This document shows, one piece after another, positions 1 to 60,427 of a DNA stretch of 60,427 nucleotides. The notes below the pieces were generated by a model. The model saw only the letters and a list, made by a program, of their open reading frames with translations. It made no database searches and had not been told where the DNA came from. The DNA is from Candidatus Saganbacteria bacterium (GTDB lineage: Bacteria; Margulisbacteria; WOR-1; XYC2-FULL-46-14). Numbering within the stretch: the first letter of the stretch is position 1; the number at the start of each line of letters is the position of its first letter. Both the position numbers and the translations under genes were made by a program. The stretch spans positions 1 to 60,427 of the forward strand of contig JABMQY010000085.1 in assembly GCA_013202975.1 (NCBI GenBank), given 5' to 3'.

Positions 1-726
1 ATGGGAAATGGGATTGAAGGATTAAAGTTTCAGGCTTCAACAAGAAAAGCAAAGGTTGTAGTAAATAAAAGACAAGGGGCATCTGGTATTGTTTTTGGAT
101 GTTCGCCGTCAAGAGTTCGCGGAGGAAAAAAGAAGGTTTCAGCCCCTGCTCCAGTAATAAAACATGAAGTTCCAAAGTGCATAATAAGAAAAGGTTCAAG
201 TACAGAAATTGTGGCTGATGAATCTGCAAGAAACCAAATAATTGTAGACCCTCAATTAAATTATCATGGTTGGGCAATAAAGTCTGAAGTTGTGACTAGT
301 TATGGACATACTAATCACTTGTCGGCCCGTACTAGTGTGGATAAAAAGGGTATGATTACTCTTTCTACCTACCACGCCGCTAAACCATTTTGTCCTAAGG
401 GAAGCGACCGATTGAGTGGTTATTCATCAACATCCTATCCCGTATATATCTGGGCAGCAAAGGATAAGAGTAAGGAAGTAGTCTGCAGGACAGAGATTAC
501 AGTTAAACAACCTAGCGAAGAAACTTTAAAGGGTATTAAAGGGTGTGTGAAGAAAGTGAAACCGAAATGCAAGTGGGGAAAACGACGAGGAAGATGCAAA
601 CCAAGGCCTCCAAGATCAACAGGAAGCAATGCCATAGGTTCAGAGCGAGATACACTAAGAGTTTCGCCGGTTAAGACAAAAGCGCCAGTTAAAACAAAAG
701 GCGATGACGATATGTTCGAATTATAG
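1..726 (+). CDS. Hypothetical Lys/Cys-rich protein; member 1 of a 3-member family sharing an N-terminal ~40-aa motif (MG..x..L.FQ.S..T.AKVxVN....G..G.VFGC)
   Basis: Begins with ATG at window position 1. N-terminus aligns with the proteins at 3758 and 8086 (..KAKVVVNKRQGASGIVFGCSPS vs ..AKVHVNRGKKSGGLVLGCSDG vs ..KAKVVANRSRGALGLMFGCDSRS). C-terminus is Lys/Arg/Cys-rich. Confidence 0.55.
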   Translation: MGNGIEGLKFQASTRKAKVVVNKRQGASGIVFGCSPSRVRGGKKKVSAPAPVIKHEVPKCIIRKGSSTEIVADESARNQIIVDPQLNYHGWAIKSEVVTSYGHTNHLSARTSVDKKGMITLSTYHAAKPFCPKGSDRLSGYSSTSYPVYIWAAKDKSKEVVCRTEITVKQPSEETLKGIKGCVKKVKPKCKWGKRRGRCKPRPPRSTGSNAIGSERDTLRVSPVKTKAPVKTKGDDDMFEL

Positions 727-737
727 GAGGAGAGTAA

Positions 738-3700
738 ATGAGTAATCCAATACAAATATGTGTAAGAGCGGATGTAAAAAAGCCAAATCCGGAAGCCAGC
801 GTCCATGCGGAAATATTAAAGCTAGGTGATTTATGGACCCTTTTGCAAATGCTTGATAAGGCGGTCGTCGCGACCGGGTCAGATAAGGTGGACGAAACGC
901 TGACTAAATTAGGAAAAACGCTTACCAGTTCACTGGGTGTTTATGGGAAGTTAAGCAAGGCGGTTCCGGATTGGACTGCGACCAGAAAGGTTGAGGGAAC
1001 TATTATTGCAATGGCGCAACGACTAAAAGGTTGGACCAGTGGAGTAATTAAATTTCCGGGCTATCTCTCTTTTGCAAAAGTCTCAAAAGATCCTGTTAAG
1101 ATAAAAAAGTGGCTTTCTCGGATTAGATATAAAACAAAAGCAAAAGAAGATTCTAAAATAGCCCTATGGATTAAAAATGTTAAGATTGCAAAGTTAGTAG
1201 ATATTTATAACAGGCTGTCTAAAAACAGTGATGACAGGCCTATTTTGGCCGACTTAATCACTTTAGTTAAAATGCGCAATGTTGCAGTGGCTGCTTCAAA
1301 AGTTATTGGGGGGATAGCCAGGAAAAATCTGACCGGGGTTTCTGATGCAAAGAAAGGGGCGTATGACAGTTTTTCATCTGTCCATAAAACTTTGCCGCAA
1401 AGAAAATTTTCTAATAAGAACAAAAGAACGATTTTTACTCTCCTTAGGAAATATCCCAAGATTGCAAAAAATATCGGGTTTAAAGATATTAAGGCAGGAT
1501 TTAATCCTGATAATTGGCTAAAAAACCTTACCGGAGACAGTGATACAAAATATCGTGCTACCCGAAAAAAAATTGCAGATACAATCCAGGCTATTAAAGC
1601 CAAGCTCTCAAAGCTTTGTCTCTCACCAAAACTAAAGAAAGCTGTCGACGCTGCCATAAATGCGGCTAAGATTGAACTGGTAAGAGACAAAGGAAGGGAG
1701 CTGCACTATGCAGAAGAGTCAGATAAATGGTATGACAAGGCTGATCAGTGGATGAGACGCAACCATATTATGGCCGATGCTACATTATATACAGGCGCTG
1801 CCTTTGAAACCGAGGATCTTTCATCTTTAGGAAAAGGTTTGGACGGAAACTCTGCTTTTTATCTTAAAACTCCGGTTACTTTAACCTGGAACCCAACAAC
1901 TCCACAGCATGCCTGGAAGGTGGGAGTAAAGGCAGAATATGAAGGGTTACACAGTGGTAAAGACTATAAAAAAGGTGAGGTTGCTCTCTTCTCTCATTTT
2001 AGACGAACTACTCAAAAAGGTCTTCCATTAGAAGCAAGATTAGAGGTCGGCGGGATCTTTGCCGACAGCGCAAAATCAAGTCCGATCTATCCATCAGGAA
2101 GCGCATTCTATGTTGATGGTAATATAAACTTTAACTTTAGCAGGGAACAGTATAAAAACTGGGCTTTGGGCGCCGGAGCAAGGGTAGAAGCCGGGGAATG
2201 GGATCAAACCCCATATCTATCTGTCTCTCCAAGGCTGGGAGTTGACTTTAGAGTAAAAAATTCCTGGACCTTTGGAATTGCTGCAAGGTACAACTTATTG
2301 AACCGGGATTATTTTACTTCATGGGACGATTCTCCCGATGCAGGTTCCCGCTATCTTGGCAGCGAGAGCTACCATAGAGCAGGGGTCGAGGTTGTTGCCG
2401 CATTTAACCGTCCGCGCTACAGCATTGCAGCGCGTGCCTTTGTTGACGCCAGCTTGTCCGGACAAGAGGTTACCGGTGGATTTGATGTTAGTGCCCAAAT
2501 TCAACTTAAGAAGAACGGGAAACACCTGCTTGATTTGAGCACCGGCTATCAAAAAGATGATTATCTGGGACCAATTAGACATAACGTTAAAGTATTAAGG
2601 GCAGAATATTTGTATCAGGGACATGCGCCGCTAAAATATGGAGTCTTTGCTCAGGTCAACGTTCATAAACATGAGGGGCTGCTAAATCATCCTGATGCCG
2701 TTGCTACTGCTGTAGTTGGGCCGTTAGTAAGGTTTGGACTTGCCAAACAATTTCGACGACCGTTAAGAGAATTAACCAGTGTCAATGACCAGCGCAGAGA
2801 GGCCTTTGTAGCCGATTTCTCTCGAACAAGGAGAATATTAAACACACTGGTTGGAGCTGAGAGGGTTGATGAAAAATATACCAACCTCTATGCCTTTGCT
2901 TTTGCCAACGGTCTTATACAAAGTGATTATAAACTTGATCTTAAAGCCGCGGAGGCACAATACGCGAAATTGCATCCAAAAGCAAAAGATCTTCCATTTA
3001 TCGAAAAGATAGAAAAATCGGATATTCCCATAAGGACATATAAGAAGGCTAATTCGCCGGTACTGCAGGGGGATGTGGTTCCAATTGCCTTGAATATCGG
3101 AATCGGAAAACCGGTAACCGGAACAACTGATGATGCATTGGCTGCAAACAAGGAATATCGAAGAAGTACCCGCATGATGACAGCAGGCAAAAAGAAATTG
3201 CTAAAAATTGCTTATCTGCGTAATAAAGTTGCCAATGACTTCAAATCTCAGGGGCTTAATGAAGCGGACTGGAAAAAACTGATAAAGCTTCCGAGCCAGG
3301 CCAGCCATTCTGCCGCGGATTTGGTCTATGCAATATCGCAGTTGAGCGGCTTAAATGATAATAAATTTGTGCTTGAGGCAAAACTTAAAGAGCTTGATCC
3401 AAAACTTGCCGCAAAGAGATCTATTCTTGAACGCGATCTTAGGGCAGGGGTTGTAACCCAGCCTGTATTGGATTTTGCTGTTGCCGCAATTAAGAAAAAC
3501 GGGGGTTCTGTTCTAAGTTTAACCTCTGGTCTACATAGAAAGCATGTTGATACACTGCTTGCTTTGGCCGGAAAAGAAATAAAAGCGGCTCCTAAAAAGA
3601 AAGATGAAACAAAAGGTGCAGAAAAAGCAAAAGGAAAAGGGGCAGAAGAAGTAAAAGATCCGACCAAGCCGCTTGATAAGACAGCTGCAACTGTTGAAGG

Positions 3701-3755
3701 GGAAATGGCAGGTGAAGAAGCTGCAGCGAAGAAAAAGAAAAAGGGAGGTAAATAA
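738..3755 (+). CDS. Giant (1005 aa) Lys-rich hypothetical protein, no obvious signal peptide; central segment with alternating beta-barrel-like pattern; K/E/A-rich C-terminal tail
   Basis: Long ORF with GGAGG RBS 8 nt upstream. Central region (..FYVDGNINFNFSREQYKNWALGAGARVEAG..FRVKNSWTFGIAARYNLL..) resembles amphipathic beta strands. No family recognised. Confidence 0.7.
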   Translation: MSNPIQICVRADVKKPNPEASVHAEILKLGDLWTLLQMLDKAVVATGSDKVDETLTKLGKTLTSSLGVYGKLSKAVPDWTATRKVEGTIIAMAQRLKGWTSGVIKFPGYLSFAKVSKDPVKIKKWLSRIRYKTKAKEDSKIALWIKNVKIAKLVDIYNRLSKNSDDRPILADLITLVKMRNVAVAASKVIGGIARKNLTGVSDAKKGAYDSFSSVHKTLPQRKFSNKNKRTIFTLLRKYPKIAKNIGFKDIKAGFNPDNWLKNLTGDSDTKYRATRKKIADTIQAIKAKLSKLCLSPKLKKAVDAAINAAKIELVRDKGRELHYAEESDKWYDKADQWMRRNHIMADATLYTGAAFETEDLSSLGKGLDGNSAFYLKTPVTLTWNPTTPQHAWKVGVKAEYEGLHSGKDYKKGEVALFSHFRRTTQKGLPLEARLEVGGIFADSAKSSPIYPSGSAFYVDGNINFNFSREQYKNWALGAGARVEAGEWDQTPYLSVSPRLGVDFRVKNSWTFGIAARYNLLNRDYFTSWDDSPDAGSRYLGSESYHRAGVEVVAAFNRPRYSIAARAFVDASLSGQEVTGGFDVSAQIQLKKNGKHLLDLSTGYQKDDYLGPIRHNVKVLRAEYLYQGHAPLKYGVFAQVNVHKHEGLLNHPDAVATAVVGPLVRFGLAKQFRRPLRELTSVNDQRREAFVADFSRTRRILNTLVGAERVDEKYTNLYAFAFANGLIQSDYKLDLKAAEAQYAKLHPKAKDLPFIEKIEKSDIPIRTYKKANSPVLQGDVVPIALNIGIGKPVTGTTDDALAANKEYRRSTRMMTAGKKKLLKIAYLRNKVANDFKSQGLNEADWKKLIKLPSQASHSAADLVYAISQLSGLNDNKFVLEAKLKELDPKLAAKRSILERDLRAGVVTQPVLDFAVAAIKKNGGSVLSLTSGLHRKHVDTLLALAGKEIKAAPKKKDETKGAEKAKGKGAEEVKDPTKPLDKTAATVEGEMAGEEAAAKKKKKGGK

Positions 3756-3757
3756 TC

Positions 3758-5014
3758 ATGGGAGATGTAACAAAGTTAAGTTTTCAATCAGCAAAAACGA
3801 CAGCAAAGGTGCATGTCAACAGAGGCAAAAAGTCGGGAGGTCTTGTGCTTGGCTGCTCAGATGGAGTTGGGACTCAAATATTAGACGGTGCAGTACCGGG
3901 AGTAAAAAGAGCTAGCAATTTTATCTCCGTTGCATTAGCCGACATCTCAAAGGGCGGAAGAGAGGTAACTGTAAGGACCACGCTAAAGCCGGGTTCAAAA
4001 GCACTTCCTCCTAACGTAAAAAGTATTTCAATTGTTCTCGGAACTAAAAATTCAGCAATCTGTTCAAAAGCTCCAGAGGGAGCGGTAATAGATATTGGGA
4101 CTCCGGCCAAAATGGGCAAGGATCCGGTTGTTCAGACCAAAGATGGCAAGTATGCCGGGATGGGGTTAAAACCTCAGAGTCGAATAGCCAGTAAGGATGG
4201 CTACACTACCATTACCCGCGATTATTATGCCGACAAAAATGGTGTCAAAGTAATAAGATATAGTGAACAGCAGGGATTTTCCACAACCAAGAGCGGAACT
4301 TATAAGGCAAATGATAAAGGACAGATTTTGTGCGAGAGCAATTCGGGATCTGTTCCTTGTAAACTTGCAGATGAAAAATTAGGTCAGCTTGATTCCACTG
4401 TTACCCCGGTTAAATGCGAAACAAAAAACAGCTGTGATCCGACCAGTTTAGTTACCGCAAAAACCTGGTATCAGGTAGAGGTAAATGGTACTTCAAATTC
4501 TACACCAAAATTTGGCCTGTCGCATGTTTTTGGCGATGATCCCAAAAAGTGCCTGAGTGATCCATTCAGATATGTTAAAAATGCGGATGATACCTTAAAA
4601 GAAGTTTCTGATCCGGGACAAGCTGGAAAACCGGTTGCCTGCGGAGTGTTTCCATCTTGTGATCCGGTGAAAAAGACAGATGGCGGTATCGATTCAGGAG
4701 TAAAAAAAGACGCAACAGTAAAACCGGATTCTACTCCGGTTTCGGACGGAGGACCGTATAATCCTCCAACTTATCCGATTTATGTGTCGGCAAAAATTGT
4801 AGACAAGGACGGCCGAGTTCTTTCGGAGATAAAGAAACAGCTTGCTCCGGCGCTTACCGCCACATCAGGAATAAAGATTCCTATTTCTTTGGATAGTTTT
4901 AATAAACCGACTGGGGACATTAAATTAGAATTAACGATTAATACTACTAACATTACCCGCGGAAGATTATTTGGTCTTAATCTGCAGGGTGACTTGGTAT
5001 ACGAAACAAAATAG
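3758..5014 (+). CDS. Hypothetical Cys-containing protein; member 2 of the MG..AKVxVN..G..G..GC N-terminal motif family
   Basis: RBS AAAGGGAGG upstream. N-terminal 40 aa align with ORF 1..726. Many Cys, Pro, Thr; likely extracellular. Confidence 0.6.
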   Translation: MGDVTKLSFQSAKTTAKVHVNRGKKSGGLVLGCSDGVGTQILDGAVPGVKRASNFISVALADISKGGREVTVRTTLKPGSKALPPNVKSISIVLGTKNSAICSKAPEGAVIDIGTPAKMGKDPVVQTKDGKYAGMGLKPQSRIASKDGYTTITRDYYADKNGVKVIRYSEQQGFSTTKSGTYKANDKGQILCESNSGSVPCKLADEKLGQLDSTVTPVKCETKNSCDPTSLVTAKTWYQVEVNGTSNSTPKFGLSHVFGDDPKKCLSDPFRYVKNADDTLKEVSDPGQAGKPVACGVFPSCDPVKKTDGGIDSGVKKDATVKPDSTPVSDGGPYNPPTYPIYVSAKIVDKDGRVLSEIKKQLAPALTATSGIKIPISLDSFNKPTGDIKLELTINTTNITRGRLFGLNLQGDLVYETK

Positions 5015-5025
5015 GAGGAATTGAA

Positions 5026-8000
5026 ATGATAAAGAAAATACTATCGATAGTCTTGCTTCTGGGAGTATTGGCTACGGGTGCTTTGGCTGCGGCGCATCCG
5101 GCACCGGCAGTTACATCTCCGATTATAAGCGGGAGCGGGGCAGAGGGTAATTACTATTACCTGTTTGTTCCTGATCATGCAGCAAATCAGATAAGAGTTA
5201 TTTGGGCCTGGAACAATGAGATTGGCGCAGTTAAGCAGACTTCAAAAGATGTTGCCACTATCCCGGTGTCCGGCGGCGCGGTTTACGGCATGGCGGTAAA
5301 TTCTGACGTAAGCAAACTGTATGTTTCAATTGCAGGCAGCTCACCAAATGTTTCAGTTTATTCAATTAGCAAGACCACTCCAGGTGCTCCAACTTTTACA
5401 TTAGAAAAGAGCATTACCGGAGTCTCGTTCCCTATGGGAATGGCTTTGAGTCCTGATAATAAGTATTTATACGTTGCAGACAGTACAATTGGAAAGGTTC
5501 ATGTTATTGAGACCCAAAATAATAGTATAAAGGGAGCAATTAGCGTTGGCGGGGTCAATCTTACCGATGTTGCGGTAAAGCCCGACAATACACGTTTGGC
5601 AGTAAGCCGAACTTTTGCTTCTGGTGCGGTTTATATTTATGATATAACCAGCGTTCCAACTACTATTCCATCAACCCCGATTTATACTGTAACCTCCGGA
5701 ATGGAGAATCCGACCTATCTTTCATATATGAATGACGGAAGGGTGTTATTTGTAAAGGTTAATCAAACTACCTCTCCATACTACGATGTAATCGGATTAA
5801 ATACAGATGAAGGTATTTATGGAGGTTTTGGGGCCGGTTCGTCTAATGCTTATACCGAAGGAGCTTCGCTCTCTATGGTTTCTGCAGATGAATATCATCC
5901 AAACAACAAGTGGGACGGAATGGCTTTGTCTTTGGATGACAGTTATATATATTTAACCCATTACAGGACCTCAATTGATCCACTTGTAACTACCGATGAT
6001 GGTATTTATGGCTATGCGATTAAGGTAAAGGGAAAACTGGGTATCGGCATGAAATATACCGACTCCGATAAAGATGGAAAAGATGACAGCGGTTTAGGCT
6101 GGCAGATAGTCGGACCGATTGTATATAATGAAGGATTTGATTCGACTGTCGGCTCTCCAAACGGAGGCTATGTCTGGTTCGCCTCTTCTGTAAAAGGGCA
6201 TGTCGAAGGAGATACTCTCGGAACCGGATATGACTGGAAATTAAATACTCCTCCGGGAGCAGTTTCAAACTTGCAGGTTGTGCCTCCGACAGCCGGGACA
6301 AAACTTAAATGGAGTGCTGCTTTAGATGATGGCAACTATACTACAAATTCCGGGAAGAAAATGGCTTATGTTATTGAATATAAAACTGCTGCAAACCTTA
6401 GTTGGCAGACTGATTTAGGTAATGTAGAATCAAATGCTAGTGCGATAGAAAAAGATATTACCACACTTTCCTATGGAACTACTTATTACTTTAGAGTTAA
6501 AGCTTATGATGGTGGTGATGCTAATGATTCTGATCCTACTAAGCGTTGGGATGATGGTAAATTTGGTCCTTATGCGGTAATAGGTCCGGTTACAGCAGGA
6601 AAAGATACACCGGTTATACCTCCGACGACTTCAAACATTATTGATGATATTGAGGGAAAATTGGTTCTTCACACTAAATACTATAAAATTATAGCAAGCG
6701 GAGAGAAGGATCCTACTTTTAAACCCGATACTTCAACCAAGCATGAGGGGTCATATTCAATGGCAACAAACTATGATGCTTCAACTGCCGGTTACAGGGG
6801 GTGGGGTGGTGAGCTGCAGACCAATTTTGACTTTACAAAGTACGATACTATCAACTTCTATATGCAGGGTGATGGTTCTACTACCGGAAATGTCAAGTTG
6901 CAGTTAAAGGATGACGATAACAGTGTTTATGGAACCAGCAGTACGGCTTATGAATTTGCGATAAGTGATTCTTCCGGATTCAAGAAATATTCAATTCCTG
7001 TCAGCGCGTTTAATAAGTCATTTGCTGCAGGTACAAATAGTAAATTAGACACAGATAAGATCGCTGAATATCAGTTTATATTTACTGATAAGAATGCTTC
7101 GAAAGGGAAGATTTATATAGATTATGTTACAGCGTCAAAGGAGTTAGGACCGATTGTAACTTCAATTAAGCGTGATGGAGACACTAAAGGATCTTCTGTA
7201 ACTGTTAGCTGGACCGTTACTCCAAGCGGGAATGTTGATATTTATACAGTAGAAGCTTACTCAACTGATGCTAGCAAATGGAAAGCTGAGAAGACAAACT
7301 ATACCAGCTCTTCCACCGGATCTTATACCGACAAATCAAGCGCGGCGTTAGTCGGCTCTGGTTATCAAAAATACTATAAAGTTGTGGCTACCGGAACCAC
7401 TTTGACTTCTACTTTGTTAAAGAAAGACGTTGTTGGTAAGTTTGATGTCTCTCTAAAGAAGGGGTATAACCTGATTTCTCTTCCTTTTGAGGTAGCCGAT
7501 ACAAGTATTGCAAAGGTGATTGGAGCCCAGCTTACTGCCGGGACTGTTCCACCGCTGGCAGATAAGATTTACAAGTTTAAAGACAGCACCTCTGGCTATG
7601 AGCAGGTCTGGTTAAATTCTACAGATAAAAAGTGGTATGACGCGACCACCATGAAAGCATCGACCATAACAGTTGCTCCGGATGCAGGTTATTGGGTTGA
7701 GTTGGCCTCTGGCACTGCTGTTACAACCCTGGTTGGTAACATATCAGAGAAAGACAGGAGTATTAAAGTTCAAAGCGGATTTAATTTTGTCGGGACTACC
7801 TTTCCGATTGCTGTCACACTTGGTTCTGAGAACTTAAGTGCAGGGGCAAGTATGGGATCTGTTCCGCCTCTGTCAGCTAAGATTTATAATTTTAAAGATT
7901 CGACCTCCGGATTTGAGCAGGTCTGGTTAAAATCAACTGATAAGAAGTGGTATGACGCGACTAGCATGAAGCTTTCTACCATGAAACTTAGTCCGGGAAA

Positions 8001-8067
8001 AGGGTATATTGTTGAAGAGATAAAAGGAAAGAGCTCCTATACATGGCTGTATAAAAAGCCGTATTAA
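5026..8067 (+). CDS. Large secreted multidomain protein (1013 aa): signal peptide, YVTN/NHL-like beta-propeller repeats, fibronectin-III-like domain, CBM-like beta-sandwich (YRGWGG motif), two tandem ~110-aa C-terminal repeats
   Basis: N-term MIKKILSIVLLLGVLATGALAAAHP is a Sec signal. Repeated ..LYVADSTIGKVHVIE.. propeller-like units. FN3-like segment ..TYYFRVKAYDGG... YRGWGGELQ..YIDYVTA segment shared with ORF 9561. Near-identical C-terminal repeats (VPPLADKIYKFKDSTSGYEQVWL.. / VPPLSAKIYNFKDSTSGFEQVWL..). Confidence 0.75.
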   Translation: MIKKILSIVLLLGVLATGALAAAHPAPAVTSPIISGSGAEGNYYYLFVPDHAANQIRVIWAWNNEIGAVKQTSKDVATIPVSGGAVYGMAVNSDVSKLYVSIAGSSPNVSVYSISKTTPGAPTFTLEKSITGVSFPMGMALSPDNKYLYVADSTIGKVHVIETQNNSIKGAISVGGVNLTDVAVKPDNTRLAVSRTFASGAVYIYDITSVPTTIPSTPIYTVTSGMENPTYLSYMNDGRVLFVKVNQTTSPYYDVIGLNTDEGIYGGFGAGSSNAYTEGASLSMVSADEYHPNNKWDGMALSLDDSYIYLTHYRTSIDPLVTTDDGIYGYAIKVKGKLGIGMKYTDSDKDGKDDSGLGWQIVGPIVYNEGFDSTVGSPNGGYVWFASSVKGHVEGDTLGTGYDWKLNTPPGAVSNLQVVPPTAGTKLKWSAALDDGNYTTNSGKKMAYVIEYKTAANLSWQTDLGNVESNASAIEKDITTLSYGTTYYFRVKAYDGGDANDSDPTKRWDDGKFGPYAVIGPVTAGKDTPVIPPTTSNIIDDIEGKLVLHTKYYKIIASGEKDPTFKPDTSTKHEGSYSMATNYDASTAGYRGWGGELQTNFDFTKYDTINFYMQGDGSTTGNVKLQLKDDDNSVYGTSSTAYEFAISDSSGFKKYSIPVSAFNKSFAAGTNSKLDTDKIAEYQFIFTDKNASKGKIYIDYVTASKELGPIVTSIKRDGDTKGSSVTVSWTVTPSGNVDIYTVEAYSTDASKWKAEKTNYTSSSTGSYTDKSSAALVGSGYQKYYKVVATGTTLTSTLLKKDVVGKFDVSLKKGYNLISLPFEVADTSIAKVIGAQLTAGTVPPLADKIYKFKDSTSGYEQVWLNSTDKKWYDATTMKASTITVAPDAGYWVELASGTAVTTLVGNISEKDRSIKVQSGFNFVGTTFPIAVTLGSENLSAGASMGSVPPLSAKIYNFKDSTSGFEQVWLKSTDKKWYDATSMKLSTMKLSPGKGYIVEEIKGKSSYTWLYKKPY

Positions 8068-8085
8068 ATATAGGAGGGGGAAACA

Positions 8086-9492
8086 ATGGGAACTGTAACT
8101 GCTGGTAATAATTTGGATCTGTCTAAATGGCTTGAAACATATAAGCCAAAGGGGCAGAGTGTATACAAGGGCGCAGCTAAAAAGTATTCTTATAGCAAAT
8201 CAGCGTCAAAAGCCAAGGTGGTTGCTAATCGATCAAGAGGGGCTTTGGGGTTGATGTTTGGGTGTGATAGTCGATCAGTTGTTGGCGCTTCTGATGCGCA
8301 GCCTAAGGGGGATGTTGACAGAAAGGACCAGTCTGGTTTTAAAAATTCTTGTCCTATTACTGTTAAGTGGACGAGAACACATGCTGGTGGGCAGGGAAAG
8401 GCTATAGCAGTTGACAGTAGTGGTAATTCTTATGTTACGGGTAAGATGAGAGATGTTGCTTGGAGATGGAACATATGGACAACAAAGTATGATCCAAATG
8501 GAAAGACGCTTTGGACTAAAACTAAGAATAGTGGCAGTACTACTGCAAATCTTGGTGGGAATGGAATAGATATTGATGGGGGTGGTAATGTCTATGTGAG
8601 TGGAACCTTAAATTTAGGTAAGGATGGCGTCTGGGCCGGAAAATATGATACCAATGGAAAGTTGCTTTGGAGCCAAGCTACCCAAATTAATGTGCATGGG
8701 TTTTCGTATACTGATAATGAAACGGATCTGGCGGTAGATAAGGCAGGGAATTTCTCTGTGACTACTAATAAATCGTTTGACATCTGGACAAGTAAGTATG
8801 ATACCAAGGCAAATCTGCTTTGGACACAAACCTATAGTGGTCCCTCTTGGTCCGCTAGTTATAATTCGGGGAAAGCAGTAGCAGTTGATAAAGCTGGGAA
8901 TTCCTATGTTACGGGATATGCATCTGTCTATGGATCCGGTGCTTGGAAAGATTGGAATATTTGGACAAGAAAATATGACCCGAATGGGAAAACACTTTGG
9001 ACAAGTACTCACAACGGTAATTCTCCTAAACCTGATAAACCGGATGATATTGGGTATGGAATAGCAGTAGATAATAGTAATGGGAATGTCTATGTGGTTG
9101 GTACGCACAATGGTGCTATGCACCCTTCTGGTTACGGAGGAGACATTTGGCTTGGAAAATATGATCCCAACGGAAAAACTCTCTGGACTCGGTCTTATGC
9201 TGGTTCTGTCAATAGAAGTGATGAGGGGAGAGGAGTAGCGGTGGATAAGAAGCGCAATGTTTATGTGATTGGTTCTACAACTGTTCCTGACTCTCTCACG
9301 CCACTTAAAAGTAATATTTGGATTAGAAAATACGATTCTAACGGAAAGACTCTCTGCACCCAAACTTATGATAGTGGTAGTGATGACTATGGAACCGGCA
9401 TTGCAGTTGATAAGGCCGGGGATGTTTATGTGACCGGTACTAGTGATCGAAGCATTTTTGTTAGAAAATATAAACAGATTGAGATCAAGTAG
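8086..9492 (+). CDS. SBBP-type beta-propeller repeat protein (468 aa); member 3 of the MG..AKVxVN..G..G..FGC N-terminal motif family
   Basis: At least 6 repeats of (AVD..GN.YVTG...NIWT.KYDPNGKTLWT..Y), typical of the SBBP beta-propeller repeat. N-terminus carries the shared motif ..SKAKVVANRSRGALGLMFGCDSRS. RBS AGGAGGGGG upstream. Confidence 0.7.
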   Translation: MGTVTAGNNLDLSKWLETYKPKGQSVYKGAAKKYSYSKSASKAKVVANRSRGALGLMFGCDSRSVVGASDAQPKGDVDRKDQSGFKNSCPITVKWTRTHAGGQGKAIAVDSSGNSYVTGKMRDVAWRWNIWTTKYDPNGKTLWTKTKNSGSTTANLGGNGIDIDGGGNVYVSGTLNLGKDGVWAGKYDTNGKLLWSQATQINVHGFSYTDNETDLAVDKAGNFSVTTNKSFDIWTSKYDTKANLLWTQTYSGPSWSASYNSGKAVAVDKAGNSYVTGYASVYGSGAWKDWNIWTRKYDPNGKTLWTSTHNGNSPKPDKPDDIGYGIAVDNSNGNVYVVGTHNGAMHPSGYGGDIWLGKYDPNGKTLWTRSYAGSVNRSDEGRGVAVDKKRNVYVIGSTTVPDSLTPLKSNIWIRKYDSNGKTLCTQTYDSGSDDYGTGIAVDKAGDVYVTGTSDRSIFVRKYKQIEIK

Positions 9493-9529
9493 GATTATAA
9501 TTATGAAAAATAGAGTGAAATTTTTAGTA

Positions 9530-9547
9530 AAAATTGACGATATATAT
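9530..9547 (+). promoter_or_regulatory. Recurring motif AAAATTGACGATATATAT (instance 1), upstream of the T9SS-CTD protein gene
   Basis: Near-identical copies at 53857-53874 (+), 35777-35792 (-), 46229-46251 (-, AAAATTAACGATACATATATAT) and a degenerate copy at ~19381-19396. Confidence 0.45.
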
Positions 9548-9560
9548 AAGGAGGGAAGAT

Positions 9561-11480
9561 ATGTTTAAGAAACTGTTGAATAAATTAATTTCGGTTGGGA
9601 TAGTTGCTTCAATTATTTTGTCAGGATTGGTCGTTTTTGCACTGCCGGTTTTGGCCGACAGCTATAACGCCTATCCGGATACCGGCCAGTATGTTTATGA
9701 AAAGTCGGTCGGTGGGACTAAGCTGGCTGCCGGTAATCTTTTACAGATAATTTATGCTAAGGGTTTAAAACCCCTCCCTCCTAAATCAGACGGATCTCCT
9801 GGAGGCGCAGACGCCTTAATTGATTCAACCGCCAGAACAGTCGGAAATATCGGCGGTGCCGGATATTTCTACTACGCTCTAAATGGATTAACTAATGGAA
9901 ACACCGTCTATATCCGTGTCTGGAATGCTTCTACTCTAAAAGCAGCAACCCATTACGGTGATTCTGCTCCTTTAAAAATAGGTAACCCATTACCTAATCC
10001 TCCCTCTGCCTGGGCAATAAAATCTTTTGCTACATCAAAACCAAAGCCTGTTACAGGACCATCTATAAAGAGTGTTTCTCCTTCGTCCGGAAAACAGGGC
10101 GAAACAATTGCTAAAGTTACAATAGAGGGGTCAGGTACAACTTTTACTTCTAATTCAAAGGTAACATTTGGAAGTGGAATAACTTCGGGTACAGTTAAAT
10201 TATTAAACGCATTAAAGCTTGAAGTTTCTAATGTAAAAATTGCTTCGGATGCTGCTCCTGGCAAGAGAGATGTTACTGTCGACTCTGTTATAGGGAAAAA
10301 CATGTTTGAAGTTAAGGCTCCAACAGCTGCAACCTCAATCGTCATCGACGATTATGAGGGAGCTACAAAATCAGTCTCTGGTAGCGTTACCTTCCCTTCA
10401 GGCAAGGTTAGTTCTTATTATGCTATCGGACCGACAAAGTCTAATGAACCAACGGTTTTAAGACAGACTTCAGTTGCCAAAAAAGATACTTATGCAATGA
10501 AGACCAGCTATTCTGCAAACTCAGATCCTAAAACTTCATATAGAGGATGGGGTGGTATTTTGGTTGCAACCCAGGATGCATCTTCTGTTGATACTCTAAC
10601 CTTTTGGTTAAAAGGTGACGGATCAACTAACAAGGTTAAGTTTCAGGTTAAAGATGCCGATGGTACAAACTTTGGTTTGACCGATGCAAATGCTGTCTCT
10701 CTTTCGTCAACAGATTGGAAAGAGGTTAAGATCAGCTCTTTTAAAACTAAAATGTCTCGTGTAGTGGGGACAACTTCGGGTGATGCAACATTAAATTGGA
10801 ACAAAATTGATCAGTATCAGTTTGTTTTTGCCGGAACCGCAGCATCAACAGGGGTTTATATTGACCATGTTGTTGTATCAAAAGGATCAACTATACCACC
10901 AGTAACCGGCAACCCAAAGATCGATAAGATCAGCAAGTCAAAGGGAAAAGCTGGAATTGAAGTTACTATAACCGGTACAGGATTTGGCTCTGCCGGAAAG
11001 ATTGAGTTTGCCGGAACAGACGCAAAAGCCTATATCGAAAGCCTGTCAACCAAACAAATATCAGCCTGGAGCGCGACCGGCATTACCTTTAAAGTTCCTG
11101 ATATCAAAAAAGGTAAAAAACAATTATCGGTAATTCGCACCAGCGACAGCCTGCAGTCAAACGCAGTAAGCTTTGAAGTATCAGCTTCGGCTGCCGCAGC
11201 ATCATATAACTATCCAAACCCGTTTAACCCAAGCGGAGCAGAGACAACTAAGATTGTATTTGATTCCGGAACAAACACAACTGCTACCATCTATATCTTT
11301 GATACCACAGCCCAGATGGTAGAAAAATTAAACTGGAGCGGAACTGCCGGAGCAAACGAGGTTTCATGGAACGGCAAAAACGCCTTTGGCGAAGTACTTG
11401 GAGACGGAGTTTATCTCTATCGTGTAGCAGCAGGATCAAGCATATTAGGTCGAGGAAAAATCCTCATAATTAATAAATAA
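9561..11480 (+). CDS. Secreted protein with CBM-like domain (YRGWGG) and a C-terminal T9SS-type sorting/FlgD-Ig-like domain (TIGR04183/PF13860-like)
   Basis: Preferred start ATG 9561 (RBS AAGGAGGG, then MFKKLLNKLISVGIVASIILSGLVVFALPVLADS signal). The track ORF starts at 9534. The last ~85 aa (..SYNYPNPFNPSG..TTKIVFD..ATIYIFDTTAQMVEKLNW..GANEVSWNGKNAFGEVLGDGVYLYRV..GKILIINK) match the Por-secretion-tail pattern. Mid-region shares the YRGWGG..YIDHVVVSK module with ORF 5026. Confidence 0.75.
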   Translation: MFKKLLNKLISVGIVASIILSGLVVFALPVLADSYNAYPDTGQYVYEKSVGGTKLAAGNLLQIIYAKGLKPLPPKSDGSPGGADALIDSTARTVGNIGGAGYFYYALNGLTNGNTVYIRVWNASTLKAATHYGDSAPLKIGNPLPNPPSAWAIKSFATSKPKPVTGPSIKSVSPSSGKQGETIAKVTIEGSGTTFTSNSKVTFGSGITSGTVKLLNALKLEVSNVKIASDAAPGKRDVTVDSVIGKNMFEVKAPTAATSIVIDDYEGATKSVSGSVTFPSGKVSSYYAIGPTKSNEPTVLRQTSVAKKDTYAMKTSYSANSDPKTSYRGWGGILVATQDASSVDTLTFWLKGDGSTNKVKFQVKDADGTNFGLTDANAVSLSSTDWKEVKISSFKTKMSRVVGTTSGDATLNWNKIDQYQFVFAGTAASTGVYIDHVVVSKGSTIPPVTGNPKIDKISKSKGKAGIEVTITGTGFGSAGKIEFAGTDAKAYIESLSTKQISAWSATGITFKVPDIKKGKKQLSVIRTSDSLQSNAVSFEVSASAAAASYNYPNPFNPSGAETTKIVFDSGTNTTATIYIFDTTAQMVEKLNWSGTAGANEVSWNGKNAFGEVLGDGVYLYRVAAGSSILGRGKILIINK

Positions 11481-11494
11481 GGGAGGAGAAAGTA

Positions 11495-13324
11495 ATGAAG
11501 AAATTTTTAATCTTTAGTTTTATAGTCGTTAGTTGTTTGTTGTTGGTTGTTGGTTTTGCGCAAGCTGACGTTACCGCAACAGATCCGCTGCGGATTGGTG
11601 TGGGCGCAAGGTCGCTTGGTATGGGCCGCGCATTTGTCGCGGTTGCAGAAGATGCTGATACGATTTTTAGCAACCCGGCCGGATTAGGAGAACTCTATTC
11701 TCCCAAAATTACCAGCATGTATACCACCTTAATGAGCGATGTAAATTACATTGTTTTGGGTGGCGCTTATCCTTTTGGAAAAAACAGCGGTATCGGCGCA
11801 GGGATCATTACCTCAAACGTCGGCGGAATATCACTTTATGACGGGACAGGTACCTCTCTTGGAAGTGCCAGCTGGAACAACAGCTTAATCTTTGCCTCTT
11901 ACGGATTAAAACTGCAGGACGAAAGATTAAAAGTCGGTGGAACATTAAAATATTATACTCAGGGCGGTTCTGGAAACGCGACCGTTGAAGCTGCTGCTGG
12001 ATCAGCCATCGGCCTTGATGCGGGTGTCCTTTATTCTGTATCAGATGCGCTGTCATTAGGTGTTGTTGCACAGAATCCATTAGGCACTAAACTTGAATCA
12101 GGAAACAGTGTTTCAAACGCACTGCCTACAGTTATCAAAACCGGTGTTGCTTACCGTCTTCCGATTGGAGCAGAGGGAAAGCTGACCCTGGCAGCCGATT
12201 ACGACCTGATCAGCAAGCGCTCAAATGCTTTCCATGCCGGAGCAGAATATTTTATAACTCCTATGTTTGCATTAAGGGCCGGACTGGACCAGGATCCTGC
12301 GCCGGAAGGTACAGTTACCAATCTTACTGCCGGTTTAGGGCTTAGGGTTAATGGTATTGCCTTTGATTTTGCCTACCATCCATACGGAAATCTGGCCGAA
12401 GATACTACCTATTATTTTTCACTGGGATTTGTCGGAGCCCCGGAACCAAAGAAACTTGATTTAGAAATGGTGCTTAATTCTCCGGTTGATAAATCAAAAG
12501 TTTATACCGACAGTGTAAAGGTAGCCGGAACACTTAAGGGAAAGTTGGACGGCATCAACGTAAAAGTTAACGGGGTTAATGCGACTTTGTCTTCTAAGGG
12601 AGCTTTTGTTGCTTCTGTTCCTATTGATAAGCTGGGTAAAAAACTGATCCATGTTGAAGCAGTTGATAATAAAGGAAGAAAGATCACAGCAGACCGGCGT
12701 GTATTGCGCCTGGTCAGCTTTAAAGATGTTACCGGCGGCTACTGGGCCAAGAACCCGATCGAAAATACCGGAACTGTCGGTTTGATTCAGGGGTATCCTG
12801 ATGGAAGCTTTAGGCCGGACCGAAGCTTGAGCAGGTCAGAGCTGGCAGCAATTTTGGTTAGAGCAAAAGAATATAAACTTCCCGGACGTCCGGTAAAGGT
12901 TTTCAAAGACGTACCGGCAAACCACTGGGCTGCAGGATACGTTGAGATTGCAAAACGTACCGGTTTGATTAAGGGATATCCTGACGGAAGATTTAGACCC
13001 AACAACCGTATCTCTAATTCAGAGGCAGTAACGGTTATGGCCCGATTTGACGGAATGTCAAAGAAATTTGGAAAGACCGCCTTCTCTGATGTATCTAAAA
13101 AACACTGGTCAGCAGGGTATGTAAATGCCGCACAGGAAGCAGGAATGCTCTCATATGTCAGTGGTACGGAGTTTAATCCAGATAAGTCAGTAACCCGGGC
13201 ACAGTCTGTACAGATGCTGGCAAAGACATCAATGGCAACCAAACTGGTTGATCAGCTCTTATCATGGGACAAGGGTTTCCAATTTGAAATAACCAGGCCG
13301 ACTATTAAAGCAAGTCTTTATTAA
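11495..13324 (+). CDS. FadL/PorV-like outer-membrane beta-barrel (N-terminal hatch with NPA motif) fused to three C-terminal SLH domains
   Basis: Signal peptide MKKFLIFSFIVVSCLLLVVGFAQA. ..GARSLGMGRAFVAVAEDADTIFSNPAGL.. matches the FadL/TodX/PorV N-terminal hatch signature (E. coli FadL [25 protein letters not shown]). Three SLH repeats near the C-terminus (FKDV..W...V.....GLI.GYPDG.FRP...). Confidence 0.75.
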   Translation: MKKFLIFSFIVVSCLLLVVGFAQADVTATDPLRIGVGARSLGMGRAFVAVAEDADTIFSNPAGLGELYSPKITSMYTTLMSDVNYIVLGGAYPFGKNSGIGAGIITSNVGGISLYDGTGTSLGSASWNNSLIFASYGLKLQDERLKVGGTLKYYTQGGSGNATVEAAAGSAIGLDAGVLYSVSDALSLGVVAQNPLGTKLESGNSVSNALPTVIKTGVAYRLPIGAEGKLTLAADYDLISKRSNAFHAGAEYFITPMFALRAGLDQDPAPEGTVTNLTAGLGLRVNGIAFDFAYHPYGNLAEDTTYYFSLGFVGAPEPKKLDLEMVLNSPVDKSKVYTDSVKVAGTLKGKLDGINVKVNGVNATLSSKGAFVASVPIDKLGKKLIHVEAVDNKGRKITADRRVLRLVSFKDVTGGYWAKNPIENTGTVGLIQGYPDGSFRPDRSLSRSELAAILVRAKEYKLPGRPVKVFKDVPANHWAAGYVEIAKRTGLIKGYPDGRFRPNNRISNSEAVTVMARFDGMSKKFGKTAFSDVSKKHWSAGYVNAAQEAGMLSYVSGTEFNPDKSVTRAQSVQMLAKTSMATKLVDQLLSWDKGFQFEITRPTIKASLY

Positions 13325-13338
13325 TTAGCTTTTAATAG

Positions 13339-13376
13339 GGGCGAGGTTGCATTGCTGCAATCTCGCCTTTTTTTTT
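13339..13376 (+). terminator. Rho-independent terminator after the surface-protein operon
   Basis: GGCGAGGTTGCA-ttgc-TGCAATCTCGCC stem followed by a run of 9 T. Confidence 0.8.
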
Positions 13377-13389
13377 GTTATAATTAGAT

Positions 13390-13854
13390 ATGGCTGGACA
13401 ATATTATAAAGTTATTATAAATAACCGAAAAGCATTTCACGATTTCTTTTTTCAAGAAACTTTTAAAGCGGGCATAGTTCTTCAGGGTTCAGAAGTAAAG
13501 TCAATTCGTATGGGCAGGGCAAATTTTAAGGACAGTTTTGCCCGACTTGATAAAGATGAGCTTTGGTTATATAATATGCACATAAGCCCTTACGGAAAGA
13601 GCACCGGTGCACAGGTTGTAAGTGACAGGGTAAGAAAGATTTTGGTTACCCGGGGTGAGCTTAAAAAAATAAGCGGAAAAATTGCAGAGAAGGGAATGGT
13701 GGCAATTCCTACCAAACTCTTTTTAGAAGGTAATTGGGTAAAAGTTGAAATAGGTCTTGGAAAGGCAAAAAAGCGATTCGAAAAGAGAGACACAATAATG
13801 CGCAAGGTAGCGCAAAGAGATATAGAGAGGGCACTAAAGGAGACGAACAAGTGA
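13390..13854 (+). CDS. smpB: SsrA-binding protein SmpB
   Basis: ..NRKAFHDFFFQETFKAGIVLQGSEVKSIRMGRANFKDSFARL..LYNMHISPY.. is the typical SmpB signature; located immediately upstream of tmRNA. Confidence 0.9.
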   Translation: MAGQYYKVIINNRKAFHDFFFQETFKAGIVLQGSEVKSIRMGRANFKDSFARLDKDELWLYNMHISPYGKSTGAQVVSDRVRKILVTRGELKKISGKIAEKGMVAIPTKLFLEGNWVKVEIGLGKAKKRFEKRDTIMRKVAQRDIERALKETNK

Positions 13855-14051
13855 CAGTTACGGGTGCAAATAATCATAACAGGGTATTTACCGGTATTGA
13901 CTTAAGAAAGGCCACACAAAAGGCTCTTGAGCAGAAGTTAACCCAATGGAAGGGTCAACCCCTGACTTCGGCCGAGCGGGAGTCAGCCTTAAGGCTGGCC
14001 GGCTTGCTGGCAAAAGAAGAAATTGCCGGTAAACTAGGAGGAACAAGCTAA
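13851..14051 (+). CDS. Small hypothetical protein (66 aa)
   Basis: ORF overlapping smpB stop by 4 nt; no recognisable domain. Confidence 0.3.
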   Translation: MTVTGANNHNRVFTGIDLRKATQKALEQKLTQWKGQPLTSAERESALRLAGLLAKEEIAGKLGGTS

Positions 14052-14491
14052 TGGTTAGAGTGCCAGGAAGGGTTCCTCATGTTCCACATCCCGCAGGTAA
14101 AGGGAAAGCCAGGGGGCAGAAGGTAGGAAAGCAGGCCGGACAATCAGCTAAGCCAAGCCAGATAGGGCGGGGGCCTGAGCTGGATGCCCACGCAATTGCA
14201 ACAGCCCTGGCGGTTGCCGCAAAAGAGGCAAAAGAGAAAGAGCTCTCTTTTGTAGAAATATTACAGCGTGTAATTGATTTAACCGGGATTAAGGATCCGC
14301 AGTCAGCAATGGAAGAGGCCAACCGCCGTCTTCAAAAAGAAATTGATAAAACAATAGATAATATTAAAAATAACAAAGAATTGATGGAAGAGGCCGAGGG
14401 GTGGGAGCAGTTTGCCAACCTGCTTGAGTCTCAGATGTCAGAAGAGCAGATCCAACAGTTCTTTGGGGTTCTTAATAAAGAGTTGCAGTGA
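14051..14491 (+). CDS. Hypothetical protein (146 aa), basic Pro/Gly-rich N-terminus, helical acidic C-terminus
   Basis: ORF with TAATG stop-start overlap with the previous ORF; no recognisable domain. Confidence 0.45.
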   Translation: MVRVPGRVPHVPHPAGKGKARGQKVGKQAGQSAKPSQIGRGPELDAHAIATALAVAAKEAKEKELSFVEILQRVIDLTGIKDPQSAMEEANRRLQKEIDKTIDNIKNNKELMEEAEGWEQFANLLESQMSEEQIQQFFGVLNKELQ

Positions 14492-14496
14492 ATAAC

Positions 14497-14624
14497 TTCC
14501 AACGTCCAACATCCAACGTCCAAGGAAATCCAAAATTCCAACTTCTAATCTCAAAAATATTGGGATTTTAAAATTGGGATTTGGAATTTGTTTTGGATTT
14601 GGACGTTGGATGTTGGGATTTACG
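14497..14624. repeat. Long imperfect palindrome built from CCAAC(G/A)TCCAAC repeats
   Basis: TCCAACATCCAACGTCCAA (14505-14523) pairs with TTGGACGTTGGATGTTGGG (14599-14617) as a 19-bp stem (one G-U). Additional inner pairing AATCCAAAATTCCAA / TTGGAATTTGTTTTGGATT. Starts 6 nt after the stop of ORF 14051..14491. Confidence 0.6.
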
Positions 14625-14647
14625 ATGCCGCCTTTGGCGGCAGAGTT

Positions 14648-15052
14648 GGGGCAGTAAGGGTATTGACGGGGTGTTTTCGTAGTTCTGGTTGCGAGCCGAG
14701 CATGTCATCTAATCTCGTTAAAATTGGTGGCAAAACATAAATGCAAGAAACATATTTGCACAACTAGTTGACGCTGTAAAGACTGTTTTCAGTCCAGCAG
14801 TTCCTCAGCTAGTGGCTTGCTAATTAAAGCATAGCCAGACTCACCATCTTTTCCGATAGGGGTGGATTCGAGTTTAATTATATCGGATATCCGATCGTTC
14901 GCTTATAGGCTGGTTGGAGAAAATTTATGTAAGCTAGCCTCAAGAAGACTCTGTTTCGGGTCAACCTTGAGGCGAAATAAAGAATAGAAACTACGCTCGT
15001 AGATACTGGGGCTCGTTCATCTCGGACACGGGTTCGACTCCCGTCTGCTCCA
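14648..15052 (+). ncRNA. ssrA: tmRNA (ssrA), one-piece
   Basis: 5' GGGGCAGUAAGGGUAUUGACGGGG resembles the E. coli tmRNA 5' end GGGGCUGAUUCUGGAUUCGACGGG. 3' tRNA-like end GGACACGGGTTCGACTCCCGTCTGCTCCA: T-arm ACGGG/TTCGACT/CCCGT, acceptor 3' strand CTGCTCC pairing with 5' GGGGCAG. Adjacent to smpB. Tag-ORF frame uncertain; candidate resume GCA near 14743 and stop TAA 14821-14823. Confidence 0.8.
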
Positions 15053-15055
15053 CTA

Positions 15056-15064
15056 TGATATAAT
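15056..15064 (+). promoter_or_regulatory. Extended -10 element TGATATAAT, 6 nt upstream of the metX ATG (possible leaderless transcript)
   Basis: Perfect TGnTATAAT at 15056-15064; no Shine-Dalgarno before the ATG at 15071; overlaps the tmRNA 3' end. Confidence 0.4.
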
Positions 15065-15070
15065 ATATTC

Positions 15071-16174
15071 ATGGTTCTTTTATCAAAAATCCAAGAATTT
15101 AAGTTCGATAAATTGGAGCTAGAATCCGGGGAAGTTCTTTCCCCAATCACCATTGCATATGAAACCTACGGCAATCTGAATTCGGATAAAAGCAATGCTG
15201 TCCTGATTTGCCATGCCTTATCCGGAGACTCTCATGTGGCCGGAAAGTACAGCAAAGACGATAAAAAGGCCGGGTGGTGGGATAATCTGGTCGGATCGGG
15301 CAAGGCCATTGATACCGACCGCTATTTTGTTATCTGTTCTAATATACTTGGCGGATGCCGCGGATCAACCGGACCATCTTCAGTTAATCCAAAGACAAAA
15401 AAACCCTATGCCCTTGATTTTCCGTTGATAACCGTAGGGGACATTGTAAATGCCCAAAAAAAACTAATCGACCATTTCGGGATTAAAAAACTTTTATGCG
15501 TTACCGGCGGATCGATGGGGGGGATGCAGGCCCTGCAGTGGGCGGTTTGTTATCCCGATTCGGTTAGGTCAGTTATTCCCATTGCTACAACCTCCCGTCT
15601 GTCAGCGCAGGGGATAGCATTTAACGAGGTCGGCCGCAGGGCTATTATGGCCGATCCTAATTTTAACAATGGCAATTATTACGATTCAAATCCCCCTTCC
15701 GACGGCCTGGCGATTGCCCGCATGGTTGGACACATCACTTACCTTTCTGACGAATCAATGCATAAAAAATTCGGAAGACAGACTCAGGGAGAGGATAAGT
15801 TTAAATCAAAATTCGACATTAATTTTCAGGTCGAAAGTTATCTGCGACATCAGGGGTTATCGTTTACTCAACGCTTTGATGCAAATTCATACCTCTATAT
15901 TGCCAAGGCCGGAGATTATTTTGATTTAGCCGAAACATTTGGAAGTTTAATGAAGGCCTTTGCAGGGTCAAAAGGGGTTAAATTTCTGGTGATTTCATTT
16001 ACCTCTGACTGGCTCTTTCCGTCTTATCAGTCCTGGGAAATTGTCAAAGCACTAAAGGCAAATTCTATCCCTGTTTCATACCGTAATATGGAGTCTTCTG
16101 CCGGACATGATGCCTTTCTTCTTGACGACCCTCAATTTGATAATATTATCGGAGGTTTTTTATCACATGCCTGA
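15071..16174 (+). CDS. metX: Homoserine O-acetyltransferase MetX
   Basis: ..[76 protein letters not shown].. matches MetX/MetA alpha/beta-hydrolase family motifs. Confidence 0.88.
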
Positions 16175-16769
16175 CAAGTATAAGCCCGATTATAATGTAA
16201 TTGTTAAATGGGTTGAGCCGGGAAGCCGGGTATTAGACGTTGGCTGCGGCGAGGGTTCTTTGCTTGAGCGGTTAATTACCGAAAAGAATATTCGCGGAGT
16301 GGGGGTGGACAAGAGTCCCGGTAATCTGAACGTTTGTATAGCCAAGGGCTTAAATGTAATTCAGGTTGATCTGGATATTCAAAAAGGGCTCAGGGATTTT
16401 CCTGACAAGACCTTTGACTATGTAATATTAAATGATACCCTGCAGGCACTCGAGCATCCGCTTCCTGTTTTACTGGAAATGCTGCGTCTGGGAAAAAAAG
16501 TTATTGTCGGTTTTCCTAATTTTGCGCATATTGTTTCGCGCAGTTATCTCTTTTTTCAGGGAAAAATGCCGATGTCAAAGACCCTTCCTTACATGTGGTA
16601 TGACACGCCTAATATCCATTTTATGACAATAAATGATTTTCGAAATCTATGCAAAGAGCAAAAGATAAAAGTTTTAAAAGAGCACTATTTAGGCGAGCGG
16701 TTCTATAATATTCCGGCGTTTTTTGCTAATCTTTTTGCAAGTGAAGCAGTTTATCTGGTAAACTTATAA
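16167..16769 (+). CDS. metW: Methionine biosynthesis protein MetW (methyltransferase-fold)
   Basis: [34 protein letters not shown].. is the typical MetW N-terminus. Internal ATG 16167 chosen over the track start 16107. 8-nt overlap with metX. Confidence 0.8.
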
Positions 16770-18113
16770 TTCCGCCTCCAGTCCAAAACCTATTAAATCT
16801 GAGCGTATTGGCACACTGCTTGCAATAGCAGGATCGGTGTAATTGGTTCCGGATGGAACATCAAAGTTCTTATAAAAAAAGATGATTTTGCTGTTTTGGT
16901 TAAGGTCAAGGATTATATCAAATTTACTGGTTAGTGAAGTTCCCGGATAGTTTTTTCCATATCTGTAATCACCGGATAAAACCAAATCAGCTTCGAGTCT
17001 TGCTCTGATATTTTTTGAAAGAGGATGGGTGTATTCTAATCCAATATCGCATGTTCCGGGTATAATGTATTTATAAAAGCGATTTAGCGGAAGAAAGGAA
17101 TATTTGCTGCTGCTGCGGCTATACTGGCTGCCAATCCTATGGGCAGACAATTTTAAGTTGTTAATTCTGGCTTCTGCTCCAAGATATAGTCCCGAGGTTT
17201 TTCCGGATCCCATACCAAAGTAAAAATCAAGCCTTTCGCTGATAACCCTAATATCTGCTCTTACATCTCGTCCAGCTCCTCTAACATAGTGAAGTGTTAG
17301 TGTTTTATCGGTTTTACCAAGCAGAGGAAGCTTTTTAAAAGAGTAGCCGGCTGTTATAAAAATATCCTGATCTGAAACCAAACCATTTGCAGAATTGCCC
17401 AAAACAGTATAGCCGGCGGAAAGGGTGGTGTGATTTTTTTTCACTTTTGCTGTAATCGATGGTCTTGCGCGGCGAAATACCATTCCGGTTTTTGAAGGAA
17501 CCAATGGGTTGCTGTGAATAATGTCTCCGGCTCCAAAACTGGTGGTAAAATCAAAGTCTAAAAATCTAAAACAGCCGTTGATATCAATAAGTTCATTCGT
17601 GAGGTTTCTGGGAGTACTGGTATAGTATCCACCGTCCAATGTGTCAAAGTTTATCGTAAGTCTGTTTTTTGAGCTGTATTTTTTAGTAAAATTAAGCTTG
17701 AGACGATAATTTGTTATTAAATCGCGCGTATTAGCTTGTGAAAGGAATAAATTGCTTCTGAATGATCCGGATACTGTAGGTAATGCCGGATTTTCGATTT
17801 TGTATTTTTCAACATTGAATTCGGTTTTTAGTTCTGCCAGCAGTTTTTTTATTTTGGGTTGGGGGTTAAACTTGCCGGCTAGTTTGTCAAGAAACCCGGC
17901 TATTTCATAGCGGGTAACCTTTTTTTTTCCTCGAAAAGTGCCGTCCGGAAAGCCATCCGTTACCCCAAGATTTACCAGTTTCAGAACTGCTGCCTCGGCC
18001 CAGTGTTTGTTTTGCATGTCCTTGAATATTTGCTCTGCAGGACAACTAACAACTAACAACTTACAACTTACAACTAAGAATATAACTAAGATAGAAACAT
18101 TTCGAAGTCTCAT
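16764..18113 (-). CDS. SLH-domain outer-membrane porin (OmpM/Slp-like): signal peptide + 1 SLH domain + beta-barrel
   Basis: Signal MRLRNVSILVIFLVVSCKLLVVSC (contains a tandem LLVVSCK duplication). SLH motif ..HWAEAAVLKLVNLGVTDGFPDGTFRGKKKVTRYEIAGFL... Rest is rich in alternating aromatic/Gly/Ser, typical of OM barrels. Confidence 0.7.
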   Translation of the reverse strand: MRLRNVSILVIFLVVSCKLLVVSCPAEQIFKDMQNKHWAEAAVLKLVNLGVTDGFPDGTFRGKKKVTRYEIAGFLDKLAGKFNPQPKIKKLLAELKTEFNVEKYKIENPALPTVSGSFRSNLFLSQANTRDLITNYRLKLNFTKKYSSKNRLTINFDTLDGGYYTSTPRNLTNELIDINGCFRFLDFDFTTSFGAGDIIHSNPLVPSKTGMVFRRARPSITAKVKKNHTTLSAGYTVLGNSANGLVSDQDIFITAGYSFKKLPLLGKTDKTLTLHYVRGAGRDVRADIRVISERLDFYFGMGSGKTSGLYLGAEARINNLKLSAHRIGSQYSRSSSKYSFLPLNRFYKYIIPGTCDIGLEYTHPLSKNIRARLEADLVLSGDYRYGKNYPGTSLTSKFDIILDLNQNSKIIFFYKNFDVPSGTNYTDPAIASSVPIRSDLIGFGLEAEL

Positions 18114-19030
18114 TTTCTAAAGTACTCGACAGTCTTTTGGAGGCCGCTCTTGATATCGGTCTTAATAGAGAATCCAAGTTCTCTTTTTATCTTGCTTGGG
18201 TTAAGCAGTGATCGAAAAAGCTCTCCCTGTCGTGGTGGTTTGTAAACGGCCTCTTTTTGAAAGCCCATGATGTTTTTTAATTCTGTAAAAAGAGTATTTA
18301 CAGATGTTGCCTGCCCGGTTCCGACATTATAAGTTTTGTTGTGGCCTTTTTTTAGTGCAATCAGGTTTGCCCGGCATATATCTTTTACAAAAACATAGTC
18401 TCGCAGCTGTTTTCCGTTACCGTAGATAAAAGGCTGTTGATTGTTTTTGAGTTTCCCAATAAAAAGGGCAATAACCCCGGCTTCGCCATAGGGATCCTGG
18501 CGAGGGCCGTAAACATTCCCGTATCTTAATATTGTATATTTTAATCCATAGTTGTACGCATATGCGGATAAATATAGCTCGGCCGATCTTTTGGTTATTG
18601 CATAAGGTGAGATTGGATCGAGCGGGTGGTTTTCGCCAGCTCCCTTTTTTGCGCTTACTTCTCCATAAAGTGCTCCGCCGGTTGAGGCAAAGATAATTTT
18701 TTTTACCTTAAACTTTACGCAGCAATTCAACAGCTCTAGTGTTCCGATCTCATTTACTTTTGCATTATAGATTGGGTCTGTTACCGATTTTCTTACATCA
18801 ATCTGCGCCGCATGGTGGTTAACTATTTCCGGCTTTTCTTTTTTGAATATTTTTTCAAGCGCTTTTCTGTCAGTTATGTCAGCTTTGTAAAACTTTGCTT
18901 TAGAGTTGATGTTTTTCCTGTTGCCCGAGCTCAAATTGTCGACAATTACAACTTTATGTCCTGCATCAATGTATGTGTCGGCAATGTTGGAGCCGATAAA
19001 GCCTGCGCCGCCGGTTAATATGATTTTCAT
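18110..19030 (-). CDS. NAD-dependent epimerase/dehydratase (UDP-glucose 4-epimerase family)
   Basis: MKIILTGGAGFIGSN.. Rossmann motif; YxxxK (..YAITKRSAEL..); short-chain SDR-extended family. Confidence 0.8.
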   Translation of the reverse strand: MKIILTGGAGFIGSNIADTYIDAGHKVVIVDNLSSGNRKNINSKAKFYKADITDRKALEKIFKKEKPEIVNHHAAQIDVRKSVTDPIYNAKVNEIGTLELLNCCVKFKVKKIIFASTGGALYGEVSAKKGAGENHPLDPISPYAITKRSAELYLSAYAYNYGLKYTILRYGNVYGPRQDPYGEAGVIALFIGKLKNNQQPFIYGNGKQLRDYVFVKDICRANLIALKKGHNKTYNVGTGQATSVNTLFTELKNIMGFQKEAVYKPPRQGELFRSLLNPSKIKRELGFSIKTDIKSGLQKTVEYFRK

Positions 19031-19112
19031 TGCTATATAATTTTAGCATAGATGGTTAAAAATTTAATGTGGAATTTTTATGGGAAAGTTGGGTTTGCGG
19101 TATTAGAGCCGA

Positions 19113-19325
19113 TTAATTGCTGTCTACACCCAAATTCATAACCTGCGCCAGCTGGGCTGCGATAGCCTTACTGTCAGTATCACCAAACTGGAGGATATAA
19201 GCTACGGCCCGCTGTATCGGTATTTCTTTGTGAAGTTCTTTTTGTTCTTTTAGGGTTTTAAGTGTCTCTTTTTTGCCGGGTCCGTGAAGGCTGACTACGA
19301 TTCTTTGTAAGTCTAATTCTGTCAT
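19113..19325 (-). CDS. Small hypothetical protein (70 aa)
   Basis: ORF only. Confidence 0.3.
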   Translation of the reverse strand: MTELDLQRIVVSLHGPGKKETLKTLKEQKELHKEIPIQRAVAYILQFGDTDSKAIAAQLAQVMNLGVDSN

Positions 19326-19409
19326 ACCTATCTATCGTTATGAGAGAGAGTAAACTTGCGTGAAATTTTTGTTGGAAAGTGTCGATAAATATATAGGGAG
19401 AACAAGGGA

Positions 19410-20435
19410 ATGCTAAAAAATAAAATAATTGCTTTTGATTTTGACGGAGCACGACTTGGTCGCTCGCTAGCAGAACTATTTAAAGGAATATGTCGCGGAG
19501 AGGGAGTAGATGCGGCACAGCTAAGAGAATCTGGAGTGCCAGTCGCTGCAGTTTTAATAGATAAGGCAATTAAACAAAATAATATAGGAAATCTTTTAGT
19601 AAAAAGTGGATTTATTTTGCCAGATCACGGAGTAATTGATTTGGATAAATTCGATATTAAATCTGATCTCTCTGTGCCTAAGCCCAATATGAATTTTAGG
19701 AGTGCCTTGTCACCAGATCAAGTCTTAGAGTTAGTCGGAGCAAACAAAATCTCAGTGTTGTTTTTGAGTGAATTATTTTCTAGTGGCCTGCTTGCAATAA
19801 GTGTTGAAAAAGGGTACGAATATTCTCTCGTTAAATTTTTTAGTTTTATTAAAGATATGTTAGGACAACTAGATGCCTGTTTTCGCCGTGACGGTGATCC
19901 TGATACTTCTGAAATAAATGACATTTATCAACAAATAGATAGATTAAGTAGAGAGGATTATTCTGGAATAACAATCGTTTGTAATAAGGATTTTATAAGT
20001 AAATATCGATCATTCCTTTATTTGGATGGAGATGTTGAGGTTGTTCCTCTTACTTCTTTATACGGCTTTTTGTCAATCACGACTTCTAATCCTTCAGAGA
20101 TAGTTGGGGAAACGGAATATGTGACAGATTTTTCTTCTAATGATGCTCAAGAGATTCGAAAAAGGGTTTTTAATATTATAAATCTGGCTCTTGAAAAGGG
20201 GACATTTTTAGAAAAGAATCTCGAAAGAATTTCAATGGCCTTGTCTTTCTCTGCAAGTAGCCAAGGGTGGGCGATTGATTCGGAAAGGTTTGTGGTGCAG
20301 GTGAGAGGTATTGTGGGAGGATTGGGGTATTATTATTTTGATGTTAAAGGAAATTATTTTATAAAAATTGACAATCCGGATGATTTGGCTATATTGGAAA
20401 ACCAGCGCTGTTTTTCAAGTATTTCTTTGTGTTAG
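19410..20435 (+). CDS. Hypothetical protein (341 aa)
   Basis: ORF with AGGGAGAA RBS-like sequence upstream; no recognised domain. Confidence 0.5.
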   Translation: MLKNKIIAFDFDGARLGRSLAELFKGICRGEGVDAAQLRESGVPVAAVLIDKAIKQNNIGNLLVKSGFILPDHGVIDLDKFDIKSDLSVPKPNMNFRSALSPDQVLELVGANKISVLFLSELFSSGLLAISVEKGYEYSLVKFFSFIKDMLGQLDACFRRDGDPDTSEINDIYQQIDRLSREDYSGITIVCNKDFISKYRSFLYLDGDVEVVPLTSLYGFLSITTSNPSEIVGETEYVTDFSSNDAQEIRKRVFNIINLALEKGTFLEKNLERISMALSFSASSQGWAIDSERFVVQVRGIVGGLGYYYFDVKGNYFIKIDNPDDLAILENQRCFSSISLC

Positions 20436-20551
20436 GGTCCTTATTCGTTATATCTACACTTTTAAATCTCTACTTCTTCAACCTCTGTCCCTAAAAAAAT
20501 AGCCTGAAATTTTATTTATTTGTACACGAAAGAAAATAGGAGGGAATTAAT

Positions 20552-21370
20552 ATGAAAATAAATTTTAGTAGCTTTACTGGAGTCAATCAGGTTTTATTGT
20601 CTCAAGCGGGTGGAACGATCAGGAAATTGGTTGATGGTGGAGTTCGTGTCCGTCTGGGGGCGAACGAGCGGCCAATCTCAGCAAAAACAACAGAATTATT
20701 GGATGAGCATTTGCCCGGGGGAGTATATGACTATAGGGATATGGTTTTATCGGTGTTGGCAAGTGCGGATCTGGTTCCGGATGGCACTGATAATCTGATA
20801 AAGATTGGCAACGGAGCGAGATTTGGAGAAAGCGGGGCTCTTGAAATGGACCAGGCTGTCATGGCTTTTCATAGTTTAGAATATCCCGAATGGGATAGCC
20901 TGGATGCTGTCCACAAAGATTTTATTACTAATCCTGAAAACGGAAAAGTTCGTTTATCATGGTTTTTGGGGGATATGGCACAGCAGGAGATCCCTCTTTT
21001 ACCAGACATTACTACGGATCAGGAAGAAGCTTCGAGGCTGATGTCTATGGGGAGGGTCTGGATGCCGGTGGGATTAACAAGTACTTTTTTTCGGGATAGA
21101 CAGGTTAAAGTAATGGGACTCAGGTTAAAGGGTGTATATACCGGTGTATCAATATTTGGTTCTTTTTGGGGAACACATTTGCAAGGCCTTAATTTAAAAG
21201 CGGGACTTCCTTTTGGGAGTATGCGCTATAAAGTTGAAGCGCTGGATTTACAGGTAACCGGCCATGGAATAAATATCCAAACTAGTCCGGAGGAAGGGCA
21301 GGGGATTCTTAATACGGTGTTAGATTTGGCAGGGATTGAATCGATATGGGTGACGCGAAAAACAGACTAA
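20552..21370 (+). CDS. Hypothetical protein (272 aa)
   Basis: ORF with AGGAGGG RBS upstream; no recognised domain. Confidence 0.55.
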   Translation: MKINFSSFTGVNQVLLSQAGGTIRKLVDGGVRVRLGANERPISAKTTELLDEHLPGGVYDYRDMVLSVLASADLVPDGTDNLIKIGNGARFGESGALEMDQAVMAFHSLEYPEWDSLDAVHKDFITNPENGKVRLSWFLGDMAQQEIPLLPDITTDQEEASRLMSMGRVWMPVGLTSTFFRDRQVKVMGLRLKGVYTGVSIFGSFWGTHLQGLNLKAGLPFGSMRYKVEALDLQVTGHGINIQTSPEEGQGILNTVLDLAGIESIWVTRKTD

Positions 21371-22875
21371 CCGTTATACCTATACTTTAAAACTTCCCCT
21401 TCTTCTACCTCAATCATATGATAAGGGAAGAATACATTTGTGTCGGTTTCGCGGATTGCGAGGTCGGTCAGGCGTACTTCAAGATTTAAATCAGCAGGGA
21501 TGACTTTTAGTTCCTTGTGGTGATTTCCGTTCATTGGGTGGGACCAGTTTTCTATTATTTTTGAGATAACTTCCCTTTTTCCGTCAAACTCTTCTCCGAA
21601 TTCAGTTAGAATTGCCAGCAAAGGCTGTCCCAGCCGGGCCTCTTTTAAAAGATTAATGCATCCGCACATACCCAAATGCTGAGAGAGCAGTTTTCCTTCT
21701 TCTTTTTCTATTGAACCGATATTTAATAATAACAGCTGGACGTCTTTATAGGACCTTCCCATGCGTTCCGTATAGCGGGTGTCGCCGGTTATGCCGATTT
21801 TTAGTAGATTTCCATCCTTGTTCATAATATTGGTTTCCATAATTACTCCGATTGCGGATTCCTGGTTGGTCCATCGCTCTTTGTGATAGGCGGGAAGAAC
21901 CTTAAGCGAAAAGCCGTATTTTTCTTCCAAACTTTCTCCCTCAATTTCACTAACGGTATTTCCCGGGACTAAAAGCTTAAAGTTGATTTCTCTGTTGCCT
22001 AATAAATCTGTGGCCGAAAGCAGGCCGTGAAACTTGAGCAGTGTTCCGGCCGATCCAAAAATATCCAGTACCTTGCTTTTTCTTTCGTGATTATGGTCGT
22101 TATGTTTTGCCAGGAGAGAAAGGATTCCTTCAACCGATTCTGTATGGTCATCATGATCGTGAGTAATTATTATTGCATCAAGATCTGCAATGCCAAGCCC
22201 CAGGTCCCTGAAAATGTTGAAAAAGTCATATCCCGGATCGATTGCAATCCCTTTTACTGCCCCTCTTTTTCCTCTTAATGTGAAAAAGTATCCTCCCCCC
22301 TGGGATGGTCCGTGGGAATAGAGCGGGGTGGCAGAATTCCATTTGTGGATTGTCCTCAGGACGTTTGCTCCGATCTTATATTCTAAACTGCGCGGTTTGT
22401 TTAAATTGTGGATCAGGTTTTTCTGGTTTTTGATGATTATTTCCTTGGTCGGAAAGATTATTTTTTCCATGTAGTGCAGAGCCGAGGCAGAGGGGGAGTC
22501 GTATTTCTTGGCATGCAGATCATACTGCTGGGCAACCCTAAAGTCTGCATGGGCTTCTTTGTGGCGTCCCTGAAGAAATTTTGCAATGCCCCTGTAATAT
22601 GCCGCTTCTCCATAATCATGATGGTGAGAACGCATGATCTTAAACATTAAATCATAAATTTGTTCGGCTTCTTTATAAAGAGTATCATTTATACACAAAA
22701 AACCGATCGAGTGCCAGTCTTTTTTATCCTGCGGCTTTGATTTTTCAAAACTGTGGAGGATGTTTTTGATGTTTTGCGTAATCCATTGATGACGAGCATC
22801 ATACGACAGGCGTTTTAGGTTTTCCCAAGTTTCTACTTTTGTTTCATCAAGATGGCTCTTGATTAACTGGTACAT
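21367..22875 (-). CDS. Metallo-beta-lactamase-fold hydrolase with N-terminal helical/TPR-like extension
   Basis: HxHxDH metal-binding motif (..AIIITHDHDDHTESVEG..) plus downstream His/Asp residues. Confidence 0.65.
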   Translation of the reverse strand: MYQLIKSHLDETKVETWENLKRLSYDARHQWITQNIKNILHSFEKSKPQDKKDWHSIGFLCINDTLYKEAEQIYDLMFKIMRSHHHDYGEAAYYRGIAKFLQGRHKEAHADFRVAQQYDLHAKKYDSPSASALHYMEKIIFPTKEIIIKNQKNLIHNLNKPRSLEYKIGANVLRTIHKWNSATPLYSHGPSQGGGYFFTLRGKRGAVKGIAIDPGYDFFNIFRDLGLGIADLDAIIITHDHDDHTESVEGILSLLAKHNDHNHERKSKVLDIFGSAGTLLKFHGLLSATDLLGNREINFKLLVPGNTVSEIEGESLEEKYGFSLKVLPAYHKERWTNQESAIGVIMETNIMNKDGNLLKIGITGDTRYTERMGRSYKDVQLLLLNIGSIEKEEGKLLSQHLGMCGCINLLKEARLGQPLLAILTEFGEEFDGKREVISKIIENWSHPMNGNHHKELKVIPADLNLEVRLTDLAIRETDTNVFFPYHMIEVEEGEVLKYRYNG

Positions 22876-24108
22876 CTAGATTTTCCAGGTCGCGCCCAGG
22901 ATTTGGGTGCGATTGAATGATCCGGCAAGATAGGCGTAATCGATAACGAGCGGTCCGACCGCGATACCAATACCGGCGGTTTTACTGTTGTCGTGCAGTC
23001 CGGCGCGCAAAGCTACTCCCCCCATCGGTCTTGCTTCTACTCCATAGTGCATGGCTGATGAGCGGTTATTTTGTTCAAAAATATTTTTTAGGTCTGCCGC
23101 AATTGTTACCTGGGGCAGGGGAGTTATTGCAATACCGGCGTTTACGTTCATTCCATAGGTAGCAACTGCACCGTTGTCAAAATGAATATCGGTGGTAAGT
23201 AAATCCTTTGCGGTAATTCCAAAAGCAACTTCATCAACCGGGCGGGCAATCATCCCCAGATCAAGTGATCCTCCAAATCCTTTGGTTTTTACGCTTGGTA
23301 TTTCAAGATCATAAATGTTTAAGTTTGCGCCAATGGCAACCCTCTCTTCATATCCGGAGGCAAGGCTTAAGCTGTACCAGCTGGTATTTTGGTCAAGGGT
23401 GGAGTTTTTATCAAAAACCCAGGTTAATCCAATGGCAAACTGGGCTTTACCTTCAGGACTGTATTTTTTGTGGTGGTGTCTTCTCTCCCAGTAAGAGGGC
23501 CTATAATAGTTATGGCTATACCAGGGGTTTCTTAGTCCCCACAAAAATCCTTCCTTTGCTGCTCCGGCCGCTTCTTTTCCAAAAGAAACTGCAGATTTAG
23601 CTGTTTCCTTGGCTGCCTTTTTTGCCGCCTGCTTTGCTTTTTGTTTGGCCTCTTTTTTTACATCCCTGACCTTTTCAGAACCTTTTGCTTTTACTTTTTC
23701 AGACAAACTTTCTTCTTTTTCTGATTTATCAACATCCCTGCCCCAGCCTTTTTTTACAACACCCTGGTCAGATAAGAACTGCGCTCCCTGAAAAGCCAGC
23801 ATCGAGGCTGCTCCAATCCCAAGGATCCAGGCAAAGGGATTCATTTCTACTTCAAGGCACATTTTCATTGCGGCCAGATTTTCACCGATGGTTTGATTGC
23901 GGTTTGTAATTGCAGTTGAGCCGGTAATGTCTACTCCTGGATTAAGGGCCATTCCGGCCGGGTTATAGTAGGCAGCGTTAGCATCATCGGATATTGCGGT
24001 AAATGCACCGCCCATCCCCATCGGCCTGGTTCCGTAAAAAGCATAGGCGCTTTGGAGGCTTACTACAACTATTATAACAATTGATTTAACCAGGAGTTTA
24101 TTTTTCAC
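22876..24108 (-). CDS. Second FadL/PorV-like outer-membrane protein with a Lys/Glu/Ala-rich low-complexity insert
   Basis: ..YGTRPMGMGGAFTAISDDANAAYYNPAGMAL.. has the same hatch signature as ORF 11495. Track ORF begins at a TTG (24147). GTG at 24108 gives a classical signal peptide MKNKLLVKSIVIIVVVSLQSAYA. Insert ..KSEKEESLSEKVKAKGSEKVRDVKKEAKQKAKQAAKKAAKETAKS... Confidence 0.65.
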   Translation of the reverse strand: MKNKLLVKSIVIIVVVSLQSAYAFYGTRPMGMGGAFTAISDDANAAYYNPAGMALNPGVDITGSTAITNRNQTIGENLAAMKMCLEVEMNPFAWILGIGAASMLAFQGAQFLSDQGVVKKGWGRDVDKSEKEESLSEKVKAKGSEKVRDVKKEAKQKAKQAAKKAAKETAKSAVSFGKEAAGAAKEGFLWGLRNPWYSHNYYRPSYWERRHHHKKYSPEGKAQFAIGLTWVFDKNSTLDQNTSWYSLSLASGYEERVAIGANLNIYDLEIPSVKTKGFGGSLDLGMIARPVDEVAFGITAKDLLTTDIHFDNGAVATYGMNVNAGIAITPLPQVTIAADLKNIFEQNNRSSAMHYGVEARPMGGVALRAGLHDNSKTAGIGIAVGPLVIDYAYLAGSFNRTQILGATWKI

Positions 24109-24192
24109 ACTTGCTATGATAATAGCAAATGCCTCTTGCAGAGTCAATAAATCAAATGTTAGAATGGCTAGAACTTAACCCTGGAGGTAATT

Positions 24193-24783
24193 ATGATAAT
24201 TGATCGAGTAAAGAAGCTTATTTTGTCCCCGGCAGAAGCCTGGAAGGAAATTGCTGCAGAAGAGAGTTCAATAAAATCTCTTTTTTTGAAGTATGCCATA
24301 TTTTTGGCCTTAATTCCCGCTCTTTCGATGATAGTTGGGTTTGGTGTTGTAGGACTCCGAATTGGACCGGCTTATTATCACATGCCGATTAATACCGCAT
24401 TATATTCTGCCCTTGTCTCGTTCGTTGTTTATTTGCTCGGAGTTTTTTCAGCCGGGTTTATTTTTGATTTTATCGGGCAGTATTTTTCTGCAGAAAGTAA
24501 CCTTAAACAGGCGATGAAGCTTTCGGTCTATTCATCAACTCCATTTTTTCTTGCCGGGATATTTTCCATTATCCCCTCAATGAGTTTTTTATCAATAATA
24601 GGGCTCTACTCTGTTTATCTTTTGTATCTGGGGATTCCTGCCTTATTGAAAGTGCCCGAGGATAAAATAATGCCCTTCACCGTAACTGTGATCATGGCAG
24701 CAATAATTTTGGGGTTTTTATTGAGCGGAGTTGTAAATCGATTTGCTTACGGCCCGATATATTTAGACCGGCTAACATATTAA
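24193..24783 (+). CDS. Yip1-domain-like integral membrane protein
   Basis: ~196 aa, cytosolic N-terminus then 5 predicted TM helices; pattern resembles the Yip1/DUF1282 family. Confidence 0.45.
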   Translation: MIIDRVKKLILSPAEAWKEIAAEESSIKSLFLKYAIFLALIPALSMIVGFGVVGLRIGPAYYHMPINTALYSALVSFVVYLLGVFSAGFIFDFIGQYFSAESNLKQAMKLSVYSSTPFFLAGIFSIIPSMSFLSIIGLYSVYLLYLGIPALLKVPEDKIMPFTVTVIMAAIILGFLLSGVVNRFAYGPIYLDRLTY

Positions 24784-24786
24784 AAA

Positions 24787-26388
24787 ATGAATCTTAGAAA
24801 TTTATTTTTTCAATCTGCCTTAAATTATAAAGACCAGACTGCTTTTCAGATAAAACAAGGAAAGACTTATAAGAAGTTTAGCTATTCTGAGGCAGGGCAA
24901 AAAATACTTTCTTTGGCTGACCATCTTCTTTCTCTGGGGATCAAGAAGGGGGATTGTGTTGCGATCCTTTCTGAGAATCGTCCGGAGTGGGCAATATCCT
25001 ATCTTGCAATAGCTTCGATTGCTGCAGTAGTTGTCCCATTAGACATAATGCTCCATAAATCTGATATTTTGCCGCTCCTGAAAGATTGCGGGGCAAAAGC
25101 AATTATTCTCTCGTCCCGCGGCGGAGAAATTTTGGGAGAAGAATTAAACCAGAAAAGGATAAAGATTGAAAGCATAGAGAGCCTGACAGAAATAAAATCT
25201 GCTGAATTCTTAAACCAGATCCCTTTGCAGGCAGATGATCTGGCAGCGATTCTCTATACATCGGGGACTACCGGCAGCCCCAAGGGGGTTATGCTCAGCC
25301 ATAAGAATATTATGTCAAATGTTTTGGCGGTTTCTGAGATTTTTAGTGTGGGACCAAAGGATAACTTTTTATCTATTTTGCCGCTTCATCATGCTTTTGA
25401 GGCAACCGCCGGTTTTTTGTGTCCCTTTTATAACGGGGTTTGTATCACTTATGCCGAGAGCCTCAAATCATATAATCTATTGGCCAATATGAAGGAGACA
25501 GGGGTAACTATAATGTGCGGAGTGCCCCTTTTGTACAAATTGTTTTTGGACGGGATTAAGCGTGAGGTGGAGGCAAAGGGGCGGGGGATGAATGTGCTTT
25601 TTAATTTGCTCCTAATACTGGCACGCATTATTCCGTTGCAGTCTTTCAGGAGAAAATTGTTTTCCACCGTGCACAAGAGTTTTGGGGGCAGGGTCAGGTT
25701 TTGGGTCAGCGGCGGGGCGGCCATTGATCCGGAGGTGATTAAAGGATTTAGTCTTCTTGGTATTCCTATCCTGCAGGGATATGGATTAACGGAATCTTCT
25801 CCGATTCTTAACTGTAATACGCCAAAGTGTAATAAGGTAGGATCGGTTGGCCGCAATATTCCGGGGGTTGAGGTGAGGATAGAGCCACGCCATGGCGTGG
25901 CTATACCGGAGGGCGAAGTCCTGGCCCGGGGGCCAAGTATTATGAGCGGGTATTACAAACGGCCCGATATAACTTCTCAGGTTCTAAAGGACGGCTGGCT
26001 TTATACCGGGGATATCGGCCGCATAGATTCAAAAGGCTTTCTTTATATTACCGGCAGATGCAAGGATGTTATTGTCACCGGCTCCGGGGTAAACGTTTTT
26101 CCGGAAGAGCTGGAGTTTTTGCTGATGAAGGTAAAGGATGTTAAGGATGTTTGTGTTGTTGGCGCAAAAGTAAAAGATGGGATCAGGGCAGGGACCGAAC
26201 AGGTTATTGCTATCCTGGTTCCTGAGGAGGGAAAAGAGATAGAAGAAGACGATATTTATGCCTTAAATGGTAAATTGCCCGAATTTAAACGCATTGCCCG
26301 TGTTATTATTAGAAAAGAGGAATTTCCGAAAACTACTACCCGCAAAATCAAAAAATATCAGGTTAAAAAAGAGATGGGATTATTATGA
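24787..26388 (+). CDS. AMP-dependent synthetase/ligase (long-chain acyl-CoA / acyl-ACP synthetase-like)
   Basis: AMP-binding motif ..LYTSGTTGSPKGVMLSH..; ..GWLYTGDIGRIDSKGFLYITGR..; C-terminal ..TTTRKIKK... Confidence 0.85.
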   Translation: MNLRNLFFQSALNYKDQTAFQIKQGKTYKKFSYSEAGQKILSLADHLLSLGIKKGDCVAILSENRPEWAISYLAIASIAAVVVPLDIMLHKSDILPLLKDCGAKAIILSSRGGEILGEELNQKRIKIESIESLTEIKSAEFLNQIPLQADDLAAILYTSGTTGSPKGVMLSHKNIMSNVLAVSEIFSVGPKDNFLSILPLHHAFEATAGFLCPFYNGVCITYAESLKSYNLLANMKETGVTIMCGVPLLYKLFLDGIKREVEAKGRGMNVLFNLLLILARIIPLQSFRRKLFSTVHKSFGGRVRFWVSGGAAIDPEVIKGFSLLGIPILQGYGLTESSPILNCNTPKCNKVGSVGRNIPGVEVRIEPRHGVAIPEGEVLARGPSIMSGYYKRPDITSQVLKDGWLYTGDIGRIDSKGFLYITGRCKDVIVTGSGVNVFPEELEFLLMKVKDVKDVCVVGAKVKDGIRAGTEQVIAILVPEEGKEIEEDDIYALNGKLPEFKRIARVIIRKEEFPKTTTRKIKKYQVKKEMGLL

Positions 26389-26624
26389 CAGAAAATATGG
26401 AAGCCGAGTTAAGGGCGTTAATTGCAAGGGTTGTGAAAATTCCGGAAGAGAAGGTTACGCTTGATGCCAACCTGTTTTCTGATTTAGGGATTGATTCCCT
26501 GCTGGGGGTTGAGATATTTGCCGCTCTGGATCAGAAATATCAGATTGACATTCCGGAAGATAAACTGCGCGATGTCAAAACGCTGCGGGATATCCTTGCT
26601 CTGGTAGAGGGATTAAAAAAGTAG
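26385..26624 (+). CDS. Acyl carrier protein
   Basis: 79 aa with ..LGIDSLLGVEIFAALDQ.. phosphopantetheine-attachment DSL motif. Start overlaps the upstream ligase by 4 nt. Confidence 0.8.
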   Translation: MTENMEAELRALIARVVKIPEEKVTLDANLFSDLGIDSLLGVEIFAALDQKYQIDIPEDKLRDVKTLRDILALVEGLKK

Positions 26625-26625
26625 G

Positions 26626-27366
26626 ATGGCTGCCGGCACTTCTTCATATTGGCGCAAGCTTCTGGGGCTGGATCAGCCGGCAGATAAAGATGTTTTTAAA
26701 AAGATACATTCTCCGCATGAAGTATTGAGACCCTTATTTTATTTTCTTTTTGGTCTTCTCTCCCGGCTGCTTTTTCCAATCAAGGTTTATGGTATTGAAA
26801 ATATTCCAAAGCCTCCCTATATAATTTCTCCAAATCACACCAGTGCTTTGGATTTTGCAGTTGTTGCTTTGTGTATTGGGCCAAAGCATAGAAAACAGCT
26901 TTATCCCCTGGCAAGCAAATTCTTCTACGATCATCTGTTCCCAAGGTTTTTTATGCGTACAGCTGCAAATATAGTAAGGATTGATACTGACCAGGCCTTT
27001 TTTCCTGCTTTGAGGGAAGCAGGATCTATTTTACGGTTAGGCCGGTCGGTTTGTATCTATCCCGAGGGCACTCGATCACAAACAGGAGAGCTCTTACCCT
27101 TTAAGGTAGGGGTGGGGATTTTGGCGGTAGAGGCTAATGTTCCGATTGTTCCGGTTTATACCAAAGGGATTTATGAGATTTTGCCGAGCGGTGCGCTAAT
27201 GTTTCGACCTGGTAAAATTAGTATCCATTTTGGTAAGCCGATTGATCCTAAACCTTATATTGGGAAGATTAAAACTACGCAGGCATATGATGTTTATAAA
27301 GAGATTACGGATAATCTTAGGGCTGAGATTCTAAAACTTCTCGATAAAGCTCGACATATTTATTAG
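26626..27366 (+). CDS. 1-acyl-sn-glycerol-3-phosphate (lysophospholipid) acyltransferase, PlsC family
   Basis: HX4D motif (..ISPNHTSALDFAVV..) and ..YPEGTRS.. motif. Confidence 0.8.
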   Translation: MAAGTSSYWRKLLGLDQPADKDVFKKIHSPHEVLRPLFYFLFGLLSRLLFPIKVYGIENIPKPPYIISPNHTSALDFAVVALCIGPKHRKQLYPLASKFFYDHLFPRFFMRTAANIVRIDTDQAFFPALREAGSILRLGRSVCIYPEGTRSQTGELLPFKVGVGILAVEANVPIVPVYTKGIYEILPSGALMFRPGKISIHFGKPIDPKPYIGKIKTTQAYDVYKEITDNLRAEILKLLDKARHIY

Positions 27367-28852
27367 CCTGGGTTGGCCAGGTGTAGTCCAGGGACATTAT
27401 CGCTCGCTGTATTGTTTCCCATGACTCTTTGTTTTGAAATGCCTCCCAGACATTCTTCATCTTGTTAGTTAAATTTGTCGAATTTAGATTATAAAAAGAA
27501 AAACCGGTTTTTCCATATTCAACCGTGTCAATAAGTCCTCCTGTTTCGTGGACTAAGGGAACAGTTCCAAAAAGCTGGGCTTTCATCTGGTTTAAGCCGC
27601 AAGGCTCATACAACGAGGGCATAAGCAGTACATCGCCGCCGGCCAAAGCAAGAATTTCAAGCTTTTCGGAAAACTTAAGATGTTTTAGCTGGTTTGGAAA
27701 TTCCCTGCGGAGAGCTCTGAGTTTGTTGACAAATTCCGGTTCCCCGTCGGCGATAAAGATAAACTGTAATTTTGGGTTTTCCAGGATCATATCTCTAATA
27801 GATTCAAGAGCTACATCTATTCCTTTTTGACCGGCCAGGCGAGAGGTCCAGGTGACGATCATGGCATCTTTGTCGATTGGAAGGCCTGCTTTTTTCTGAA
27901 GAGCTTCTCGATTTATTATTCTTCCATTCAAATCGTTTTTTGAAAAATTTGCAGGTATTATTTTCTTGTCATAAAAATATTGAGGAGTGAAAGATTCTGG
28001 CAGACCATTTAATATCCCGTGCACATCCGGCCGGCGGGTCTCAAGAATCCCCTGATAAAGACTGGCTGGGTAGGGGGTATATCCGCTCAATATTTCATCT
28101 ACATAATGGGGGCTTACTGTTACAATTTTATTACTAAACATTATTGCCGCTTTATGGGCATCCACTTTTCCATGGAACTCAATCCCTTTGTCCCAGCTGT
28201 AGAATGCCGGGTCTTGCTTGAAGGGAAGATTTAGAAGAAATGAGAACTCCCCCAGACTAAGGCGGCTGTCAAATCCATATCCCAGATTGTGAATATTATA
28301 GATAAAAGGAAGATGCGCCGAATTAGGGTACTGTCTTAAGAACAGCGGGATAAAGCCGCTCTGCCAGTCGTGGCCGTGAACAATATCGGGAATAAACATT
28401 TTTAGACTTGGCTGCCCCTCTGCTAATTTATTGATTTTGTGATAGAGCTGATATACTGCCATGTTAAAAAAGAAGAAGCGGTAGGGATCGTCTTTGTAGC
28501 CGTAGAGCTGGGTTCGATTGCCAAAGTGAGAGCAGTCTTCTGTATCGATAAAAAAGAGGTTAAGCCGTCTTCTTTTTCCCTGTTTTAAAAAGGCCCGGTA
28601 AACCTCGCCCTCCACTTTTTGGTCGCCCATCTTGACCTCAAGAGTTGTAAAATGGTCCAGACTCCTGAAATGGTTGCGCAGGAAAAATTCAAGTGTCCCG
28701 GCATGCTTTGGCATAACCACGGTTACTTTATGGCCTTGTTTAACTAACCCTTCACTAAGTCCATAAACGGCATCTGCCATGCCGCCCGATTTTTTGATCC
28801 GGTGCATTTCTGGTGATACCATCCAAATTTTTAAGGGTCTGATTGAAGGCAT
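27317..28852 (-). CDS. Glycogen/starch synthase-like GT5 glycosyltransferase (GlgA paralog 1)
   Basis: N-terminal ..KSGGMADAVYGLSEGL.. (K-x-G-G-L motif); C-terminal ..EPCGLNQMKAQLFGTVPLVHETGGLIDTV.. matches the GlgA consensus. Its 3' end overlaps the convergent plsC-like gene by 50 nt. Confidence 0.75.
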   Translation of the reverse strand: MPSIRPLKIWMVSPEMHRIKKSGGMADAVYGLSEGLVKQGHKVTVVMPKHAGTLEFFLRNHFRSLDHFTTLEVKMGDQKVEGEVYRAFLKQGKRRRLNLFFIDTEDCSHFGNRTQLYGYKDDPYRFFFFNMAVYQLYHKINKLAEGQPSLKMFIPDIVHGHDWQSGFIPLFLRQYPNSAHLPFIYNIHNLGYGFDSRLSLGEFSFLLNLPFKQDPAFYSWDKGIEFHGKVDAHKAAIMFSNKIVTVSPHYVDEILSGYTPYPASLYQGILETRRPDVHGILNGLPESFTPQYFYDKKIIPANFSKNDLNGRIINREALQKKAGLPIDKDAMIVTWTSRLAGQKGIDVALESIRDMILENPKLQFIFIADGEPEFVNKLRALRREFPNQLKHLKFSEKLEILALAGGDVLLMPSLYEPCGLNQMKAQLFGTVPLVHETGGLIDTVEYGKTGFSFYNLNSTNLTNKMKNVWEAFQNKESWETIQRAIMSLDYTWPTQANKYVELYREVLESQP

Positions 28853-28959
28853 TTTTGCTCCCTTTTACCACCTTTTTATCGGATATATTTTTGAGAAATT
28901 TCACTAAATTTTAAAATTTTCCCGCCCTGCGGGATCCCGCCCCGCGGGACAGTCTATTT

Positions 28960-31900
28960 TTATTTTAACAACTTTTGCTGTAGTTTAGCTACTCTTTCTT
29001 GTAACCTTTCTTTTTCCTTTTGATAATATCTTTTGACCCGTGGAATTGTTGCCAGTTCCATTTGTTGGTCTAGTATCCTACACGCTTTTTTAACTTCTCT
29101 TGCATAATGAGTTACTAGAGCGGATAGTGATCCGGTTTTTTTGTTAAGAGCGTCAAAAATTTGTTTCCTGTATGGCTCAAATTCAGGGGAAAGTTCCATA
29201 TCTGCTGCACTCAAAAGATTGAAAGATCTATCTTGAGCAACGCCATAGATGTTGAGATAGCGATTTGCAGCGAGGTCTTCCATTAGTATAGTACTATCAA
29301 TTTTAATTTGAGTAAAATCCAGATCGGTAAAGGTCCATCCCTCAACCATTTTTAATTCGGCTTCTCTTAAAATTGCCCAGCGATTTGAGCTCATTTTTGT
29401 GTAGGAGGGATCGTCTTCTTTTAATAACGCAACCAGCTCGTCAGTGGTTAGATTGAAGATCTCTTTGGGCTTAGAAAAAAATCCACTGGCAACAAAACGT
29501 TTTCCAAGATCAAGCATCATCCTTGCGATTTTCCTCTGAGCCGGAACGATCAGGTGGTGGCCGTCTTCTCTTAGTGCAAGCTGGGCTTTTGAGATTGCCA
29601 GAATCTCTTTCATTTTTGGGTATGCGTCCAGGATACGTATTGCCGAAGACCTTCTCTTATCAGAATCAATTTTCATCTCCAAAACTTTTTGAAAAACCTC
29701 AAGAAGATCCTTCCCGGACATACGGGCATGTCCCTTGAACAAGAGATATAAATTATTATCATCCTTTTTGATCTCTTCCAGATCCGCCTTTTCTATTTGC
29801 TGTGATTCAAGGTGGAGTAGATAGAAATTCAGCAGCATATCTGGCGAGATATTGTTGGCTGTTTTTAACCTGCGTTGGAGGTCAATTAAGTATTCTGGTG
29901 TGTCAGATAAGACCAGAAGATTTTCATTGTTTAGCTTGTATTGATTTGACCATTGCTCGATATAATCTAGAATGTGAGGATGGTGTTTTCTTAATTTTTC
30001 CTCTATATCTGAGGTTGAACCCAAAAAGATATTTAATAGATGTGTGGTTGATCTAATCTGCTCCAGCAGGGCATAGATTTTTTTGTCTTTCTGCCTGGAG
30101 AGGTTCATTACTTTTCTTTTTGGAGTATCCGGACGGTTTGGATCTATTGTTTCATCACAAAGCCAGTCTGCTGCTGCTTCTTCTCTTAAGAAGTTGTGGA
30201 AGGCCCCTTCATCGCTCACATATTTAAGTTGATCAAACGAAAACTTGCCTACAATGGCATCCAGCCAAAAACCAAAATGCATCCATGAAAAAATTTCAAC
30301 CAAATTGTCTACGACTGCTTCCACATTTGATTTGTCAATTCTTTTAACCGGAGCTAGGAATTTTGCAAATTTTTTAAACCCTTCCCAGCGTGCCTCAAAT
30401 AGTTTTTTGCAGTCTTCTACTCTAAAATTGTTAGACCCGACCAAAAAATTATAAATACTTTTAGGGTCATTTGGAGTAACTTTGTGCATTAAGGAAATCC
30501 CATGGGGTTCATTTTTTATCTGACGCTCTTGTGTGGTCAAAACCCAAGGGCGCCGGTTTAAAAACATATCATTTAATATTTCTGTTAATCGGTCCCAGGC
30601 CTTATAATAATAGTCAACTTCAAAAATAGGATATCTGCTTGAGCGGCGGCGCCAATGGCCTTCCAGGTCTTCCAAAAAGACCTCGGCCCTTTTGAGTTTA
30701 CTTAAATCCCAGGGACGAAATATTTCATGCAGATCCAGGCCTTCTGCTTCTTTTTGCACCGATTCTGCGTCAGGAAGCCATTCGTTGAGTCTGCGCTCTT
30801 CCTGGATAATCGGCAGTTCTCCCAAATAAACTGTTTTTCTTTCTGCATCAAAAGTAACATTGAGGCCTTCATGGGGGGATAATTGTTCAATTGCTCCGAC
30901 AACCGATACAAGACAGGGGATTCTTTTTTCAAAGGCGTGCTGTCCGGCATGTGAAGTAGGGTCTCCGTCGGTAGTAATTACTCCGGCCAAAGAGCCAAAA
31001 ACACTGTTAAAGGCGTTGTTAGTATGATGCGTTACCAGGATTACCCCTGGTCGAACCATTGCAGCGTATTTTTCGCTTGTATGAGGCAGGATTTGCATAG
31101 GGGCAACCACTGCTCCGGGGTAGGCTACTTGAGAATTTTTATAAAGGCTCAATTTTGGTAAGCCGGATGGAACTTTAGATAAATCCAGGGTTGAGACCAT
31201 GAAGAACGATTTTCCTTCCTGGTCTTTTTCCTCTCCCTTATCTTTTGAGCGTGCCTGAACCATTACGATTTCGTTATTTCTTTTGTCTAAAACATATTCA
31301 ATATCTATTTCATCGGCCAGTCCTTTTTTTCTATAGGCTTCGTGCACAATTTTAGCAATCTGTCCTATAGCCAAAACATGGTCATCTTCCAGGCTGGGAG
31401 TAGAATCATCAATTTTGTGTTCTGATATCCCACCTTCTTTATTTTCAAGATAACGGGTTTTTTTGTGTTGAATTTTCCTTTCTAATATTTGATCGGCTAA
31501 TAATCCGACCAACCAGCGGTCTGCCAGGCCTTCTCCTTCTACAACTCCTTCACCCTGGCCGGGGTGAGCAGTTATACGATAAACAGGTCGTCTGCTCCCG
31601 GGGTCAAAAGAAAAAACCACTCCTGCTGCTTTTGCGGGTATAAACTCTTGCAGCAGCACTGCCATGCGTGCCATAGAGTGGGGGAAACCCATATCTAATC
31701 TGTATTCCACAAACCCGTCAGAAAATAGGCTTTGCCAGACTTTTATTACACTTTCACAAACCTGATCTATTGTAATTTGGTGAGAGAAAGAATCTGCTCT
31801 GCCTGCGGCAGTATGTTTTTTCATATCTTCTGAGTTTGCAGAACTTCTTACCATAATATCTTGTCCCAGTCTTTCGAATTCTCTCTTAATCTGTTCCAAT

Positions 31901-33339
31901 AAATCAGGCGGAAATTTGATCTTGCCAATTTCATTTCTAATTTTTTGGGCAATCTGCTTTCTTTCTGCTTTTGTGATTGCTTGTTCCAATTGTTTTATCT
32001 GTCTTCGTATATTTGGATTACTTAAGACTAGTTTTTCGTAAGCACAAATAGTAATTGCTGATGTGCGGGGGATTTTTACCCGGGGATTAATTTTGCTTAT
32101 TTTAGCCAGTGTATTGGTGTTTGTCCCTTTTCCTCCGACGATGTGGACAAAACCGGCTGTTTTAGATGTAATATCAACCATATCCGGCAAATGGTGGTCG
32201 GTTGCAGCCCAGGCAGTATCCGACCCAAAATAGGGTGCGGTTAAATCAAGGGCGAATCCGGTCGGATTATGCTTAAATTGGTGCCGGACTTCCAGCCAGT
32301 GCATAAAAACCATATTGTCAGAATCAATTGTTTTTAGTCTATTTACTAGAGTATCGGGATCTGTCCCTTTTTCTAAGGCTGAAGTTGCACTAGCTTTTGC
32401 GTTAACCTTTTTCTGCTGAAGGGTTCTTATTATTTCTTCTTCTTTTTCTGTCAGTCTGCATGCCAGCAGCGAATTCTGGTCAACATTAAATACAGGATAA
32501 ATATATGGAATGGCCGCCCATCTTTTAATTTTTTCTGCAACTTTGATTACCCGGCTTCTGGGAATCGAGGGATCTGTTGCCATTACCGACAGGGCCCTTT
32601 TGTTTCGATCGTAATGGATTAATATTCCATTTAGCTCACTTTTCTTCATTTCCTGATAAATAGTATCTAAAAGCTCTTCTTCTTCATCAGAAAAAGCATA
32701 GAAGTCGTAAGAGATCAATTGGCTGGAATAGCCTTTCTTTGGACCTGCTGTTTTAAAGCGGGAAGGATCCATTGTGACCCCTGTCTCTTTTTTAACCGCC
32801 AGGGCAGCTGCCTGTGTCAGGGTTTGATCTGCTTTGGGTTTTGCGTTTGCTGAGACAGTGTAGGTATTTGCAAAAAGCCTTTTAAATGATCCTCTCTGCT
32901 GCAATAAAACCTTTTCCCCGCTAGAATCAAAGACTAATATTTGTGCTGCACTTTTGATTTTTCCATCACGAAACATCCCCTGATGCCACTTTACTACCTT
33001 GTCCAGCATGATTTTGGTTGTATAGTAATGAGAGAGCAGGGGATCTTCTAAATCTGCACCCTGCAAAAGCTTGGGTTTTATCTCATCCATTATCTCTTCT
33101 AATAAAGGCTTTGCCTCTTCGTATCGTGATTTTGCAAATAAAGCTCTTACATTTCTTAGCTTTGTTTGTACTTGAGTGAGAATATCTTCTCGAAAAAAAA
33201 GATTAGAAATACTGGCCGTAAGTTTTGGAAAAAGTGTTCCGGCATAAGCCGGGAGATCTCTCCGGGCCCTTGTTTTAAGTCTGTGCAGTTTGCTAGAAAG
33301 ACTGTATTTGCATGTCGAAAGCTTACTTAGATAGACCAT
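28960..33339 (-). CDS. 1459-aa multidomain PEP-utilising-enzyme-family dikinase/phosphotransferase (PPDK_N ATP-grasp + phosphohistidine swivel domain) with degenerate Nudix-like N-terminal fold and ~650-aa unknown C-terminal region; candidate glucan,water-dikinase-like enzyme
   Basis: ..FVHIVGGKGTNTNTLAKI..PRVKIPRTSAITICAYEKLV.. and ..VRSSANSEDMKKHTAAGRADSF.. match the PPDK_N/PEP-synthase nucleotide-binding domain. ..ITTDGDPTSHAGQHAFEKRIPCLVSVVG.. matches the PEP-utilisers mobile His domain. Residues ~125-200 (..ILVFDSSGEKVLLQQRGSFKRLFANTYTVSANAKPKADQTLTQAAALAVKKETGV..) fit a Nudix box with the catalytic Glu residues lost. Confidence 0.7.
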   Translation of the reverse strand: MVYLSKLSTCKYSLSSKLHRLKTRARRDLPAYAGTLFPKLTASISNLFFREDILTQVQTKLRNVRALFAKSRYEEAKPLLEEIMDEIKPKLLQGADLEDPLLSHYYTTKIMLDKVVKWHQGMFRDGKIKSAAQILVFDSSGEKVLLQQRGSFKRLFANTYTVSANAKPKADQTLTQAAALAVKKETGVTMDPSRFKTAGPKKGYSSQLISYDFYAFSDEEEELLDTIYQEMKKSELNGILIHYDRNKRALSVMATDPSIPRSRVIKVAEKIKRWAAIPYIYPVFNVDQNSLLACRLTEKEEEIIRTLQQKKVNAKASATSALEKGTDPDTLVNRLKTIDSDNMVFMHWLEVRHQFKHNPTGFALDLTAPYFGSDTAWAATDHHLPDMVDITSKTAGFVHIVGGKGTNTNTLAKISKINPRVKIPRTSAITICAYEKLVLSNPNIRRQIKQLEQAITKAERKQIAQKIRNEIGKIKFPPDLLEQIKREFERLGQDIMVRSSANSEDMKKHTAAGRADSFSHQITIDQVCESVIKVWQSLFSDGFVEYRLDMGFPHSMARMAVLLQEFIPAKAAGVVFSFDPGSRRPVYRITAHPGQGEGVVEGEGLADRWLVGLLADQILERKIQHKKTRYLENKEGGISEHKIDDSTPSLEDDHVLAIGQIAKIVHEAYRKKGLADEIDIEYVLDKRNNEIVMVQARSKDKGEEKDQEGKSFFMVSTLDLSKVPSGLPKLSLYKNSQVAYPGAVVAPMQILPHTSEKYAAMVRPGVILVTHHTNNAFNSVFGSLAGVITTDGDPTSHAGQHAFEKRIPCLVSVVGAIEQLSPHEGLNVTFDAERKTVYLGELPIIQEERRLNEWLPDAESVQKEAEGLDLHEIFRPWDLSKLKRAEVFLEDLEGHWRRRSSRYPIFEVDYYYKAWDRLTEILNDMFLNRRPWVLTTQERQIKNEPHGISLMHKVTPNDPKSIYNFLVGSNNFRVEDCKKLFEARWEGFKKFAKFLAPVKRIDKSNVEAVVDNLVEIFSWMHFGFWLDAIVGKFSFDQLKYVSDEGAFHNFLREEAAADWLCDETIDPNRPDTPKRKVMNLSRQKDKKIYALLEQIRSTTHLLNIFLGSTSDIEEKLRKHHPHILDYIEQWSNQYKLNNENLLVLSDTPEYLIDLQRRLKTANNISPDMLLNFYLLHLESQQIEKADLEEIKKDDNNLYLLFKGHARMSGKDLLEVFQKVLEMKIDSDKRRSSAIRILDAYPKMKEILAISKAQLALREDGHHLIVPAQRKIARMMLDLGKRFVASGFFSKPKEIFNLTTDELVALLKEDDPSYTKMSSNRWAILREAELKMVEGWTFTDLDFTQIKIDSTILMEDLAANRYLNIYGVAQDRSFNLLSAADMELSPEFEPYRKQIFDALNKKTGSLSALVTHYAREVKKACRILDQQMELATIPRVKRYYQKEKERLQERVAKLQQKLLK

Positions 33340-34816
33340 AAAAAAGGTCCTCGTATTCTTTTCCAGAATCGTCCCACAAAAACCTGGTTTGCATCCCTCT
33401 CATTTGTAGGGCACTCCAAACTTCCTCACTATTAAAGACTTCAATGGCACGGTGGATTGCCTCTGCCATCGCAGCTGAAGAATACTCCTCAAATTCAAAG
33501 CCGTTACCGCTTTCTAGATCCCTTGAAATATCAATAATAGTGTCAGCCAATCCGCCGGTTATGCGTACAATAGGAATAGTTCCATATCGCAGCGCGATCA
33601 TCTGGGTTAAGCCGCACGGCTCGTATCGGGAGGGCATTAAAAACATATCACAGGCTGCATAGATTTTTTGGGCCAGATTGCTATCGAAGGCAAGGCGTAA
33701 ACCAAAAGTCTCACCAGAAAGTTTCGAAAGCTCTTGCTCTAATTGCGGGTCGCCGGTACCTAGAAGGACTATCTGTGCCTTATTAGCCAGGCCGGGAATT
33801 ATATCGGGTAATAAACCATATCCTTTTTGTCCCTGATCAATTCTACCGACTGTGCCTATTAGTGGAAGTTTTGGATCATTTGGCAGTCCAAATTCAGCCT
33901 GTAATTCTTCTTTTAGTTTTGCCTTTGCTTCTTTTGCGTTACTTGTTCCATATTTATTATTTCCCAAAGCCTCATCTGTTTCAGGATTCCAGACCTCATA
34001 ATCCAGACCGTTTAATATCCCAAGTAAAATAGGAAGGGCCTGATAAAGGCCTGTTAGACCGACTCCGTAATCGTAACTGTCGTTGGCTCCTCCCCTGACT
34101 TCATTTGCATAGGTTGGACTAACTGTATTAACCGCGTCGGCAAAAATAAGTCCGGCCTTTAATAGGTTAACTGTTTTATAATATTCCAGGGCATCCGGAG
34201 TATATAATTCTCTCCTCAAACCTAATGTGTCTAAAAATGATAGGCCCAGGTTTTTGGGGCCCTGAAAGTTAGCATTGTGAAAGGTAAAGACAGTTTTAAT
34301 GTTTTTCATTTCTGGAACTTCGCTATAAAATTCCTTTAAAAACAGGGGGATCAAAGCGGTTTGCCAATCCTGGCAGTGTATAATATCGGGGACCCAGCCG
34401 GTTTTTCTAATAGTTTCAAGAACTGCGCGGCTAAAAAAGGCAAAACGCATCGGGTTGTCTGGATAGTCGATCCCTTTTTCCCCATAAAGCTCGGGACGGT
34501 CAAAATATTGGGGTTGATCAACTAATAATACCTGAGGGTCAGATTCCTCAACCTTCCATAATGAGCCCCACTTTATTTCATCCCTAATTTGAACATCTAC
34601 TGTTCTTCTTATATGGGTTTGTGAAAAAGAGCGATTTTCTTTTACAGAAAGATAGCGTGGTGTAAGCACCCTGCAATCATGGCCTTGTGTTGCGAGATAT
34701 TTGGGCAATGCACCCGCGACATCAGCCAGGCCTCCGCTTTTAGAAAAGGGGACAACCTCGGAGGCTGCGATTAACAGTTTTAACGGGCGATTTCTTATTG
34801 CCGGCGTTGTATTCAT
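33323..34816 (-). CDS. glgA: Glycogen synthase (GlgA paralog 2, GT5)
   Basis: ..LKLLIAASEVVPFSKSGGLADVAGALPKYLATQGHDCRVLTPRY.. and C-terminal ..SRYEPCGLTQMIALRYGTIPIVRITGGLADTI.. are canonical GlgA motifs. 17-nt overlap with the start of the dikinase gene. Confidence 0.85.
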   Translation of the reverse strand: MNTTPAIRNRPLKLLIAASEVVPFSKSGGLADVAGALPKYLATQGHDCRVLTPRYLSVKENRSFSQTHIRRTVDVQIRDEIKWGSLWKVEESDPQVLLVDQPQYFDRPELYGEKGIDYPDNPMRFAFFSRAVLETIRKTGWVPDIIHCQDWQTALIPLFLKEFYSEVPEMKNIKTVFTFHNANFQGPKNLGLSFLDTLGLRRELYTPDALEYYKTVNLLKAGLIFADAVNTVSPTYANEVRGGANDSYDYGVGLTGLYQALPILLGILNGLDYEVWNPETDEALGNNKYGTSNAKEAKAKLKEELQAEFGLPNDPKLPLIGTVGRIDQGQKGYGLLPDIIPGLANKAQIVLLGTGDPQLEQELSKLSGETFGLRLAFDSNLAQKIYAACDMFLMPSRYEPCGLTQMIALRYGTIPIVRITGGLADTIIDISRDLESGNGFEFEEYSSAAMAEAIHRAIEVFNSEEVWSALQMRGMQTRFLWDDSGKEYEDLFYGLSK

Positions 34817-34857
34817 GCTCTTATTTCGTGCAGCTATTTTAGAAATTTCAGGCTATT

Positions 34858-35730
34858 TTAATATATAACCTTATTCAGCGGATATTCAACAATTCCCTCG
34901 GCTCCGGCGCGTTTGAGTTTTGGAATCAAATCACGCACAATGGCTTCTTCAAGGATTGTATCAACATCTACCCATTTATTGTTGGATAGAGGGGCAATGG
35001 TTGGTGTTTGTAGTGCCGGTAAAAGACTTAAAATCTTCTTTAGGTTTGTACAAGGGACATTCATTTTTAGTCCGACCTTGGTTTCTGCAGCCAGTGCTCC
35101 GGTAAGCAACAAAATTAGGTTGTCCATTTTTTGTTTTTTAAATGGATCTTTAACCGCCTCTTTGTTTGAAATGATAACTGTGTTTGATTCAAGAATTGTA
35201 TCAAGGATTTTTAAGTTATTTGCACGAAGGGATGACCCTGTTTCGGTTAATTCAACAATTGCATCGGCCAATTGAGGCGGTTTTGCTTCAGTTGCTCCCC
35301 ATGAGAATTCGACGTTAGCCTTTACTCCGTTTTTCTTTAAATATTTTTTTGTAAGTTCAACAAATTCGGTTGCAATTCTCTTTCCCTCTAAATCTTTTAC
35401 GCTTTTTATTTTAGAATTAGCTAAAGCGGCCAAGACTATTTTAACCTTTTTTAGTCCCTGTTTTGCATAAATAAGATCTGCCAGCTTAATAACCTTGCGC
35501 CCTGATTCCATAACCCAGTCTGTTCCGGTTATTCCACAATCAAGCACCTTTGATTCTACATAGCGGGGCATCTCCTGTGCGCGGATAAGCATACACTCGA
35601 TTTCATCATCATCAATAGTAGGATAGTATGAACGCGAGCTGACTTTAACTATAAAACCAGCTTTTTTTAATAATCTAACGGTGCTCTCCTGCAAGCTTCC
35701 TTTTGGTATTCCTAATTTTAATTTTTTCAT
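34858..35730 (-). CDS. hisG: ATP phosphoribosyltransferase HisG (long form)
   Basis: [26 protein letters not shown].. is the typical HisG N-terminus. Internal ATG 35730 with GGAGGG RBS preferred over the track start 35811, which would run through an upstream promoter-like motif. Confidence 0.8.
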
Positions 35731-35833
35731 TTTAGCCCTCCCTGCCTGCCGATGGGCAGGTGAATTTAATTCTATCATATATATATCGTCAGGTTGAAGG
35801 AAAAATTTCACTTTTTCTCAATTGAGAGCTATA

Positions 35834-36717
35834 ATGAATTAATGCATAAGTCTTATCCTGTTATTTTTGTACATGGGATTGGTGATTCTTCGTTTGTCTG
35901 GAGAGTAACCGGTCCGGAAATCAGCAAGCTGTATGAAAAATATTATGCCCCCTTCAAGTCCGGAAGCGGTATTTTAATAAGTCGATTTGATAAAAACCCA
36001 AAGCACAGCATCCGCAATAGTTGTGTCTATCTGACCTTTAATGACCATTTCTCGGCTCCTGAAGGGCAGGTATCTGAGCTGGCTGAGATTATTTCTGAAG
36101 TAAAAACCGAGGCCGGGGCAGACCGTGTCAATCTGGTTTGTCACTCGATGGGAGGGCTAGTAGCCAGAAAATACCTGGCAGAACATCTAACTAACCATGG
36201 AGTTAATAAATTAGTTATGATTGGGACCCCAAATTTAGGAGCAAATTTATTAAGATTTCATCATCTGCCAACTATTTTGATTGTTGCCGGAATTATTCTT
36301 ACCTTGATTCTACAGAATATCTTTTTTCTTTTAATAACACAGTTGGGACTGATTGTTAGTCTTCTTGCTTATATTCGCGGAGTAAACCTTCTCTCCGGCG
36401 CGGCAGAGGCAATGACCCCGGATTCGCGATTTCTGAAAGTTTTAAATACCAGGAAACTGCCGGCAAATGTTGAGTATGTTTGTCTGCTAAGTAAGGCCAG
36501 AGAGTTTTTTCATTCCTTATTTGGCGGTGATGGTGCGGTACAGCTTGAGAGTCAACAGTTAAGCCGCAAATGCGTGCCAAATTTTGAAGAATTAAATTAT
36601 AAAGAGATATTGATAGGCCGCTCCCATTTTGAGGAGCCCCAGGAGGCGGATGGGATTGTAAAGGCCCTGGGACTGTATTATATGGCCCGTCCAATCAAAC
36701 AGCATCCGGATGAATAG
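35834..36717 (+). CDS. Alpha/beta-hydrolase (lipase/esterase-like, PGAP1-type) with a TM segment
   Basis: ..YPVIFVHGIGDSS.. and nucleophile elbow ..VCHSMGGLVARKY... Start uncertain (35794, 35834 or 35842 possible). Confidence 0.6.
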
Positions 36718-36785
36718 AACAAAAAAATTGCCTACTAAGAAGCAGGATCAAAAAAAGAGTGAAATTTTTGGGAATTTGATATGAA

Positions 36786-36833
36786 ATAATATGTAGGGCA
36801 GAGCAGTGTTCTGCCCGTACAAAAATCCTCCGA
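36786..36833 (+). promoter_or_regulatory. Conserved 5'-leader element: ATATGTAG + hairpin (GGGCAGA/TCTGCCC) + CGTACAAA; second copy at 53868..53922
   Basis: ATATGTAGGGCAGAGCAGTGTTCTGCCCGTACAAA vs ATATGTAGATAGGGTAGATCA...TGATCTGCCCGTACAAA. Both lie 35-50 nt upstream of a start codon. Confidence 0.4.
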
Positions 36834-36867
36834 AGCCCGCAGGGCGAAGGAGGGGGAGGGTTTAATT

Positions 36868-37482
36868 GTGCCAATAGCACAGATATCATCAATGACTTTT
36901 TATCGTCCAGGAGGGAAGGGGAGTATAACAGATAAAAGACTAATTAGAAAAAATGTTGAAGAGTTTTCAGCTGGACACTTGCTTGCGAAGCCATCTGATT
37001 GCGCATTTTGGCCAGCAGAGGTCGGATCAATGAGCGAAGTCTTACTCTGTGAAAGAGATGAAGGGGAAGGGCCTCTCTCTTTTTCGTTCTCTATCTTTAG
37101 GAGAATAGACAATGAGGCTGTCAAACAAATACACAACATGCAAATTCCATTAATGTTCCTGCGTCCACTTGTTCTGCCTGATGGTATAGTGAAATATACT
37201 GATATTTATTGCCAAGAAGATGGGGAATTTAGGCTTAGTAACAAAGATCTTCTACTTTCGGGATTACACTCAACTACTTTGCACGATCGCTTCACACTTG
37301 ATCAGGAAAGATGCCAAATAGCTTTTCCAGAGGTAGTTGATGCAAGATCTCCTCTCTTTGGTCCGCTTGAGGATCTCTTTTCTGGCGAGGCTGCAGATCA
37401 AGAACAGATTGCTGAGGTTGTAATGAAATTGCTCTTTCAAGCACAAAAGAGGGCACTAATAGGAACTTATTCAGAGCAATAA
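36868..37482 (+). CDS. Hypothetical protein (204 aa), GTG start
   Basis: ORF preceded by RBS GAAGGAGGGGGAGGG; no recognised domain. Confidence 0.45.
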   Translation: MPIAQISSMTFYRPGGKGSITDKRLIRKNVEEFSAGHLLAKPSDCAFWPAEVGSMSEVLLCERDEGEGPLSFSFSIFRRIDNEAVKQIHNMQIPLMFLRPLVLPDGIVKYTDIYCQEDGEFRLSNKDLLLSGLHSTTLHDRFTLDQERCQIAFPEVVDARSPLFGPLEDLFSGEAADQEQIAEVVMKLLFQAQKRALIGTYSEQ

Positions 37483-37523
37483 GCACTTTCGGCAATGCCA
37501 TGATTTTGGTATACTAATGATAT

Positions 37524-38084
37524 ATGGGACAGTTTAAATTTAGCAAAACCAATATTGCCGGCGTCTTAATCATAGAACCCAAAGCCTTTTTTGATAACCG
37601 CGGATTTTTTATGGAGTCCTACAATAAACAGAATTTTGCTGATGCCGGATTTACTGATGTATTTGTCCAGGATAATCACAGCGTTTCTGGGGAAGGGGTT
37701 TTGCGCGGTATGCATTATCAAATAAATCCTGCTCCAATGGGAAAGCTGGTCCGCTGCATAAAAGGCAAGATTTTTGATGCTGGGGTTGATATTCGCAAAG
37801 GGTCAAAGACCTTTGGTCAGTGGTTTGGAGATATTCTTGATGAAGAAAACATGAAAATGATCTATTTTCCACCGGGGATTGCGCATGGTTTTTTGTCGCT
37901 TGCAGAAGATACCCATGTTTATTACAAATGCACCGGCTTGTACAGCAAAGAGGATGAGCGGGCAATGATCTGGAATGATCCGGCGGTTGGAATAAAATGG
38001 CCTCTGGATCAGGTAGGCGGTACGCCTATCCTATCTGATAAAGACAAGGTGCATCCTGGGATAAAAGGGGCAATACAATTTTAG
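37524..38084 (+). CDS. rmlC: dTDP-4-dehydrorhamnose 3,5-epimerase
   Basis: ..IEPKAFFDNRGFFMESYN.. ..LRGMHYQ.. ..KLVRCIKGKIFDAGVDIR.. ..YFPPGIAHGF.. are RmlC cupin-family motifs. Confidence 0.88.
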   Translation: MGQFKFSKTNIAGVLIIEPKAFFDNRGFFMESYNKQNFADAGFTDVFVQDNHSVSGEGVLRGMHYQINPAPMGKLVRCIKGKIFDAGVDIRKGSKTFGQWFGDILDEENMKMIYFPPGIAHGFLSLAEDTHVYYKCTGLYSKEDERAMIWNDPAVGIKWPLDQVGGTPILSDKDKVHPGIKGAIQF

Positions 38085-38555
38085 TCAGGGTAAAGAGCTA
38101 AATAAGCGCAGAAATTTAACTATACAATAAAGAATATATTTCCTCAAAAGCATAAGTTTGTGAATTATAAGTCCGGCCAGGCCATTCTTTGGATATAATT
38201 TTCTGTTTTTTCTGATTATTTTGTAAACTTTTCCTATGATATTCTCAAAGGGGATAATATAGGGGTCTATTTTGTTGTTGTTGTCTCCTCTGGTAATAAA
38301 ACCTTCTGGTGTAATCCTTATTACACGATGTATAGTTGTGCAGATTTTTTTTGTTTGAATGTATTGGATTATGTCTCCTCTTTCTACTGAGGTTTTGTCA
38401 GGATATGGTTTAATAATTACCCTGTCTTTGTCTTTTATTACGGGAGACATGCTGGGACCATGACAGGTTGCAGTTTGTTCTTGACTAACTAATGAGTTCA
38501 TGTTTAAATTATACAGCAATATGCAAATTATGAGGGACATATAATGCCTAAACAA
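38085..38555 (-). CDS. ER/archaeal-type (SipW/Sec11-like) signal peptidase I, short form
   Basis: Box B ..HGPSMSP.. (Ser nucleophile), box C ..RGDIIQY.., box D ..IHRVIRI.. with His in place of the bacterial Lys general base, box E ..TRGDNNNKIDPY... Confidence 0.65.
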   Translation of the reverse strand: MFRHYMSLIICILLYNLNMNSLVSQEQTATCHGPSMSPVIKDKDRVIIKPYPDKTSVERGDIIQYIQTKKICTTIHRVIRITPEGFITRGDNNNKIDPYIIPFENIIGKVYKIIRKNRKLYPKNGLAGLIIHKLMLLRKYILYCIVKFLRLFSSLP

Positions 38556-38804
38556 AAAGAATACAGAAAACCAGAATTATATTGTTTTACAAATGATGCT
38601 CTATTAGATTGTATTAATGGTACCGGGGCTAGTAATACGGGTACTTGCCAAGGTGGGGATGGAGTGGTTTCAGGTAATTGTTTTAACGGTGAGGTTGCAC
38701 TCTCGTCCTGTATTTCAAATGGCGTACATGCTGCAAGGGGTTGCACTACGGTGGGGTCATTCTATACTAATCCCGGATGTGGAGCTGGGATTGGCCCATC
38801 TTAA
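38544..38804 (+). CDS. Small Cys-rich peptide (86 aa) with KPELY N-terminal motif and repeated C-x-x-G units
   Basis: RBS GAGGGA upstream. MPKQKEYRKPELYCFTNDALLDCINGTG..TCQGG..NCFNG..SCISNG..GCTTVG..GCGAG. Paralogous to the convergent ORF 38805..39020 at protein and DNA level (AAACCAGAAyTATAT). Confidence 0.45.
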   Translation: MPKQKEYRKPELYCFTNDALLDCINGTGASNTGTCQGGDGVVSGNCFNGEVALSSCISNGVHAARGCTTVGSFYTNPGCGAGIGPS

Positions 38805-39020
38805 TTAGATTTCTTCTTTTGATCCGTTGTTGCAGGCAGCTGTTATGGCGTTTCCATTGACGCATTTGTCTACTGCTAGCGTTCCTGGTCCGCAGCCCGA
38901 ATTAGCTTCAAGGCCTTGTTTACAAGCAAGCTTTCTTGAGGCAGCATTGCCATCCAGGCAGGCGCCCTCAGAGAATTTGCTTGAAGAAATTTCATATAGT
39001 TCTGGTTTTGTGTATAGCAC
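38805..39020 (-). CDS. Small Cys-rich peptide (71 aa, GTG start) with KPELY N-terminal motif and repeated C-x-x-G units
   Basis: (V)LYTKPELYEISSSKFSEGACLDGNA..ACKQG..GCGPG..KCVNG..ACNNG; shares leader and core pattern with ORF 38544. No obvious RBS, so the call is weaker. Confidence 0.35.
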   Translation of the reverse strand: MLYTKPELYEISSSKFSEGACLDGNAASRKLACKQGLEANSGCGPGTLAVDKCVNGNAITAACNNGSKEEI

Positions 39021-39068
39021 AGCTAAATACTAACAATCAACTCGGATAAAGACAAGGTGCATCCTACC

Positions 39069-40205
39069 TTAAAAGATGCTGATTTGTTTTAGTGGAATCT
39101 TATGTTTCTTTGCCAACTTCTTTATATCTTCAAACTCCGGCGCAGCGGTGATAACCTTATTATCCAGAATTCCTAGTTTAACTTCAACTTTTCCATACTT
39201 AGTTTTAGCTGTCATGAACTTTCTCTTAAGTTTTTCTCGTTTAACTAAAAAAGTACGGACGCCCAGGGAAGTCGTTTCTTTGAATAGTGCTTCTAATACT
39301 TCGAGTTTGTGAAAAGTTTCACAAAGTGCCGTAAGTTTTATTGCTTGCCGTTTTTTCTTCATAAGAATAGGCTCAATCCAAGCGTCTAGAGCGCCGGCTT
39401 TCATTGTTTTCTTAATAGCTTTGTTATAAAGTTTTGGATTCATATCATCAATATTAGCTTCGATTTGTAGAACTGTGTCTGTTTCTGTCTGGATCTCTTT
39501 TTTGCCAAGATAGATTCTTAAAGCATTTGGAAGCTTAGGGATTATATGTCCTCCGGCACCAGCTCCAATATTTTCAAAGACCATGCGCGGTATTTCACCA
39601 AAGCTTTTTGCTAAAGATTTTATCAGAACGACTCCGGTTGGGGTTGCCAGTTCTTTTTTAACTGGTGATCCATAACACGGAATCCCTTTTAGTAGTTCAG
39701 CCGTTGCTGGAGCAGGGACTGGCAGGATTCCATGAGAGTGTTTTACGGTTCCGGAACCTACATTAATAGGGGAGCTGTATATTTCGCTTATTCCTAGTTT
39801 TTTTAGACAAATTAATGTCCCAACGATATCTATTATTGCATCAGTTGCGCCGACTTCGTGCAGATGGACTGTGTCCATTTTTTTACCATGGACTTTGGCT
39901 TCTGCAGCAATCAGAGTTTTGTAAATTTGGATGGCTTTTCTTTTGATGTCAGGCGAGAGTTTGGATTTTGAGATAAGGGCGGTGATTGATGAGAGGGTTG
40001 TCCCATGGTCGCGACCTGTCCGTACATCTACATACCTAGCCTTCAGACCATTCCGGTCGACCTGTTTGATGATGAGCCGATAGGGGGGGAGATGGATCTT
40101 CTTTAGCTCTCCTCGAAGATATGTTTCCGATACTCCAAGATCAAGTAATGCTCCAAGGATCATATTTCCGGCAATTCCGGAGGAGCAGTCAACGTATAAT
40201 AGCAT
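39069..40205 (-). CDS. larC: LarC-family nickel insertion protein (nickel-pincer cofactor biosynthesis, DUF111)
   Basis: N-terminus MLLYVDCSSGIAGNMILGALLDLGVS.. is the hallmark of TIGR00299/LarC. Confidence 0.8.
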   Translation of the reverse strand: MLLYVDCSSGIAGNMILGALLDLGVSETYLRGELKKIHLPPYRLIIKQVDRNGLKARYVDVRTGRDHGTTLSSITALISKSKLSPDIKRKAIQIYKTLIAAEAKVHGKKMDTVHLHEVGATDAIIDIVGTLICLKKLGISEIYSSPINVGSGTVKHSHGILPVPAPATAELLKGIPCYGSPVKKELATPTGVVLIKSLAKSFGEIPRMVFENIGAGAGGHIIPKLPNALRIYLGKKEIQTETDTVLQIEANIDDMNPKLYNKAIKKTMKAGALDAWIEPILMKKKRQAIKLTALCETFHKLEVLEALFKETTSLGVRTFLVKREKLKRKFMTAKTKYGKVEVKLGILDNKVITAAPEFEDIKKLAKKHKIPLKQISIF

Positions 40206-40851
40206 GTGCCATTACCGCAGCCCCAAAACCATTATCAATATTTACCACTGCGACGCCAGGGGCACACGAATTCATCATTGTTAAAAGTGCGGATAGCCCT
40301 TTAAAGTTTGCGCCATAACCGACCGATGTTGGAACGGCAATTACCGGAGCTTCTACCAGTCCGCCAACAACTGAGGGGAGGGCCCCCTCCATGCCGGCGA
40401 CAACAATAATCACTTTTGCTTTTTCGAGTTTGTCTAGATTTTGGGTTAAGCGATGAATTCCGGCTACTCCAACATCATAAAGTCTCTCTGTTTTTATTCC
40501 AAGAAATTCAGCGGTAACAGCCGCTTCTTCTGCTACAGGTATGTCGGCGGTGCCGGCGGTAATAATTAAGCAGGGTTTAGGGTTTGGGGTATAGGGTATA
40601 GTTTTTGAGATAGTGATTATTTTTGCTTCTTTATGATACGTTGCCTTCCTCAGGGCTTTCTTGACGGCTTTATAGACTTCTACCGACGCTCGGGTCATTA
40701 AAACCGGATGTTTCTTTTTATTGATACTCTTTGCGATCTCGACAATTTGTTTTGTGGTTTTTCCGGGACAATAAATGACCTCAGGAAAGCCCTTGCGTTT
40801 TATGCGGTGGTGATCAACTTTGGCAAAACCGAGTTCTTCGTAGTGGTTCAT
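40189..40851 (-). CDS. larB: LarB (PurE-like nickel-pincer cofactor biosynthesis carboxylase/hydrolase)
   Basis: C-terminal ..AGMEGALPSVVGGLVEAPVIAVPTSVGYGANFKGLSALLTMMNSCAPGVAVVNIDNGFGAAVMA.. matches LarB/PurE-like proteins. Confidence 0.75.
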   Translation of the reverse strand: MNHYEELGFAKVDHHRIKRKGFPEVIYCPGKTTKQIVEIAKSINKKKHPVLMTRASVEVYKAVKKALRKATYHKEAKIITISKTIPYTPNPKPCLIITAGTADIPVAEEAAVTAEFLGIKTERLYDVGVAGIHRLTQNLDKLEKAKVIIVVAGMEGALPSVVGGLVEAPVIAVPTSVGYGANFKGLSALLTMMNSCAPGVAVVNIDNGFGAAVMAHAIIR

Positions 40852-41942
40852 ATCTTTAGCAGTTTTCTTATCAAATCGGCAACTGCAAATGCAGCGCGAG
40901 GTTTTCTAAGCCGTTCGATATTCTTTTTAATACTTTGATACTCTGTTCCTTCTTTTAATTCTTTTATCTGCTTTGCAACTATTTTGGGATCCACGGTGTA
41001 TTTTCCGATTTTCTCCTTTTGTACAAATTCAATGTTACCTTCCTCATTTCCCGGCACATAATCAGTGATAATCATTGGAAGTCTCATTGCCATGGCCTCG
41101 GCAATTGTTCCGGGGCCGGCTTTAGTAACAATCAGGTCCGAATCTGCCATAAGCTCTGCGACCTTATCGGTAAAGCCAAAGACCCGCATCGGAATGGTGA
41201 AATCTTTACTGTTTTCTAGTCTTTCTTTTAGTTTTTTGTTTCGTCCGGCTATAATAATTAACCGGGCTTTAATTTTTTGCTGGTTTATCTCTCTTACAAT
41301 TTCATATATATTGCCAGAGCCTTCTCCCCCCCCCATAACCAGTATTGTAAAGGGGCCATCTTTTTTTGTGTTTTCTGTGCAGAATTTTGGATCAATTGGA
41401 GTTCCGCAAACCTTGATCGATTCTTCTTTTAGTCCATATTTTATAGATAGCTCTTTTGCATGTTCTGACCCAACAATGGTAAGATCTGATTCTGGCATTA
41501 CCCACATGCGGTGCATAGAGTAGGGGTCCATGATTACTGAGACCAGCTTGATATTAAGTTTTTGCTCTTTGACCCGCCTAAAAACCATCCTGCTTACCGG
41601 ATGAGTTGAAACCAGAATATCTGGGCGGTACTGTTTAATCAGCTTATCAATTTTGCGAAGCATAAAGGGCCAGCCCATTTTTTCTATTTTTGCGATTCGA
41701 TCGCTGTTTTCAAAGTGATAAAACAAATTCTTCCATATGTTTGGGAAGTAGCGGATAATCGGACCGTATAGTTTTGCAAGAAATGCCAGGAAGCTATTGG
41801 TATAAACAAATACCTCAACCTGATCTTGTTCAATAAGGCTGCCATAAGATTTTTCGCAGGCTTTGGATTTTGCTTTAACTGCCGAGCGATGCCCGCCGCC
41901 GGTGTCAGAAAATAAATAGAGAATTCTTTTTTTATTGTTCAT
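40848..41942 (-). CDS. MGDG-synthase-like / diacylglycerol glycosyltransferase (GT28 family, MurG-like fold)
   Basis: N-terminal ..ILYLFSDTGGGHRSAVKA.. motif of monogalactosyl/monoglucosyl-diacylglycerol synthases; C-terminal GT-B domain. Confidence 0.7.
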   Translation of the reverse strand: MNNKKRILYLFSDTGGGHRSAVKAKSKACEKSYGSLIEQDQVEVFVYTNSFLAFLAKLYGPIIRYFPNIWKNLFYHFENSDRIAKIEKMGWPFMLRKIDKLIKQYRPDILVSTHPVSRMVFRRVKEQKLNIKLVSVIMDPYSMHRMWVMPESDLTIVGSEHAKELSIKYGLKEESIKVCGTPIDPKFCTENTKKDGPFTILVMGGGEGSGNIYEIVREINQQKIKARLIIIAGRNKKLKERLENSKDFTIPMRVFGFTDKVAELMADSDLIVTKAGPGTIAEAMAMRLPMIITDYVPGNEEGNIEFVQKEKIGKYTVDPKIVAKQIKELKEGTEYQSIKKNIERLRKPRAAFAVADLIRKLLKI

Positions 41943-42475
41943 GGATGTAATTTATATAGTTTTGCCGATAAAAGGTATAACATTATAAAGAGATGAATAA
42001 TTAATGTAGCTATTCCTAAATAGACTACACTTGTATTTGCTAACGTAAGTGCTGCTCCCAGACAGCTAAAGGAAAAGGCGCATATTTCTACTTTTGATTT
42101 CTTTTTGATATATTCTTTTATTATCTCGGGCAGGTTTGGTCTTTTGAGGGCAGCAGAATATTTGAAGACCGCAAAAGCAAAGCAGATTGCATTCACCGTA
42201 AACCAAAGAGCAGGATCTTTTATAATAAAGATGGTTAATATAATAAAAGAAACAAGTGTCAGATCAAAAGCCAGCTCGCGATAATTTTGGGTTGGGCCGA
42301 TATGTCTTATAAAGTAATCTATTCCAAAGATCCAATGCAGCAGAAAAAAGAGTGTGTTGAGCCATAATACATAATCGGCGCTCGATGTCATTCGCTGAAA
42401 CATGAACAATAAGACCAGCAATGCGGCGCCAAGCGTTATTTTGCTGTTCAAAAGCTGTGTATTTCTTTTAAGCAT
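41939..42475 (-). CDS. Integral membrane protein, hypothetical (178 aa)
   Basis: Multiple hydrophobic helices; translationally coupled to neighbouring genes. Confidence 0.5.
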   Translation of the reverse strand: MLKRNTQLLNSKITLGAALLVLLFMFQRMTSSADYVLWLNTLFFLLHWIFGIDYFIRHIGPTQNYRELAFDLTLVSFIILTIFIIKDPALWFTVNAICFAFAVFKYSAALKRPNLPEIIKEYIKKKSKVEICAFSFSCLGAALTLANTSVVYLGIATLIIHLFIMLYLLSAKLYKLHP

Positions 42476-42505
42476 CGTTTTATTTTAGCATGTAGTGGAT
42501 TGTAC

Positions 42506-43345
42506 TTAAAGGCTTCTTAGGACTAAAAGATTGCCTAGGTCTTCATGCATATCTGGATTTTTGGGCGTTTCAAGACACATTGGTAAACTATTGAATCTTT
42601 TGTCGTTTAAAATCATCCTGAAGGGTTCTAAACCAAGTGTTCCTTTTCCAATATGTTCATGCCTATCTTTGTGAGAATCAAATTCCTTTTTGCTGTCGTT
42701 AAGATGAAAAGCCAGCAGATATTTTAGGCCGATCTCTTTTTCAAATTCATCCCAGCACTTTTGATAGCCTTCTTTTGATTTAATATCATATCCGGCAGAA
42801 AATGAGTGACAGGTATCAAAACAAACTCCTATTCTGCTTTTTTCTTCAATAAGATTAATTATTTTACCAATCTCGGAAAATTTGCTGCCAACGCTTGATC
42901 CTGCTCCGGCAGTAGTTTCAAGAGCGATTTTGACTTTTTGACCTTTTGTTTTATTAAACAGGTCATTAATGCTTTTGGCAATCTTTTTAATTCCGTCTTC
43001 TTTTGGAGTATCGAGAGATGAGCCGGGGTGTAGGACGGTAAATGGAATTCCCAGTTTTTCTGAGCGCTCAAGTTCATCAAGCATCGAACGCATTGAATTT
43101 GTATAAACGGTTTCCTTTGGAGAGGCTAAGTTTATTAAATATCCGGTATGGGCAAAGACTAAAATACCTGTATCTTTTTGTAGTTTCTTGAATTGTTCAA
43201 TCTCATCTTCCGGAATTGGTTTTGAAGACCATTGATTATTGTTTTTTACGAATATTTGGATGGTTTTGCATTCGATCGAATTTCCACGCTCAATTGCCTT
43301 ATCAACTCCGCCGGCGATTGACATATGTGCGCCGAGTAGTCTCAT
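42506..43345 (-). CDS. nfo: Endonuclease IV (AP endonuclease family 2)
   Basis: MRLLGAHMSIAGGVDKAIERGNSIECKTIQIFVKNNNQWSSKP.. is the canonical Nfo N-terminus; His/Asp/Glu metal ligands present. Confidence 0.88.
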   Translation of the reverse strand: MRLLGAHMSIAGGVDKAIERGNSIECKTIQIFVKNNNQWSSKPIPEDEIEQFKKLQKDTGILVFAHTGYLINLASPKETVYTNSMRSMLDELERSEKLGIPFTVLHPGSSLDTPKEDGIKKIAKSINDLFNKTKGQKVKIALETTAGAGSSVGSKFSEIGKIINLIEEKSRIGVCFDTCHSFSAGYDIKSKEGYQKCWDEFEKEIGLKYLLAFHLNDSKKEFDSHKDRHEHIGKGTLGLEPFRMILNDKRFNSLPMCLETPKNPDMHEDLGNLLVLRSL

Positions 43346-44628
43346 TTGCTCATTCTCGCTTGTATCTTTTTTTCAAACCCGATATCTTTTGGTTTATAGT
43401 AGGTCTTCTTTTCAGCCAAATGCTTTTGTTGAACAATGCCACCTTTATAATTGTGAGCATACTTATATCCCTTGCCTTTCCCCATCTCTTTTTCACCTTT
43501 ATAATTGGCATTTTTTAAGTGCATTGGTACTTCAAGCGTCGGGTTTTCTTTGACATCTTTGAGCGCAGCATCAATTCCAACATAAGAAGCATTACTCTTT
43601 GGCGCTGTTGCAACATAGGTGGTTGCCTGAGCTAGAGGAATACGAGCTTCGGGCATTCCGACAAATTCTGCAATTTCGCGTGCTGCATTTGATATTACCA
43701 AAGCCAAAGGATCGGCATTTCCAACATCCTCTGCTGCACAAATACATATTCGTCGAGCGATAAATCTGGGGTCTTCACCTGCGTAAATCATTTTTGCAAG
43801 ATAATAGAGGGCTGCGTCAGGATCAGAACCGCGCATACTTTTTATAAAAGCGGAGATAGTATCGTAGTGCTGGTCGCCCTTTTTATCATACACAACAGCT
43901 TTCTTTTGCATCGATTCTTCTGCAACTTTTAAATCGATATTTATAGACCCTTTTTTGTCCGGTGAAGTAGAAAGTGCGGCTAATTCTAAGGCTTGAAGCG
44001 CCTTGCGTGCATCACCATCAGCGATTTTGCACCAAAAATCCATTGCCTCTTTCTTAATATTCAGATTAAGTTTTCCAAGGCCTCTTTCCTGGTCTTTTAT
44101 CGCATTAGAAATTATTTGTTGTAAGTTGTTAGTTGTAAGTGGTTTTAACTCAAAGAGCTGGGAGCGGGAGACCAGGGCCGAGTTTACATAGAAAAACGGA
44201 TTTTCGGTCGTTGCTCCAATTAGTATAAAAAGGCCTTCTTCTACGTCGGGAAGCAAAACATCTTGTTGAAGTTTGTTGAAGCGATGGATTTCGTCTAAAA
44301 ACAAGATAGTTTTTGTTAGATGAAGTTTTTTTCTGTTTTTTGCCGCAATGCTGATTTTTCGAATATCTTCTACTTTGGCGGTCGAAGCATTGGTCCACTC
44401 AAAATGGCCCTTAGTAGTGTTTGCGATAATTCGGGCAAGAGCGGTTTTTCCTGTTCCCGGCGGTCCGAAGAAGATTATTGATGACACTTTATCGGCCTCA
44501 ATTAATCTTCTAAGGAGTTTTCCTTCTCCTATTATATGTTCCTGTCCGACTACGTCGTTTAGGGTTAATGGAGCCATTCTGAAGGCCAGTGGTTGGTTGT
44601 GTTTTAAATTCTTATCAAAGAGGTCCAT
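43342..44628 (-). CDS. rarA: Replication-associated recombination protein A (AAA+ ATPase RarA/MgsA)
   Basis: ..LNDVVGQEHIIGEGKLLRRLIEADKVSSIIFFGPPGTGKTALARIIAN.. Walker A; ..ILFLDEIHRFNK.. Walker B/sensor. Confidence 0.88.
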   Translation of the reverse strand: MDLFDKNLKHNQPLAFRMAPLTLNDVVGQEHIIGEGKLLRRLIEADKVSSIIFFGPPGTGKTALARIIANTTKGHFEWTNASTAKVEDIRKISIAAKNRKKLHLTKTILFLDEIHRFNKLQQDVLLPDVEEGLFILIGATTENPFFYVNSALVSRSQLFELKPLTTNNLQQIISNAIKDQERGLGKLNLNIKKEAMDFWCKIADGDARKALQALELAALSTSPDKKGSINIDLKVAEESMQKKAVVYDKKGDQHYDTISAFIKSMRGSDPDAALYYLAKMIYAGEDPRFIARRICICAAEDVGNADPLALVISNAAREIAEFVGMPEARIPLAQATTYVATAPKSNASYVGIDAALKDVKENPTLEVPMHLKNANYKGEKEMGKGKGYKYAHNYKGGIVQQKHLAEKKTYYKPKDIGFEKKIQARMSK

Positions 44629-44735
44629 ATTGTTATTTTAAGTGAAATTTTTCTGCTAGACTAACGATAATAGTATAGCACCTCGACAAGCCCGGTACAA
44701 AGCGGGTAAGAGGAACATAGTAAGGCAGGGAGAGA

Positions 44736-45491
44736 TTGAAGATGGCAAGGATTAGACCGCGATTATCATTAATGCAACAGCTTTCAGGAAATCCTAAATA
44801 TAGAGGAAGGCTTTTGGCTTTGGAATATAGAACACCCAAAGGCAATCTATTAAAGGCAAGACAGGTATTTGGGAGAACCCTGTCTGAGATTCAAGAGGCA
44901 ATTGAGCAGGTTGATGCGCAAGTCTCCCCACCTTCTTCTAAACGCTTGGATTTGGCTGTAGAGTATTCTCTAGCAGAATTTGATGCGATTCGAGGCCCTG
45001 TTGGGGATATATCTCCTGTTGAATTCCCTTTTACTATTGAAGCTATCCATTCCATATTCCCTAAAGCGCAAATTATTTGTGTAAAAAAAGGATCCTATGC
45101 AAAAATTGATGGGCATCCATTTGATCTGGATGAAGACGCACACCTGCTTAAAATCACCAAGAAGGGTTCAGATGAGATGTTTGCTATAAGGGATATTAAT
45201 ACAGGAATCATTGCGGTTGAAAGGCTTAATAGCTTTTTAAGAAGAAGAGAAGTTAAGTTAAGGGTGGTTTTGCCTTCTTTAGATTTAGTGCGGATTTGTT
45301 GTTTAAATAGTGTTGATTGTGGGCAGTTATCAACTAATATAATCACTGCAGAAAGAGGAACCAGAGCGAGCTATCCATCTTGGGGTGTTATTTCTCTTGA
45401 TGATCTTCAATCTGTTTTTCTGCTTCAGAGCGGACAGAAAATGGAGGACTTGGGTCTTTTGCTTCAAATTGTTCCCAAAACTTTAGAGTAG
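44736..45491 (+). CDS. Hypothetical protein (251 aa)
   Basis: ORF; no recognised domain. Confidence 0.45.
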   Translation: MKMARIRPRLSLMQQLSGNPKYRGRLLALEYRTPKGNLLKARQVFGRTLSEIQEAIEQVDAQVSPPSSKRLDLAVEYSLAEFDAIRGPVGDISPVEFPFTIEAIHSIFPKAQIICVKKGSYAKIDGHPFDLDEDAHLLKITKKGSDEMFAIRDINTGIIAVERLNSFLRRREVKLRVVLPSLDLVRICCLNSVDCGQLSTNIITAERGTRASYPSWGVISLDDLQSVFLLQSGQKMEDLGLLLQIVPKTLE

Positions 45492-46231
45492 GCTTTGATT
45501 GTCTCCTGTGCCATTTCGGTGGCATTTTTGGCAGTGCTTAAATCTGGGTGAATTTTTCTCATCTCCCTTCGATATGCCGATCTGATTTCTTCAAATGTTG
45601 CGTCTGTAGAAACATTTATAGTTTGGTATGCTGCACGGACGTCGGCAGAGATGATTCTAAACGGTTTTTTGGCAGGAGCCAATTGATAGCTTTGTAGAAG
45701 GGCAGTTGTTTTGGCTTCAAATTCATCCGACATTATTTCGGCAAGGGCGGACCGGTATTCTTTTCCCTTCAATCTTGTTTCAACATCTGTTAGCAGCGCG
45801 TCAAGTTGGATTTTTGCTTTTTCCATTACAGGAAATTCTTTTATTATATTAATATATCTTATGGCAATTTTTATTTTCAATGCCAATATGGAAATATCAC
45901 TTTCTTCGTATTGTGGAAAAAGGTTTCGAGCTATATTTTTAAGCAGGCTTTCCCGATCAAATAATTGCTGGATAGATAAATTGGCACCTTGTGCATCGCG
46001 TATTTTTTGGTTTTCCAAAAGAATCGGATTGGCCGCATCTATTCTCTTGTATAGACTGCTGCAAGCCTCAATCCAAAATTGATAACCGCCAAATTCTTGC
46101 TTTAGGCCGTAAATAAATTGCAGAGCTCGAGTTCGTGTGTTCTCAGGTTGACAGACTGCATATTTAAAAAAGGGCATTGCCCGGGGGCCAATTTTAACCG
46201 GCGAAATTCTATTAAGATATATTCCTGCCAT
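45464..46231 (-). CDS. J-domain (DnaJ-domain) protein, J domain at C-terminus
   Basis: ..FEEIRSAYRREMRKIHPDLS.. contains the HPD tripeptide within a J-domain-like helix II/III segment. Confidence 0.6.
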   Translation of the reverse strand: MAGIYLNRISPVKIGPRAMPFFKYAVCQPENTRTRALQFIYGLKQEFGGYQFWIEACSSLYKRIDAANPILLENQKIRDAQGANLSIQQLFDRESLLKNIARNLFPQYEESDISILALKIKIAIRYINIIKEFPVMEKAKIQLDALLTDVETRLKGKEYRSALAEIMSDEFEAKTTALLQSYQLAPAKKPFRIISADVRAAYQTINVSTDATFEEIRSAYRREMRKIHPDLSTAKNATEMAQETIKAYSKVLGTI

Positions 46232-46305
46232 ATATATGTATCGTTAATTTTTGGCAAAAATTTCATCCAATATGCTATAATTTTGACACAGAGAGGTGAT
46301 AAAAT

Positions 46306-46485
46306 ATGCCAGTAGTACGAATAGCTTGGTGGAAGGGCAGAACCCGCGAGCAAAAAGAAAAAGTTGCAATGGATATTGAAGAATCAATGGTAAAGAATAT
46401 CGGCTGCCCAAAAGGGGTAACTCATATTGTTTTTGAAGACGTAGATAAATCAGACTGGGCGATAGAGGGGAAGCTGCAAGGCTAA
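46306..46485 (+). CDS. 4-oxalocrotonate tautomerase family protein (59 aa)
   Basis: MPVVRIAWWKGRTREQKEKVAMDIEESMVKNIGCPKGVTHIVFEDVDKSDWAIEGK has the Pro1 / GRT.EQK pattern of 4-OT tautomerases. Not in the ORF track because it is under 60 aa. RBS GAGAGGTGA upstream. Confidence 0.65.
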   Translation: MPVVRIAWWKGRTREQKEKVAMDIEESMVKNIGCPKGVTHIVFEDVDKSDWAIEGKLQG

Positions 46486-46486
46486 G

Positions 46487-47263
46487 TTAGAATCTTTTTA
46501 GGCTGTTTTTACCAAAATCCCATTCAGGCGTATAGAGTATCTCTCCAAATTCTACACTATACCAAGGACTTAATTTTGAATTGATCGGATTTTTTAATAT
46601 ATGTATATCTTGTGCCGGCATATAGCTTTGTGCTAATAAGAAGATTTTTTCTCCTGTTATTTTGTTTATTGCCATATCAACAATGATTACAGCATGGCCG
46701 GGGAATCCTCCTTCAATAAATATATCGCCAATTTTAATTTCATTAATATTTGATAATGACCTTAATTCTTTGCTTAATGAGTACGATCCGGCATAGCTAA
46801 AAACAATGTTTAGATATTTCCTTAGATTATTGTAAGAGTAATCTTTTTTTGCAAATTTTGTCCAGCGGATGGTTTTTCCATTGGTAAAGTTAAAATGGAT
46901 TGAACTAAATTTTTTGAGAGAGTACAAATACTCTGCGCGAAGGCGCATTATGGCATCGGCGCATTGTTGCAGGTTTCTTTTGCCTATATCAATGTCAACG
47001 ATGGCAAAATGGGCATTTTGATTTATTTTTTCTTGATTATTGTATAACATTACTCTGGGTTTACCTTTTTTTAGCGGCAGGTGTCTTAGCCAATCAGCAA
47101 AACTTTCTGGCTGGACAGTGGTTCTTGTAAAGCTCAATGGGGTTGGAATGCGCTTAACAATACTGTCTGACCGGTCATATTTGTTTGTCCAGTGATAAGA
47201 GATAGAAAAAGCTGTGTTTGAAGACACAAAAAGCACTAATAGGATTGTTAGGACATACTTCAT
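46487..47263 (-). CDS. Secreted hypothetical protein (258 aa)
   Basis: Signal peptide MKYVLTILLVLFVSSNTAFS; no recognised domain. Confidence 0.5.
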   Translation of the reverse strand: MKYVLTILLVLFVSSNTAFSISYHWTNKYDRSDSIVKRIPTPLSFTRTTVQPESFADWLRHLPLKKGKPRVMLYNNQEKINQNAHFAIVDIDIGKRNLQQCADAIMRLRAEYLYSLKKFSSIHFNFTNGKTIRWTKFAKKDYSYNNLRKYLNIVFSYAGSYSLSKELRSLSNINEIKIGDIFIEGGFPGHAVIIVDMAINKITGEKIFLLAQSYMPAQDIHILKNPINSKLSPWYSVEFGEILYTPEWDFGKNSLKRF

Positions 47264-47321
47264 ATTGATTCTTATGCTATAATTCTATCACAATTTATTT
47301 TGTTTATAGGAGGGATATGAA

Positions 47322-48917
47322 ATGCGTAAATTGGTTTTTGTTTTTTGTTTATTGCTATTAACGGTTCTTGTGTCCGGCTGTATCGATCTTAAGGAGAAAC
47401 ATACCCTAAACTTGGATGGTTCCGGAAAGATGGAATTTACGGCACTGCTTGAGCCGGTTGATATCAGTATGAGCGGTGAGGAGCAGGATTTTTCAAAAGA
47501 TGATATGAAGGGGATGATTAAGCAGACAATTGAAGATTCAAAGGGGGTGGACGCCTGGAGCAAGATCAGCTATAAAAAGATGTCTGACGGAAAGATGCTT
47601 ATTAATGGTGCTTTGTATTATAAGGATATTGGCAAACTTGGGTTAAACATTGGCGGCATCAGTATGACTAATGACCCTGTTTTATATAAGGATCAGAATG
47701 GAGATTTGGTCTTTGAAATTGGAATTGGGAAGAGAGATAAATCAGAAAAAAAACCGGTTGTTAAACTGTCAGAAAAAGAGATAAAAGCAAAAATTAAATC
47801 CGAAAAAGCAGCATATAAGAAATCAAAGCCAATGCTAGATATGTTATTAGGTGGTATGAAGACCGAGAGAAAATTTCGTCTGCCCGGGACATTAAAAAGC
47901 TCCTCAAATTTAAAAAGAGATAATGAGGGAAATCTGATTTTTGCTTATAGTGGTAAGAAGATTCTTGAATCTATTGAAAAGTTAAGCGCCGATGCCACCT
48001 GGATGCGCAATCAGATTCTGGCTGAAGTTGATCTTAATAATGATTTTCCGGTCGGGGCGGTTGAGTTCAACGAGCTGGTTTTTGGTGAAAAGGCTCCTGT
48101 CCGCGCTGTTTTTAGCGGTGATTTTAAGCCTCTTTTTAATTACGATGCCGAGGTAAAAAAAGCCAGGAAAGACTTTCCCCAAGTGCTGAAGAAACTTGGC
48201 ATTCAAAAAGCGGCCCAGGTGGAGCGGATAAAGGCAGGTGGGGGGATCAGGGATTTGGTGGTAAATAAAATTGAGGCAGGGAAAGACCGATATGTATTGG
48301 GAATGGAGGGGAAACTTCCGGAAGAGGGGTTGGCGGCAGAAGGAAAAATTACCAAAATTATTTCAAGCAGCGGGGCTGATCTTTTGCCCGAAAGTGACTG
48401 GGACAAGAGATTAGGTTTTCTCAGTTTGTCTAACGAAGATAATAAGACCGTAACATTTGATATTAGAGTTCCAGTTCCAGAAGGTAAAAAGGTTAAGGGG
48501 GTCAAAGAAATTTCCGGGGTACTAGAATATACAGTGGGGGTTAACCTAAAAAAAATAAATCTTGGGATTAATAGTTTTAAGGCCAAAGCAAAAGGGAACA
48601 AGTTTAGTGCAAAAATTGAGAAATTAAAAGAGGGTGAGAGTGAATGGTCTAAGGGGAGCTGGAAATTGAATTTATTTCTTGATCTTCCCCCAAAGCAGCT
48701 CAGGTCTGCGGAATTTTATGACAGCAAGGGCAAGAAACTGGATGTCAGTAAAGGTGGATATTCTGCCATGAATGACAAGACAACCTTTTACTTTTCTCTT
48801 GACGGCAAATTTCCTAAAAAGGGAAAAATTGTGATTGAAACATTTGAAAAGATAATAAAGAAGGAGCTTTCTTTTAAACTCAAGAATATATCATTTAAAG
48901 CGGTGTCTAGAAAGTAA
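47322..48917 (+). CDS. Lipoprotein, hypothetical (531 aa)
   Basis: Signal with lipobox ..LTVLVSGC..; RBS TAGGAGGGA upstream; Lys-rich. Confidence 0.6.
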   Translation: MRKLVFVFCLLLLTVLVSGCIDLKEKHTLNLDGSGKMEFTALLEPVDISMSGEEQDFSKDDMKGMIKQTIEDSKGVDAWSKISYKKMSDGKMLINGALYYKDIGKLGLNIGGISMTNDPVLYKDQNGDLVFEIGIGKRDKSEKKPVVKLSEKEIKAKIKSEKAAYKKSKPMLDMLLGGMKTERKFRLPGTLKSSSNLKRDNEGNLIFAYSGKKILESIEKLSADATWMRNQILAEVDLNNDFPVGAVEFNELVFGEKAPVRAVFSGDFKPLFNYDAEVKKARKDFPQVLKKLGIQKAAQVERIKAGGGIRDLVVNKIEAGKDRYVLGMEGKLPEEGLAAEGKITKIISSSGADLLPESDWDKRLGFLSLSNEDNKTVTFDIRVPVPEGKKVKGVKEISGVLEYTVGVNLKKINLGINSFKAKAKGNKFSAKIEKLKEGESEWSKGSWKLNLFLDLPPKQLRSAEFYDSKGKKLDVSKGGYSAMNDKTTFYFSLDGKFPKKGKIVIETFEKIIKKELSFKLKNISFKAVSRK

Positions 48918-49887
48918 TTAGTACTTTAAGAGAGTCTTTTGCATTTGAGACCATTGCAAAGCCCTTTTGGATCTCTTTTAACGGGAATTTGTGGGTGATT
49001 GTGTCAGCCACATTAAATTTGCCGCTTTTTATTAATTCCAGGGCTTCTTCTAAATCAAGCGGGGCTGCTCCATAGGATGAAGTGAGTGTTATTTCATTTC
49101 TCCAGAAATCAACTGTCGGTATTTCTATGTTCTTATTTGGAATAGCAAAGAGTAATATTGTGGATTTATTATCAGCGCAATCAAAGGCTTGCTCAATTGC
49201 CTGATATGCTCCGGTGCAAATTATTATTTTGTCGGCTTTAATGTTTTCAAGTTTTTCTCTGGCATCAATAACCTGATCTGCCCCAAACTCTTTGGCCTTC
49301 TTTTTTCTATATTCATTAATATCTGTAGCAATGACTTTGGCTCCCTTTAACTTTGCCATGCGGATGTTTAATAGTCCAGATAAGCCGCTCCCTAAGACTA
49401 AAACAGTCTGGCCGACTTTAACATCAATAACTCTTTGTCCGCGAACAACACAGGCCAGCGGTTCTATCATGGTTCCTTCATCATATGAGACATTTTCTGG
49501 GAGAATATAAGTTCCGTTTTCAACATTTATTTTTGGAATTCTGATAAATTCGCTAAAACCGCCTGGATCGTAGTTTCCCTTGTGAAGGGTATCACAGGCA
49601 GTATGATTTCCGGCCAGACAGTATTTACAGCTGTTGCAGGGGACATGGTGGCTTACAAAAACGCGCTGGCCGGCTTTATATCTATCTGATTTTGATTCAA
49701 CTATTTCTCCGGCAATTTCGTGACCGAGAATCCGCGGTCCTTTTTTTATCCGATACCATTCCATAACATCGGTTCCGCAGATGCCGCTGGCAATGGTTTT
49801 TACTAATATTTCACCGGAATTGATCTTTGGGGTTTCGATCTCTTCTAAACGAATATCTTTATTATTGTAGTATCGGGCTACTTGCAT
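48907..49887 (-). CDS. Zn-dependent alcohol/polyol dehydrogenase (MDR family, threonine/sorbitol dehydrogenase-like)
   Basis: ..GICGTDVMEW.. ..GHEIAGEIVE.. Zn-ligand pattern; ..CNSCKYCLAGNHTAC.. structural-zinc Cys cluster; GxGxxG ..VLGSGLSGL... Confidence 0.8.
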   Translation of the reverse strand: MQVARYYNNKDIRLEEIETPKINSGEILVKTIASGICGTDVMEWYRIKKGPRILGHEIAGEIVESKSDRYKAGQRVFVSHHVPCNSCKYCLAGNHTACDTLHKGNYDPGGFSEFIRIPKINVENGTYILPENVSYDEGTMIEPLACVVRGQRVIDVKVGQTVLVLGSGLSGLLNIRMAKLKGAKVIATDINEYRKKKAKEFGADQVIDAREKLENIKADKIIICTGAYQAIEQAFDCADNKSTILLFAIPNKNIEIPTVDFWRNEITLTSSYGAAPLDLEEALELIKSGKFNVADTITHKFPLKEIQKGFAMVSNAKDSLKVLITF

Positions 49888-50663
49888 GCTGATTTAAAAA
49901 TATCATCCGCATCTTTTACGCTAGCTTTCTTATGAATAATCGCATCTAGTGCTTTGGCCACAGCCACTGGGTTTGGATTTTGCCAAATATTTCGCCCAAG
50001 GTTTACTCCAACCGCCCCTTTTGACATCCCATCATGTACAAATTCAAAGACCTCATGCTCTGTCTCACACTTTGGCCCGCCGGCCATAACTACTGGGACC
50101 GGGCAGCCTTCTACAACTTTTTCAAAGTTTTTACACCAATATGTTTTTACAACCCTTGCTCCTAGTTCTGCTGCAATGCGGCAGGCTAGTGCTAAGTAGC
50201 GTGCTTCTCTTTTTTCTGTTTCTTTGCCGACTGCTGTTACCGCCATTACCGGAATCCCATAGTTTTCACATTTATTTACTAATTCTGCCAGGTTTTGCAG
50301 GGTCTCTTTCTCATAATCACTGCCGACGAAGATCGAAAGACCTACGGCAGCTACGTTTAGTCTAATTATTTCTTCGATAGAGGTAGTAAGAACTTCGTTA
50401 GCCAAATCTTTACCAACCATGCTGGTTCCGCCGGAGACTCGAAGGATGATCGGCTTATCAATATTTGCGTCAATTGCCGAGCGCAGCACCCCTCTGGTGC
50501 AAAAGAGAGCGTCAAAGTAGGGGAGGAGCGGTTTGATTGTCTCTGCCGGTTTTTCCAGGCAAGAGGTCGGTCCCTGAAAGTACCCGTGATCAATCGGCAT
50601 AAAGAAGCAATGCCCGTCTTTTTGAAATAATTTGCTTAAACGATTCTTCATTCCCCAGTCCAT
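49878..50663 (-). CDS. Class I fructose-bisphosphate aldolase, DhnA/archaeal type (or related ADH-synthase family)
   Basis: Internal ATG 50663 with GGAGGG RBS preferred over the track start 50933. ..ILRVSGGTSM.. ..VKTYW.. and Lys-containing ..AVGVNLGRNIWQ.. motifs of the DeoC/FbaB-type TIM barrel. Confidence 0.7.
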   Translation of the reverse strand: MDWGMKNRLSKLFQKDGHCFFMPIDHGYFQGPTSCLEKPAETIKPLLPYFDALFCTRGVLRSAIDANIDKPIILRVSGGTSMVGKDLANEVLTTSIEEIIRLNVAAVGLSIFVGSDYEKETLQNLAELVNKCENYGIPVMAVTAVGKETEKREARYLALACRIAAELGARVVKTYWCKNFEKVVEGCPVPVVMAGGPKCETEHEVFEFVHDGMSKGAVGVNLGRNIWQNPNPVAVAKALDAIIHKKASVKDADDIFKSACK

Positions 50664-50742
50664 TTGGAGTCCCTCCTGTTGTAAATTTGTATATTTTATT
50701 ATATCATAATGAGACAAAATATAAGAAAAGGGGGAGAATAAT

Positions 50743-51057
50743 ATGGGGGGATACTTAAAGTTTGTAGAAGGGATGAAGTCAGCTGCCAGGGTTTTTGATG
50801 ATCTTGCTTTTATGAAGATGTTTTTGCCGCTAATTTCTGTCGTAGGAATTGTTGCTTTTTTAGGATTTGGAATTATGGGGGTTGCTAAAAAGAAGACCCT
50901 TTTTCTTGGGCGGTTAATTGGGGGGCAGGTCATCCAGGGAGGCTGGTGGATTGAAGGTGTCTGGGCAGTAATCCTTGGGGTTGTTTATTTGATAACCGGA
51001 ATAATCATGCTCCTGATTTTAGGACCTTTTAGTTTGGCATTACTGGGTTTAATCTAA
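50743..51057 (+). CDS. Small membrane protein (104 aa), hypothetical
   Basis: Three hydrophobic helices; RBS GGGGGAGAA upstream. Confidence 0.45.
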   Translation: MGGYLKFVEGMKSAARVFDDLAFMKMFLPLISVVGIVAFLGFGIMGVAKKKTLFLGRLIGGQVIQGGWWIEGVWAVILGVVYLITGIIMLLILGPFSLALLGLI

Positions 51058-51075
51058 TTATTTACAATCGGGTAT

Positions 51076-52035
51076 TTAGTTTTTATACAAAAAAGTAAGT
51101 TCTTTGCGTTGAAAGATAGAGTTAAGATAGGGATCTTCTTCTATCATATGTTTTGTTGGTTTGTATCCTTTTTGTTTTGCAATTTGTAACTGTTTTAATG
51201 CTTGTGCTTTTTTACCCTGGGCTGCCAATAGTGAAGCATAAAAATGGTGCCTGATGGGCTCATTTCCATACAGAGTTGTCACACTTTTTTTGAATTGTTT
51301 TGCATATTTTTTATCTTTTGATTTTGGGTCATTTATGTAGATATAAACAAAGGTTTGAGGGAGCATAAGTCCACCATTGTCATAGAAAAAATCTGCAGCC
51401 AGGTCAAATTCTTTGTCATCTGCGAGGACTATTGCAATCTCGTGAAAAAGGAAGGAGTACCCAGCTTGACTATCAACTGTGTAATACTTGGCCTTTTTGG
51501 CTTCTTCTATTGCTTCCTTAATCCGGTTTGATTTTCTTAATGCAGCGATTAGATTTGTCCACAGGATGCTGTTTTTTGGCTTTATTTTTAATCCCTGCCG
51601 GCTGATTTCAACTGCTTTGTTATATTTTCCCTCGCGAAGGTAGGCTTTTCCAAGGTTTCCATAGGTTTGAGGAAGAGGGTTTTTTAGTTTTGTTGAAGCC
51701 AGAAGTAGTTTTATGGCGACTTTATTATTATCGCGCATAAGAAGGTAAGTGGTACCAAGATTGTACAATAGTGTTGTATTGTAATCTTCATTATATCCTT
51801 TGGTTTTGTAATACTCTATTTCTGATCCATCAGCCTTTTTATATATTATGTAAGTCCAGTATTTTCCATTTGATTGGGGATCTCCCTTATAGATATCAAT
51901 ATATTCATTATTGTTAATCTCAAGGTGCTGTTTGAGGATTTTTTTAGATGGGGTGGAACCTATGGCAGAATTAGAACTGGCAAGAAAAAGATGAACAAGA
52001 ATCAAAATAATAGACACAAATCTTAATGTTTTCAT
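51076..52035 (-). CDS. Secreted TPR-repeat protein
   Basis: Start at internal ATG 52035 (RBS AAAGGAGAA) giving signal MKTLRFVSIILILVHLFLASSNSA. TPR-like ..YGNLGKAYLREGKYNKAVEI.. repeats. Confidence 0.6.
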   Translation of the reverse strand: MKTLRFVSIILILVHLFLASSNSAIGSTPSKKILKQHLEINNNEYIDIYKGDPQSNGKYWTYIIYKKADGSEIEYYKTKGYNEDYNTTLLYNLGTTYLLMRDNNKVAIKLLLASTKLKNPLPQTYGNLGKAYLREGKYNKAVEISRQGLKIKPKNSILWTNLIAALRKSNRIKEAIEEAKKAKYYTVDSQAGYSFLFHEIAIVLADDKEFDLAADFFYDNGGLMLPQTFVYIYINDPKSKDKKYAKQFKKSVTTLYGNEPIRHHFYASLLAAQGKKAQALKQLQIAKQKGYKPTKHMIEEDPYLNSIFQRKELTFLYKN

Positions 52036-52280
52036 TTTGTTTTCTCCTTTTTGATAATATAATACCAGAGATAATATAATGGAATGACAATAATAAATAT
52101 TCCCGCCCCCCACCAAAAGATTCTCATCATATATTGCGGAGCAAAGAAGTGGGCGGCAAGCACTGCAAAGGTAAATCCGTAAATTGAGCCGATTAGTAGT
52201 CCGGTTACTCCTTTTAAATATTTAATAATAAACAAAAACTGGAGAATTATTGCAATAGCTATAAATGTGATCCTGTTCAT
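52032..52280 (-). CDS. Small membrane protein (82 aa)
   Basis: Two to three hydrophobic helices; stop overlaps the TPR-gene start by 4 nt. Confidence 0.4.
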   Translation of the reverse strand: MNRITFIAIAIILQFLFIIKYLKGVTGLLIGSIYGFTFAVLAAHFFAPQYMMRIFWWGAGIFIIVIPLYYLWYYIIKKEKTK

Positions 52281-52720
52281 TCCTTAATGTCCACTCCTTT
52301 AGACCAGGCAATTAAGTCTGAAATTCCTTTTTCCGGTATGACCAGCGCAAAGCAGTCTCCGTCATTTGAGGCGATTTCTATTATTTTGGTCGGCTCCAAA
52401 CTGATCCGCCCGCTTTTTTGTCCGGTGTCCATGATTTTGGGCCTGTTTCCCGGACCATAACAGATTGTTTCTTTTTCATCCTCTTCTGTTTTTATGAAAA
52501 ACCTTTGTTCGCTGGTCAGTATTGCCGATATTTGTTTCCCCGGGCCTTCCTCAACCACAAAAAATCCGGCCCAATACTTTAATATCTTTTCAGTCTCATT
52601 TAAGTTGAAGTGTTCATTCCAGTAAGTGCCGGGATCAATAATCCCGAACATCCTTTTTAAATTATTAAATATTTCTATTAATAGATCTTTCATGGCTAAT
52701 TTTTCGGATAAATTCATCAA
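52277..52720 (-). CDS. Hypothetical protein (147 aa)
   Basis: ORF in an operon-like arrangement. Confidence 0.4.
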   Translation of the reverse strand: MMNLSEKLAMKDLLIEIFNNLKRMFGIIDPGTYWNEHFNLNETEKILKYWAGFFVVEEGPGKQISAILTSEQRFFIKTEEDEKETICYGPGNRPKIMDTGQKSGRISLEPTKIIEIASNDGDCFALVIPEKGISDLIAWSKGVDIKE

Positions 52721-53627
52721 TTAAATCCAAGACGGGATCGATTTCGTGCATTTTTCCGTTAACTTCTTCTAATTCATTCCATTTAATCTCAATTTTTTTT
52801 TCTTTTAAAGGAAGATAGACCTTTACTGTAGCATTCCTGGTGCTGGCTGATTCAGTTGCTTTTCTATTGCTTAAAATGAAATTAAGTTTATTGAAAAAAT
52901 CTTCTGCAGATTTCCTGTCAATAGTTGCCGAAAAACTTTGCATTTGCTTATTATCTTTCCAAAAATATCCGCCTTTATTGTCTATGAGGATTTGAATTTT
53001 GTCGTCTTTTGGCTTAAAGATAATATTTGCCTCTGTATAGACTTCACATCCGCCCGAAACCTTAATATATCCTTCCCTCTGCATAATATTGTTGGCCATT
53101 GTTTTTTTATTCCCCAATTTTTTTAATATTATATCCTTCTTTGCCGGTGATTCATAGGCTCCGGTGCAGAAAAGTTCATAGCCCTTTTCTTTTTTGCTGA
53201 GAAAAACAACCAGTCTCTTCTCCTTGTCAAAATTAGCCAATGTATCATATTTTTCGTAAATTGGTGATTTTCTAATCCCCTCTAATGCATATTTTTGATA
53301 CATAATAAATTTCCATTCGTTGTAGGCAGGAGCGACCCTGATTTTTGTGTCTATTGACGGATCATTATTGGTTTTTAGTTGTTCGACAACCTTAAAATTA
53401 TAGATAGTTTGTTGATAGGGTTTGTGCATAAAAATGTTCCAATGGATATTCCTTGATTCTTTTGTAATGAATGGATCAGACTTTTCTACCAAGAAAATGT
53501 AGGGCGAGCTGCTAATTAATTCTTTTAAAGAGATCTTATTGTAGAAAATCTTGCTGGAATGGCTGGCCAAAGTAGACAGACCTAAGATTAGAAGAATAAC
53601 AGTTAATAAAGTAATTTTCTTATTCAT
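52665..53627 (-). CDS. Secreted hypothetical protein (320 aa)
   Basis: Signal peptide MNKKITLLTVILLILGLSTLASHS. Confidence 0.5.
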   Translation of the reverse strand: MNKKITLLTVILLILGLSTLASHSSKIFYNKISLKELISSSPYIFLVEKSDPFITKESRNIHWNIFMHKPYQQTIYNFKVVEQLKTNNDPSIDTKIRVAPAYNEWKFIMYQKYALEGIRKSPIYEKYDTLANFDKEKRLVVFLSKKEKGYELFCTGAYESPAKKDIILKKLGNKKTMANNIMQREGYIKVSGGCEVYTEANIIFKPKDDKIQILIDNKGGYFWKDNKQMQSFSATIDRKSAEDFFNKLNFILSNRKATESASTRNATVKVYLPLKEKKIEIKWNELEEVNGKMHEIDPVLDLIDEFIRKISHERSINRNI

Positions 53628-53688
53628 TTTTTATAATCCTATTTAAATCGGAAGGGGTGGGATTTCCCGCGGAACCCACGATTTCAAA

Positions 53689-53775
53689 CGGAGGGAGGAG
53701 GATTCGAACCCCCGATGCCGTTTCCGACATAGTCGCTTTCGAGGCGACCGCTTTCAACCACTCAGCCATCCCTCC
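53689..53775 (-). tRNA. tRNA-Ser (anticodon CGA), type II with long variable arm
   Basis: Reverse complement GGAGGGATGGCTGAGTGGTTGAAAGCGGTCGCCTCGAAAGCGACTATGTCGGAAACGGCATCGGGGGTTCGAATCCTCCTCCCTCCG. Anticodon stem GTCGC/GCGAC, loop CTCGAAA; T-loop GGTTCGAATCC; CCA not encoded. Confidence 0.85.
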
Positions 53776-53783
53776 TTATTCTT

Positions 53784-53804
53784 TTGGATTTGCCACCCTT
53801 CCCA
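53784..53804. repeat. 21-nt direct repeat copy A (TTGGATTTGCCACCCTTCCCA); identical to the serpin 3' end at 56570..56590
   Basis: Exact 21/21 match. On the minus strand it encodes ..GRVANP.., a remnant of the serpin C-terminal motif, sitting just 5' of the tRNA-Ser. Confidence 0.7.
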
Positions 53805-53856
53805 GTATATCAATCTATTCTACCAAATATTTTGATAATAAGTGAAATTTCTGACC

Positions 53857-53874
53857 AAAATTGACGATATATAT
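53857..53874 (+). promoter_or_regulatory. Recurring motif AAAATTGACGATATATAT (instance 2), ~80 nt upstream of the kinase gene
   Basis: Exact 18/18 match to instance 1; followed by ATGTAG and a hairpin+CGTACAAA leader. Confidence 0.45.
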
Positions 53875-53954
53875 GTAGATAGGGTAGATCAGCTTGCACT
53901 GAGCGAAGTCGAAGTGTGATCTGCCCGTACAAAGAGAAAAACAAGGAGAGAAAA

Positions 53955-55238
53955 ATGAGAGCAGCCAGCAGAGCAGCTGAAATGCCAAATAGGCTAATAC
54001 CACAAAGACGTCTGGGTATCGAACAATTTTTACAGCGTGGAATTCCTCAACTGCCTAAAAGAACTACTCCTAGATACTTGGGTGAACAAAGATTACTTCA
54101 AAAAATAAATACTGACGGGGTTTTGTCATATAACGAATGGTCGGATATCTATTCGGCCGATCCAACTGATCCACGGCTTTCTAGCCTGATAGCGCATGTA
54201 GACGAGAAAGGGCTTGATCTTGTATCTCCCCGGGACAATCAATTGGCACAGAGATTTGTGGACAAGAATGTGATAGCGAAAATTTTAAAGCCGGGGTTGG
54301 AATTAACCGGTGGGGCTGAAGTTGTAAGCCGACTGGGTCAGGGAAGCAGTAAGGTGGCCTTTAGGACCAGAATAGATGATTCTGAGGATCAGGAAAGAGT
54401 AATGCTGCTTGGTTCTGAAGATGTGTTAAGGGGGGAAAAAGCTGCCTATCGTCGAGTTGAAGCGGAGGTTGCTTTGTTCAATCCTGAAGAGAGCACCCTT
54501 GCAGCTCATTTTGCCAGAAAGGATTATAGTCCTGCCCCCCCTCTGCTGCGAGAAGGGGTTTTGCATCTTCTAAGCTATAATTCGGAAGAAGGAATATTTC
54601 GCAGTGTTTTGAGAATTCCTTTTTTTGATACTGTTTTTCGGAAAGGGGGAATATTATCTGAGGTTATCTCTGCGAAAGAAGATAGACTGGATTTTACTTT
54701 TGCCGGGAATATTTTGATTTCTATGATTAGGGCCAGGGAGGCAATCGGCAGGACACATGGTGATATTAAGCCTGATAATACTTATGTCTGTTCTTTGCCA
54801 GGCCGGGATGTTCAATGTGCGCTGATAGATTTGCAGGAAAATGCTTATACCCCAGAGTATGCTGCGCCAGAGCAGTTCTTAACCGGGGCAGTCAGATCTT
54901 CCGATCTTTATGCTATTGGATCAATTTTTTATGAGATGATGACAGGAAAGGTGCCTTTTATCTTCGACTGTTCTACCGAAGGAGTAGGAGATCGTCTTTT
55001 TGCATTAGCGAGAGAAAAAACAGAAAGAGGACGCTTAAGCCTGCCCGGAAGTCCCGGAGATTACCATATCAATGACCTGGAATTATGGAAAGGGATACAA
55101 ACTATACTAGGGGATATGACTGAGCCCGATCCTGCTGCCCGTTTTATTATTCCAGGAGTTTTTGATATTGGGCAAACATTAAGAATGTATAGAAAAGTCT
55201 TAGCAGAGCTGGTCAAAAAATACCTGGCGCAGGATTAA
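53955..55238 (+). CDS. Atypical Ser/Thr protein kinase-like protein
   Basis: Start ATG 53955 with AAGGAGAGA RBS. ..RLGQGSSKVAF.. Gly-rich loop; catalytic loop ..THGDIKPDNTYV.. (HRDLKPEN-like); ..ALIDLQEN.. in place of DFG; ..YAAPEQ.. APE motif. Confidence 0.6.
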   Translation: MRAASRAAEMPNRLIPQRRLGIEQFLQRGIPQLPKRTTPRYLGEQRLLQKINTDGVLSYNEWSDIYSADPTDPRLSSLIAHVDEKGLDLVSPRDNQLAQRFVDKNVIAKILKPGLELTGGAEVVSRLGQGSSKVAFRTRIDDSEDQERVMLLGSEDVLRGEKAAYRRVEAEVALFNPEESTLAAHFARKDYSPAPPLLREGVLHLLSYNSEEGIFRSVLRIPFFDTVFRKGGILSEVISAKEDRLDFTFAGNILISMIRAREAIGRTHGDIKPDNTYVCSLPGRDVQCALIDLQENAYTPEYAAPEQFLTGAVRSSDLYAIGSIFYEMMTGKVPFIFDCSTEGVGDRLFALAREKTERGRLSLPGSPGDYHINDLELWKGIQTILGDMTEPDPAARFIIPGVFDIGQTLRMYRKVLAELVKKYLAQD

Positions 55239-55267
55239 TAATTAAAATGTAAGGGGTGGGATTCGAA

Positions 55268-55738
55268 TTATTTATTATAAACAGAAATTACCCTTTTTGA
55301 TAATGAGAAATATAATAACCATGTTATCCAATAGGGTAAAATGAGTATAAATGACATGGTTGGTAATCCTGGAGCTGCAGCCATAAGTATTGATAGAATC
55401 ATTTTTCCTACGAAAAGTGCTCTCAAATAATTAATATATTTCCATGCCCTGAAACGTTTGAGGGTTAGCATTATTGAAACCACGCATATTGCCAGCCAAA
55501 TTATGAGGTTAGGAAGCATTATTATTAACATAACAACACCCGCCCCTGAGGAATCTTTCAAATAAAGAAATAAAATAGTACTTGTTACTAAGGTCATCAA
55601 GACACCGAAAAAAATCTGGATAAAATAAAATAAAAGCCAGCCTCCTATCTGTTCTTTTCTTCTAAAATAGCAAATCAAGAAAATGGTTAAGGGTAAGATT
55701 ATTGATATGATTAGGCTCCCGATAATTTGATATAGCAT
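55268..55738 (-). CDS. Integral membrane protein (156 aa), hypothetical
   Basis: 4-5 hydrophobic helices. Confidence 0.5.
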   Translation of the reverse strand: MLYQIIGSLIISIILPLTIFLICYFRRKEQIGGWLLFYFIQIFFGVLMTLVTSTILFLYLKDSSGAGVVMLIIMLPNLIIWLAICVVSIMLTLKRFRAWKYINYLRALFVGKMILSILMAAAPGLPTMSFILILPYWITWLLYFSLSKRVISVYNK

Positions 55739-55740
55739 TG

Positions 55741-56556
55741 TTAATCTGTCCTCCTTTCTCTCTTTCGAATAACAATTTTTACAACTTCTCCGCCATTGAT
55801 AGCGCTTTTTTGATCTTTGAAATAGAAGAATACATTTTTCATGTCAGGTCTTCTGGCTGCAAAGTTTTCTTCTACTAATTTTGATTCTAGGGCAAATGGT
55901 TTGATTTTCCTGTTGTAATTTAGAGCAAGTAAGCGATGTTTATTGTATCCTTTACCACCTAATTTTGCGGGGCTTGCGATAAAACGGTCTTTCTTTGAAG
56001 TGGGACGGATATCGTATAGCCCTATTCCTTCTTGATTTCTGAAATCATCATGTAAACCAAAAAGGTTGCAGTTTCCGACCCCAAAACCTCCTTTAGTTTT
56101 AGCTGCATGTGAATAAATGACAATATACTTAACTTTAAAATCATCCGGGTTTGTTTTTTCTAATTCTTTTCCAAGGGTTTCCAAGGGTATAGATGCTACT
56201 TTATTATTGTCTTTGCACCATTTCTCGAATGGGCCGTTTGTTATTCCGACTATAATTTGCGGATCGTTGAATTGAAACCCTTCGAAGATTTTCTTGTCAG
56301 GCGTTATTCCATGAATGTATTGTATATTCCTTATCTCTTTATCTTTTAAGGTTTTTAGGAGGTTTTTGGGGATTGGTTTGCCGAGCATAACGTTTCCAAT
56401 GCCGTCATTATGAATTAAATAAGCGTCAATACTTGAAGAATCTTCTTTTCTGATCATTTCTGGTATTTTTATGGCGGCAAAGATTGCCAAAGCCGTAAAA
56501 ATGACCAAAACGTAAATTGAAATTCGAATTATTAAAAAGAGTGTTTTATTGTTCAT
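55741..56556 (-). CDS. Membrane-anchored hypothetical protein (271 aa), translationally coupled to the upstream serpin gene
   Basis: N-terminal TM ..LFLIIRISIYVLVIFTALAIFAAI..; ATGA start/stop overlap with the serpin; RBS AGGAGGAAAA inside the serpin 3' end. Confidence 0.55.
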   Translation of the reverse strand: MNNKTLFLIIRISIYVLVIFTALAIFAAIKIPEMIRKEDSSSIDAYLIHNDGIGNVMLGKPIPKNLLKTLKDKEIRNIQYIHGITPDKKIFEGFQFNDPQIIVGITNGPFEKWCKDNNKVASIPLETLGKELEKTNPDDFKVKYIVIYSHAAKTKGGFGVGNCNLFGLHDDFRNQEGIGLYDIRPTSKKDRFIASPAKLGGKGYNKHRLLALNYNRKIKPFALESKLVEENFAARRPDMKNVFFYFKDQKSAINGGEVVKIVIRKRERRTD

Positions 56557-58067
56557 TGTTTTCCTCCTATTGGATTTGCCACCCTTCCCATAAATAATAT
56601 TGTTCCTGAAGCATCGTCTTTAATCAAAAATATAAACGGATGGTCGGCTTTGAATTCTTTTGGAAGGCTTGGATCAAAAGATTCTTTTGCCATTCCAATC
56701 GCAGTTGCGGCAGCTGCCTCGGTTCCTTCTTCATCAACACTAACGAATGCTTTATGTATAACATCAGAAATGAATAAATCCTTATTGCCGGTTATCCCCG
56801 AAAAATCAGCCAGAGGAAGCAGGAAAGCATCTTTTATGCCCATTGACGAGAGCAGCTTTTTTAGTTGGAAGTCAGAGGTGATTTTAAATTTGGGCAGGTA
56901 GAGAGCTACCTTTTTATAGCTGAGCTCACTGATCCATTTTATTAGGTTCTTGTAAGTCAGCTCATTTTCCAGCCGCCCAATCCCATCAATCTTTTTTGGG
57001 AGAAGGATTATCATCGAAAGTTTGTGTCTATTATATGGCAGTTCGACCATTTGGACTGTATTGTTTGCGAAATATTTGATACTTTTATTTTGGTGCATTA
57101 ACGGAACAATTGTTTTTTTGTTTCGAGAAGAATAAAAAGGACCATTTTTGGTGTATTCTTTTTCAAATTGATCAGACCAATTTGCTTTAAAATAAATTGC
57201 ATTGGTTAGAATTAGGCGGGTTAGGGGATTAACTGTTCCTGGCTGGAGCAGCTCTTTGATTTTGTCATTGGTCTTTTTTTCAACCCATTTATTAACTGTT
57301 TTTCGGGCTTTTTCAGGATCTTTACTGAAATTAAGCTCTTTTAGCTCTGATTTATATTGTGTTTTTAATATATTTAGGAAGTCTTTTTTAAAGGCATAAC
57401 CTTTTTGTCCCCAGAGAGCATTAGCAACTACTAATTTATAATATTCATTGGGTTCATTTAATTGATTTATTAAAGCTGCAATATCTGCATGAGAGCTAAA
57501 GTGTAGTGTCTTTTTTATTTGAGATGCGGTTTTATCTCCTGCTCCGGCATAAACCATTGAAAGGGCAGTGGATATGCTGTAGGGAGAATAGAAAAGATTC
57601 CCTTCCCGGTTTTTAAGTTTTGAATAGAGATCGATCGAAAACTGGTTAATGCTCTCTGCTGCCTTTTTACTGTCTCCCAATAAATTTGTAATTTTCAGGC
57701 TCCGATTGATTTTGTAGCCGCCGTGAGGGTGCTGTTCAATCTCCATTGACATAAAATCTCCGACAACGATATCCCCCCGCTTTAATGTTTTTAGGTCAAT
57801 TTTGTTTGAGTTTGCATTGTGGATCTGAACTTTTGTTTTTGGTCTATATGGGCCAATGCGGGCATTTTTTGAGACAATTTGAAGTATCTCAATATTCATT
57901 TCATATTGAGGTTTTAGTTTGAATTTTGCGTTTTTATTAACCGGCCATTGCTTTTTTGAAATAACCTTCCCCGCGATTTTAAACGCAAAAGTATCGATCA
58001 TGGCCTGGGCGGACGAGATAAGTATTATCATCATTATCAGGGCGGCAAGGAGAGTTTGTTTTTTCAT
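56553..58067 (-). CDS. Secreted serpin (serine protease inhibitor) with ~110-aa N-terminal extension
   Basis: Signal MKKQTLLAALIMMIILISSAQA. Serpin core ..NLFYSPYSISTALSMVYAGAGDKTASQI... Hinge/reactive-centre loop ..EEGTEAAAATAIGM... C-terminal ..DHPFIFLIKD..ILFMGRVANP... Confidence 0.85.
   Translation of the reverse strand: MKKQTLLAALIMMIILISSAQAMIDTFAFKIAGKVISKKQWPVNKNAKFKLKPQYEMNIEILQIVSKNARIGPYRPKTKVQIHNANSNKIDLKTLKRGDIVVGDFMSMEIEQHPHGGYKINRSLKITNLLGDSKKAAESINQFSIDLYSKLKNREGNLFYSPYSISTALSMVYAGAGDKTASQIKKTLHFSSHADIAALINQLNEPNEYYKLVVANALWGQKGYAFKKDFLNILKTQYKSELKELNFSKDPEKARKTVNKWVEKKTNDKIKELLQPGTVNPLTRLILTNAIYFKANWSDQFEKEYTKNGPFYSSRNKKTIVPLMHQNKSIKYFANNTVQMVELPYNRHKLSMIILLPKKIDGIGRLENELTYKNLIKWISELSYKKVALYLPKFKITSDFQLKKLLSSMGIKDAFLLPLADFSGITGNKDLFISDVIHKAFVSVDEEGTEAAAATAIGMAKESFDPSLPKEFKADHPFIFLIKDDASGTILFMGRVANPIGGKQ
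56570..56590. repeat. 21-nt direct repeat copy B (TTGGATTTGCCACCCTTCCCA) within the serpin 3' end
   Basis: Identical to 53784..53804; the two copies bracket a 2.75 kb segment. Confidence 0.7.
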
Positions 58068-58076
58068 GATATCCTT

Positions 58077-58730
58077 CTAATTGTTTGATCTTATAATTTT
58101 TACTAACGCAATCCCGGTAATTGCCCCAACCGTTGCTCCCATCATAAGTCCGGCCATGATACCCGAGAGTACCCATACCCCTGCCGGGCTGTTATCGGGG
58201 ACTAAAATTAACACTATAATTGAAGCAAAAATTCCGACTGGCCAGGCCAGGGCATTGGCCAATATCCACCATCCTGCTTTTTGCATATGCTTGCGCAAAA
58301 CCAGCCACTGGGCAAAGCCGATTGAGAGCAAAAATATCGGAGCCAGAATAAATATACCGCTTAAAAGTGCAAGTGGATGGAGATTGCTAATGTTTTCTCC
58401 AACCGTGGTAGGAAGCATCCCGATTCCCCAACCGAGGGCAGCCGCCATTGCCGTAAATAATATCCAGTCCCTGGTGTTTAAATCTTTTATGTATTTTTTT
58501 AGAATAATCCATTGAGCGTAAGCCAATATGGCTCCTTCGCCTATTCCTGCTATTGTCATTGCAACCATCATTAGTAGCTCCGGATTTGGGGTGTGTATAT
58601 TTGTTGTCATATTTGCTGCGATGACACCAATAATTGCAGGGAATGCGAATCCGGCCATCTGGCCGATGGTTGTGGCGACAACCCATTCCTGCCATATTTT
58701 TGAAGTTTTTATATTTTGTTTCTCTTGCAT
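58077..58730 (-). CDS. Gly-rich integral membrane protein (217 aa), hypothetical
   Basis: 6 predicted TM helices; immediately upstream of and co-oriented with the serpin. Confidence 0.5.
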   Translation of the reverse strand: MQEKQNIKTSKIWQEWVVATTIGQMAGFAFPAIIGVIAANMTTNIHTPNPELLMMVAMTIAGIGEGAILAYAQWIILKKYIKDLNTRDWILFTAMAAALGWGIGMLPTTVGENISNLHPLALLSGIFILAPIFLLSIGFAQWLVLRKHMQKAGWWILANALAWPVGIFASIIVLILVPDNSPAGVWVLSGIMAGLMMGATVGAITGIALVKIIRSNN

Positions 58731-58808
58731 ATTACAGCTATTATATTATACACTAGTATAATGTCTTTAAAAGAAATTTTAGACAAAAAATTATAGGGGG
58801 AATTTGTT

Positions 58809-59663
58809 ATGTATTTGTATTATGCGGTTTTGGTTGTGGTTCTGGTGCTTTATTACTCTGTCAAAATTATCCGTCCGGTTGAAAAGGGGGTTGTTGAAAC
58901 CCTTGGTAAATTCACCAAGACCGCAGAGGCCGGGATTCAGTTTCTTATTCCATTTGTCCAGAGGATCTATAAGATTAATATCACAGAACAGCGTGTTGAT
59001 ATTGAGCCGCAGTCAATTATCACCAAAGATAAGCTTAATGCCGAGGTTGACGGGGTTGTGTACTATAAGGTGGTTGATCCAAAAAATGCAATTTATAATG
59101 TTAATCATTTTGCATCGGCTGTGCCATCTTTGGCAAAAACAACGCTTCGTGCTGTAATTGGTAAAATGACCTTAACTGAATCTAACGAAAATCGCGACAA
59201 AATTAATACAGAGGTTGAAAACATTCTTGATAAACAGACCGATCCTTGGGGTATTACCGTTATCCGGGTTGAGCTGCAGCGGATTGAGCCTCCGGCAGAT
59301 GTTCAGTCAGCAATGAATAATGTCGTAAAGGCCGAGAACGAAAAGATTGCAGCGCTTGATATTGCAACAGCTAAAGAAACAACCGCTGATGGTGATAGAA
59401 GAGCCGAAATTAAAAAGGCCGAGGGTCACGCCCAGGCGATCAGGCTTAGTGCAAATGCCGAGGCAGATGCCATTAAAGCAGTTAACGAATCAGCAGAAAA
59501 GTATTTTAAAGGCAACGCTCAACTATTAAAACGCCTGGAGACTGTAGCGGTAGCTTTAAAGAATAATTCAAAAATTGTTGTTCCGGCTAATTCTGATTTA
59601 GTGAATGTAATTGGTGATATGGCCGGTGGTGTTCTGCCGATTGTGAGAAGAGACCCAGGGTAA
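58809..59663 (+). CDS. SPFH/Band-7 domain protein (stomatin/prohibitin-like)
   Basis: N-terminal TM then ..IRPVEKGVVETLGKF..AGIQFLIPFVQRIYKINITEQRVDIEPQSIITKD..VDGVVYYKV.. is the typical SPFH domain; coiled-coil C-terminus. Confidence 0.8.
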   Translation: MYLYYAVLVVVLVLYYSVKIIRPVEKGVVETLGKFTKTAEAGIQFLIPFVQRIYKINITEQRVDIEPQSIITKDKLNAEVDGVVYYKVVDPKNAIYNVNHFASAVPSLAKTTLRAVIGKMTLTESNENRDKINTEVENILDKQTDPWGITVIRVELQRIEPPADVQSAMNNVVKAENEKIAALDIATAKETTADGDRRAEIKKAEGHAQAIRLSANAEADAIKAVNESAEKYFKGNAQLLKRLETVAVALKNNSKIVVPANSDLVNVIGDMAGGVLPIVRRDPG

Positions 59664-59686
59664 CGATCGAGTTAGTTAGGTGCTTT

Positions 59687-60217
59687 TTACGGAAGGGTGA
59701 CCTCAAACGTCCCCTGTGGCTTGGGTTCGTTCCAAAAATGAAAACTCCATTTGATTAAGGCTTTTTTACCAGATGGATATTCCCATTTGTTAAGATTGAT
59801 CCAGTCAGAAAACACCATCTCGCTGTATTTTGGAATGATCATTTGCATTGGTGGCGGAGGAACTGGCGGTAAAAAGGGTCCTTTATGTGGTTTCTTTTTG
59901 ATCCCTTCTTGTTTAAAGACAAAATTAACATAAAAAGGATTAACCATATTAACCGGGAAAATTATGATCTTTTCATCTCGTCCGCTGTTGTTAATCAGCT
60001 TTCCGCTGAGAGTAATTCTATTATTCTCAACTATGGCTTTTTTGTCAATAATAAAGGTTAGATTTTTGGGGGTAACTGATTTGTTAGCTTCTTCCATGCT
60101 AACCATCCGTCCCAGTAATTCTCTTGTAAATATTACTTCTTGCATTTCTTTGGGTGCACTAGCAAATCCACTCACAAAAAACATTGCGACGATTAATACT
60201 AGTATATTGTATCTCAT
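59687..60217 (-). CDS. Secreted hypothetical protein (176 aa)
   Basis: Signal MRYNILVLIVAMFFVSGFASA. Confidence 0.45.
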   Translation of the reverse strand: MRYNILVLIVAMFFVSGFASAPKEMQEVIFTRELLGRMVSMEEANKSVTPKNLTFIIDKKAIVENNRITLSGKLINNSGRDEKIIIFPVNMVNPFYVNFVFKQEGIKKKPHKGPFLPPVPPPPMQMIIPKYSEMVFSDWINLNKWEYPSGKKALIKWSFHFWNEPKPQGTFEVTLP

Positions 60218-60339
60218 TTTTTTGTATTGTTAACTCCCCAATTTTTATCAACCCATATGGTGGAGGGGGAGAGATTCCCGCCTACGCTCTCGCTTCGCTC
60301 GTAGCTACGGCGGGCAAGCGAACTCTCTTCTCTTTCAAA

Positions 60340-60424
60340 CGGAGAGGGAGAGATTCGAACTCTCGATATCTTGCGATATACACGCTTTCCAAGCGTGCGC
60401 ATTCAACCGCTCTGCCACCCCTCC
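60340..60424 (-). tRNA. tRNA-Ser (anticodon GGA), type II
   Basis: Reverse complement GGAGGGGTGGCAGAGCGGTTGAATGCGCACGCTTGGAAAGCGTGTATATCGCAAGATATCGAGAGTTCGAATCTCTCCCTCTCCG. Anticodon stem CACGC/GCGTG, loop TTGGAAA; long variable arm. Confidence 0.85.
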
Positions 60425-60427
60425 TAA

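Follow-up and report, generated by a model that had tools for sequence, protein, structure and literature searches.

The window analysed here is a whole contig of 60,427 nt from a Candidatus Saganbacteria bacterium, and its left end carries seven genes tightly packed as one operon with a strong terminator at its end. The genes and elements of this operon, including the core of an N-terminal motif that recurs in three of its products, are as follows:

1..726, + strand: ORF1 (s1, HQ564_06790), 241 aa; leader residues 1-34 (nt 1-102), then a Lys/Pro-rich linker, an Ig-like beta-sandwich core and an acidic tail (DDDMFEL)
22..105, + strand: motif core in ORF1, LKFQASTRKAKVVVNKRQGASGIVFGCS
738..3755, + strand: b1, 1005 aa, Lys-rich, without signal peptide
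3758..5014, + strand: ORF2 (s2, HQ564_06800), 418 aa; leader residues 1-33 (nt 3758-3856)
3776..3859, + strand: motif core in ORF2, LSFQSAKTTAKVHVNRGKKSGGLVLGCS
5026..8067, + strand: b2, 1013 aa; canonical Sec signal peptide, fn3, CBM11-like domain
8086..9492, + strand: ORF3 (s3, NQU17763.1), 468 aa; leader residues 1-60 (nt 8086-8265)
8185..8268, + strand: motif core in ORF3, YSYSKSASKAKVVANRSRGALGLMFGCD
9561..11480, + strand: b3, 639 aa; Sec signal peptide, CBM11-like domain, TIG, T9SS type A C-terminal sorting domain
11495..13324, + strand: final operon gene; PorV/PorQ-family outer-membrane barrel with fused Ig-like domain and three SLH domains
13337..13380, + strand: intrinsic-terminator-like hairpin (15-bp stem and T run) closing the seven-gene operon

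The three small proteins carry very different mature parts. An AF2 model of ORF1 gives its Ig-like core a pLDDT of 70-85 and a resemblance to S-layer and cadherin domains, whereas residues 1-55 are modelled without secondary structure (pLDDT 33-40, from an alignment of three sequences). The remainder of ORF2 is Cys-rich (9 Cys) and an orphan, the sole match among 5.8e9 proteins being ORF2 itself. In ORF3 the leader bears a 27-aa insertion after MGTVTAG, and it is followed by a linker and an SBBP beta-propeller that matches the Leptospira LipL53 lipoprotein family (NF047494, 122 bits).

The large genes are equally heterogeneous. A first-pass annotation of this DNA had described them as secreted or repeat-rich; b2 and b3 have Sec signal peptides, and b1 lacks one. 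It had also given the third large gene 648 aa and a spacer of at most 42 nt; the start is most likely the ATG at 9561, where a Shine-Dalgarno sequence is present, rather than the TTG at 9534 of the ORF list, leaving 639 aa and a 68-nt spacer. The b2 and b3 proteins have a 319-aa region in common at 30% identity, while b1 is unrelated to both and finds no family or PDB match. Matches of b2 to beta-propeller repeats are weak. By eye, the central region of b1 was judged beta-rich and two C-terminal segments of b2 appear repeated. The pairing of a small with a giant gene, proposed as a conserved two-gene module, breaks down in P0004, an ORF1 orthologue from a related metagenome contig; directly downstream of it lies the gene of a 552-aa Pkinase-domain protein without Sec signal. 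Because of this kinase neighbor, because b1 is unrelated to b2 and b3 and devoid of a signal peptide, and because b2 and b3 contain no Cys for a disulfide link, small and giant genes do not form a conserved functional unit.

The shared N-terminal segment and its family

What ORFs 1-726, 3758-5014 and 8086-9492 have in common is their N-terminal segment only, as the first-pass annotation had noticed and as both BLASTP and a six-frame regex search bear out. BLASTP similarity among them is restricted to residues ~7-41 (37-47% identity over 28-32 aa), and beyond the leader the three are mutually unrelated. The segment spans ~30 residues and ends in Gly-Cys, with the core A-[KR]-V-x-x-N-x6-G-x3-G-C. 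In the six frames of the contig, the regex [AS]KV.[VAIL]N...[FLMIV]GC has three matches, each at the N-terminus of one of the three ORFs, and the corresponding degenerate DNA pattern occurs at three sites as compared to none in 100 shuffles. In leave-one-out searches with two-sequence HMMs, the omitted member scored 22.7-32.2 bits (E 0.01-7.7 for a database of 1.84e9 proteins; ~1e-9 to 1e-6 by our own rescaling to 721 six-frame ORFs). With a five-member HMM, four copies score 68-81 bits and the next best six-frame ORF 4 bits.

The search for further members suggested by the first-pass annotation, a profile search of 1.84 billion proteins, added just two: P0004, from a related organism, and P0005 (HQ564_05065), a paralogue on a different contig of the same Candidatus Saganbacteria MAG. 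The family thus comprises five proteins of 219-468 aa, and the motif is conserved past the three neighboring genes yet confined to a narrow lineage. It lies at the extreme N-terminus in 5/5 members, and in all cases the gene start is preceded by a GGAGG/GGGAGG Shine-Dalgarno sequence. Some features first described as general are not: ORF3 has 43 residues before AKV rather than an extension of 15-25, and neither the basic patch nor the Ser/Asp after the Cys is conserved in P0004 and P0005, both of which have Lys directly after the motif Cys, P0005 reading NAGSGASG where the basic patch would be.

Recent local duplication without conservation elsewhere, the outcome under which the motif was to be discarded, is contradicted by this recurrence on another contig and in a related organism and by the state of the synonymous sites within the motif. 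These are near saturation (pS 0.61-0.70 vs pN 0.31-0.48), so the copies do not stem from recent duplication or gene conversion. Additionally, within the ORF1 family, represented in two organisms, conservation is highest at the N-terminus (71% vs 52% identity; dN 0.21 vs 0.43 elsewhere). The shared N-terminal segment is a real, selected N-terminal feature, and the motif family is well supported, very small and lineage-restricted.

Within the leader, an n-region of net charge +3 to +9 precedes a Gly-rich stretch (G-x2-G-x3-G) and the end [VIM]-[FL]-G-C, in which G-C is invariant. Hydrophobic and polar positions alternate, and the Asn and Gly are invariant. The sequence after the motif Cys is of low complexity, and the number of further Cys is even in 4/5 members.

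Comparison with known signals

Among the known signals closest to the leader are those of lipoproteins (type II, Lgt/LspA), which are likewise N-terminal, start with positive charges and share V/I/M at -3, Gly at -1, Cys at +1 and a disordered linker thereafter; additionally, the SBBP cargo of ORF3 is of a domain family whose Leptospira members are known lipoproteins. At -3, -1 and +1 the leader conforms to the lipobox and to the -3/-1 rule of signal peptidases. However, the lipobox [LVI][ASTVI][GAS]C is matched by none of the five members, all of which have F or L at -2, so that the earlier description of the G-C as lipobox-like is right for the [VIM][FL]GC end and fails under the strict pattern. 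The full PS51257 rule is likewise false for 5/5 members and true for the canonical lipoprotein of the contig at 47322. Its side rules (Cys within residues 15-35, K/R in the first 7) do not hold across the members: the motif Cys is residue 33-34 in four members and residue 60 in ORF3, and K/R occurs among the first seven residues in ORF2 alone (K6).

The hydrophobic core differs from that of type II signals as well. The uncharged run ahead of the motif Cys spans 7-9 weakly hydrophobic residues in 4/5 members (mean KD 0.9-1.6), and Lys/Arg adjoin or fall within the would-be h-region, so the leader lacks the uncharged hydrophobic h-region of a type II signal, in which >=6 non-DERK residues, and as a rule 7-22 hydrophobic ones, lead up to the four residues of the lipobox; the control lipoprotein at 47322 has a 16-residue uncharged run of KD 2.86. 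P0005 has lost the internal basic residues, leaving a 15-residue uncharged run (KD 0.95) that passes the PS51257 core. Measured as KD10, the motif leaders reach at most 1.3, as compared to 2.7-3.6 for likely signal peptides on the same contig, which confirms the earlier impression that the hydrophobicity of the segment does not suffice for an ordinary Sec or lipoprotein signal. Finally, the n-region of the leader is conserved residue by residue, which is atypical of Sec signals.

No described signal family accounts for the leader, as had been supposed. Queried with the five N-termini (60-84 aa), Pfam-A and NCBIfam, with their signal and sorting families (ESPR, YSIRK, SipW-cognate, LPAM and others), gave no match to any family at E<=10, while the control lipoprotein gave weak matches (E 0.07-0.27, below any threshold), 3/4 of them to lipoprotein or lipoprotein-signal families. 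SipW-cognate (TIGR04088), ESPR (PF13018), YSIRK and KxYKxGKxW signals are conserved by sequence across unrelated cargo, often with a long n-region extension, and the leader resembles them in that its sequence, and not just its physico-chemistry, is conserved on unrelated cargo. To our knowledge, all of these retain an ordinary hydrophobic core and lack the G-C end; the leader, in contrast, is weak in hydrophobic core, ends in G-C and is found in five proteins of one lineage. In Mycoplasma Vlp/Vsp and Borrelia Mlp/Erp proteins, a conserved 5' leader cassette is likewise joined to variable mature parts in clustered genes. Their leader is a canonical SPII signal, however, and due to recent recombination its conservation reaches the DNA and upstream regions, whereas the motif DNA has diverged to synonymous saturation.

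Two further types were considered and rejected. Tat signals resemble the leader in their extended n-region and in a core that is rich in Gly/Ala/Ser and of low hydrophobicity, but their h-region is far longer, [ST]-R-R-x-F-L-K is matched in 0/5 members and there is no conserved RR. Bacteriocin-type double-glycine leaders, the substrates of C39-peptidase ABC transporters (PCATs), are likewise non-hydrophobic and sequence-specific with an invariant Gly at -1; in the motif, -2 is F/L and not G/A/S, the cargo consists of large folded proteins, and no C39/ABC exporter lies nearby.

Possible roles of the leader

The reading that we favor, at a probability of roughly 0.4, is that the leader is a lineage-specific, sequence-specific signal for the export and the Cys anchoring or cleavage of extracytoplasmic proteins; from sequence we infer export, cleavage and lipidation of the leader proteins. 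A factor for targeting or processing would read the strongly basic conserved front (MG...A-[KR]-V-x-x-N), the short Gly-rich stretch would engage the membrane or translocon, and a cut or modification would occur at the invariant Gly-Cys. The mature protein would then begin at, or be tethered via, the Cys, most likely by lipidation, and a flexible linker would lead to the extracytoplasmic Ig-like sandwich, Cys-rich domain or SBBP propeller. ORF1, ORF2 and ORF3 could thereby form membrane-anchored parts of a cell-surface apparatus encoded by the operon, the partners being the PorV-SLH outer-membrane protein and two CBM11/TIG/fn3 proteins secreted via Sec, one of which bears a T9SS C-terminal domain.

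In favor of export are the N-terminal place and constraint of the segment, its basic n-region and lipobox-like end, the disordered linker, the secreted co-operonic partners, the 15-residue uncharged run of P0005, and cargo with an SBBP propeller, an Ig-like sandwich and many conserved Cys that has no other signal peptide. Against it count the short weak core, the failure of PS51257 and lipobox, the lack of a signal-HMM match, the residue-specific n-region, the Lys/Arg at the h-region, and the finding that no lgt, lspA or dedicated peptidase or exporter is among the genes of this contig. A bolder version, in which the motif represents a new class of sequence-specific N-terminal sorting or lipidation signal in Saganbacteria that is read and processed by its own machinery, needs no normal hydrophobic core and would route a handful of proteins to an anchor in the membrane or at the surface, strikes us as improbable.

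Saganbacteria are diderm Terrabacteria, a group reported to have virtually no Lol pathway for lipoprotein sorting (bioRxiv 10.1101/2021.05.31.446380). If export or lipid anchoring proceeds with 7-9 weakly hydrophobic residues, what is accepted as a Sec or lipoprotein signal would have to be widened, signal predictors would overlook envelope proteins in uncultivated lineages, and the leader would help to find out how anchored proteins reach their place in the envelope of diderm Terrabacteria that lack Lol. As the family is very small and lineage-restricted, its general impact is limited.

Alternatively, the segment could be a non-cleaved docking peptide, i.e., a handle for partner recognition instead of an export signal, in which two to three short amphipathic beta-strands (L-x-F-x-A, A-K-V-x-V-N, G-I-V-F-G) are added to the edge of a common partner, e.g., the PorV-SLH barrel or another envelope protein. 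The residue-specific conservation, the alternating pattern and the invariant Asn and Gly would fit a strand-turn-strand, and motif proteins share a single operon whose last gene encodes an outer-membrane barrel. However, AF2 gives the segment no structure (from the alignment of three sequences), members also occur outside the operon (P0005 on another contig, P0004 beside a kinase), and docking leaves unexplained how Cys-rich and SBBP proteins that have no signal peptide are exported. Moreover, Cys is absent from b2, b3 and mature PorV, so a disulfide to them is impossible. We consider docking rather unlikely.

A leader for a dedicated non-Sec system, with its own peptidase cutting G|C, would have analogues in double-glycine leaders with their peptidase-containing ABC exporters and in SipW-cognate signal peptides. 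Sequence specificity, an invariant Gly at -1 and a narrow phyletic range, all seen here, are typical of cognate leader/peptidase pairs, and a small S24/S26-type peptidase-like gene is present on the contig at 38085-38555; it lies 30 kb off and may be the housekeeping signal peptidase. This explanation is distinctly unlikely, given that -2/-1 is never GG, GA or GS, that neither a C39 peptidase, an ABC exporter nor another candidate lies beside the members on the 60-kb contig or on the P0004 contig (L003), and that the cargo consists of folded proteins and not peptides.

Less probable still is a cytoplasmic location, with the segment as an intracellular tag (compartment or machine targeting, a degron, or a membrane-peripheral basic anchor). 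The very basic N-terminus and the absence of a canonical signal peptide would suit such a tag, as would b1 and the kinase neighbor, which also lack Sec signals, but the SBBP, Ig-like and Cys-rich cargo and the operon partners are of cell-envelope types and no compartment or injection-system genes were found near the motif genes. That the segment is a functionless 5' cassette, tolerated since an old duplication or recombination, would suit a tiny, lineage-restricted family with three adjoining copies and is nonetheless very improbable, since the amino-acid motif persists despite saturated synonymous sites, is better conserved than any other part of the ORF1 proteins of two organisms and has been kept on three unrelated mature domains.

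The N-terminal segment and its genes

The window spans a whole 60,427-bp contig from a MAG labelled Candidatus Saganbacteria bacterium (locus tags HQ564_; GenBank proteins include NQU17420.1, NQU17759.1, NQU17761.1 and NQU17763.1), and this organism is represented by pieces in JGI samples 3300032731 and 3300032738 as well as a Logan assembly. Its first 13,324 bp carry seven close-set ORFs on one strand, separated by gaps of 2-68 nt, which we read as one operon:

Features of positions 1-13370
1-726 (+): ORF1 (s1), small protein bearing the N-terminal segment
738-3755 (+): b1, large gene; 1005 aa, Lys-rich, without a signal peptide
3758-5014 (+): ORF2 (s2), small protein bearing the segment
5026-8067 (+): b2, large gene
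8086-9492 (+): ORF3 (s3), small protein bearing the segment
9561-11480 (+): b3, large gene
11495-13324 (+): last gene of the run, PorV/PorQ-family barrel (NF033709, 152 bits) with a Glucodextran_B-like Ig domain and three C-terminal SLH domains
13337-13370: terminator with a 15-bp stem, 3' of the PorV gene and followed by smpB and tmRNA

The three ORFs with a common N-terminus lie where the first-pass annotation had placed them, and the segment is genuine: it stands out as an N-terminal feature on firm statistical grounds, is under purifying selection and has an end that resembles a lipobox. A regex scan in six frames finds exactly three matches in the window, all at ORF N-termini, and a 40-bit degenerate DNA pattern recovers the same three sites versus none in 100 shuffles. 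The ungapped core common to the three proteins reads L/Y-x-F/Y-x(5-6)-A-K-V-x-[VA]-N-x6-G-x3-G-C, and BLASTP limits their likeness to 28-32 residues (37-47% identity), in agreement with the earlier statement that the remainder of each protein is unrelated. The omitted member scores 22.7-32.2 bits in leave-one-out HMMs, and an HMM of all five known members (see below) gives the true copies 68-81 bits versus 4 bits for the next best ORF. At the DNA level most third positions of the copies differ, and pS reaches 0.61-0.70 versus a pN of 0.31-0.48; the likeness is therefore an old one that has been preserved in the protein sequence, and recent duplication or gene conversion of the motif is rejected on the same grounds.

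A wrongly called start masking a normal signal peptide is also rejected. GGAGG or GGGAGG stands 6-9 nt ahead of the start codon of each of the three ORFs, that of ORF1 being visible in an independent JGI contig that reaches 24 nt further upstream, and a Shine-Dalgarno sequence also precedes the start of the ORF1 orthologue P0004. In ORF1, no ATG, GTG or TTG is found among the directly read codons that separate the ATG from the Cys, and ORF2 has a stop three codons ahead of its ATG. The odd N-terminus is therefore really translated. Three independent assemblies have their upstream ends 0-80 nt before an ORF1-family gene, namely the NCBI MAG contig (window position 1), the JGI contig (L006, 1-24) and the Logan contig of a relative (L003, 1-80), which suggests that a repeat or hypervariable stretch just upstream of this gene breaks assembly.

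Distribution and partner genes

A profile built on the three N-termini was used to search 1.84 billion representative proteins, with matches listed at E<=0.001, so that more divergent members may be missed. Besides the three queries themselves, the search brought up two true new members and two matches (P0006 and P0007) that are rejected as internal-repeat artefacts summing 6 and 8 weak stretches, respectively. The new members are:

P0004: 219 aa, E 1.6e-11, on a 30-kb Logan contig (L003)
P0005: 332 aa, E 1e-7, HQ564_05065, same MAG, on a different 10.4-kb contig

The genes neighbouring P0004 are 49-92% identical to window genes and partly syntenic with them, and its contig therefore belongs to a related organism. 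Thus, the likeness is not confined to three neighbours by recent local duplication: the motif is conserved beyond them and is known from five proteins in one narrow uncultivated lineage. Both new members are homologues of ORF1 (55% and 41-45% identity), and conservation within this family is highest over the first 35 residues (71% identity versus 52% for the remainder; dN 0.21 versus 0.43), MGNGIEGLKF being invariant. ORF1 (706-726) and P0004 also end in the same acidic tail, DDDMFEL, and in P0005 the corresponding residues are DDNCFQL, with an extra domain after them; this tail could be a second, C-terminal recognition motif.

A strict 40-bit pattern matched the GTDB species representatives once, by chance, in an Acidobacteriota contig and away from any ORF start, and gave zero matches in JGI metagenome contigs; a relaxed 38-bit pattern that fits all five members gave two matches in the metagenome contigs, both due to chance. 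These negatives weigh little, since the strict pattern would miss both true extra members (ARV and VVSN variants) and the metagenome collection evidently lacks the contigs of the source sample. A full-length ORF2 search returned only ORF2 itself, and a literature search on the motif yielded nothing relevant.

The two-gene module of a small protein and a giant surface protein, as first proposed, is not conserved. The alternation of small and large genes is real in this operon, but it does not amount to a conserved pairing, as P0004 precedes instead the following gene:

L003 754-2412: kinase-domain protein, 552 aa, 3' of P0004; N-terminal half hydrophobic, Ser/Thr kinase (Pkinase) domain at the C-terminus

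A weakly kinase-like ORF also occurs elsewhere in the window (53916-55238). As for the large genes, BLASTP finds 319 aa in common between b2 and b3 at 30% identity and b1 to be unrelated. Canonical Sec signals are present in b2 and b3, which between them carry CBM11-like, fn3 and TIG domains; b3 additionally has a T9SS C-terminal sorting domain. For b1, searches of Pfam, NCBIfam, PHROG and PDB gave no match, and the single-sequence AF2 model of the b1 core is unusable (pLDDT 33); judged by eye, its centre (about residues 340-650) resembles a beta-barrel outer-membrane protein. Of the large proteins encoded downstream, b2 and b3 cannot be disulfide-linked to the motif Cys, as they have zero Cys; the PorV protein has one, inside its signal peptide only. 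A search for phage origin gave zero PHROG matches.

A candidate export and anchoring leader

The first-pass annotation recognised no described signal family in the segment and judged it too weakly hydrophobic for a normal signal, and both judgements hold. No Pfam or NCBIfam model matches the five N-termini even at E<=10. As a control, the N-terminal part of the window's canonical lipoprotein (47322-48917, MRKLVFVFCLLLLTVLVSGC) gives weak lipoprotein-family matches (E 0.07-0.27) and passes the lipoprotein rules. All five members fail both the full PS51257 rule and the classic lipobox, position -2 being F or L, and none fits the G+LPP-type pattern or the Tat motif. The best 10-residue hydrophobicity within the first 45 residues is at most 1.3 in the members versus 2.7-3.6 in the likely signal peptides of the contig. 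Ahead of the Cys, uncharged residues form a run of 7-9 with a mean hydrophobicity (KD) of 0.9-1.6 in four of the five members, of 15 (KD 0.95) in P0005 and of 16 (KD 2.86) in the control.

Our preferred reading, to which we assign a probability of roughly two in five, is that the segment acts as an atypical, lineage-specific leader for export and Cys anchoring, a function we infer from sequence. The leader would end at a processing or anchoring Cys, and the residue-specific nature of its conservation suggests that a particular factor may recognise it. Several features fit such a leader: the motif is strictly N-terminal, its front part has a net charge of +3 to +9, the invariant Cys is preceded by an invariant Gly (-1) and by V/I/M (-3), and the proteins that bear the motif have no other signal peptide. 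Their mature parts also look extracytoplasmic, with an SBBP propeller in ORF3 (122 bits against the model of the Leptospira LipL53 lipoprotein family) and Cys-rich domains in which Cys residues are conserved; four of the five members have an even Cys count once the motif Cys is set aside. A strongly basic n-region can partly offset a short hydrophobic core in SecA-dependent export. In P0005, Gly/Ser/Ala replace the internal basic residues and no charge is left anywhere in VVSNAGSGASGFVFG, as though the AKVxxN strand belonged to a weak hydrophobic core. The rival readings, each less probable, make the segment a non-cleaved beta-strand docking handle, a leader for a dedicated non-Sec system, an intracellular tag or a functionless relic. 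The window's genes include no C39/ABC exporter, lgt or lspA. An intracellular tag fits poorly with the extracytoplasmic look of the mature parts, and a functionless relic with the purifying selection on the motif. Eukaryote-like N-myristoylation of the MG start is rejected, as the PROSITE myristoylation pattern fits only ORF3 (by eye) and bacteria are not known to have the enzyme.

Envelope setting and other genes of the window

In diderm Terrabacteria, including Saganbacteria, the outer membrane is tethered by SLH-porin (OmpM) proteins, and Lol lipoprotein sorting is reported to be practically absent (bioRxiv 10.1101/2021.05.31.446380). This bears on how anchored proteins are sorted in the envelope of this group and lends the motif some extra interest, though no direct evidence. 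Whereas OmpM tethers place the SLH before the barrel, the 11495-13324 protein has the reverse order, and it may act as a shuttle protein of T9SS type with an additional cell-wall anchor. Another PorV-like ORF lies at 22876-24147 (-).

The 38085-38555 (-) ORF encodes 156 aa that weakly match Peptidase_S24 and include GPSMSP, a typical motif of type I signal peptidases; very small for LepB, its product could be a housekeeping or a specialised enzyme. The gene at 28960-33339 (-) encodes a protein of 1459 aa whose middle part holds PPDK_N and PEP-utilizer mobile domains, and it adjoins a second starch-synthase-like GT5 gene; this pair has no match in the relative's L003 contig, in a 10.7-kb stretch ending at hisG. 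The product of 56553-58067 (-) is a bacterial serpin of full length (PF00079, 421 bits) that begins with a signal peptide. The tmRNA (14648-15055) lies directly 3' of smpB and two small ORFs, and the tag predicted for it is an unusually long peptide (ARNIFAQLVDAVKTVFSPAVPQLVAC), with Cys as the final residue versus the usual Ala-Ala.

Follow-up and report, generated by a model that had tools for sequence, protein, structure and literature searches.

A T9SS-type C-terminal domain gene paired with a PorV-type, SLH-bearing barrel gene: a candidate surface-display and envelope-staple module in Candidatus Saganbacteria

Saganbacteria are a Terrabacteria lineage, sibling to Cyanobacteria. In the Candidatus Saganbacteria window studied here (the whole stretch of 60,427 nucleotides that was analysed), a first-pass annotation had noticed a gene ending in a T9SS-type C-terminal sorting domain (CTD), followed by a gene for a FadL/PorV-like outer-membrane barrel with three SLH domains, and had proposed that the barrel is a shuttle in a T9SS-like sorting route. 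The literature confines the T9SS to Bacteroidota (PMC12618676, PMC7463736). Both ORFs are indeed present as described, and the features of the region are as follows.

5026-8067, plus strand: Sec-exported surface protein of 1013 aa with beta-propeller, fn3 and CBM_11 (domain matches; homology and position)
8086-9492, plus strand: SBBP beta-propeller protein lying within the operon, between the preceding gene and the CTD gene (PF06739, 95 bits)
9561-11480, plus strand: CTD-bearing surface protein of 639 aa (ORF, Shine-Dalgarno sequence, domain matches)
11196-11477, plus strand: CTD of about 94 aa, a seven-stranded beta-sandwich at the extreme C-terminus, last residues ...GRGKILIINK (TIGR04183, AF2 model, PDB matches)
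11495-13324, plus strand: PorV/PorQ-family barrel with Ig-like spacer and three SLH domains, 609 aa (ORF, NF033709, three SLH matches, AF2 model)
11567-12430, plus strand: N-terminal plug (residues 25-66) and 14-strand beta-barrel (71-312) (secondary structure of the model, Foldseek, profile)
12464-12709, plus strand: Ig-like beta-sandwich spacer, residues 324-405 (Glucodextran_B-like over residues 325-403; PF09136, 37.3 bits; all-beta in the model)
12722-13264, plus strand: three SLH domains, residues about 410-590 (PF00395 three times, structural match, motifs)
13337-13370, plus strand: strong intrinsic terminator with 15-bp stem and T-run, closing the operon
16764-18113, minus strand: protein with one N-terminal SLH domain (41 bits, residues 30-70), then a non-SLH region
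22876-24147, minus strand: distant PorV/FadL-like barrel paralog without SLH domains or CTD partner (NF033709 43.7 bits, below 90)

The start of the CTD gene was placed at the ATG at 9561 rather than at the TTG at 9534 because a strong Shine-Dalgarno sequence, AAGGAGG, lies 7 nt 5' of the ATG. By inspection, the 639-aa product begins with a Sec signal peptide (residues 1-32, MFKKLL...PVLA followed by D); an Ig-like repeat (166-241), CBM_11 (253-425), TIG (452-539) and the CTD (546-639) follow. The CTD, the only one in the whole window, reaches 27.6 bits with TIGR04183, the model of T9SS type A CTDs (cutoff 23), and stays below the cutoff of 27 with both PF13860 FlgD_ig (23.7 bits) and PF18962 (15.5 bits). 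Its AF2 model has seven strands (pLDDT 92). Among PDB profiles, the CTD of PorU is the top match (E 4.6e-9, compared with 5.7e-6 for FlgD) and the alignment reaches the very C-terminus of PorU; by fold, the best PDB matches are the CTDs of PorZ and PorU, FlgD being a close second. Sequence profiles and predicted fold support homology of the C-terminal sandwich to the type A CTDs of the T9SS and speak against a generic FlgD-Ig fold, in agreement with the first-pass annotation.

The barrel gene starts 14 nt past the end of the CTD gene. Its product scores 152 bits with the PorV/PorQ family model NF033709 (cutoff 90), covering the full model with residues 27-312, while it falls far below the cutoffs of the PorV and PorQ equivalog models (75 against 250 and 82 against 220, respectively) and reaches only 17 bits with the PorP/SprF model TIGR03519 (cutoff 90.55). 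Structure prediction of the 609-aa protein (AF2, pLDDT 91) gave a PorV-like fold, ahead of FadL: the top Foldseek matches are PorV chains 8gl6_F and 6h3i_F with target TM-scores of 0.67-0.70, whereas FadL and TodX reach 0.44-0.56, TbuX being a further significant match. PorV 6h3i_F is also the sole outer-membrane barrel matched by profile in PDB (E 7.8e-11). FadL-type identity was rejected, PorV being better by both sequence and structure and PF03349 remaining below cutoff (21.5 bits, cutoff 29.7), so that of the proposed FadL/PorV assignment the PorV/PorQ part holds and the FadL part does not.

The three C-terminal SLH domains match PF00395 (three times, 113.6 bits), carry the TRAE-like motifs SRSE, SNSE and TRAQ and structurally match the SLH trimers of Sap and SpaA solved with pyruvylated secondary cell-wall polymer (SCWP), with target TM-scores of 0.75-0.86. 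By this likeness, they would bind the peptidoglycan-linked polymer in the periplasm. Spacer and SLH tail are predicted to be periplasmic because the barrel has an even number of strands and FadL/PorV topology.

Is the adjacency of the two genes a property of this window only? Related loci, throughout from uncultured MAG or metagenome sequences, show the opposite. A CTD-ending gene lies immediately upstream of 41 of 44 non-redundant barrel genes, with a median gap of 1 nt and overlap in 17 of the 41 cases; for the remaining three barrel clusters, no upstream CTD gene was detected under the criteria of the script. Conversely, the barrel gene comes next in all 31 CTD-seeded loci having downstream sequence, these loci having been collected by a peptide pattern specific to this CTD subfamily, which would miss more divergent CTDs in the same genomes. 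In the 708 kb sampled, each CTD gene with readable flank adjoins a barrel gene. CTD gene and barrel gene are a strict, phylum-wide cognate unit, the latter often translationally coupled to the former, and the association is far stronger than could be known when the barrel was first placed beside its likely cargo.

Within this unit, the passenger is the changeable part. The CTD occupies the extreme C-terminus in 57/57 copies from related loci, yet the proteins bearing it span about 109 to 2210 aa (complete ORFs), and elsewhere the passenger is a subtilisin-like protease or a very large adhesin-like protein, or is missing altogether. Several paralogous pairs per genome are possible, as seen from tandem pairs in L096 and L097 and two pairs in L120.

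Comparison of sequence identities between pairs revealed that the CTD co-diverges with the barrel rather than with the SLH tail. With the SLH tail controlled, CTD identity and barrel identity show a partial correlation of 0.47; with the barrel controlled, the value for CTD and SLH-tail identity is 0.09 (pairwise identities are non-independent observations). In tandem paralog pairs of one genome, CTDs are 40-46%, barrels 52-53% and SLH tails about 75% identical. The tails are interchangeable: SLH domains are present in 76 of the 150 closest barrel representatives, and paralogous barrels have LysM, SPOR or TPR instead. Among ten non-SLH tails scanned, four are LysM and three SPOR, both peptidoglycan-binding, and these LysM- and SPOR-type variants still have the upstream CTD gene. 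There are even barrel-only variants, partnered by a CTD-only protein of 109 aa, which indicates that the partner would contact the barrel itself.

Other genes of the window place the pair in a wider context. The last 300 or so residues of the 1013-aa surface protein (716-1013, nt 7171-8064) form a module that, in roughly twelve different loci, again closes the product of the gene 5' of the CTD gene; judged by this sequence recurrence, the protein is a frequent third partner of the CTD-barrel pair. The SBBP protein encoded at 8086-9492 (122 bits with a LipL53-family model, below its cutoff of 400) has no homolog in the related loci and represents an unconserved operon member. As previously noted from the sequence, the product of 16764-18113 has an SLH domain, which is N-terminal; the region matches the N-terminal SLH of solved proteins of 428-435 aa (8bys, 8bym) and of the S-layer protein SlpA (7zgx). 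It is probably an OmpM-like outer-membrane tether with a putative barrel, which marks the envelope type and stands outside the CTD-barrel pair. The supposed second FadL/PorV paralog at 22876-24147 proved to be related, but only weakly, with low BLAST matches to barrel homologs besides its subthreshold profile score, and it lacks a CTD partner; on its strand, it is directly followed by a metallo-beta-lactamase-fold/TPR gene.

We consider it somewhat probable that these genes form a cognate two-gene envelope module, often with a third gene, that combines surface display with an outer-membrane-to-wall staple. The first gene would provide a Sec-exported protein made of a variable passenger and the conserved seven-strand CTD, the second, immediately downstream, a 14-strand PorV/PorQ-family outer-membrane barrel whose C-terminus runs into the periplasm. 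The CTD would stay uncleaved and, by analogy with PorV, may dock non-covalently on the extracellular loops of its own barrel, thereby holding the passenger at the cell surface, while the SLH domains may grip the peptidoglycan-linked secondary cell-wall polymer. With the CTD docked and the wall bound, the complex would therefore both display the surface protein and staple the outer membrane to the wall. We read the pair as a static device rather than a mobile shuttle; free travel from a translocon to an attachment site seems unlikely for a barrel that three SLH domains would hold to the wall.

Parallels exist among known systems. In Bacteroidota, the CTDs of PorU and PorZ are uncleaved and the barrel PorQ holds PorZ at the surface (PMC10947112); PorV has been proposed as the outer-membrane anchor of PorU, whose gene lies directly upstream of porV, 75 bp apart in P. 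gingivalis and as Fjoh_1556 and Fjoh_1555 in F. johnsoniae (PMC5445135). The Saganbacteria pair shares with PorU-PorV the gene order and, provided that its CTD is retained, with both PorU-PorV and PorZ-PorQ the principle of an uncleaved-CTD surface protein on a 14-strand barrel of the PorV/PorQ family; its CTD is closest to those of PorU and PorZ and its barrel to PorV. Unlike them, its passengers are variable, the one described here having no sortase or beta-propeller of the PorU or PorZ kind, several paralogous pairs may occur per genome, equivalog scores are far under the cutoffs, wall-binding domains extend the barrel, the host belongs to Terrabacteria, and the window and sampled flanks revealed neither SprA nor PorKLMN nor machinery for A-LPS attachment.

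For type B CTDs, as in SprB-SprF, the cargo gene likewise has its own porP/sprF gene directly behind it (PMC12618676), and PorP forms a complex with the uncleaved cargo PG1035 and PorE, which binds peptidoglycan by an OmpA_C-like domain (PMC9143113). Here too the barrel gene directly follows the cargo gene, the cargo would be anchored through barrel binding of an uncleaved CTD, and the SLH, LysM or SPOR tail would link barrel to wall as PorE does. However, the Saganbacteria CTD resembles type A (TIGR04183) rather than type B (TIGR04131), its barrel belongs to the PorV/PorQ type, wall binding is part of the barrel itself whereas PorE is a separate lipoprotein, and the Bacteroidota pairs depend on the SprA translocon. 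The module can thus be likened to PorU-PorV, to PorZ-PorQ or to a type B CTD whose PorP and PorE have merged into one protein. OmpM/Slp tethers of diderm Terrabacteria, for which Saganbacteria and Margulisbacteria homologs have been reported (bioRxiv 10.1101/2021.05.31.446380) and which are putatively represented in the window at 16764-18113, similarly join an outer-membrane beta-barrel to periplasmic SLH that attaches the membrane to the wall. Yet in OmpM a single SLH domain at the N-terminus precedes a porin barrel, whereas here the order is reversed, from a plugged FadL/PorV-type barrel through the Ig-like spacer to three C-terminal SLH domains, and the barrel has a dedicated CTD-bearing partner.

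Could Saganbacteria nevertheless possess a complete, true T9SS, with an SprA/Sov-like translocon and a PorKLMN-like motor encoded elsewhere and the barrel as a PorV-type carrier collecting CTD cargo? Both parts are homologous to T9SS components (PorV/PorQ family and TIGR04183, above cutoffs), with PorV and the PorU/PorZ CTDs as best structural matches; folded multi-domain passengers require some outer-membrane route, and even the specialised PorP/SprF carriers of Bacteroidota still rely on SprA (PMC12618676). Nonetheless, T9SS core families were not found in any of the scanned window ORFs, a search of the window and of the 8-10 kb surrounding each related locus yielded no SprA-like translocon, and barrels and surface proteins are the only conserved neighbours across the sampled loci, without a recurrent translocon, sortase or motor candidate. 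The system is described as Bacteroidota-exclusive (PMC12618676; PMC7463736) and our literature search found no paper linking Margulisbacteria with it. A wall-stapled barrel would fit poorly to a carrier leaving its translocon, and one CTD gene per barrel gene, often coupled, differs from PorV, which serves as one carrier for many scattered cargos. A true T9SS is on this evidence quite improbable, and the interpretation of the first-pass annotation is partly supported: its shuttle and its T9SS-like sorting route find no backing in these data.

Strict one-to-one pairing, with stop/start overlap frequent enough to suggest co-translation and co-assembly, would also suit a barrel that, perhaps aided by BAM, brings its partner to the surface by itself, much as two-partner secretion systems or autotransporters do, with the CTD for targeting and docking and the barrel remaining as anchor. 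The pair accompanies each barrel tail type examined, no further conserved component lies nearby, and the 109-aa CTD-only partners make the CTD look more like a barrel-complex subunit than just a tag. But the barrel of the model, with no more than 14 strands, is blocked by its N-terminal plug, passengers can be about 2200 aa long and contain many folded beta-domains, and there is neither an energy source nor a POTRA-like domain. To our knowledge, no FadL/PorV-family barrel conducts polypeptides, and we regard self-sufficient export as unlikely. A conventional FadL-type channel that passes hydrophobic compounds and, in addition, tethers the outer membrane, next to an unrelated protein with a generic FlgD-like Ig domain, is already disfavoured and very improbable. 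FadL and TodX do share the 14-strand barrel, the N-terminal plug and the NPA-containing N-terminal motif, they and TbuX are significant structural matches, PF03349 matches weakly and FlgD is second best for the CTD. PorV, however, exceeds FadL and TodX in similarity by sequence and structure, FadL channels have neither wall-binding tail nor cognate CTD partner, near-universal adjacency and co-divergence of CTD and barrel go beyond chance, and the PorU CTD outmatches FlgD up to its very C-terminus.

The display-and-staple reading is the one we favour. The CTD-barrel-SLH module of Saganbacteria looks like a self-contained device for surface display and for tying the outer membrane to the wall, built of parts described so far only in Bacteroidota.

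ORF calling in the window places the CTD gene and the barrel gene at the 3´ end of a long cluster of genes on one strand, and the unit is closed by a terminator:

9561-11480, + strand: CTD gene, strong Shine-Dalgarno sequence AAGGAGG 7 nt 5´ of the ATG, product of 639 aa
11495-13324, + strand: barrel gene, begins 14 nt after the CTD gene, product of 609 aa with signal peptide
13337-13370: strong intrinsic terminator, closes the unit

Behind a typical Sec signal peptide, identified by inspection, the CTD protein is composed of an Ig-like repeat, a CBM_11 domain (residues 253-425), TIG domains (452-539) and the C-terminal domain (CTD) itself. The CTD passes the cutoff of TIGR04183, the model of T9SS type A sorting domains (27.6 bits against 23, residues 551-635 of 639), and stays below the Pfam gathering thresholds of PF18962 (Por_Secre_tail, 15.5 against 27) and PF13860 (FlgD_ig, 23.7 against 27). 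Its structural model (pLDDT 92) is a seven-stranded Ig-like beta-sandwich, the closest folds being the CTDs of PorZ (5m11) and PorU (6za2), then FlgD. When the CTD profile was compared with the PDB, the PorU CTD (residues 1058-1154 of 1156) was matched with an E value of 4.6e-9, FlgD with 5.7e-6 and PorZ with 4.9e-5. By score, fold and position, the domain is a member of TIGR04183, and the T9SS-type tail recognized in the first-pass annotation is thereby confirmed. Its identity as a generic FlgD-Ig domain was rejected on the comparative fold and profile scores, FlgD still being a near neighbour. A near-invariant lysine is kept in the last CTD strand (GKGKILVIKK).

The barrel scores 152 bits with NF033709, the PorV/PorQ family model (cutoff 90), in a match spanning positions 2-324 of the 326 in the model; the equivalog cutoffs of PorV (NF033710, 75.1 bits against 250) and PorQ (NF033711, 82.5 against 220) are missed. 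By NCBI's model it is a PorV/PorQ family member, yet neither PorV nor PorQ proper. Both proteins of the pair had already been labelled by automatic annotation, the barrel protein by NCBI as "PorV/PorQ family protein". The initial description of the barrel as FadL/PorV-like is corrected to PorV/PorQ type. PF03349 (FadL/TodX) remains below threshold (21.5 bits against 29.7) and covers just the N-terminal residues 42-84, and the barrel is for this reason of PorV/PorQ rather than FadL type. The PorP/SprF model TIGR03519 is missed by a wide margin (17.1 bits against 90.55), and a few barrel orthologs carry a precomputed PF11751 match. The barrel is neither FadL nor PorP/SprF.

Structure prediction of the whole 609-aa protein, suggested as a check in the first-pass annotation, was made with AlphaFold2 from 98 homologs (mean pLDDT 91) and gave an N-terminal plug (25-66), a FadL-like barrel of 14 beta-strands (71-312), a spacer made up of beta-strands (324-405) and SLH repeats at about 410-590. 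Among solved structures, Foldseek ranks PorV chains from the T9SS translocon of Flavobacterium johnsoniae first, namely 8gl6_F (E 1e-13) and 6h3i_F (target TM-scores 0.67-0.70), and places FadL, TodX and TbuX behind them at 0.44-0.56. In the sequence profile search against the PDB, PorV 6h3i_F (E 7.8e-11) is the sole outer-membrane barrel matched. The three SLH domains reported earlier are present (PF00395, three copies, 113.6 bits), with SRSE, SNSE and TRAQ as their TRAE-like motifs, and to these we add an Ig-like spacer (Glucodextran_B-like, 325-403) lying between barrel and SLH domains. The tail can be superposed with the Sap and SpaA SLH trimers, whose structures were solved with pyruvylated secondary cell-wall polymer (SCWP), at a target TM-score of 0.75-0.86; as modelled, it adopts the trimer-like fold that binds pyruvylated SCWP and is itself a putative binder. 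In OmpM an N-terminal SLH domain precedes a porin-type barrel, whereas here a PorV/FadL-type barrel comes first and SLH last. Because of this reversed domain order and different barrel class, the barrel protein is not an OmpM.

Next, we examined how far the pair extends beyond the window. More than 200 homologs share the barrel-plus-SLH architecture, and those named to organism all belong to Margulisiibacteriota, Saganbacteria or WOR-1, except one labelled "bacterium". A scan of one genome per GTDB species, seeded by the SLH motif, returned 80 loci, of which only ten (L005-L014) contain full-length relatives; these are all Margulisiibacteriota/Saganbacteria records, except one "uncultured bacterium", and most of the 80 loci encode proteins that share SLH alone, from Bacillota and further phyla.

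The direct succession of CTD gene and barrel gene, pointed out in the first-pass annotation for this window, proved to be a general rule. In loci reached via the barrel, a homologous CTD nearly always terminates the next gene upstream. Collapsing redundancy at 95% identity left 44 barrel clusters; in 41 of them the barrel gene is immediately preceded by a gene whose product ends in a CTD, at a median gap of 1 nt and with overlapping stop and start codons in 17 of the 41; in one of the three remaining clusters the CTD gene lies 243 nt upstream. In an independent metagenome scan, seeded by the CTD alone from an alignment of eight CTD sequences, the barrel gene comes next in all loci with readable downstream sequence (31/31), and some of these loci contain tandem CTD-barrel-CTD-barrel arrays. 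Throughout 708 kb of sampled sequence, all CTD genes with a readable flank adjoin a barrel gene. Clustering of neighbouring ORFs yielded two recurrent families only, namely the barrels and large CBM/TIG surface proteins.

The CTD occupies the extreme C-terminus in 57 of 57 copies, and the proteins bearing it range, in complete ORFs, from 109 aa, which is little beyond signal peptide and CTD, to 2210 aa. A CTD profile search of a collection of 5.8 billion proteins found 24 proteins, all of them short (70-170 aa), a result that says little on how many CTDs a genome encodes. Mini-proteins of about 109-122 aa, comprising signal peptide and CTD only, were seen directly 5´ of barrel genes in three loci (L109 3720-4088, L114 1-333, L119 7603-7932), and proteins P0129-P0140 are built likewise. 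Rather than being a mere tag, the CTD may serve the barrel complex as a structural subunit.

Comparison of sequence identities suggests that the two partners change together. Across 30 pairs, CTD identity follows that of the barrel (Spearman 0.79). Once the SLH tail is controlled for, CTD and barrel still show a partial correlation of 0.47, against 0.09 for CTD and SLH given the barrel, and this co-divergence is supportive rather than decisive, since pairwise values are not independent. In two genomes (L096 and L097, about 5200-14250) the whole CTD-barrel-SLH pair is duplicated in tandem. The tandem paralogs within one genome are 40-46% identical in their CTDs, 52-53% in their barrels and about 75% in their SLH tails, and the orthologous pairs across these two genomes share 77-82% (CTD) and 85-90% (barrel) identity. 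Diverged CTDs and barrels with conserved tails are what would be expected if each CTD contacts its own barrel and the tails share a wall ligand.

An exhaustive search with the barrel alone gave 9,938 representatives at E <= 1e-3, of which 167 reach E <= 1e-30. Among the best 150 representatives, 76 carry SLH, 43 bear other tails, 28 consist of the barrel only, and in 3 the Ig-like spacer is the sole addition. The members for which cluster look-up gave an organism name are again Margulisiibacteriota or Saganbacteria. LysM (four cases) and SPOR (three) were found when ten of these other tails were scanned; both are peptidoglycan-binding modules. Every non-SLH variant examined retains a CTD gene directly upstream.

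Non-SLH variants of the pair (upstream gene product, then barrel protein)
L118: Peptidase_S8+TIG+CTD protein, then barrel with Ig-like spacer only
L119: 109-aa CTD-only protein, then barrel alone
L120, first pair: 283-aa CTD protein, then barrel with SPOR
L120, second pair, 5403-10711: 1289-aa CTD protein, stop/start overlap, then barrel with TPR repeats
L121 and L122: 276-aa CTD proteins, then barrels with LysM

By these domain assignments, one and the same barrel C-terminus has repeatedly acquired different, functionally equivalent wall-binding domains. Such repeated swaps speak for a periplasmic location of the barrel C-terminus and for selection on wall attachment, and the persistence of the pair in barrel-only forms shows that it is the barrel itself to which the partner relates. 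In the second pair of L120, the TPR repeats occupy the usual position of the wall-binding domain; its 1289-aa CTD protein contains Big_5 and matches FlgD_ig and Por_Secre_tail weakly.

The genes upstream of the pair in the window were inspected as well. The pair frequently has a third partner, a large surface protein. In the window this partner (5026-8067, + strand; 1013 aa) ends in a module of about 300 aa (residues 716-1013, nt 7171-8064) which is internally duplicated and has no Pfam or NCBIfam match. Homologs of this module, in about a dozen distinct loci, are always located at the extreme C-terminus of the product of the gene directly upstream of the CTD gene. It may be a C-terminal domain of a second type that serves anchoring or sorting. 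Genes 1-726, 738-3755 and 3758-5014 were considered as accessory components and rejected, having no homologs in any related locus. The 1005-aa product of 738-3755 has no family match and no obvious signal peptide; it shows Lys-rich helical ends, a beta-rich centre and a faint match (16.6 bits) to the Treponema TP0733-family outer-membrane barrel. The products of 1-726, 3758-5014 and 8086-9492 share an unusual N-terminal motif, AKVxVN[KR]..G..G[LIV]x[FL]GC[SD] (for example KAKVVANRSRGALGLMFGC); two of them satisfy a stricter regular expression, and the third was recognized by eye. The motif resembles a lipobox cysteine after a very short, weakly hydrophobic segment, which in two of the proteins follows a long polar leader, and may be an atypical lipoprotein signal or reflect a mis-called start.

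Downstream of the terminator follow smpB and a tmRNA gene, and further features of the window are these:

14648-15055, + strand: tmRNA, Rfam-confirmed (149 bits)
16764-18113: protein with N-terminal SLH domain
21367-22875, - strand: gene for a 502-aa metallo-beta-lactamase-fold/TPR protein, abutting gene 22876-24147 on the downstream side of the latter
22876-24147, - strand: weak relative of the barrel
27317-34816, - strand: two glycogen/starch synthase (GlgA) paralogs, one on either side of a protein of 1459 aa that combines PPDK_N and PEP-utilizer mobile domains
38085-38555, - strand: archaeal/SipW-type signal peptidase I
39069-40851, - strand: nickel-pincer cofactor genes larC and larB

The tag peptide proposed by ARAGORN for the tmRNA, ARNIFAQLVDAVKTVFSPAVPQLVAC, is atypically long and does not have the usual hydrophobic Ala-rich ending; its reading frame may be mis-set. 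The supposed SLH-porin at 16764-18113 does possess the SLH domain and is OmpM-like in overall appearance, its barrel part being putative. The gene at 22876-24147, taken at first for a second FadL/PorV-like paralog, is related to the barrel only weakly (43.7 bits, below 90) and stands without a CTD partner; its product has a low-complexity insert rich in Lys, Ala and Glu at roughly residues 140-190. The combination of PPDK_N and PEP-utilizer mobile domains is reminiscent of a glucan, water dikinase-like enzyme, which would be unusual in bacteria.

An NCBIfam scan of about 46 window ORFs revealed none of the T9SS core components (PorK/L/M/N = GldK/L/M/N, SprA/Sov, PorT, PorU, PorW). No SprA-like gene was found in the window or near the sampled related loci, and no translocon, sortase or motor candidate recurs among the neighbours of these loci. 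A catalytic PorU homolog is likewise missing from the window, where the NF033707 match (36.7 bits against 420) spans just PorU's own CTD. A literature search linking Margulisbacteria or Saganbacteria with T9SS parts or secretion, or PorV with SLH, returned nothing relevant, and the main genomic paper on these lineages makes no mention of envelope or secretion. The one related statement found concerns OmpM, homologs of which are reported from these lineages (bioRxiv 10.1101/2021.05.31.446380).

These results bear on several ways in which the pair could work. A complete T9SS might be encoded elsewhere in the genome; the absence of the core families from the scanned window ORFs and of any recurrent one near the sampled loci speaks against it, as does the literature, in which T9SS is described as exclusive to Bacteroidota (PMC12618676; PMC7463736), and we hold it to be quite unlikely. 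Nor does a role as PorV-type shuttle fit well: a barrel stapled to the wall is a poor candidate for mobility, and a carrier for many cargos is at odds with the 1:1 pairing seen here. Self-export of the two-partner or autotransporter kind would agree with the tight gene coupling and with the CTD-only partners but conflicts with the plugged 14-strand barrel, which leaves it unlikely, if slightly less so than a hidden T9SS. A plain FadL transporter beside an unrelated neighbour is contradicted by both comparative scores and synteny and is very improbable; the FadL identity was rejected, PF03349 being below threshold and PorV ahead by profile and structure.

We rather favour, by a modest margin over even chances, a static complex for surface display and outer-membrane-to-wall stapling. 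The homologies, the architecture, the pairing, the co-divergence and the tail swapping are observed, and the complex is our interpretation of them. In it, the CTD, probably uncleaved, would dock on its own barrel, presumably at the outer face of the membrane, and thereby hold the passenger at the cell surface, while the SLH tail would bind a wall polymer. The complex would thus display a protein and at the same time staple the outer membrane to the wall. Precedents come from Bacteroidota. Type A CTDs bind to PorV at its extracellular loops, in part through a highly conserved CTD lysine (PMC10994853). The CTDs of PorU and PorZ are retained, and PorQ anchors PorZ at the surface (PMC10947112); PorV has been proposed as the outer-membrane anchor for PorU, whose gene lies directly upstream of porV (PMC5445135). 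For type B CTDs, the gene after that of the cargo is the cognate porP/sprF (PMC12618676), and these cargos remain uncleaved and bound to the barrel it encodes, which PorE bridges to peptidoglycan (PMC9143113). The Saganbacteria module uses a type A-like CTD and a PorV/PorQ-like barrel, as in T9SS, and resembles the PorU-PorV and type B-PorP pairs in gene order and 1:1 specificity; the wall link provided there by PorE is here fused into the barrel polypeptide. We entertain more tentatively, as a possibility with the odds against it, that the pair is an autonomous system of surface display and outer-membrane tethering working without SprA, PorKLMN motor and sortase, in a phylum sibling to Cyanobacteria.

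What is new is the existence of cognate CTD-PorV/PorQ pairs outside Bacteroidota, fused to exchangeable wall-binding modules. Parts of T9SS have been regarded as a speciality of Bacteroidota, and here the homologs of CTD and PorV/PorQ are a tightly coupled pair, expanded inside one phylum of Terrabacteria. The labels "PorV/PorQ family" and "T9SS type A sorting domain" in metagenome-assembled genomes are, by themselves, no proof of a T9SS. If the pair works without translocon and motor, diderm Terrabacteria would possess, beside OmpM, a second class of tether between outer membrane and wall, joining wall, outer membrane and surface protein in one complex. The pair would then also offer a minimal, testable model of CTD-barrel recognition. 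If the pair is autonomous, the CTD-PorV/PorQ recognition module could function apart from T9SS and might predate it. The T9SS of Bacteroidota could then have arisen by addition of translocon and motor to such anchor pairs, which suggests a possible origin of its attachment and shuttle module.

Follow-up and report, generated by a model that had tools for sequence, protein, structure and literature searches.

With moderate confidence, we read the 1459-amino-acid ORF described here as belonging, in stand-alone form, to a rare family of phospho-histidine swivel dikinases, and we favor a sugar- or nucleotide-sugar-type acceptor. It has four modules, in the order Nudix-fold N-module, PpsA-type ATP-grasp domain, phospho-histidine swivel domain and helical C-module, and this four-part cassette, as far as sequence comparison can tell, defines a rare and previously undescribed dikinase family. 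The DNA analyzed (the window) is a 60,427-nt stretch of contig JABMQY010000085.1 from Candidatus Saganbacteria bacterium (GCA_013202975.1). A first-pass annotation had placed the ORF, with its Nudix-like, ATP-grasp and swivel elements, between two GlgA genes and had proposed a bacterial alpha-glucan phosphorylation system, with a rifampin-phosphotransferase-like enzyme as the alternative; all of these elements are present where it had put them, on the minus strand.

Gene layout

The large ORF (28960-33339, minus strand; from the ORF list and translation, Pfam and NCBIfam), a putative dikinase gene, is co-oriented with both of its glgA neighbors. Upstream lies glgA-1 (33323-34816, minus strand), encoding a canonical GT5 glycogen synthase of 497 aa (TIGR02095, 510.6 bits), and downstream lies glgA-2 (27317-28852, minus strand), encoding a divergent one of 511 aa (349.7 bits, against a cut-off of 328 bits); the two proteins are 30% identical. 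Both had been described as GT5 enzymes with a K-x-GGL motif, and the family assignment stands, but the motif in glgA-2 is KSGGM. Read from the sequence, glgA-1 runs 17 nt into the large ORF, its stop overlapping the ATG of the latter, in agreement with the overlap claimed earlier, and a GAGGA ribosome-binding site lies upstream of that ATG. The second glgA does follow on the same strand, but after a 107-nt gap that contains two GC-rich hairpins (tcccgcggggcggga, tcccgcagggcggga) and then an A/T-rich run (28907-28949, minus strand, read directly); this stretch between the dikinase stop and glgA-2 resembles a terminator, and glgA-2 has a ribosome-binding site of its own (aagggag), 3' of the hairpins. 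A hairpin scan listed the first hairpin on the plus strand, at 28935-28949. At the other end of the gene string, hisG (34858-35811, minus strand) lies 41 nt upstream of glgA-1. The search for glgB, glgC, glgP and phosphoglucan phosphatase homologs that had been suggested as a check on the glucan proposal found none in the 60-kb window.

Domain architecture

The nucleotide-binding domain is a PpsA-type ATP-grasp (residues 399-708; 31216-32145, minus strand; PF01326, PPDK_N, E 2.8e-56) with conserved GGKG and VRSSAxxED motifs and with K404, R498, E504 and D505 invariant in the family alignment. It is followed by the phospho-histidine swivel domain (residues 763-833; 30841-31053, minus strand; PF00391, PEP-utilizers, E 5.3e-10), whose putative catalytic His797 (codon 30949-30951, minus strand) is invariant in the same alignment and, within TSHAGQHA, lines up with the catalytic His of the PEP synthase 9dae (GGMTSHAA). 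An ATP-grasp domain with intact catalytic motifs, followed by a collinear swivel domain with His797, shows that the chemistry to be expected of this protein is that of a dikinase; the first-pass annotation was right about both domains and about the chemistry that they have in common with the plant enzymes GWD and PWD. The best sequence match is phosphoenolpyruvate synthase (PpsA; pyruvate, water dikinase), with which the two domains are collinear over residues 17-476 (197 bits), as they are with residues 36-500 of PDB 9dae, catalytic His motif included. The large ORF differs from PpsA in its extra N- and C-terminal modules and in lacking, as had been noticed before, the C-terminal PEP/pyruvate-binding TIM barrel (PF02896), in place of which it has a 620-aa helical module. 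NCBIfam gave partial matches to rifampin phosphotransferase (RPH; 154.6 bits) and also to PigC and RedH, all scores being far under every equivalog cut-off (999 bits for RPH, 598 bits for PpsA).

The N-module (residues 23-398; 32146-33273, minus strand), conserved family-wide, consists of a helical hairpin, a Nudix-fold core and a helical linker (AlphaFold model, pLDDT 71.2, pTM 0.66), and the A3 HMM matches 30 such modules among family members. Its pseudo-Nudix core (residues 125-297; 32449-32967, minus strand) is IPP-isomerase-like, IPP isomerase being the nearest structural relative, and the structural neighbors of the module include NUDT14, GDP-mannose mannosyl hydrolase and ADP-ribose pyrophosphatases. 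The Nudix-like segment had been recognized earlier, correctly as to the fold and its degenerate box but wrongly under the label "beta-grasp". In that box (SANAKPKADQTLTQAAALAVKKETGV; 32770-32853, minus strand) REUXEE has become LAVKKE, and the box is degenerate in 30 of the 30 family N-modules examined, while an LLQxRGxFKRLF motif is conserved in the core; judged by its sequence, the Nudix-fold domain of the large ORF is catalytically dead. By our reading of the alignment, two functional residues of IPP isomerase, its catalytic Cys and its metal-binding His, are presumably replaced as well (TVSANAK). The domain would bind a phosphate-bearing ligand, for example a nucleotide or nucleotide-sugar, and may serve in acceptor recognition or allosteric sensing by analogy with the non-catalytic Nudix-fold regulators NrtR and AraR, although here it is fused to a dikinase and not to a DNA-binding domain.

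The C-module (residues 836-1459; 28963-30834, minus strand), where the acceptor presumably binds and the second phosphotransfer would take place, is all helical in its AlphaFold model (pLDDT 69.5). The C-terminal ~650 aa had been reported to have no recognizable similarity, and a Pfam search of residues 834-1459 indeed gave no match, but hhalign and Foldseek point to distant RPH relatives. Two hhalign comparisons with RPH-like proteins gave 93.7% (E 1.8e-7, 268 columns) and 73.6% (E 2.9e-5, 69 columns centered on the RE helix), the same region has sub-threshold HMM matches to many RPH-like proteins, and in the Foldseek results RPH came second and fourth, with top probabilities of 0.77 and 0.80 but E values of 0.3-0.5. 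We infer a distant homology between the C-module and the acceptor-binding domain of RPH-type dikinases, detectable by profile-profile comparison only, and the rifampin-phosphotransferase-like alternative gains from these matches. No carbohydrate-binding module was found in this region, for which a structural search had once been suggested.

Conservation in the C-module is strongest in the LREDGHHLIVPAQRK motif (residues 1256-1270; 29530-29574, minus strand), which has invariant columns in A2, A7, A5 and A6 and reads LREDGHHLIVPxQRK, with LREDGHH as its core. In the hhalign alignment, R1257 and E1258 fall on the catalytic Arg666-Glu667 dyad of RPH, which performs the second phosphotransfer (PMC4844700). 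H1261 and Q1268 are invariant, distant family members included; divergent members have other residues in place of the aligned Arg and Glu, and there the His and Gln are the sole invariant positions. The expected reaction, ATP + acceptor + H2O → AMP + Pi + phospho-acceptor, would yield the same AMP and Pi as that of RPH. His797 would accept the beta-phosphate while in the ATP-grasp site and then swing across to the C-module site (R1257, E1258, H1261 and Q1268), where the acceptor would receive the phosphate on a hydroxyl or phosphate group.

An ATP-grasp domain, a phospho-His swivel and a largely helical acceptor domain are also found together in RPH, PigC/HapC, HpeHI, CreHI and PpsAB, and the large ORF could work like RPH, PigC/HapC, HpeHI, CreHI or phenylphosphate synthase on a non-carbohydrate small molecule (a xenobiotic, antibiotic, phenolic or biosynthetic intermediate), its position beside glgA being incidental. 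The characterized enzymes with RPH-type acceptor domains all act on small hydroxylated molecules (PMC4844700; PMC12167813), and the C-module homology, the partial NCBIfam matches and the fact that most stand-alone cassette copies have no conserved neighbors are in keeping with such a role. We nevertheless consider it unlikely, given scores so far below every equivalog cut-off, a permuted domain order (ATP-grasp, helical, swivel in RPH, as opposed to ATP-grasp, swivel, helical), a C-module of ~620 aa that is ~200 aa larger than the ~430-aa acceptor domain of RPH, and an N-terminal pseudo-Nudix module with no counterpart in RPH-type enzymes. Moreover, the partners of the cassette are glycosyltransferases, radical SAM proteins and nucleotide-type hydrolases rather than aromatic-catabolism or resistance genes.

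Family distribution and partners

A profile search of 1.84 billion proteins returned 122 matches, of which about 56 are strong (56 below 1e-30); local HMM mapping found the full four-module cassette in about 35 representatives. The hosts are Saganbacteria-like genomes, Omnitrophota, Planctomycetota, Elusimicrobia, Acidobacteria and some Proteobacteria. Frequently the cassette is embedded in giant multi-enzyme proteins, and in Omnitrophota, Elusimicrobia and Planctomycetota it occurs whole within proteins of 2000-6366 aa. A preprint on the giant proteins of Omnitrophota names PPDK_N, NUDIX and Radical_SAM as some of the commonest intracellular domains of the "Archaeovorin" giants and reports an IPP-isomerase-like fold by structure prediction, and it neither describes the cassette as a unit nor gives it a function (bioRxiv 10.1101/2023.11.21.568195). 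The large ORF differs from those giants in being free-standing, at 1459 aa, and in lacking transmembrane and extracellular segments.

Recurrent partners of the cassette are radical SAM, GT4 and GT5 GT-B glycosyltransferase, GFO/IDH/MocA, active Nudix, HD and His-phosphatase domains. GT-B glycosyltransferases (GT4 among the fusions) are joined to it in two giant proteins, and in giant homologs a dCMP-deaminase and a domain whose HxHxH motif resembles a histidine triad are fused to it as well. An orthologous radical SAM gene (~525 aa) lies directly downstream of the dikinase in four genomes (L004, L005, L027 and L028), and the best PDB matches of its product are BlsE (2e-6) and DesII (8e-4). One radical SAM clade has faint viperin-like matches (PADLOC pVip, 4.4e-5; 7n7h, E 0.003). 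The likeness to BlsE, DesII and viperin is weak, and a generic radical SAM core could explain it. The recurrence of radical SAM, GT-B, active Nudix and HD partners suggests that the acceptor may be a sugar, a nucleoside- or nucleotide-sugar, or some glycan made from such units, with nothing that singles out glycogen. The hint of a carbohydrate link comes from a few independent associations, namely the GT4 fusions and the radical SAM partners that resemble BlsE and DesII.

The active Nudix, HD, His-phosphatase, dCMP-deaminase and HxHxH domains of the giant homologs, together with the viperin-like matches, would also fit a nucleotide-derived acceptor in a nucleotide-centered modification or conflict-type pathway. 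The pseudo-Nudix domain would then be a nucleotide-binding site, and the substrate to be phosphorylated might, for example, be the product of a viperin-like radical SAM enzyme, a modified nucleoside or nucleotide. This seems to us very unlikely, because PADLOC had no match for the large ORF or its neighbors, no cassette copies were found on viral contigs or plasmids, none of the loci examined had a defense-island context, and the viperin-like similarity is marginal.

The glgA neighborhood across genomes

A true bacterial alpha-glucan (glycogen) dikinase, like plant alpha-glucan, water dikinase and phosphoglucan, water dikinase (GWD/PWD) with starch, would add phosphate to the polymer that the flanking GlgA proteins synthesize, and its pseudo-Nudix domain would bind ADP-glucose or a glucan end. 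Such an enzyme is suggested by the overlap of the glgA-1 stop with the dikinase ATG, with glgA-2 next on the same strand, by the NDP-sugar hydrolases among the structural neighbors of the N-module, by the GT-B fusions in two giant proteins, and by the HD and His_Phos_1 phosphatase domains fused elsewhere, which recall the plant kinase/phosphatase cycle. The large ORF shares ATP-grasp and phospho-His chemistry with plant and algal GWD/PWD and, in one genome, adjoins alpha-glucan synthases, but it lacks the starch-binding domains CBM45 and CBM20, and Pfam and the AlphaFold models revealed no CBM or beta-sandwich domain anywhere in the protein. In GWD the His domain precedes the C-terminal nucleotide-binding domain; in the large ORF this order is reversed and a large extra domain follows, and that C-module resembles a small-molecule acceptor domain. 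The other glucan genes sought are missing from the window, as described above.

The link to glucan genes is not conserved in the family. No glgA homolog lay within about 8-10 kb of the cassette at any of 19 other distinct loci, no dikinase was found near the closest glgA-1 relatives, and the glgA-dikinase-glgA arrangement is peculiar to this genome. Therefore, a bacterial starch-kinase-like system is weakly supported. Since hisG is part of the same gene string, adjacency in this genome alone does not imply shared function. We regard an alpha-glucan dikinase as unlikely, and continue to favor a sugar or nucleotide-sugar acceptor.

No close orthologue of glgA-1 was found (best identity 47%), and glgA-2 has orthologues at 76%, 62%, 59% and 53% identity, one of them labeled Saganbacteria; glgA-2 is, by this comparison, a lineage-resident paralogue. 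In the closest syntenic contig (L016; tblastn identities of 92% for hisG and 76% for glgA-2), hisG is followed directly by the glgA-2 orthologue, and glgA-1 and the dikinase are absent. Therefore, glgA-1 and the dikinase can be read as a two-gene indel with hisG marking its left edge, and on this synteny the dikinase was gained or lost jointly with glgA-1, as a unit between hisG and the resident glgA-2. Their joint presence and absence would be in keeping with a glucan role, as would the finding that one conserved neighborhood of related genomes has the dikinase (L001, L025) on one side of trpBA and glgA-2-like genes (L017-L020) on the other.

Organisation of the locus

The minus-strand interval 27317-34816 of the window, whose source is recorded in the database as a Candidatus Saganbacteria MAG, is filled by three co-oriented genes: glgA-1 (33323-34816, 497 aa), a 1459-aa ORF (28960-33339) and glgA-2 (27317-28852, 511 aa). 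Both flanking products are GT5 glycogen synthases that exceed the TIGR02095 cut-off of 328.45 bits (510.6 and 349.7 bits for GlgA-1 and GlgA-2, respectively) and contain PF08323 and a GT1 C-terminal domain; their mutual identity is only 30%. ORF calls, Pfam and TIGR02095 confirm the arrangement reported in the first-pass annotation, a dikinase ORF between two GT5 GlgA paralogs. The GlgA motifs it cited are EPCGL, which both proteins have (YEPCGL), and KxGGL, which holds for GlgA-1 (SKSGGL) but not for GlgA-2, where the sequence is KKSGGM.

The glgA-1 stop codon lies 17 nt inside the large ORF, the ATG of which is preceded by GAGGA, whereas the 107-nt spacer between the dikinase gene and glgA-2 contains two GC-rich hairpins and then an A/T-rich run, and a Shine-Dalgarno sequence of its own precedes glgA-2. 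It is therefore the junction between glgA-1 and the dikinase gene that is firm, and glgA-2 may be transcribed separately. Upstream, hisG is 41 nt from glgA-1. No glgB, glgC, glgP or glucan phosphatase gene was found within the 60-kb window. The 3' end of a plus-strand acyltransferase gene (PF01553, 26626-27366) overlaps the 3' end of glgA-2 by 50 nt.

A dikinase core outside the named families

Pfam places PPDK_N (PF01326) at residues 399-708 (E 2.8e-56) and a PEP-utilizers swivel domain (PF00391) at residues 763-833 (E 5.3e-10), with no further domain above threshold anywhere in the protein. The best family-level match was PEP synthase (PpsA), over the N-terminal half only: residues 397-853 align to positions 17-476 of NF005057 (197 bits against a cut-off of 598), making the ATP-grasp and swivel domains collinear with PpsA. 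Models for rifampin phosphotransferase (RPH), PigC and RedH match the ATP-grasp part alone, the RPH model NF041857 scoring 154.6 bits against a cut-off of 999. Alignment with the PEP synthase structure 9dae is also collinear; it pairs His797 (TSHAG) with the catalytic residue in GGMTSHAA, also a His, and the VRSSAxxED nucleotide-binding motif is kept. [quoted passage not shown] By homology, ATP would bind the ATP-grasp domain and His797 would accept the beta-phosphate, with release of AMP and Pi.

Collinear as it is with PpsA, the protein scores below the family cut-off and gives no match to the PEP/pyruvate-binding TIM barrel (PF02896); because the barrel is missing, PEP synthase proper is ruled out, and the label "PEP synthase" is unwarranted for such proteins in genome annotation. 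RPH has the order ATP-grasp, acceptor domain, swivel, whereas here the swivel follows the ATP-grasp domain directly and a helical module comes last, and the RPH score is likewise below cut-off. His-swivel dikinases are a small enzyme class with acceptors as unlike one another as pyruvate, starch, rifampin, phenols and prodiginine precursors. The window protein would work like a His-swivel dikinase and is a member of no named family; that it is a dikinase of the new family described below we regard as highly probable.

A putative C-terminal acceptor module

The C-terminal module (C-module, residues 836-1459) is modelled as wholly helical (pLDDT 69.5). The C-terminal 612 aa gave no Pfam match at E-values up to 10, and a sequence-profile search of the C-module against the PDB returned nothing. 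A Foldseek search against the PDB gave no significant E-value, its top-probability hit being RPH, which is weak corroboration only of the profile-profile results. In these, the C-module matched a set of 14 RPH-like proteins at 93.7% probability (E 1.8e-7, 268 columns); with a 13-sequence query, the match was 73.6% (E 2.9e-5) over 69 columns around the LREDGHH motif. This motif belongs to the most conserved block of the module, LREDGHHLIVPxQRK (1256-1270), in which H1261 and Q1268 are invariant even among the most divergent members. The invariant Arg-Glu pair of the RPH family falls opposite R1257 and E1258 in the alignment. In Listeria RPH, the corresponding pair, Arg666 and Glu667, touches the phosphate and His825, and alanine replacement of either residue abolishes rifampin phosphorylation while leaving the ATP half-reaction in place (PMC4844700).

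With moderate confidence, we take the C-module to be related to the RPH-type acceptor domain, in a permuted and enlarged form that would host the second phosphotransfer. The swivel would carry the phosphate to a site formed by R1257, E1258, H1261 and Q1268, and from there it would pass to the acceptor, as homology predicts. The first-pass annotation had named a match of the C-terminus to a small-molecule-binding domain as evidence against its own proposal, and the resemblance to the RPH acceptor domain partly supplies one. It is also what would be expected of a non-carbohydrate small-molecule kinase, RPH- or HpeHI-like, although we judge such an enzyme unlikely alongside the sugar-related partners described below.

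A pseudo-Nudix domain at the N-terminus

The N-terminal module (N-module, residues 23-398) consists of a helical part and a Nudix fold. Its structural neighbours are MutT/Nudix proteins, ADP-ribose and NDP-sugar hydrolases, and the non-catalytic Nudix-fold regulators NrtR and AraR; PF00293 scores 16.8 bits, below its gathering threshold of 21.1. The consensus Nudix box GX5EX7REUXEEXGU is replaced by a sequence reading ...AALAVKKETGV, in which LAVKKE stands for REUXEE. The pattern is xAVxxE in all 30 aligned N-modules, in which one Glu and the Gly alone are retained, and LLQxRGxFKRLF...TVSAN is strongly conserved. Read from its residues, the Nudix box is dead, which rules out an active Nudix hydrolase; the earlier call of a Nudix fold with replaced catalytic glutamates was right, and its term "beta-grasp" was not. 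The domain is best described as a pseudo-enzyme that would bind a ligand. From fold and conservation, it would bind a phosphate-bearing ligand, either part of the acceptor or a regulator.

Family size and distribution

A word-indexed search of 5.8 billion proteins yielded just three full-length relatives (44%, 43% and 32% identity), and an exhaustive profile search with the C-module against 1.84 billion cluster representatives gave 122 matches, 56 of them below 1e-30. Local HMM mapping found the four-part cassette (N-module, ATP-grasp, swivel and C-module) in about 35 representatives. Many cassettes are embedded in proteins of 2000-6366 aa, some of which have two N-modules. GTDB species representatives with the cassette belong to Omnitrophota (six loci), Planctomycetota, Elusimicrobia, Bryobacteraceae, Methylococcaceae and Competibacteraceae. 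Viral contigs and plasmids yielded no copy, and thus no evidence of gene mobility.

The family is confined to poorly known, mostly uncultured lineages and adds a fixed new architecture to its class, in which a dead Nudix domain precedes the dikinase core and a permuted RPH-like acceptor module follows it. We consider this rare, conserved and unstudied cassette, common to small free-living uncultured bacteria and Omnitrophota giants, to be the main finding. To our knowledge, next to nothing has been learnt of the enzymology of the giant proteins; identifying the acceptor would annotate a conserved part of them and reveal the role that a dead Nudix domain plays in a dikinase. In a preprint on giant genes of Omnitrophota, PPDK_N, NUDIX and Radical_SAM rank among the most frequent intracellular domains of "Archaeovorin" proteins, and an IPP-isomerase-like fold seen by structure prediction alone is reported; the cassette is not treated there as a unit (bioRxiv 10.1101/2023.11.21.568195). 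Very probably, these domains are the same cassette.

Several variants were seen. An RSE[MT]R motif, absent from the window protein, occurs 16 times in five giants (P0080, P0084, P0085, P0098 and P0105), often within a few residues upstream of an N-module or immediately behind a C-module (for example at residue 1761 of P0084 and residues 536 and 2343 of P0085), thereby bracketing the cassette; it could be a linker or processing site, which would fit the preprint's suggestion that giant proteins are cleaved. A Planctomycetales MAG (L004, 4457-12137) has two tandem cassette genes (1128 and 1436 aa) with an overlapping junction, followed by a radical SAM gene, and in a Competibacteraceae MAG (L013, 6421-9707) the cassette is split over three overlapping or adjacent ORFs (591, 247 and 318 aa), which may reflect a pseudogene or an assembly frameshift. 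P0043 (1819 aa) has a swivel, a low-molecular-weight phosphatase (LMWPc) and then a C-terminal PPDK_N, an order like that of glucan, water dikinase. P0129 (2389 aa) has PPDK_N, swivel and a partial C-module ahead of ATP-grasp_5 and a succinyl-CoA-ligase-like domain, and the swivel domain is present two or three times in P0026 and P0028. P0021 (1396 aa), with ATP-grasp, swivel and a long C-terminus, was not counted as a member, having been missed by the C-module HMM; MAFFT placed its ENEHH under EDGHH.

Is the enzyme a glycogen dikinase?

The first-pass annotation proposed a bacterial system like the plant alpha-glucan and phosphoglucan, water dikinases (GWD and PWD), and the shared PPDK_N-type nucleotide-binding domain and phospho-His domain with catalytic His do agree with this. 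The starch-binding module of the plant enzymes, CBM45 in GWD or CBM20 in PWD, is however absent: Pfam searches of the N- and C-terminal regions at E-values up to 10 gave no CBM, the former being helical plus Nudix and the latter helical. In GWD, the His domain precedes a C-terminal nucleotide-binding domain, and this order is reversed in the window protein, where PPDK_N (399-708) and swivel (763-833) are followed by 620 residues. Nor is the link to alpha-glucan metabolism conserved, since the window lacks the other glg genes and none of the 19 other distinct cassette loci (L001-L015, L025 and L027-L029) has a homologue of either window GlgA within the fetched flanks. No dikinase lies near the genes of the closest GlgA-1 relatives, which come from several phyla and reach at most 47% identity.

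GlgA-2 is part of a subfamily specific to the lineage; its orthologues show 76%, 62%, 59% and 53% identity and include one labelled Saganbacteria. The contig with the 76% orthologue (L016) is syntenic with the window on both sides, with identities of 72% for rmlC, 92% for hisG, 76% for glgA-2, 61% for the AMP-ligase gene, 66% for Yip1 and 83% for Lactamase_B_2. There, glgA-2 directly follows hisG, so glgA-1 and the dikinase gene form a two-gene indel between hisG and a resident glgA-2. The base composition and GC3 of the two genes show no anomaly relative to their neighbours and so do not distinguish a gain from a loss. This single case is mild evidence that glgA-1 and the dikinase gene travel together in this lineage. 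A further, weak link involves trpBA: the dikinase gene lies between clpB and trpBA in L001 and L025, and the same conserved neighbourhood in L017-L020 has a glgA-2-like gene on the opposite side of trpBA.

The proposal of a GWD-like system is borne out only in part. The adjacency to glgA-1 would suit a true glycogen dikinase, but against the missing CBM, the different domain order and the 19 loci without glgA this reading seems rather unlikely. If the acceptor were a glucan, it would be the first evidence known to us for plant-type enzymatic phosphorylation of glycogen in bacteria.

L016 differs from the window in other ways. A small PP-binding carrier protein (L016, 11509-11745) adjoins the AMP-ligase in the place of the window acyltransferase, and an alpha/beta hydrolase (window 35794-36717) is absent. 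In a Margulisiibacteriota contig (L023, 6931-9452), a GalT-type (GalP_UDP_transf) gene directly precedes one of the closest glgA-1 relatives.

Recurrent partners and the acceptor

All-against-all comparison of the ORFs of L001-L015 and the window gave a radical SAM gene common to L004 and L005 as the sole conserved neighbour. Orthologues of this gene (about 525 aa, 51-57% identity between lineages) lie directly downstream of the cassette in four genomes (L004, L005, L027 and L028), the L027 organism being related to that of the window (MgsA 63% and LarB 66% identical). The best solved matches of the enzyme are the cytosylglucuronate decarboxylase BlsE (2e-6) and DesII (8e-4), the similarity being modest and within the radical SAM core. 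BlsE and DesII act on nucleoside- or nucleotide-sugars. The substrate of the radical SAM partner is probably either what the dikinase makes or a precursor. In P0074, P0082, P0086, P0096 and P0126, a sub-clade without the N-module, the dikinase core is preceded by a second, unrelated radical SAM domain fused to it, which matches BlsE and viperin-like enzymes marginally; a third directly follows the C-module in P0085. An active-looking NUDIX domain is fused in 4 of 20 giants and in P0126 (Pfam matches); further fused domains are HD, His_Phos_1, methyltransferase, dCMP deaminase and GFO/IDH/MocA. P0082 and P0126 share an orthologous GT4 glycosyltransferase, which in P0126 directly follows the C-module, and the genes downstream of the cassette in L003 encode GT2, WbsX, GFO/IDH/MocA and radical SAM proteins.

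What these partners have in common is the enzymology of sugars, nucleotide-sugars or nucleotides. In at least two independent settings, GT5 in the window and GT4 in the giants, a GT-B glycosyltransferase adjoins the cassette, and a carbohydrate-related acceptor therefore stays plausible, although this does not single out glycogen. Our leading guess for the acceptor class is a sugar, nucleotide-sugar or glycan, and the combined explanation, mechanism and acceptor class together, has in our estimation somewhat better than an even chance of being correct. A bolder reading would make the cassette a glycan-directed dikinase invented independently by bacteria, combining the core of PpsA with an acceptor domain like that of RPH and a pseudo-Nudix domain that binds NDP-sugars, with the glycogen of the partner GlgA as target in Saganbacteria and other glycans in the Omnitrophota giants. 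We think it quite improbable; if true, it would provide a bacterial counterpart of the plant starch phosphorylation cycle. The dCMP deaminase, HD and viperin-like matches could instead point to a nucleotide-centred or conflict-type pathway. PADLOC, run on the dikinase, both GlgA proteins and two giants, gave nothing but a marginal pVip match in one giant, and we hold this alternative to be very unlikely. With PADLOC near-empty, a defence-system reading was not adopted.

P0082 and P0086 have, by eye, a histidine-triad-like motif after the fused radical SAM domain (HLHCHLY and HLHVHIY, respectively), which suggests a candidate HIT or GalT-like nucleotide-binding domain between it and the dikinase core.

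Other genes of the window

Homologues of LarC (nickel insertion protein, PF01969) and LarB (AIR carboxylase-like), makers of the lactate racemase cofactor, adjoin each other at 39069-40851 on the minus strand and are together again at 6945-8877 of L027, the related contig bearing the dikinase and radical SAM pair. The minus strand at 56553-58067 encodes a bacterial serpin of 504 aa (PF00079, E 8e-126), extended at its N-terminus by about 138 aa. The plus strand at 738-13324 encodes a run of large proteins, probably secreted or exposed on the cell surface, including two ORFs of about 1000 aa, one without a Pfam match; with its CBM_11, fn3, SBBP beta-propeller, TIG, Glucodextranase-B and SLH domains, the run looks like an extracellular glycan-binding or S-layer locus and bears no relation to the dikinase.
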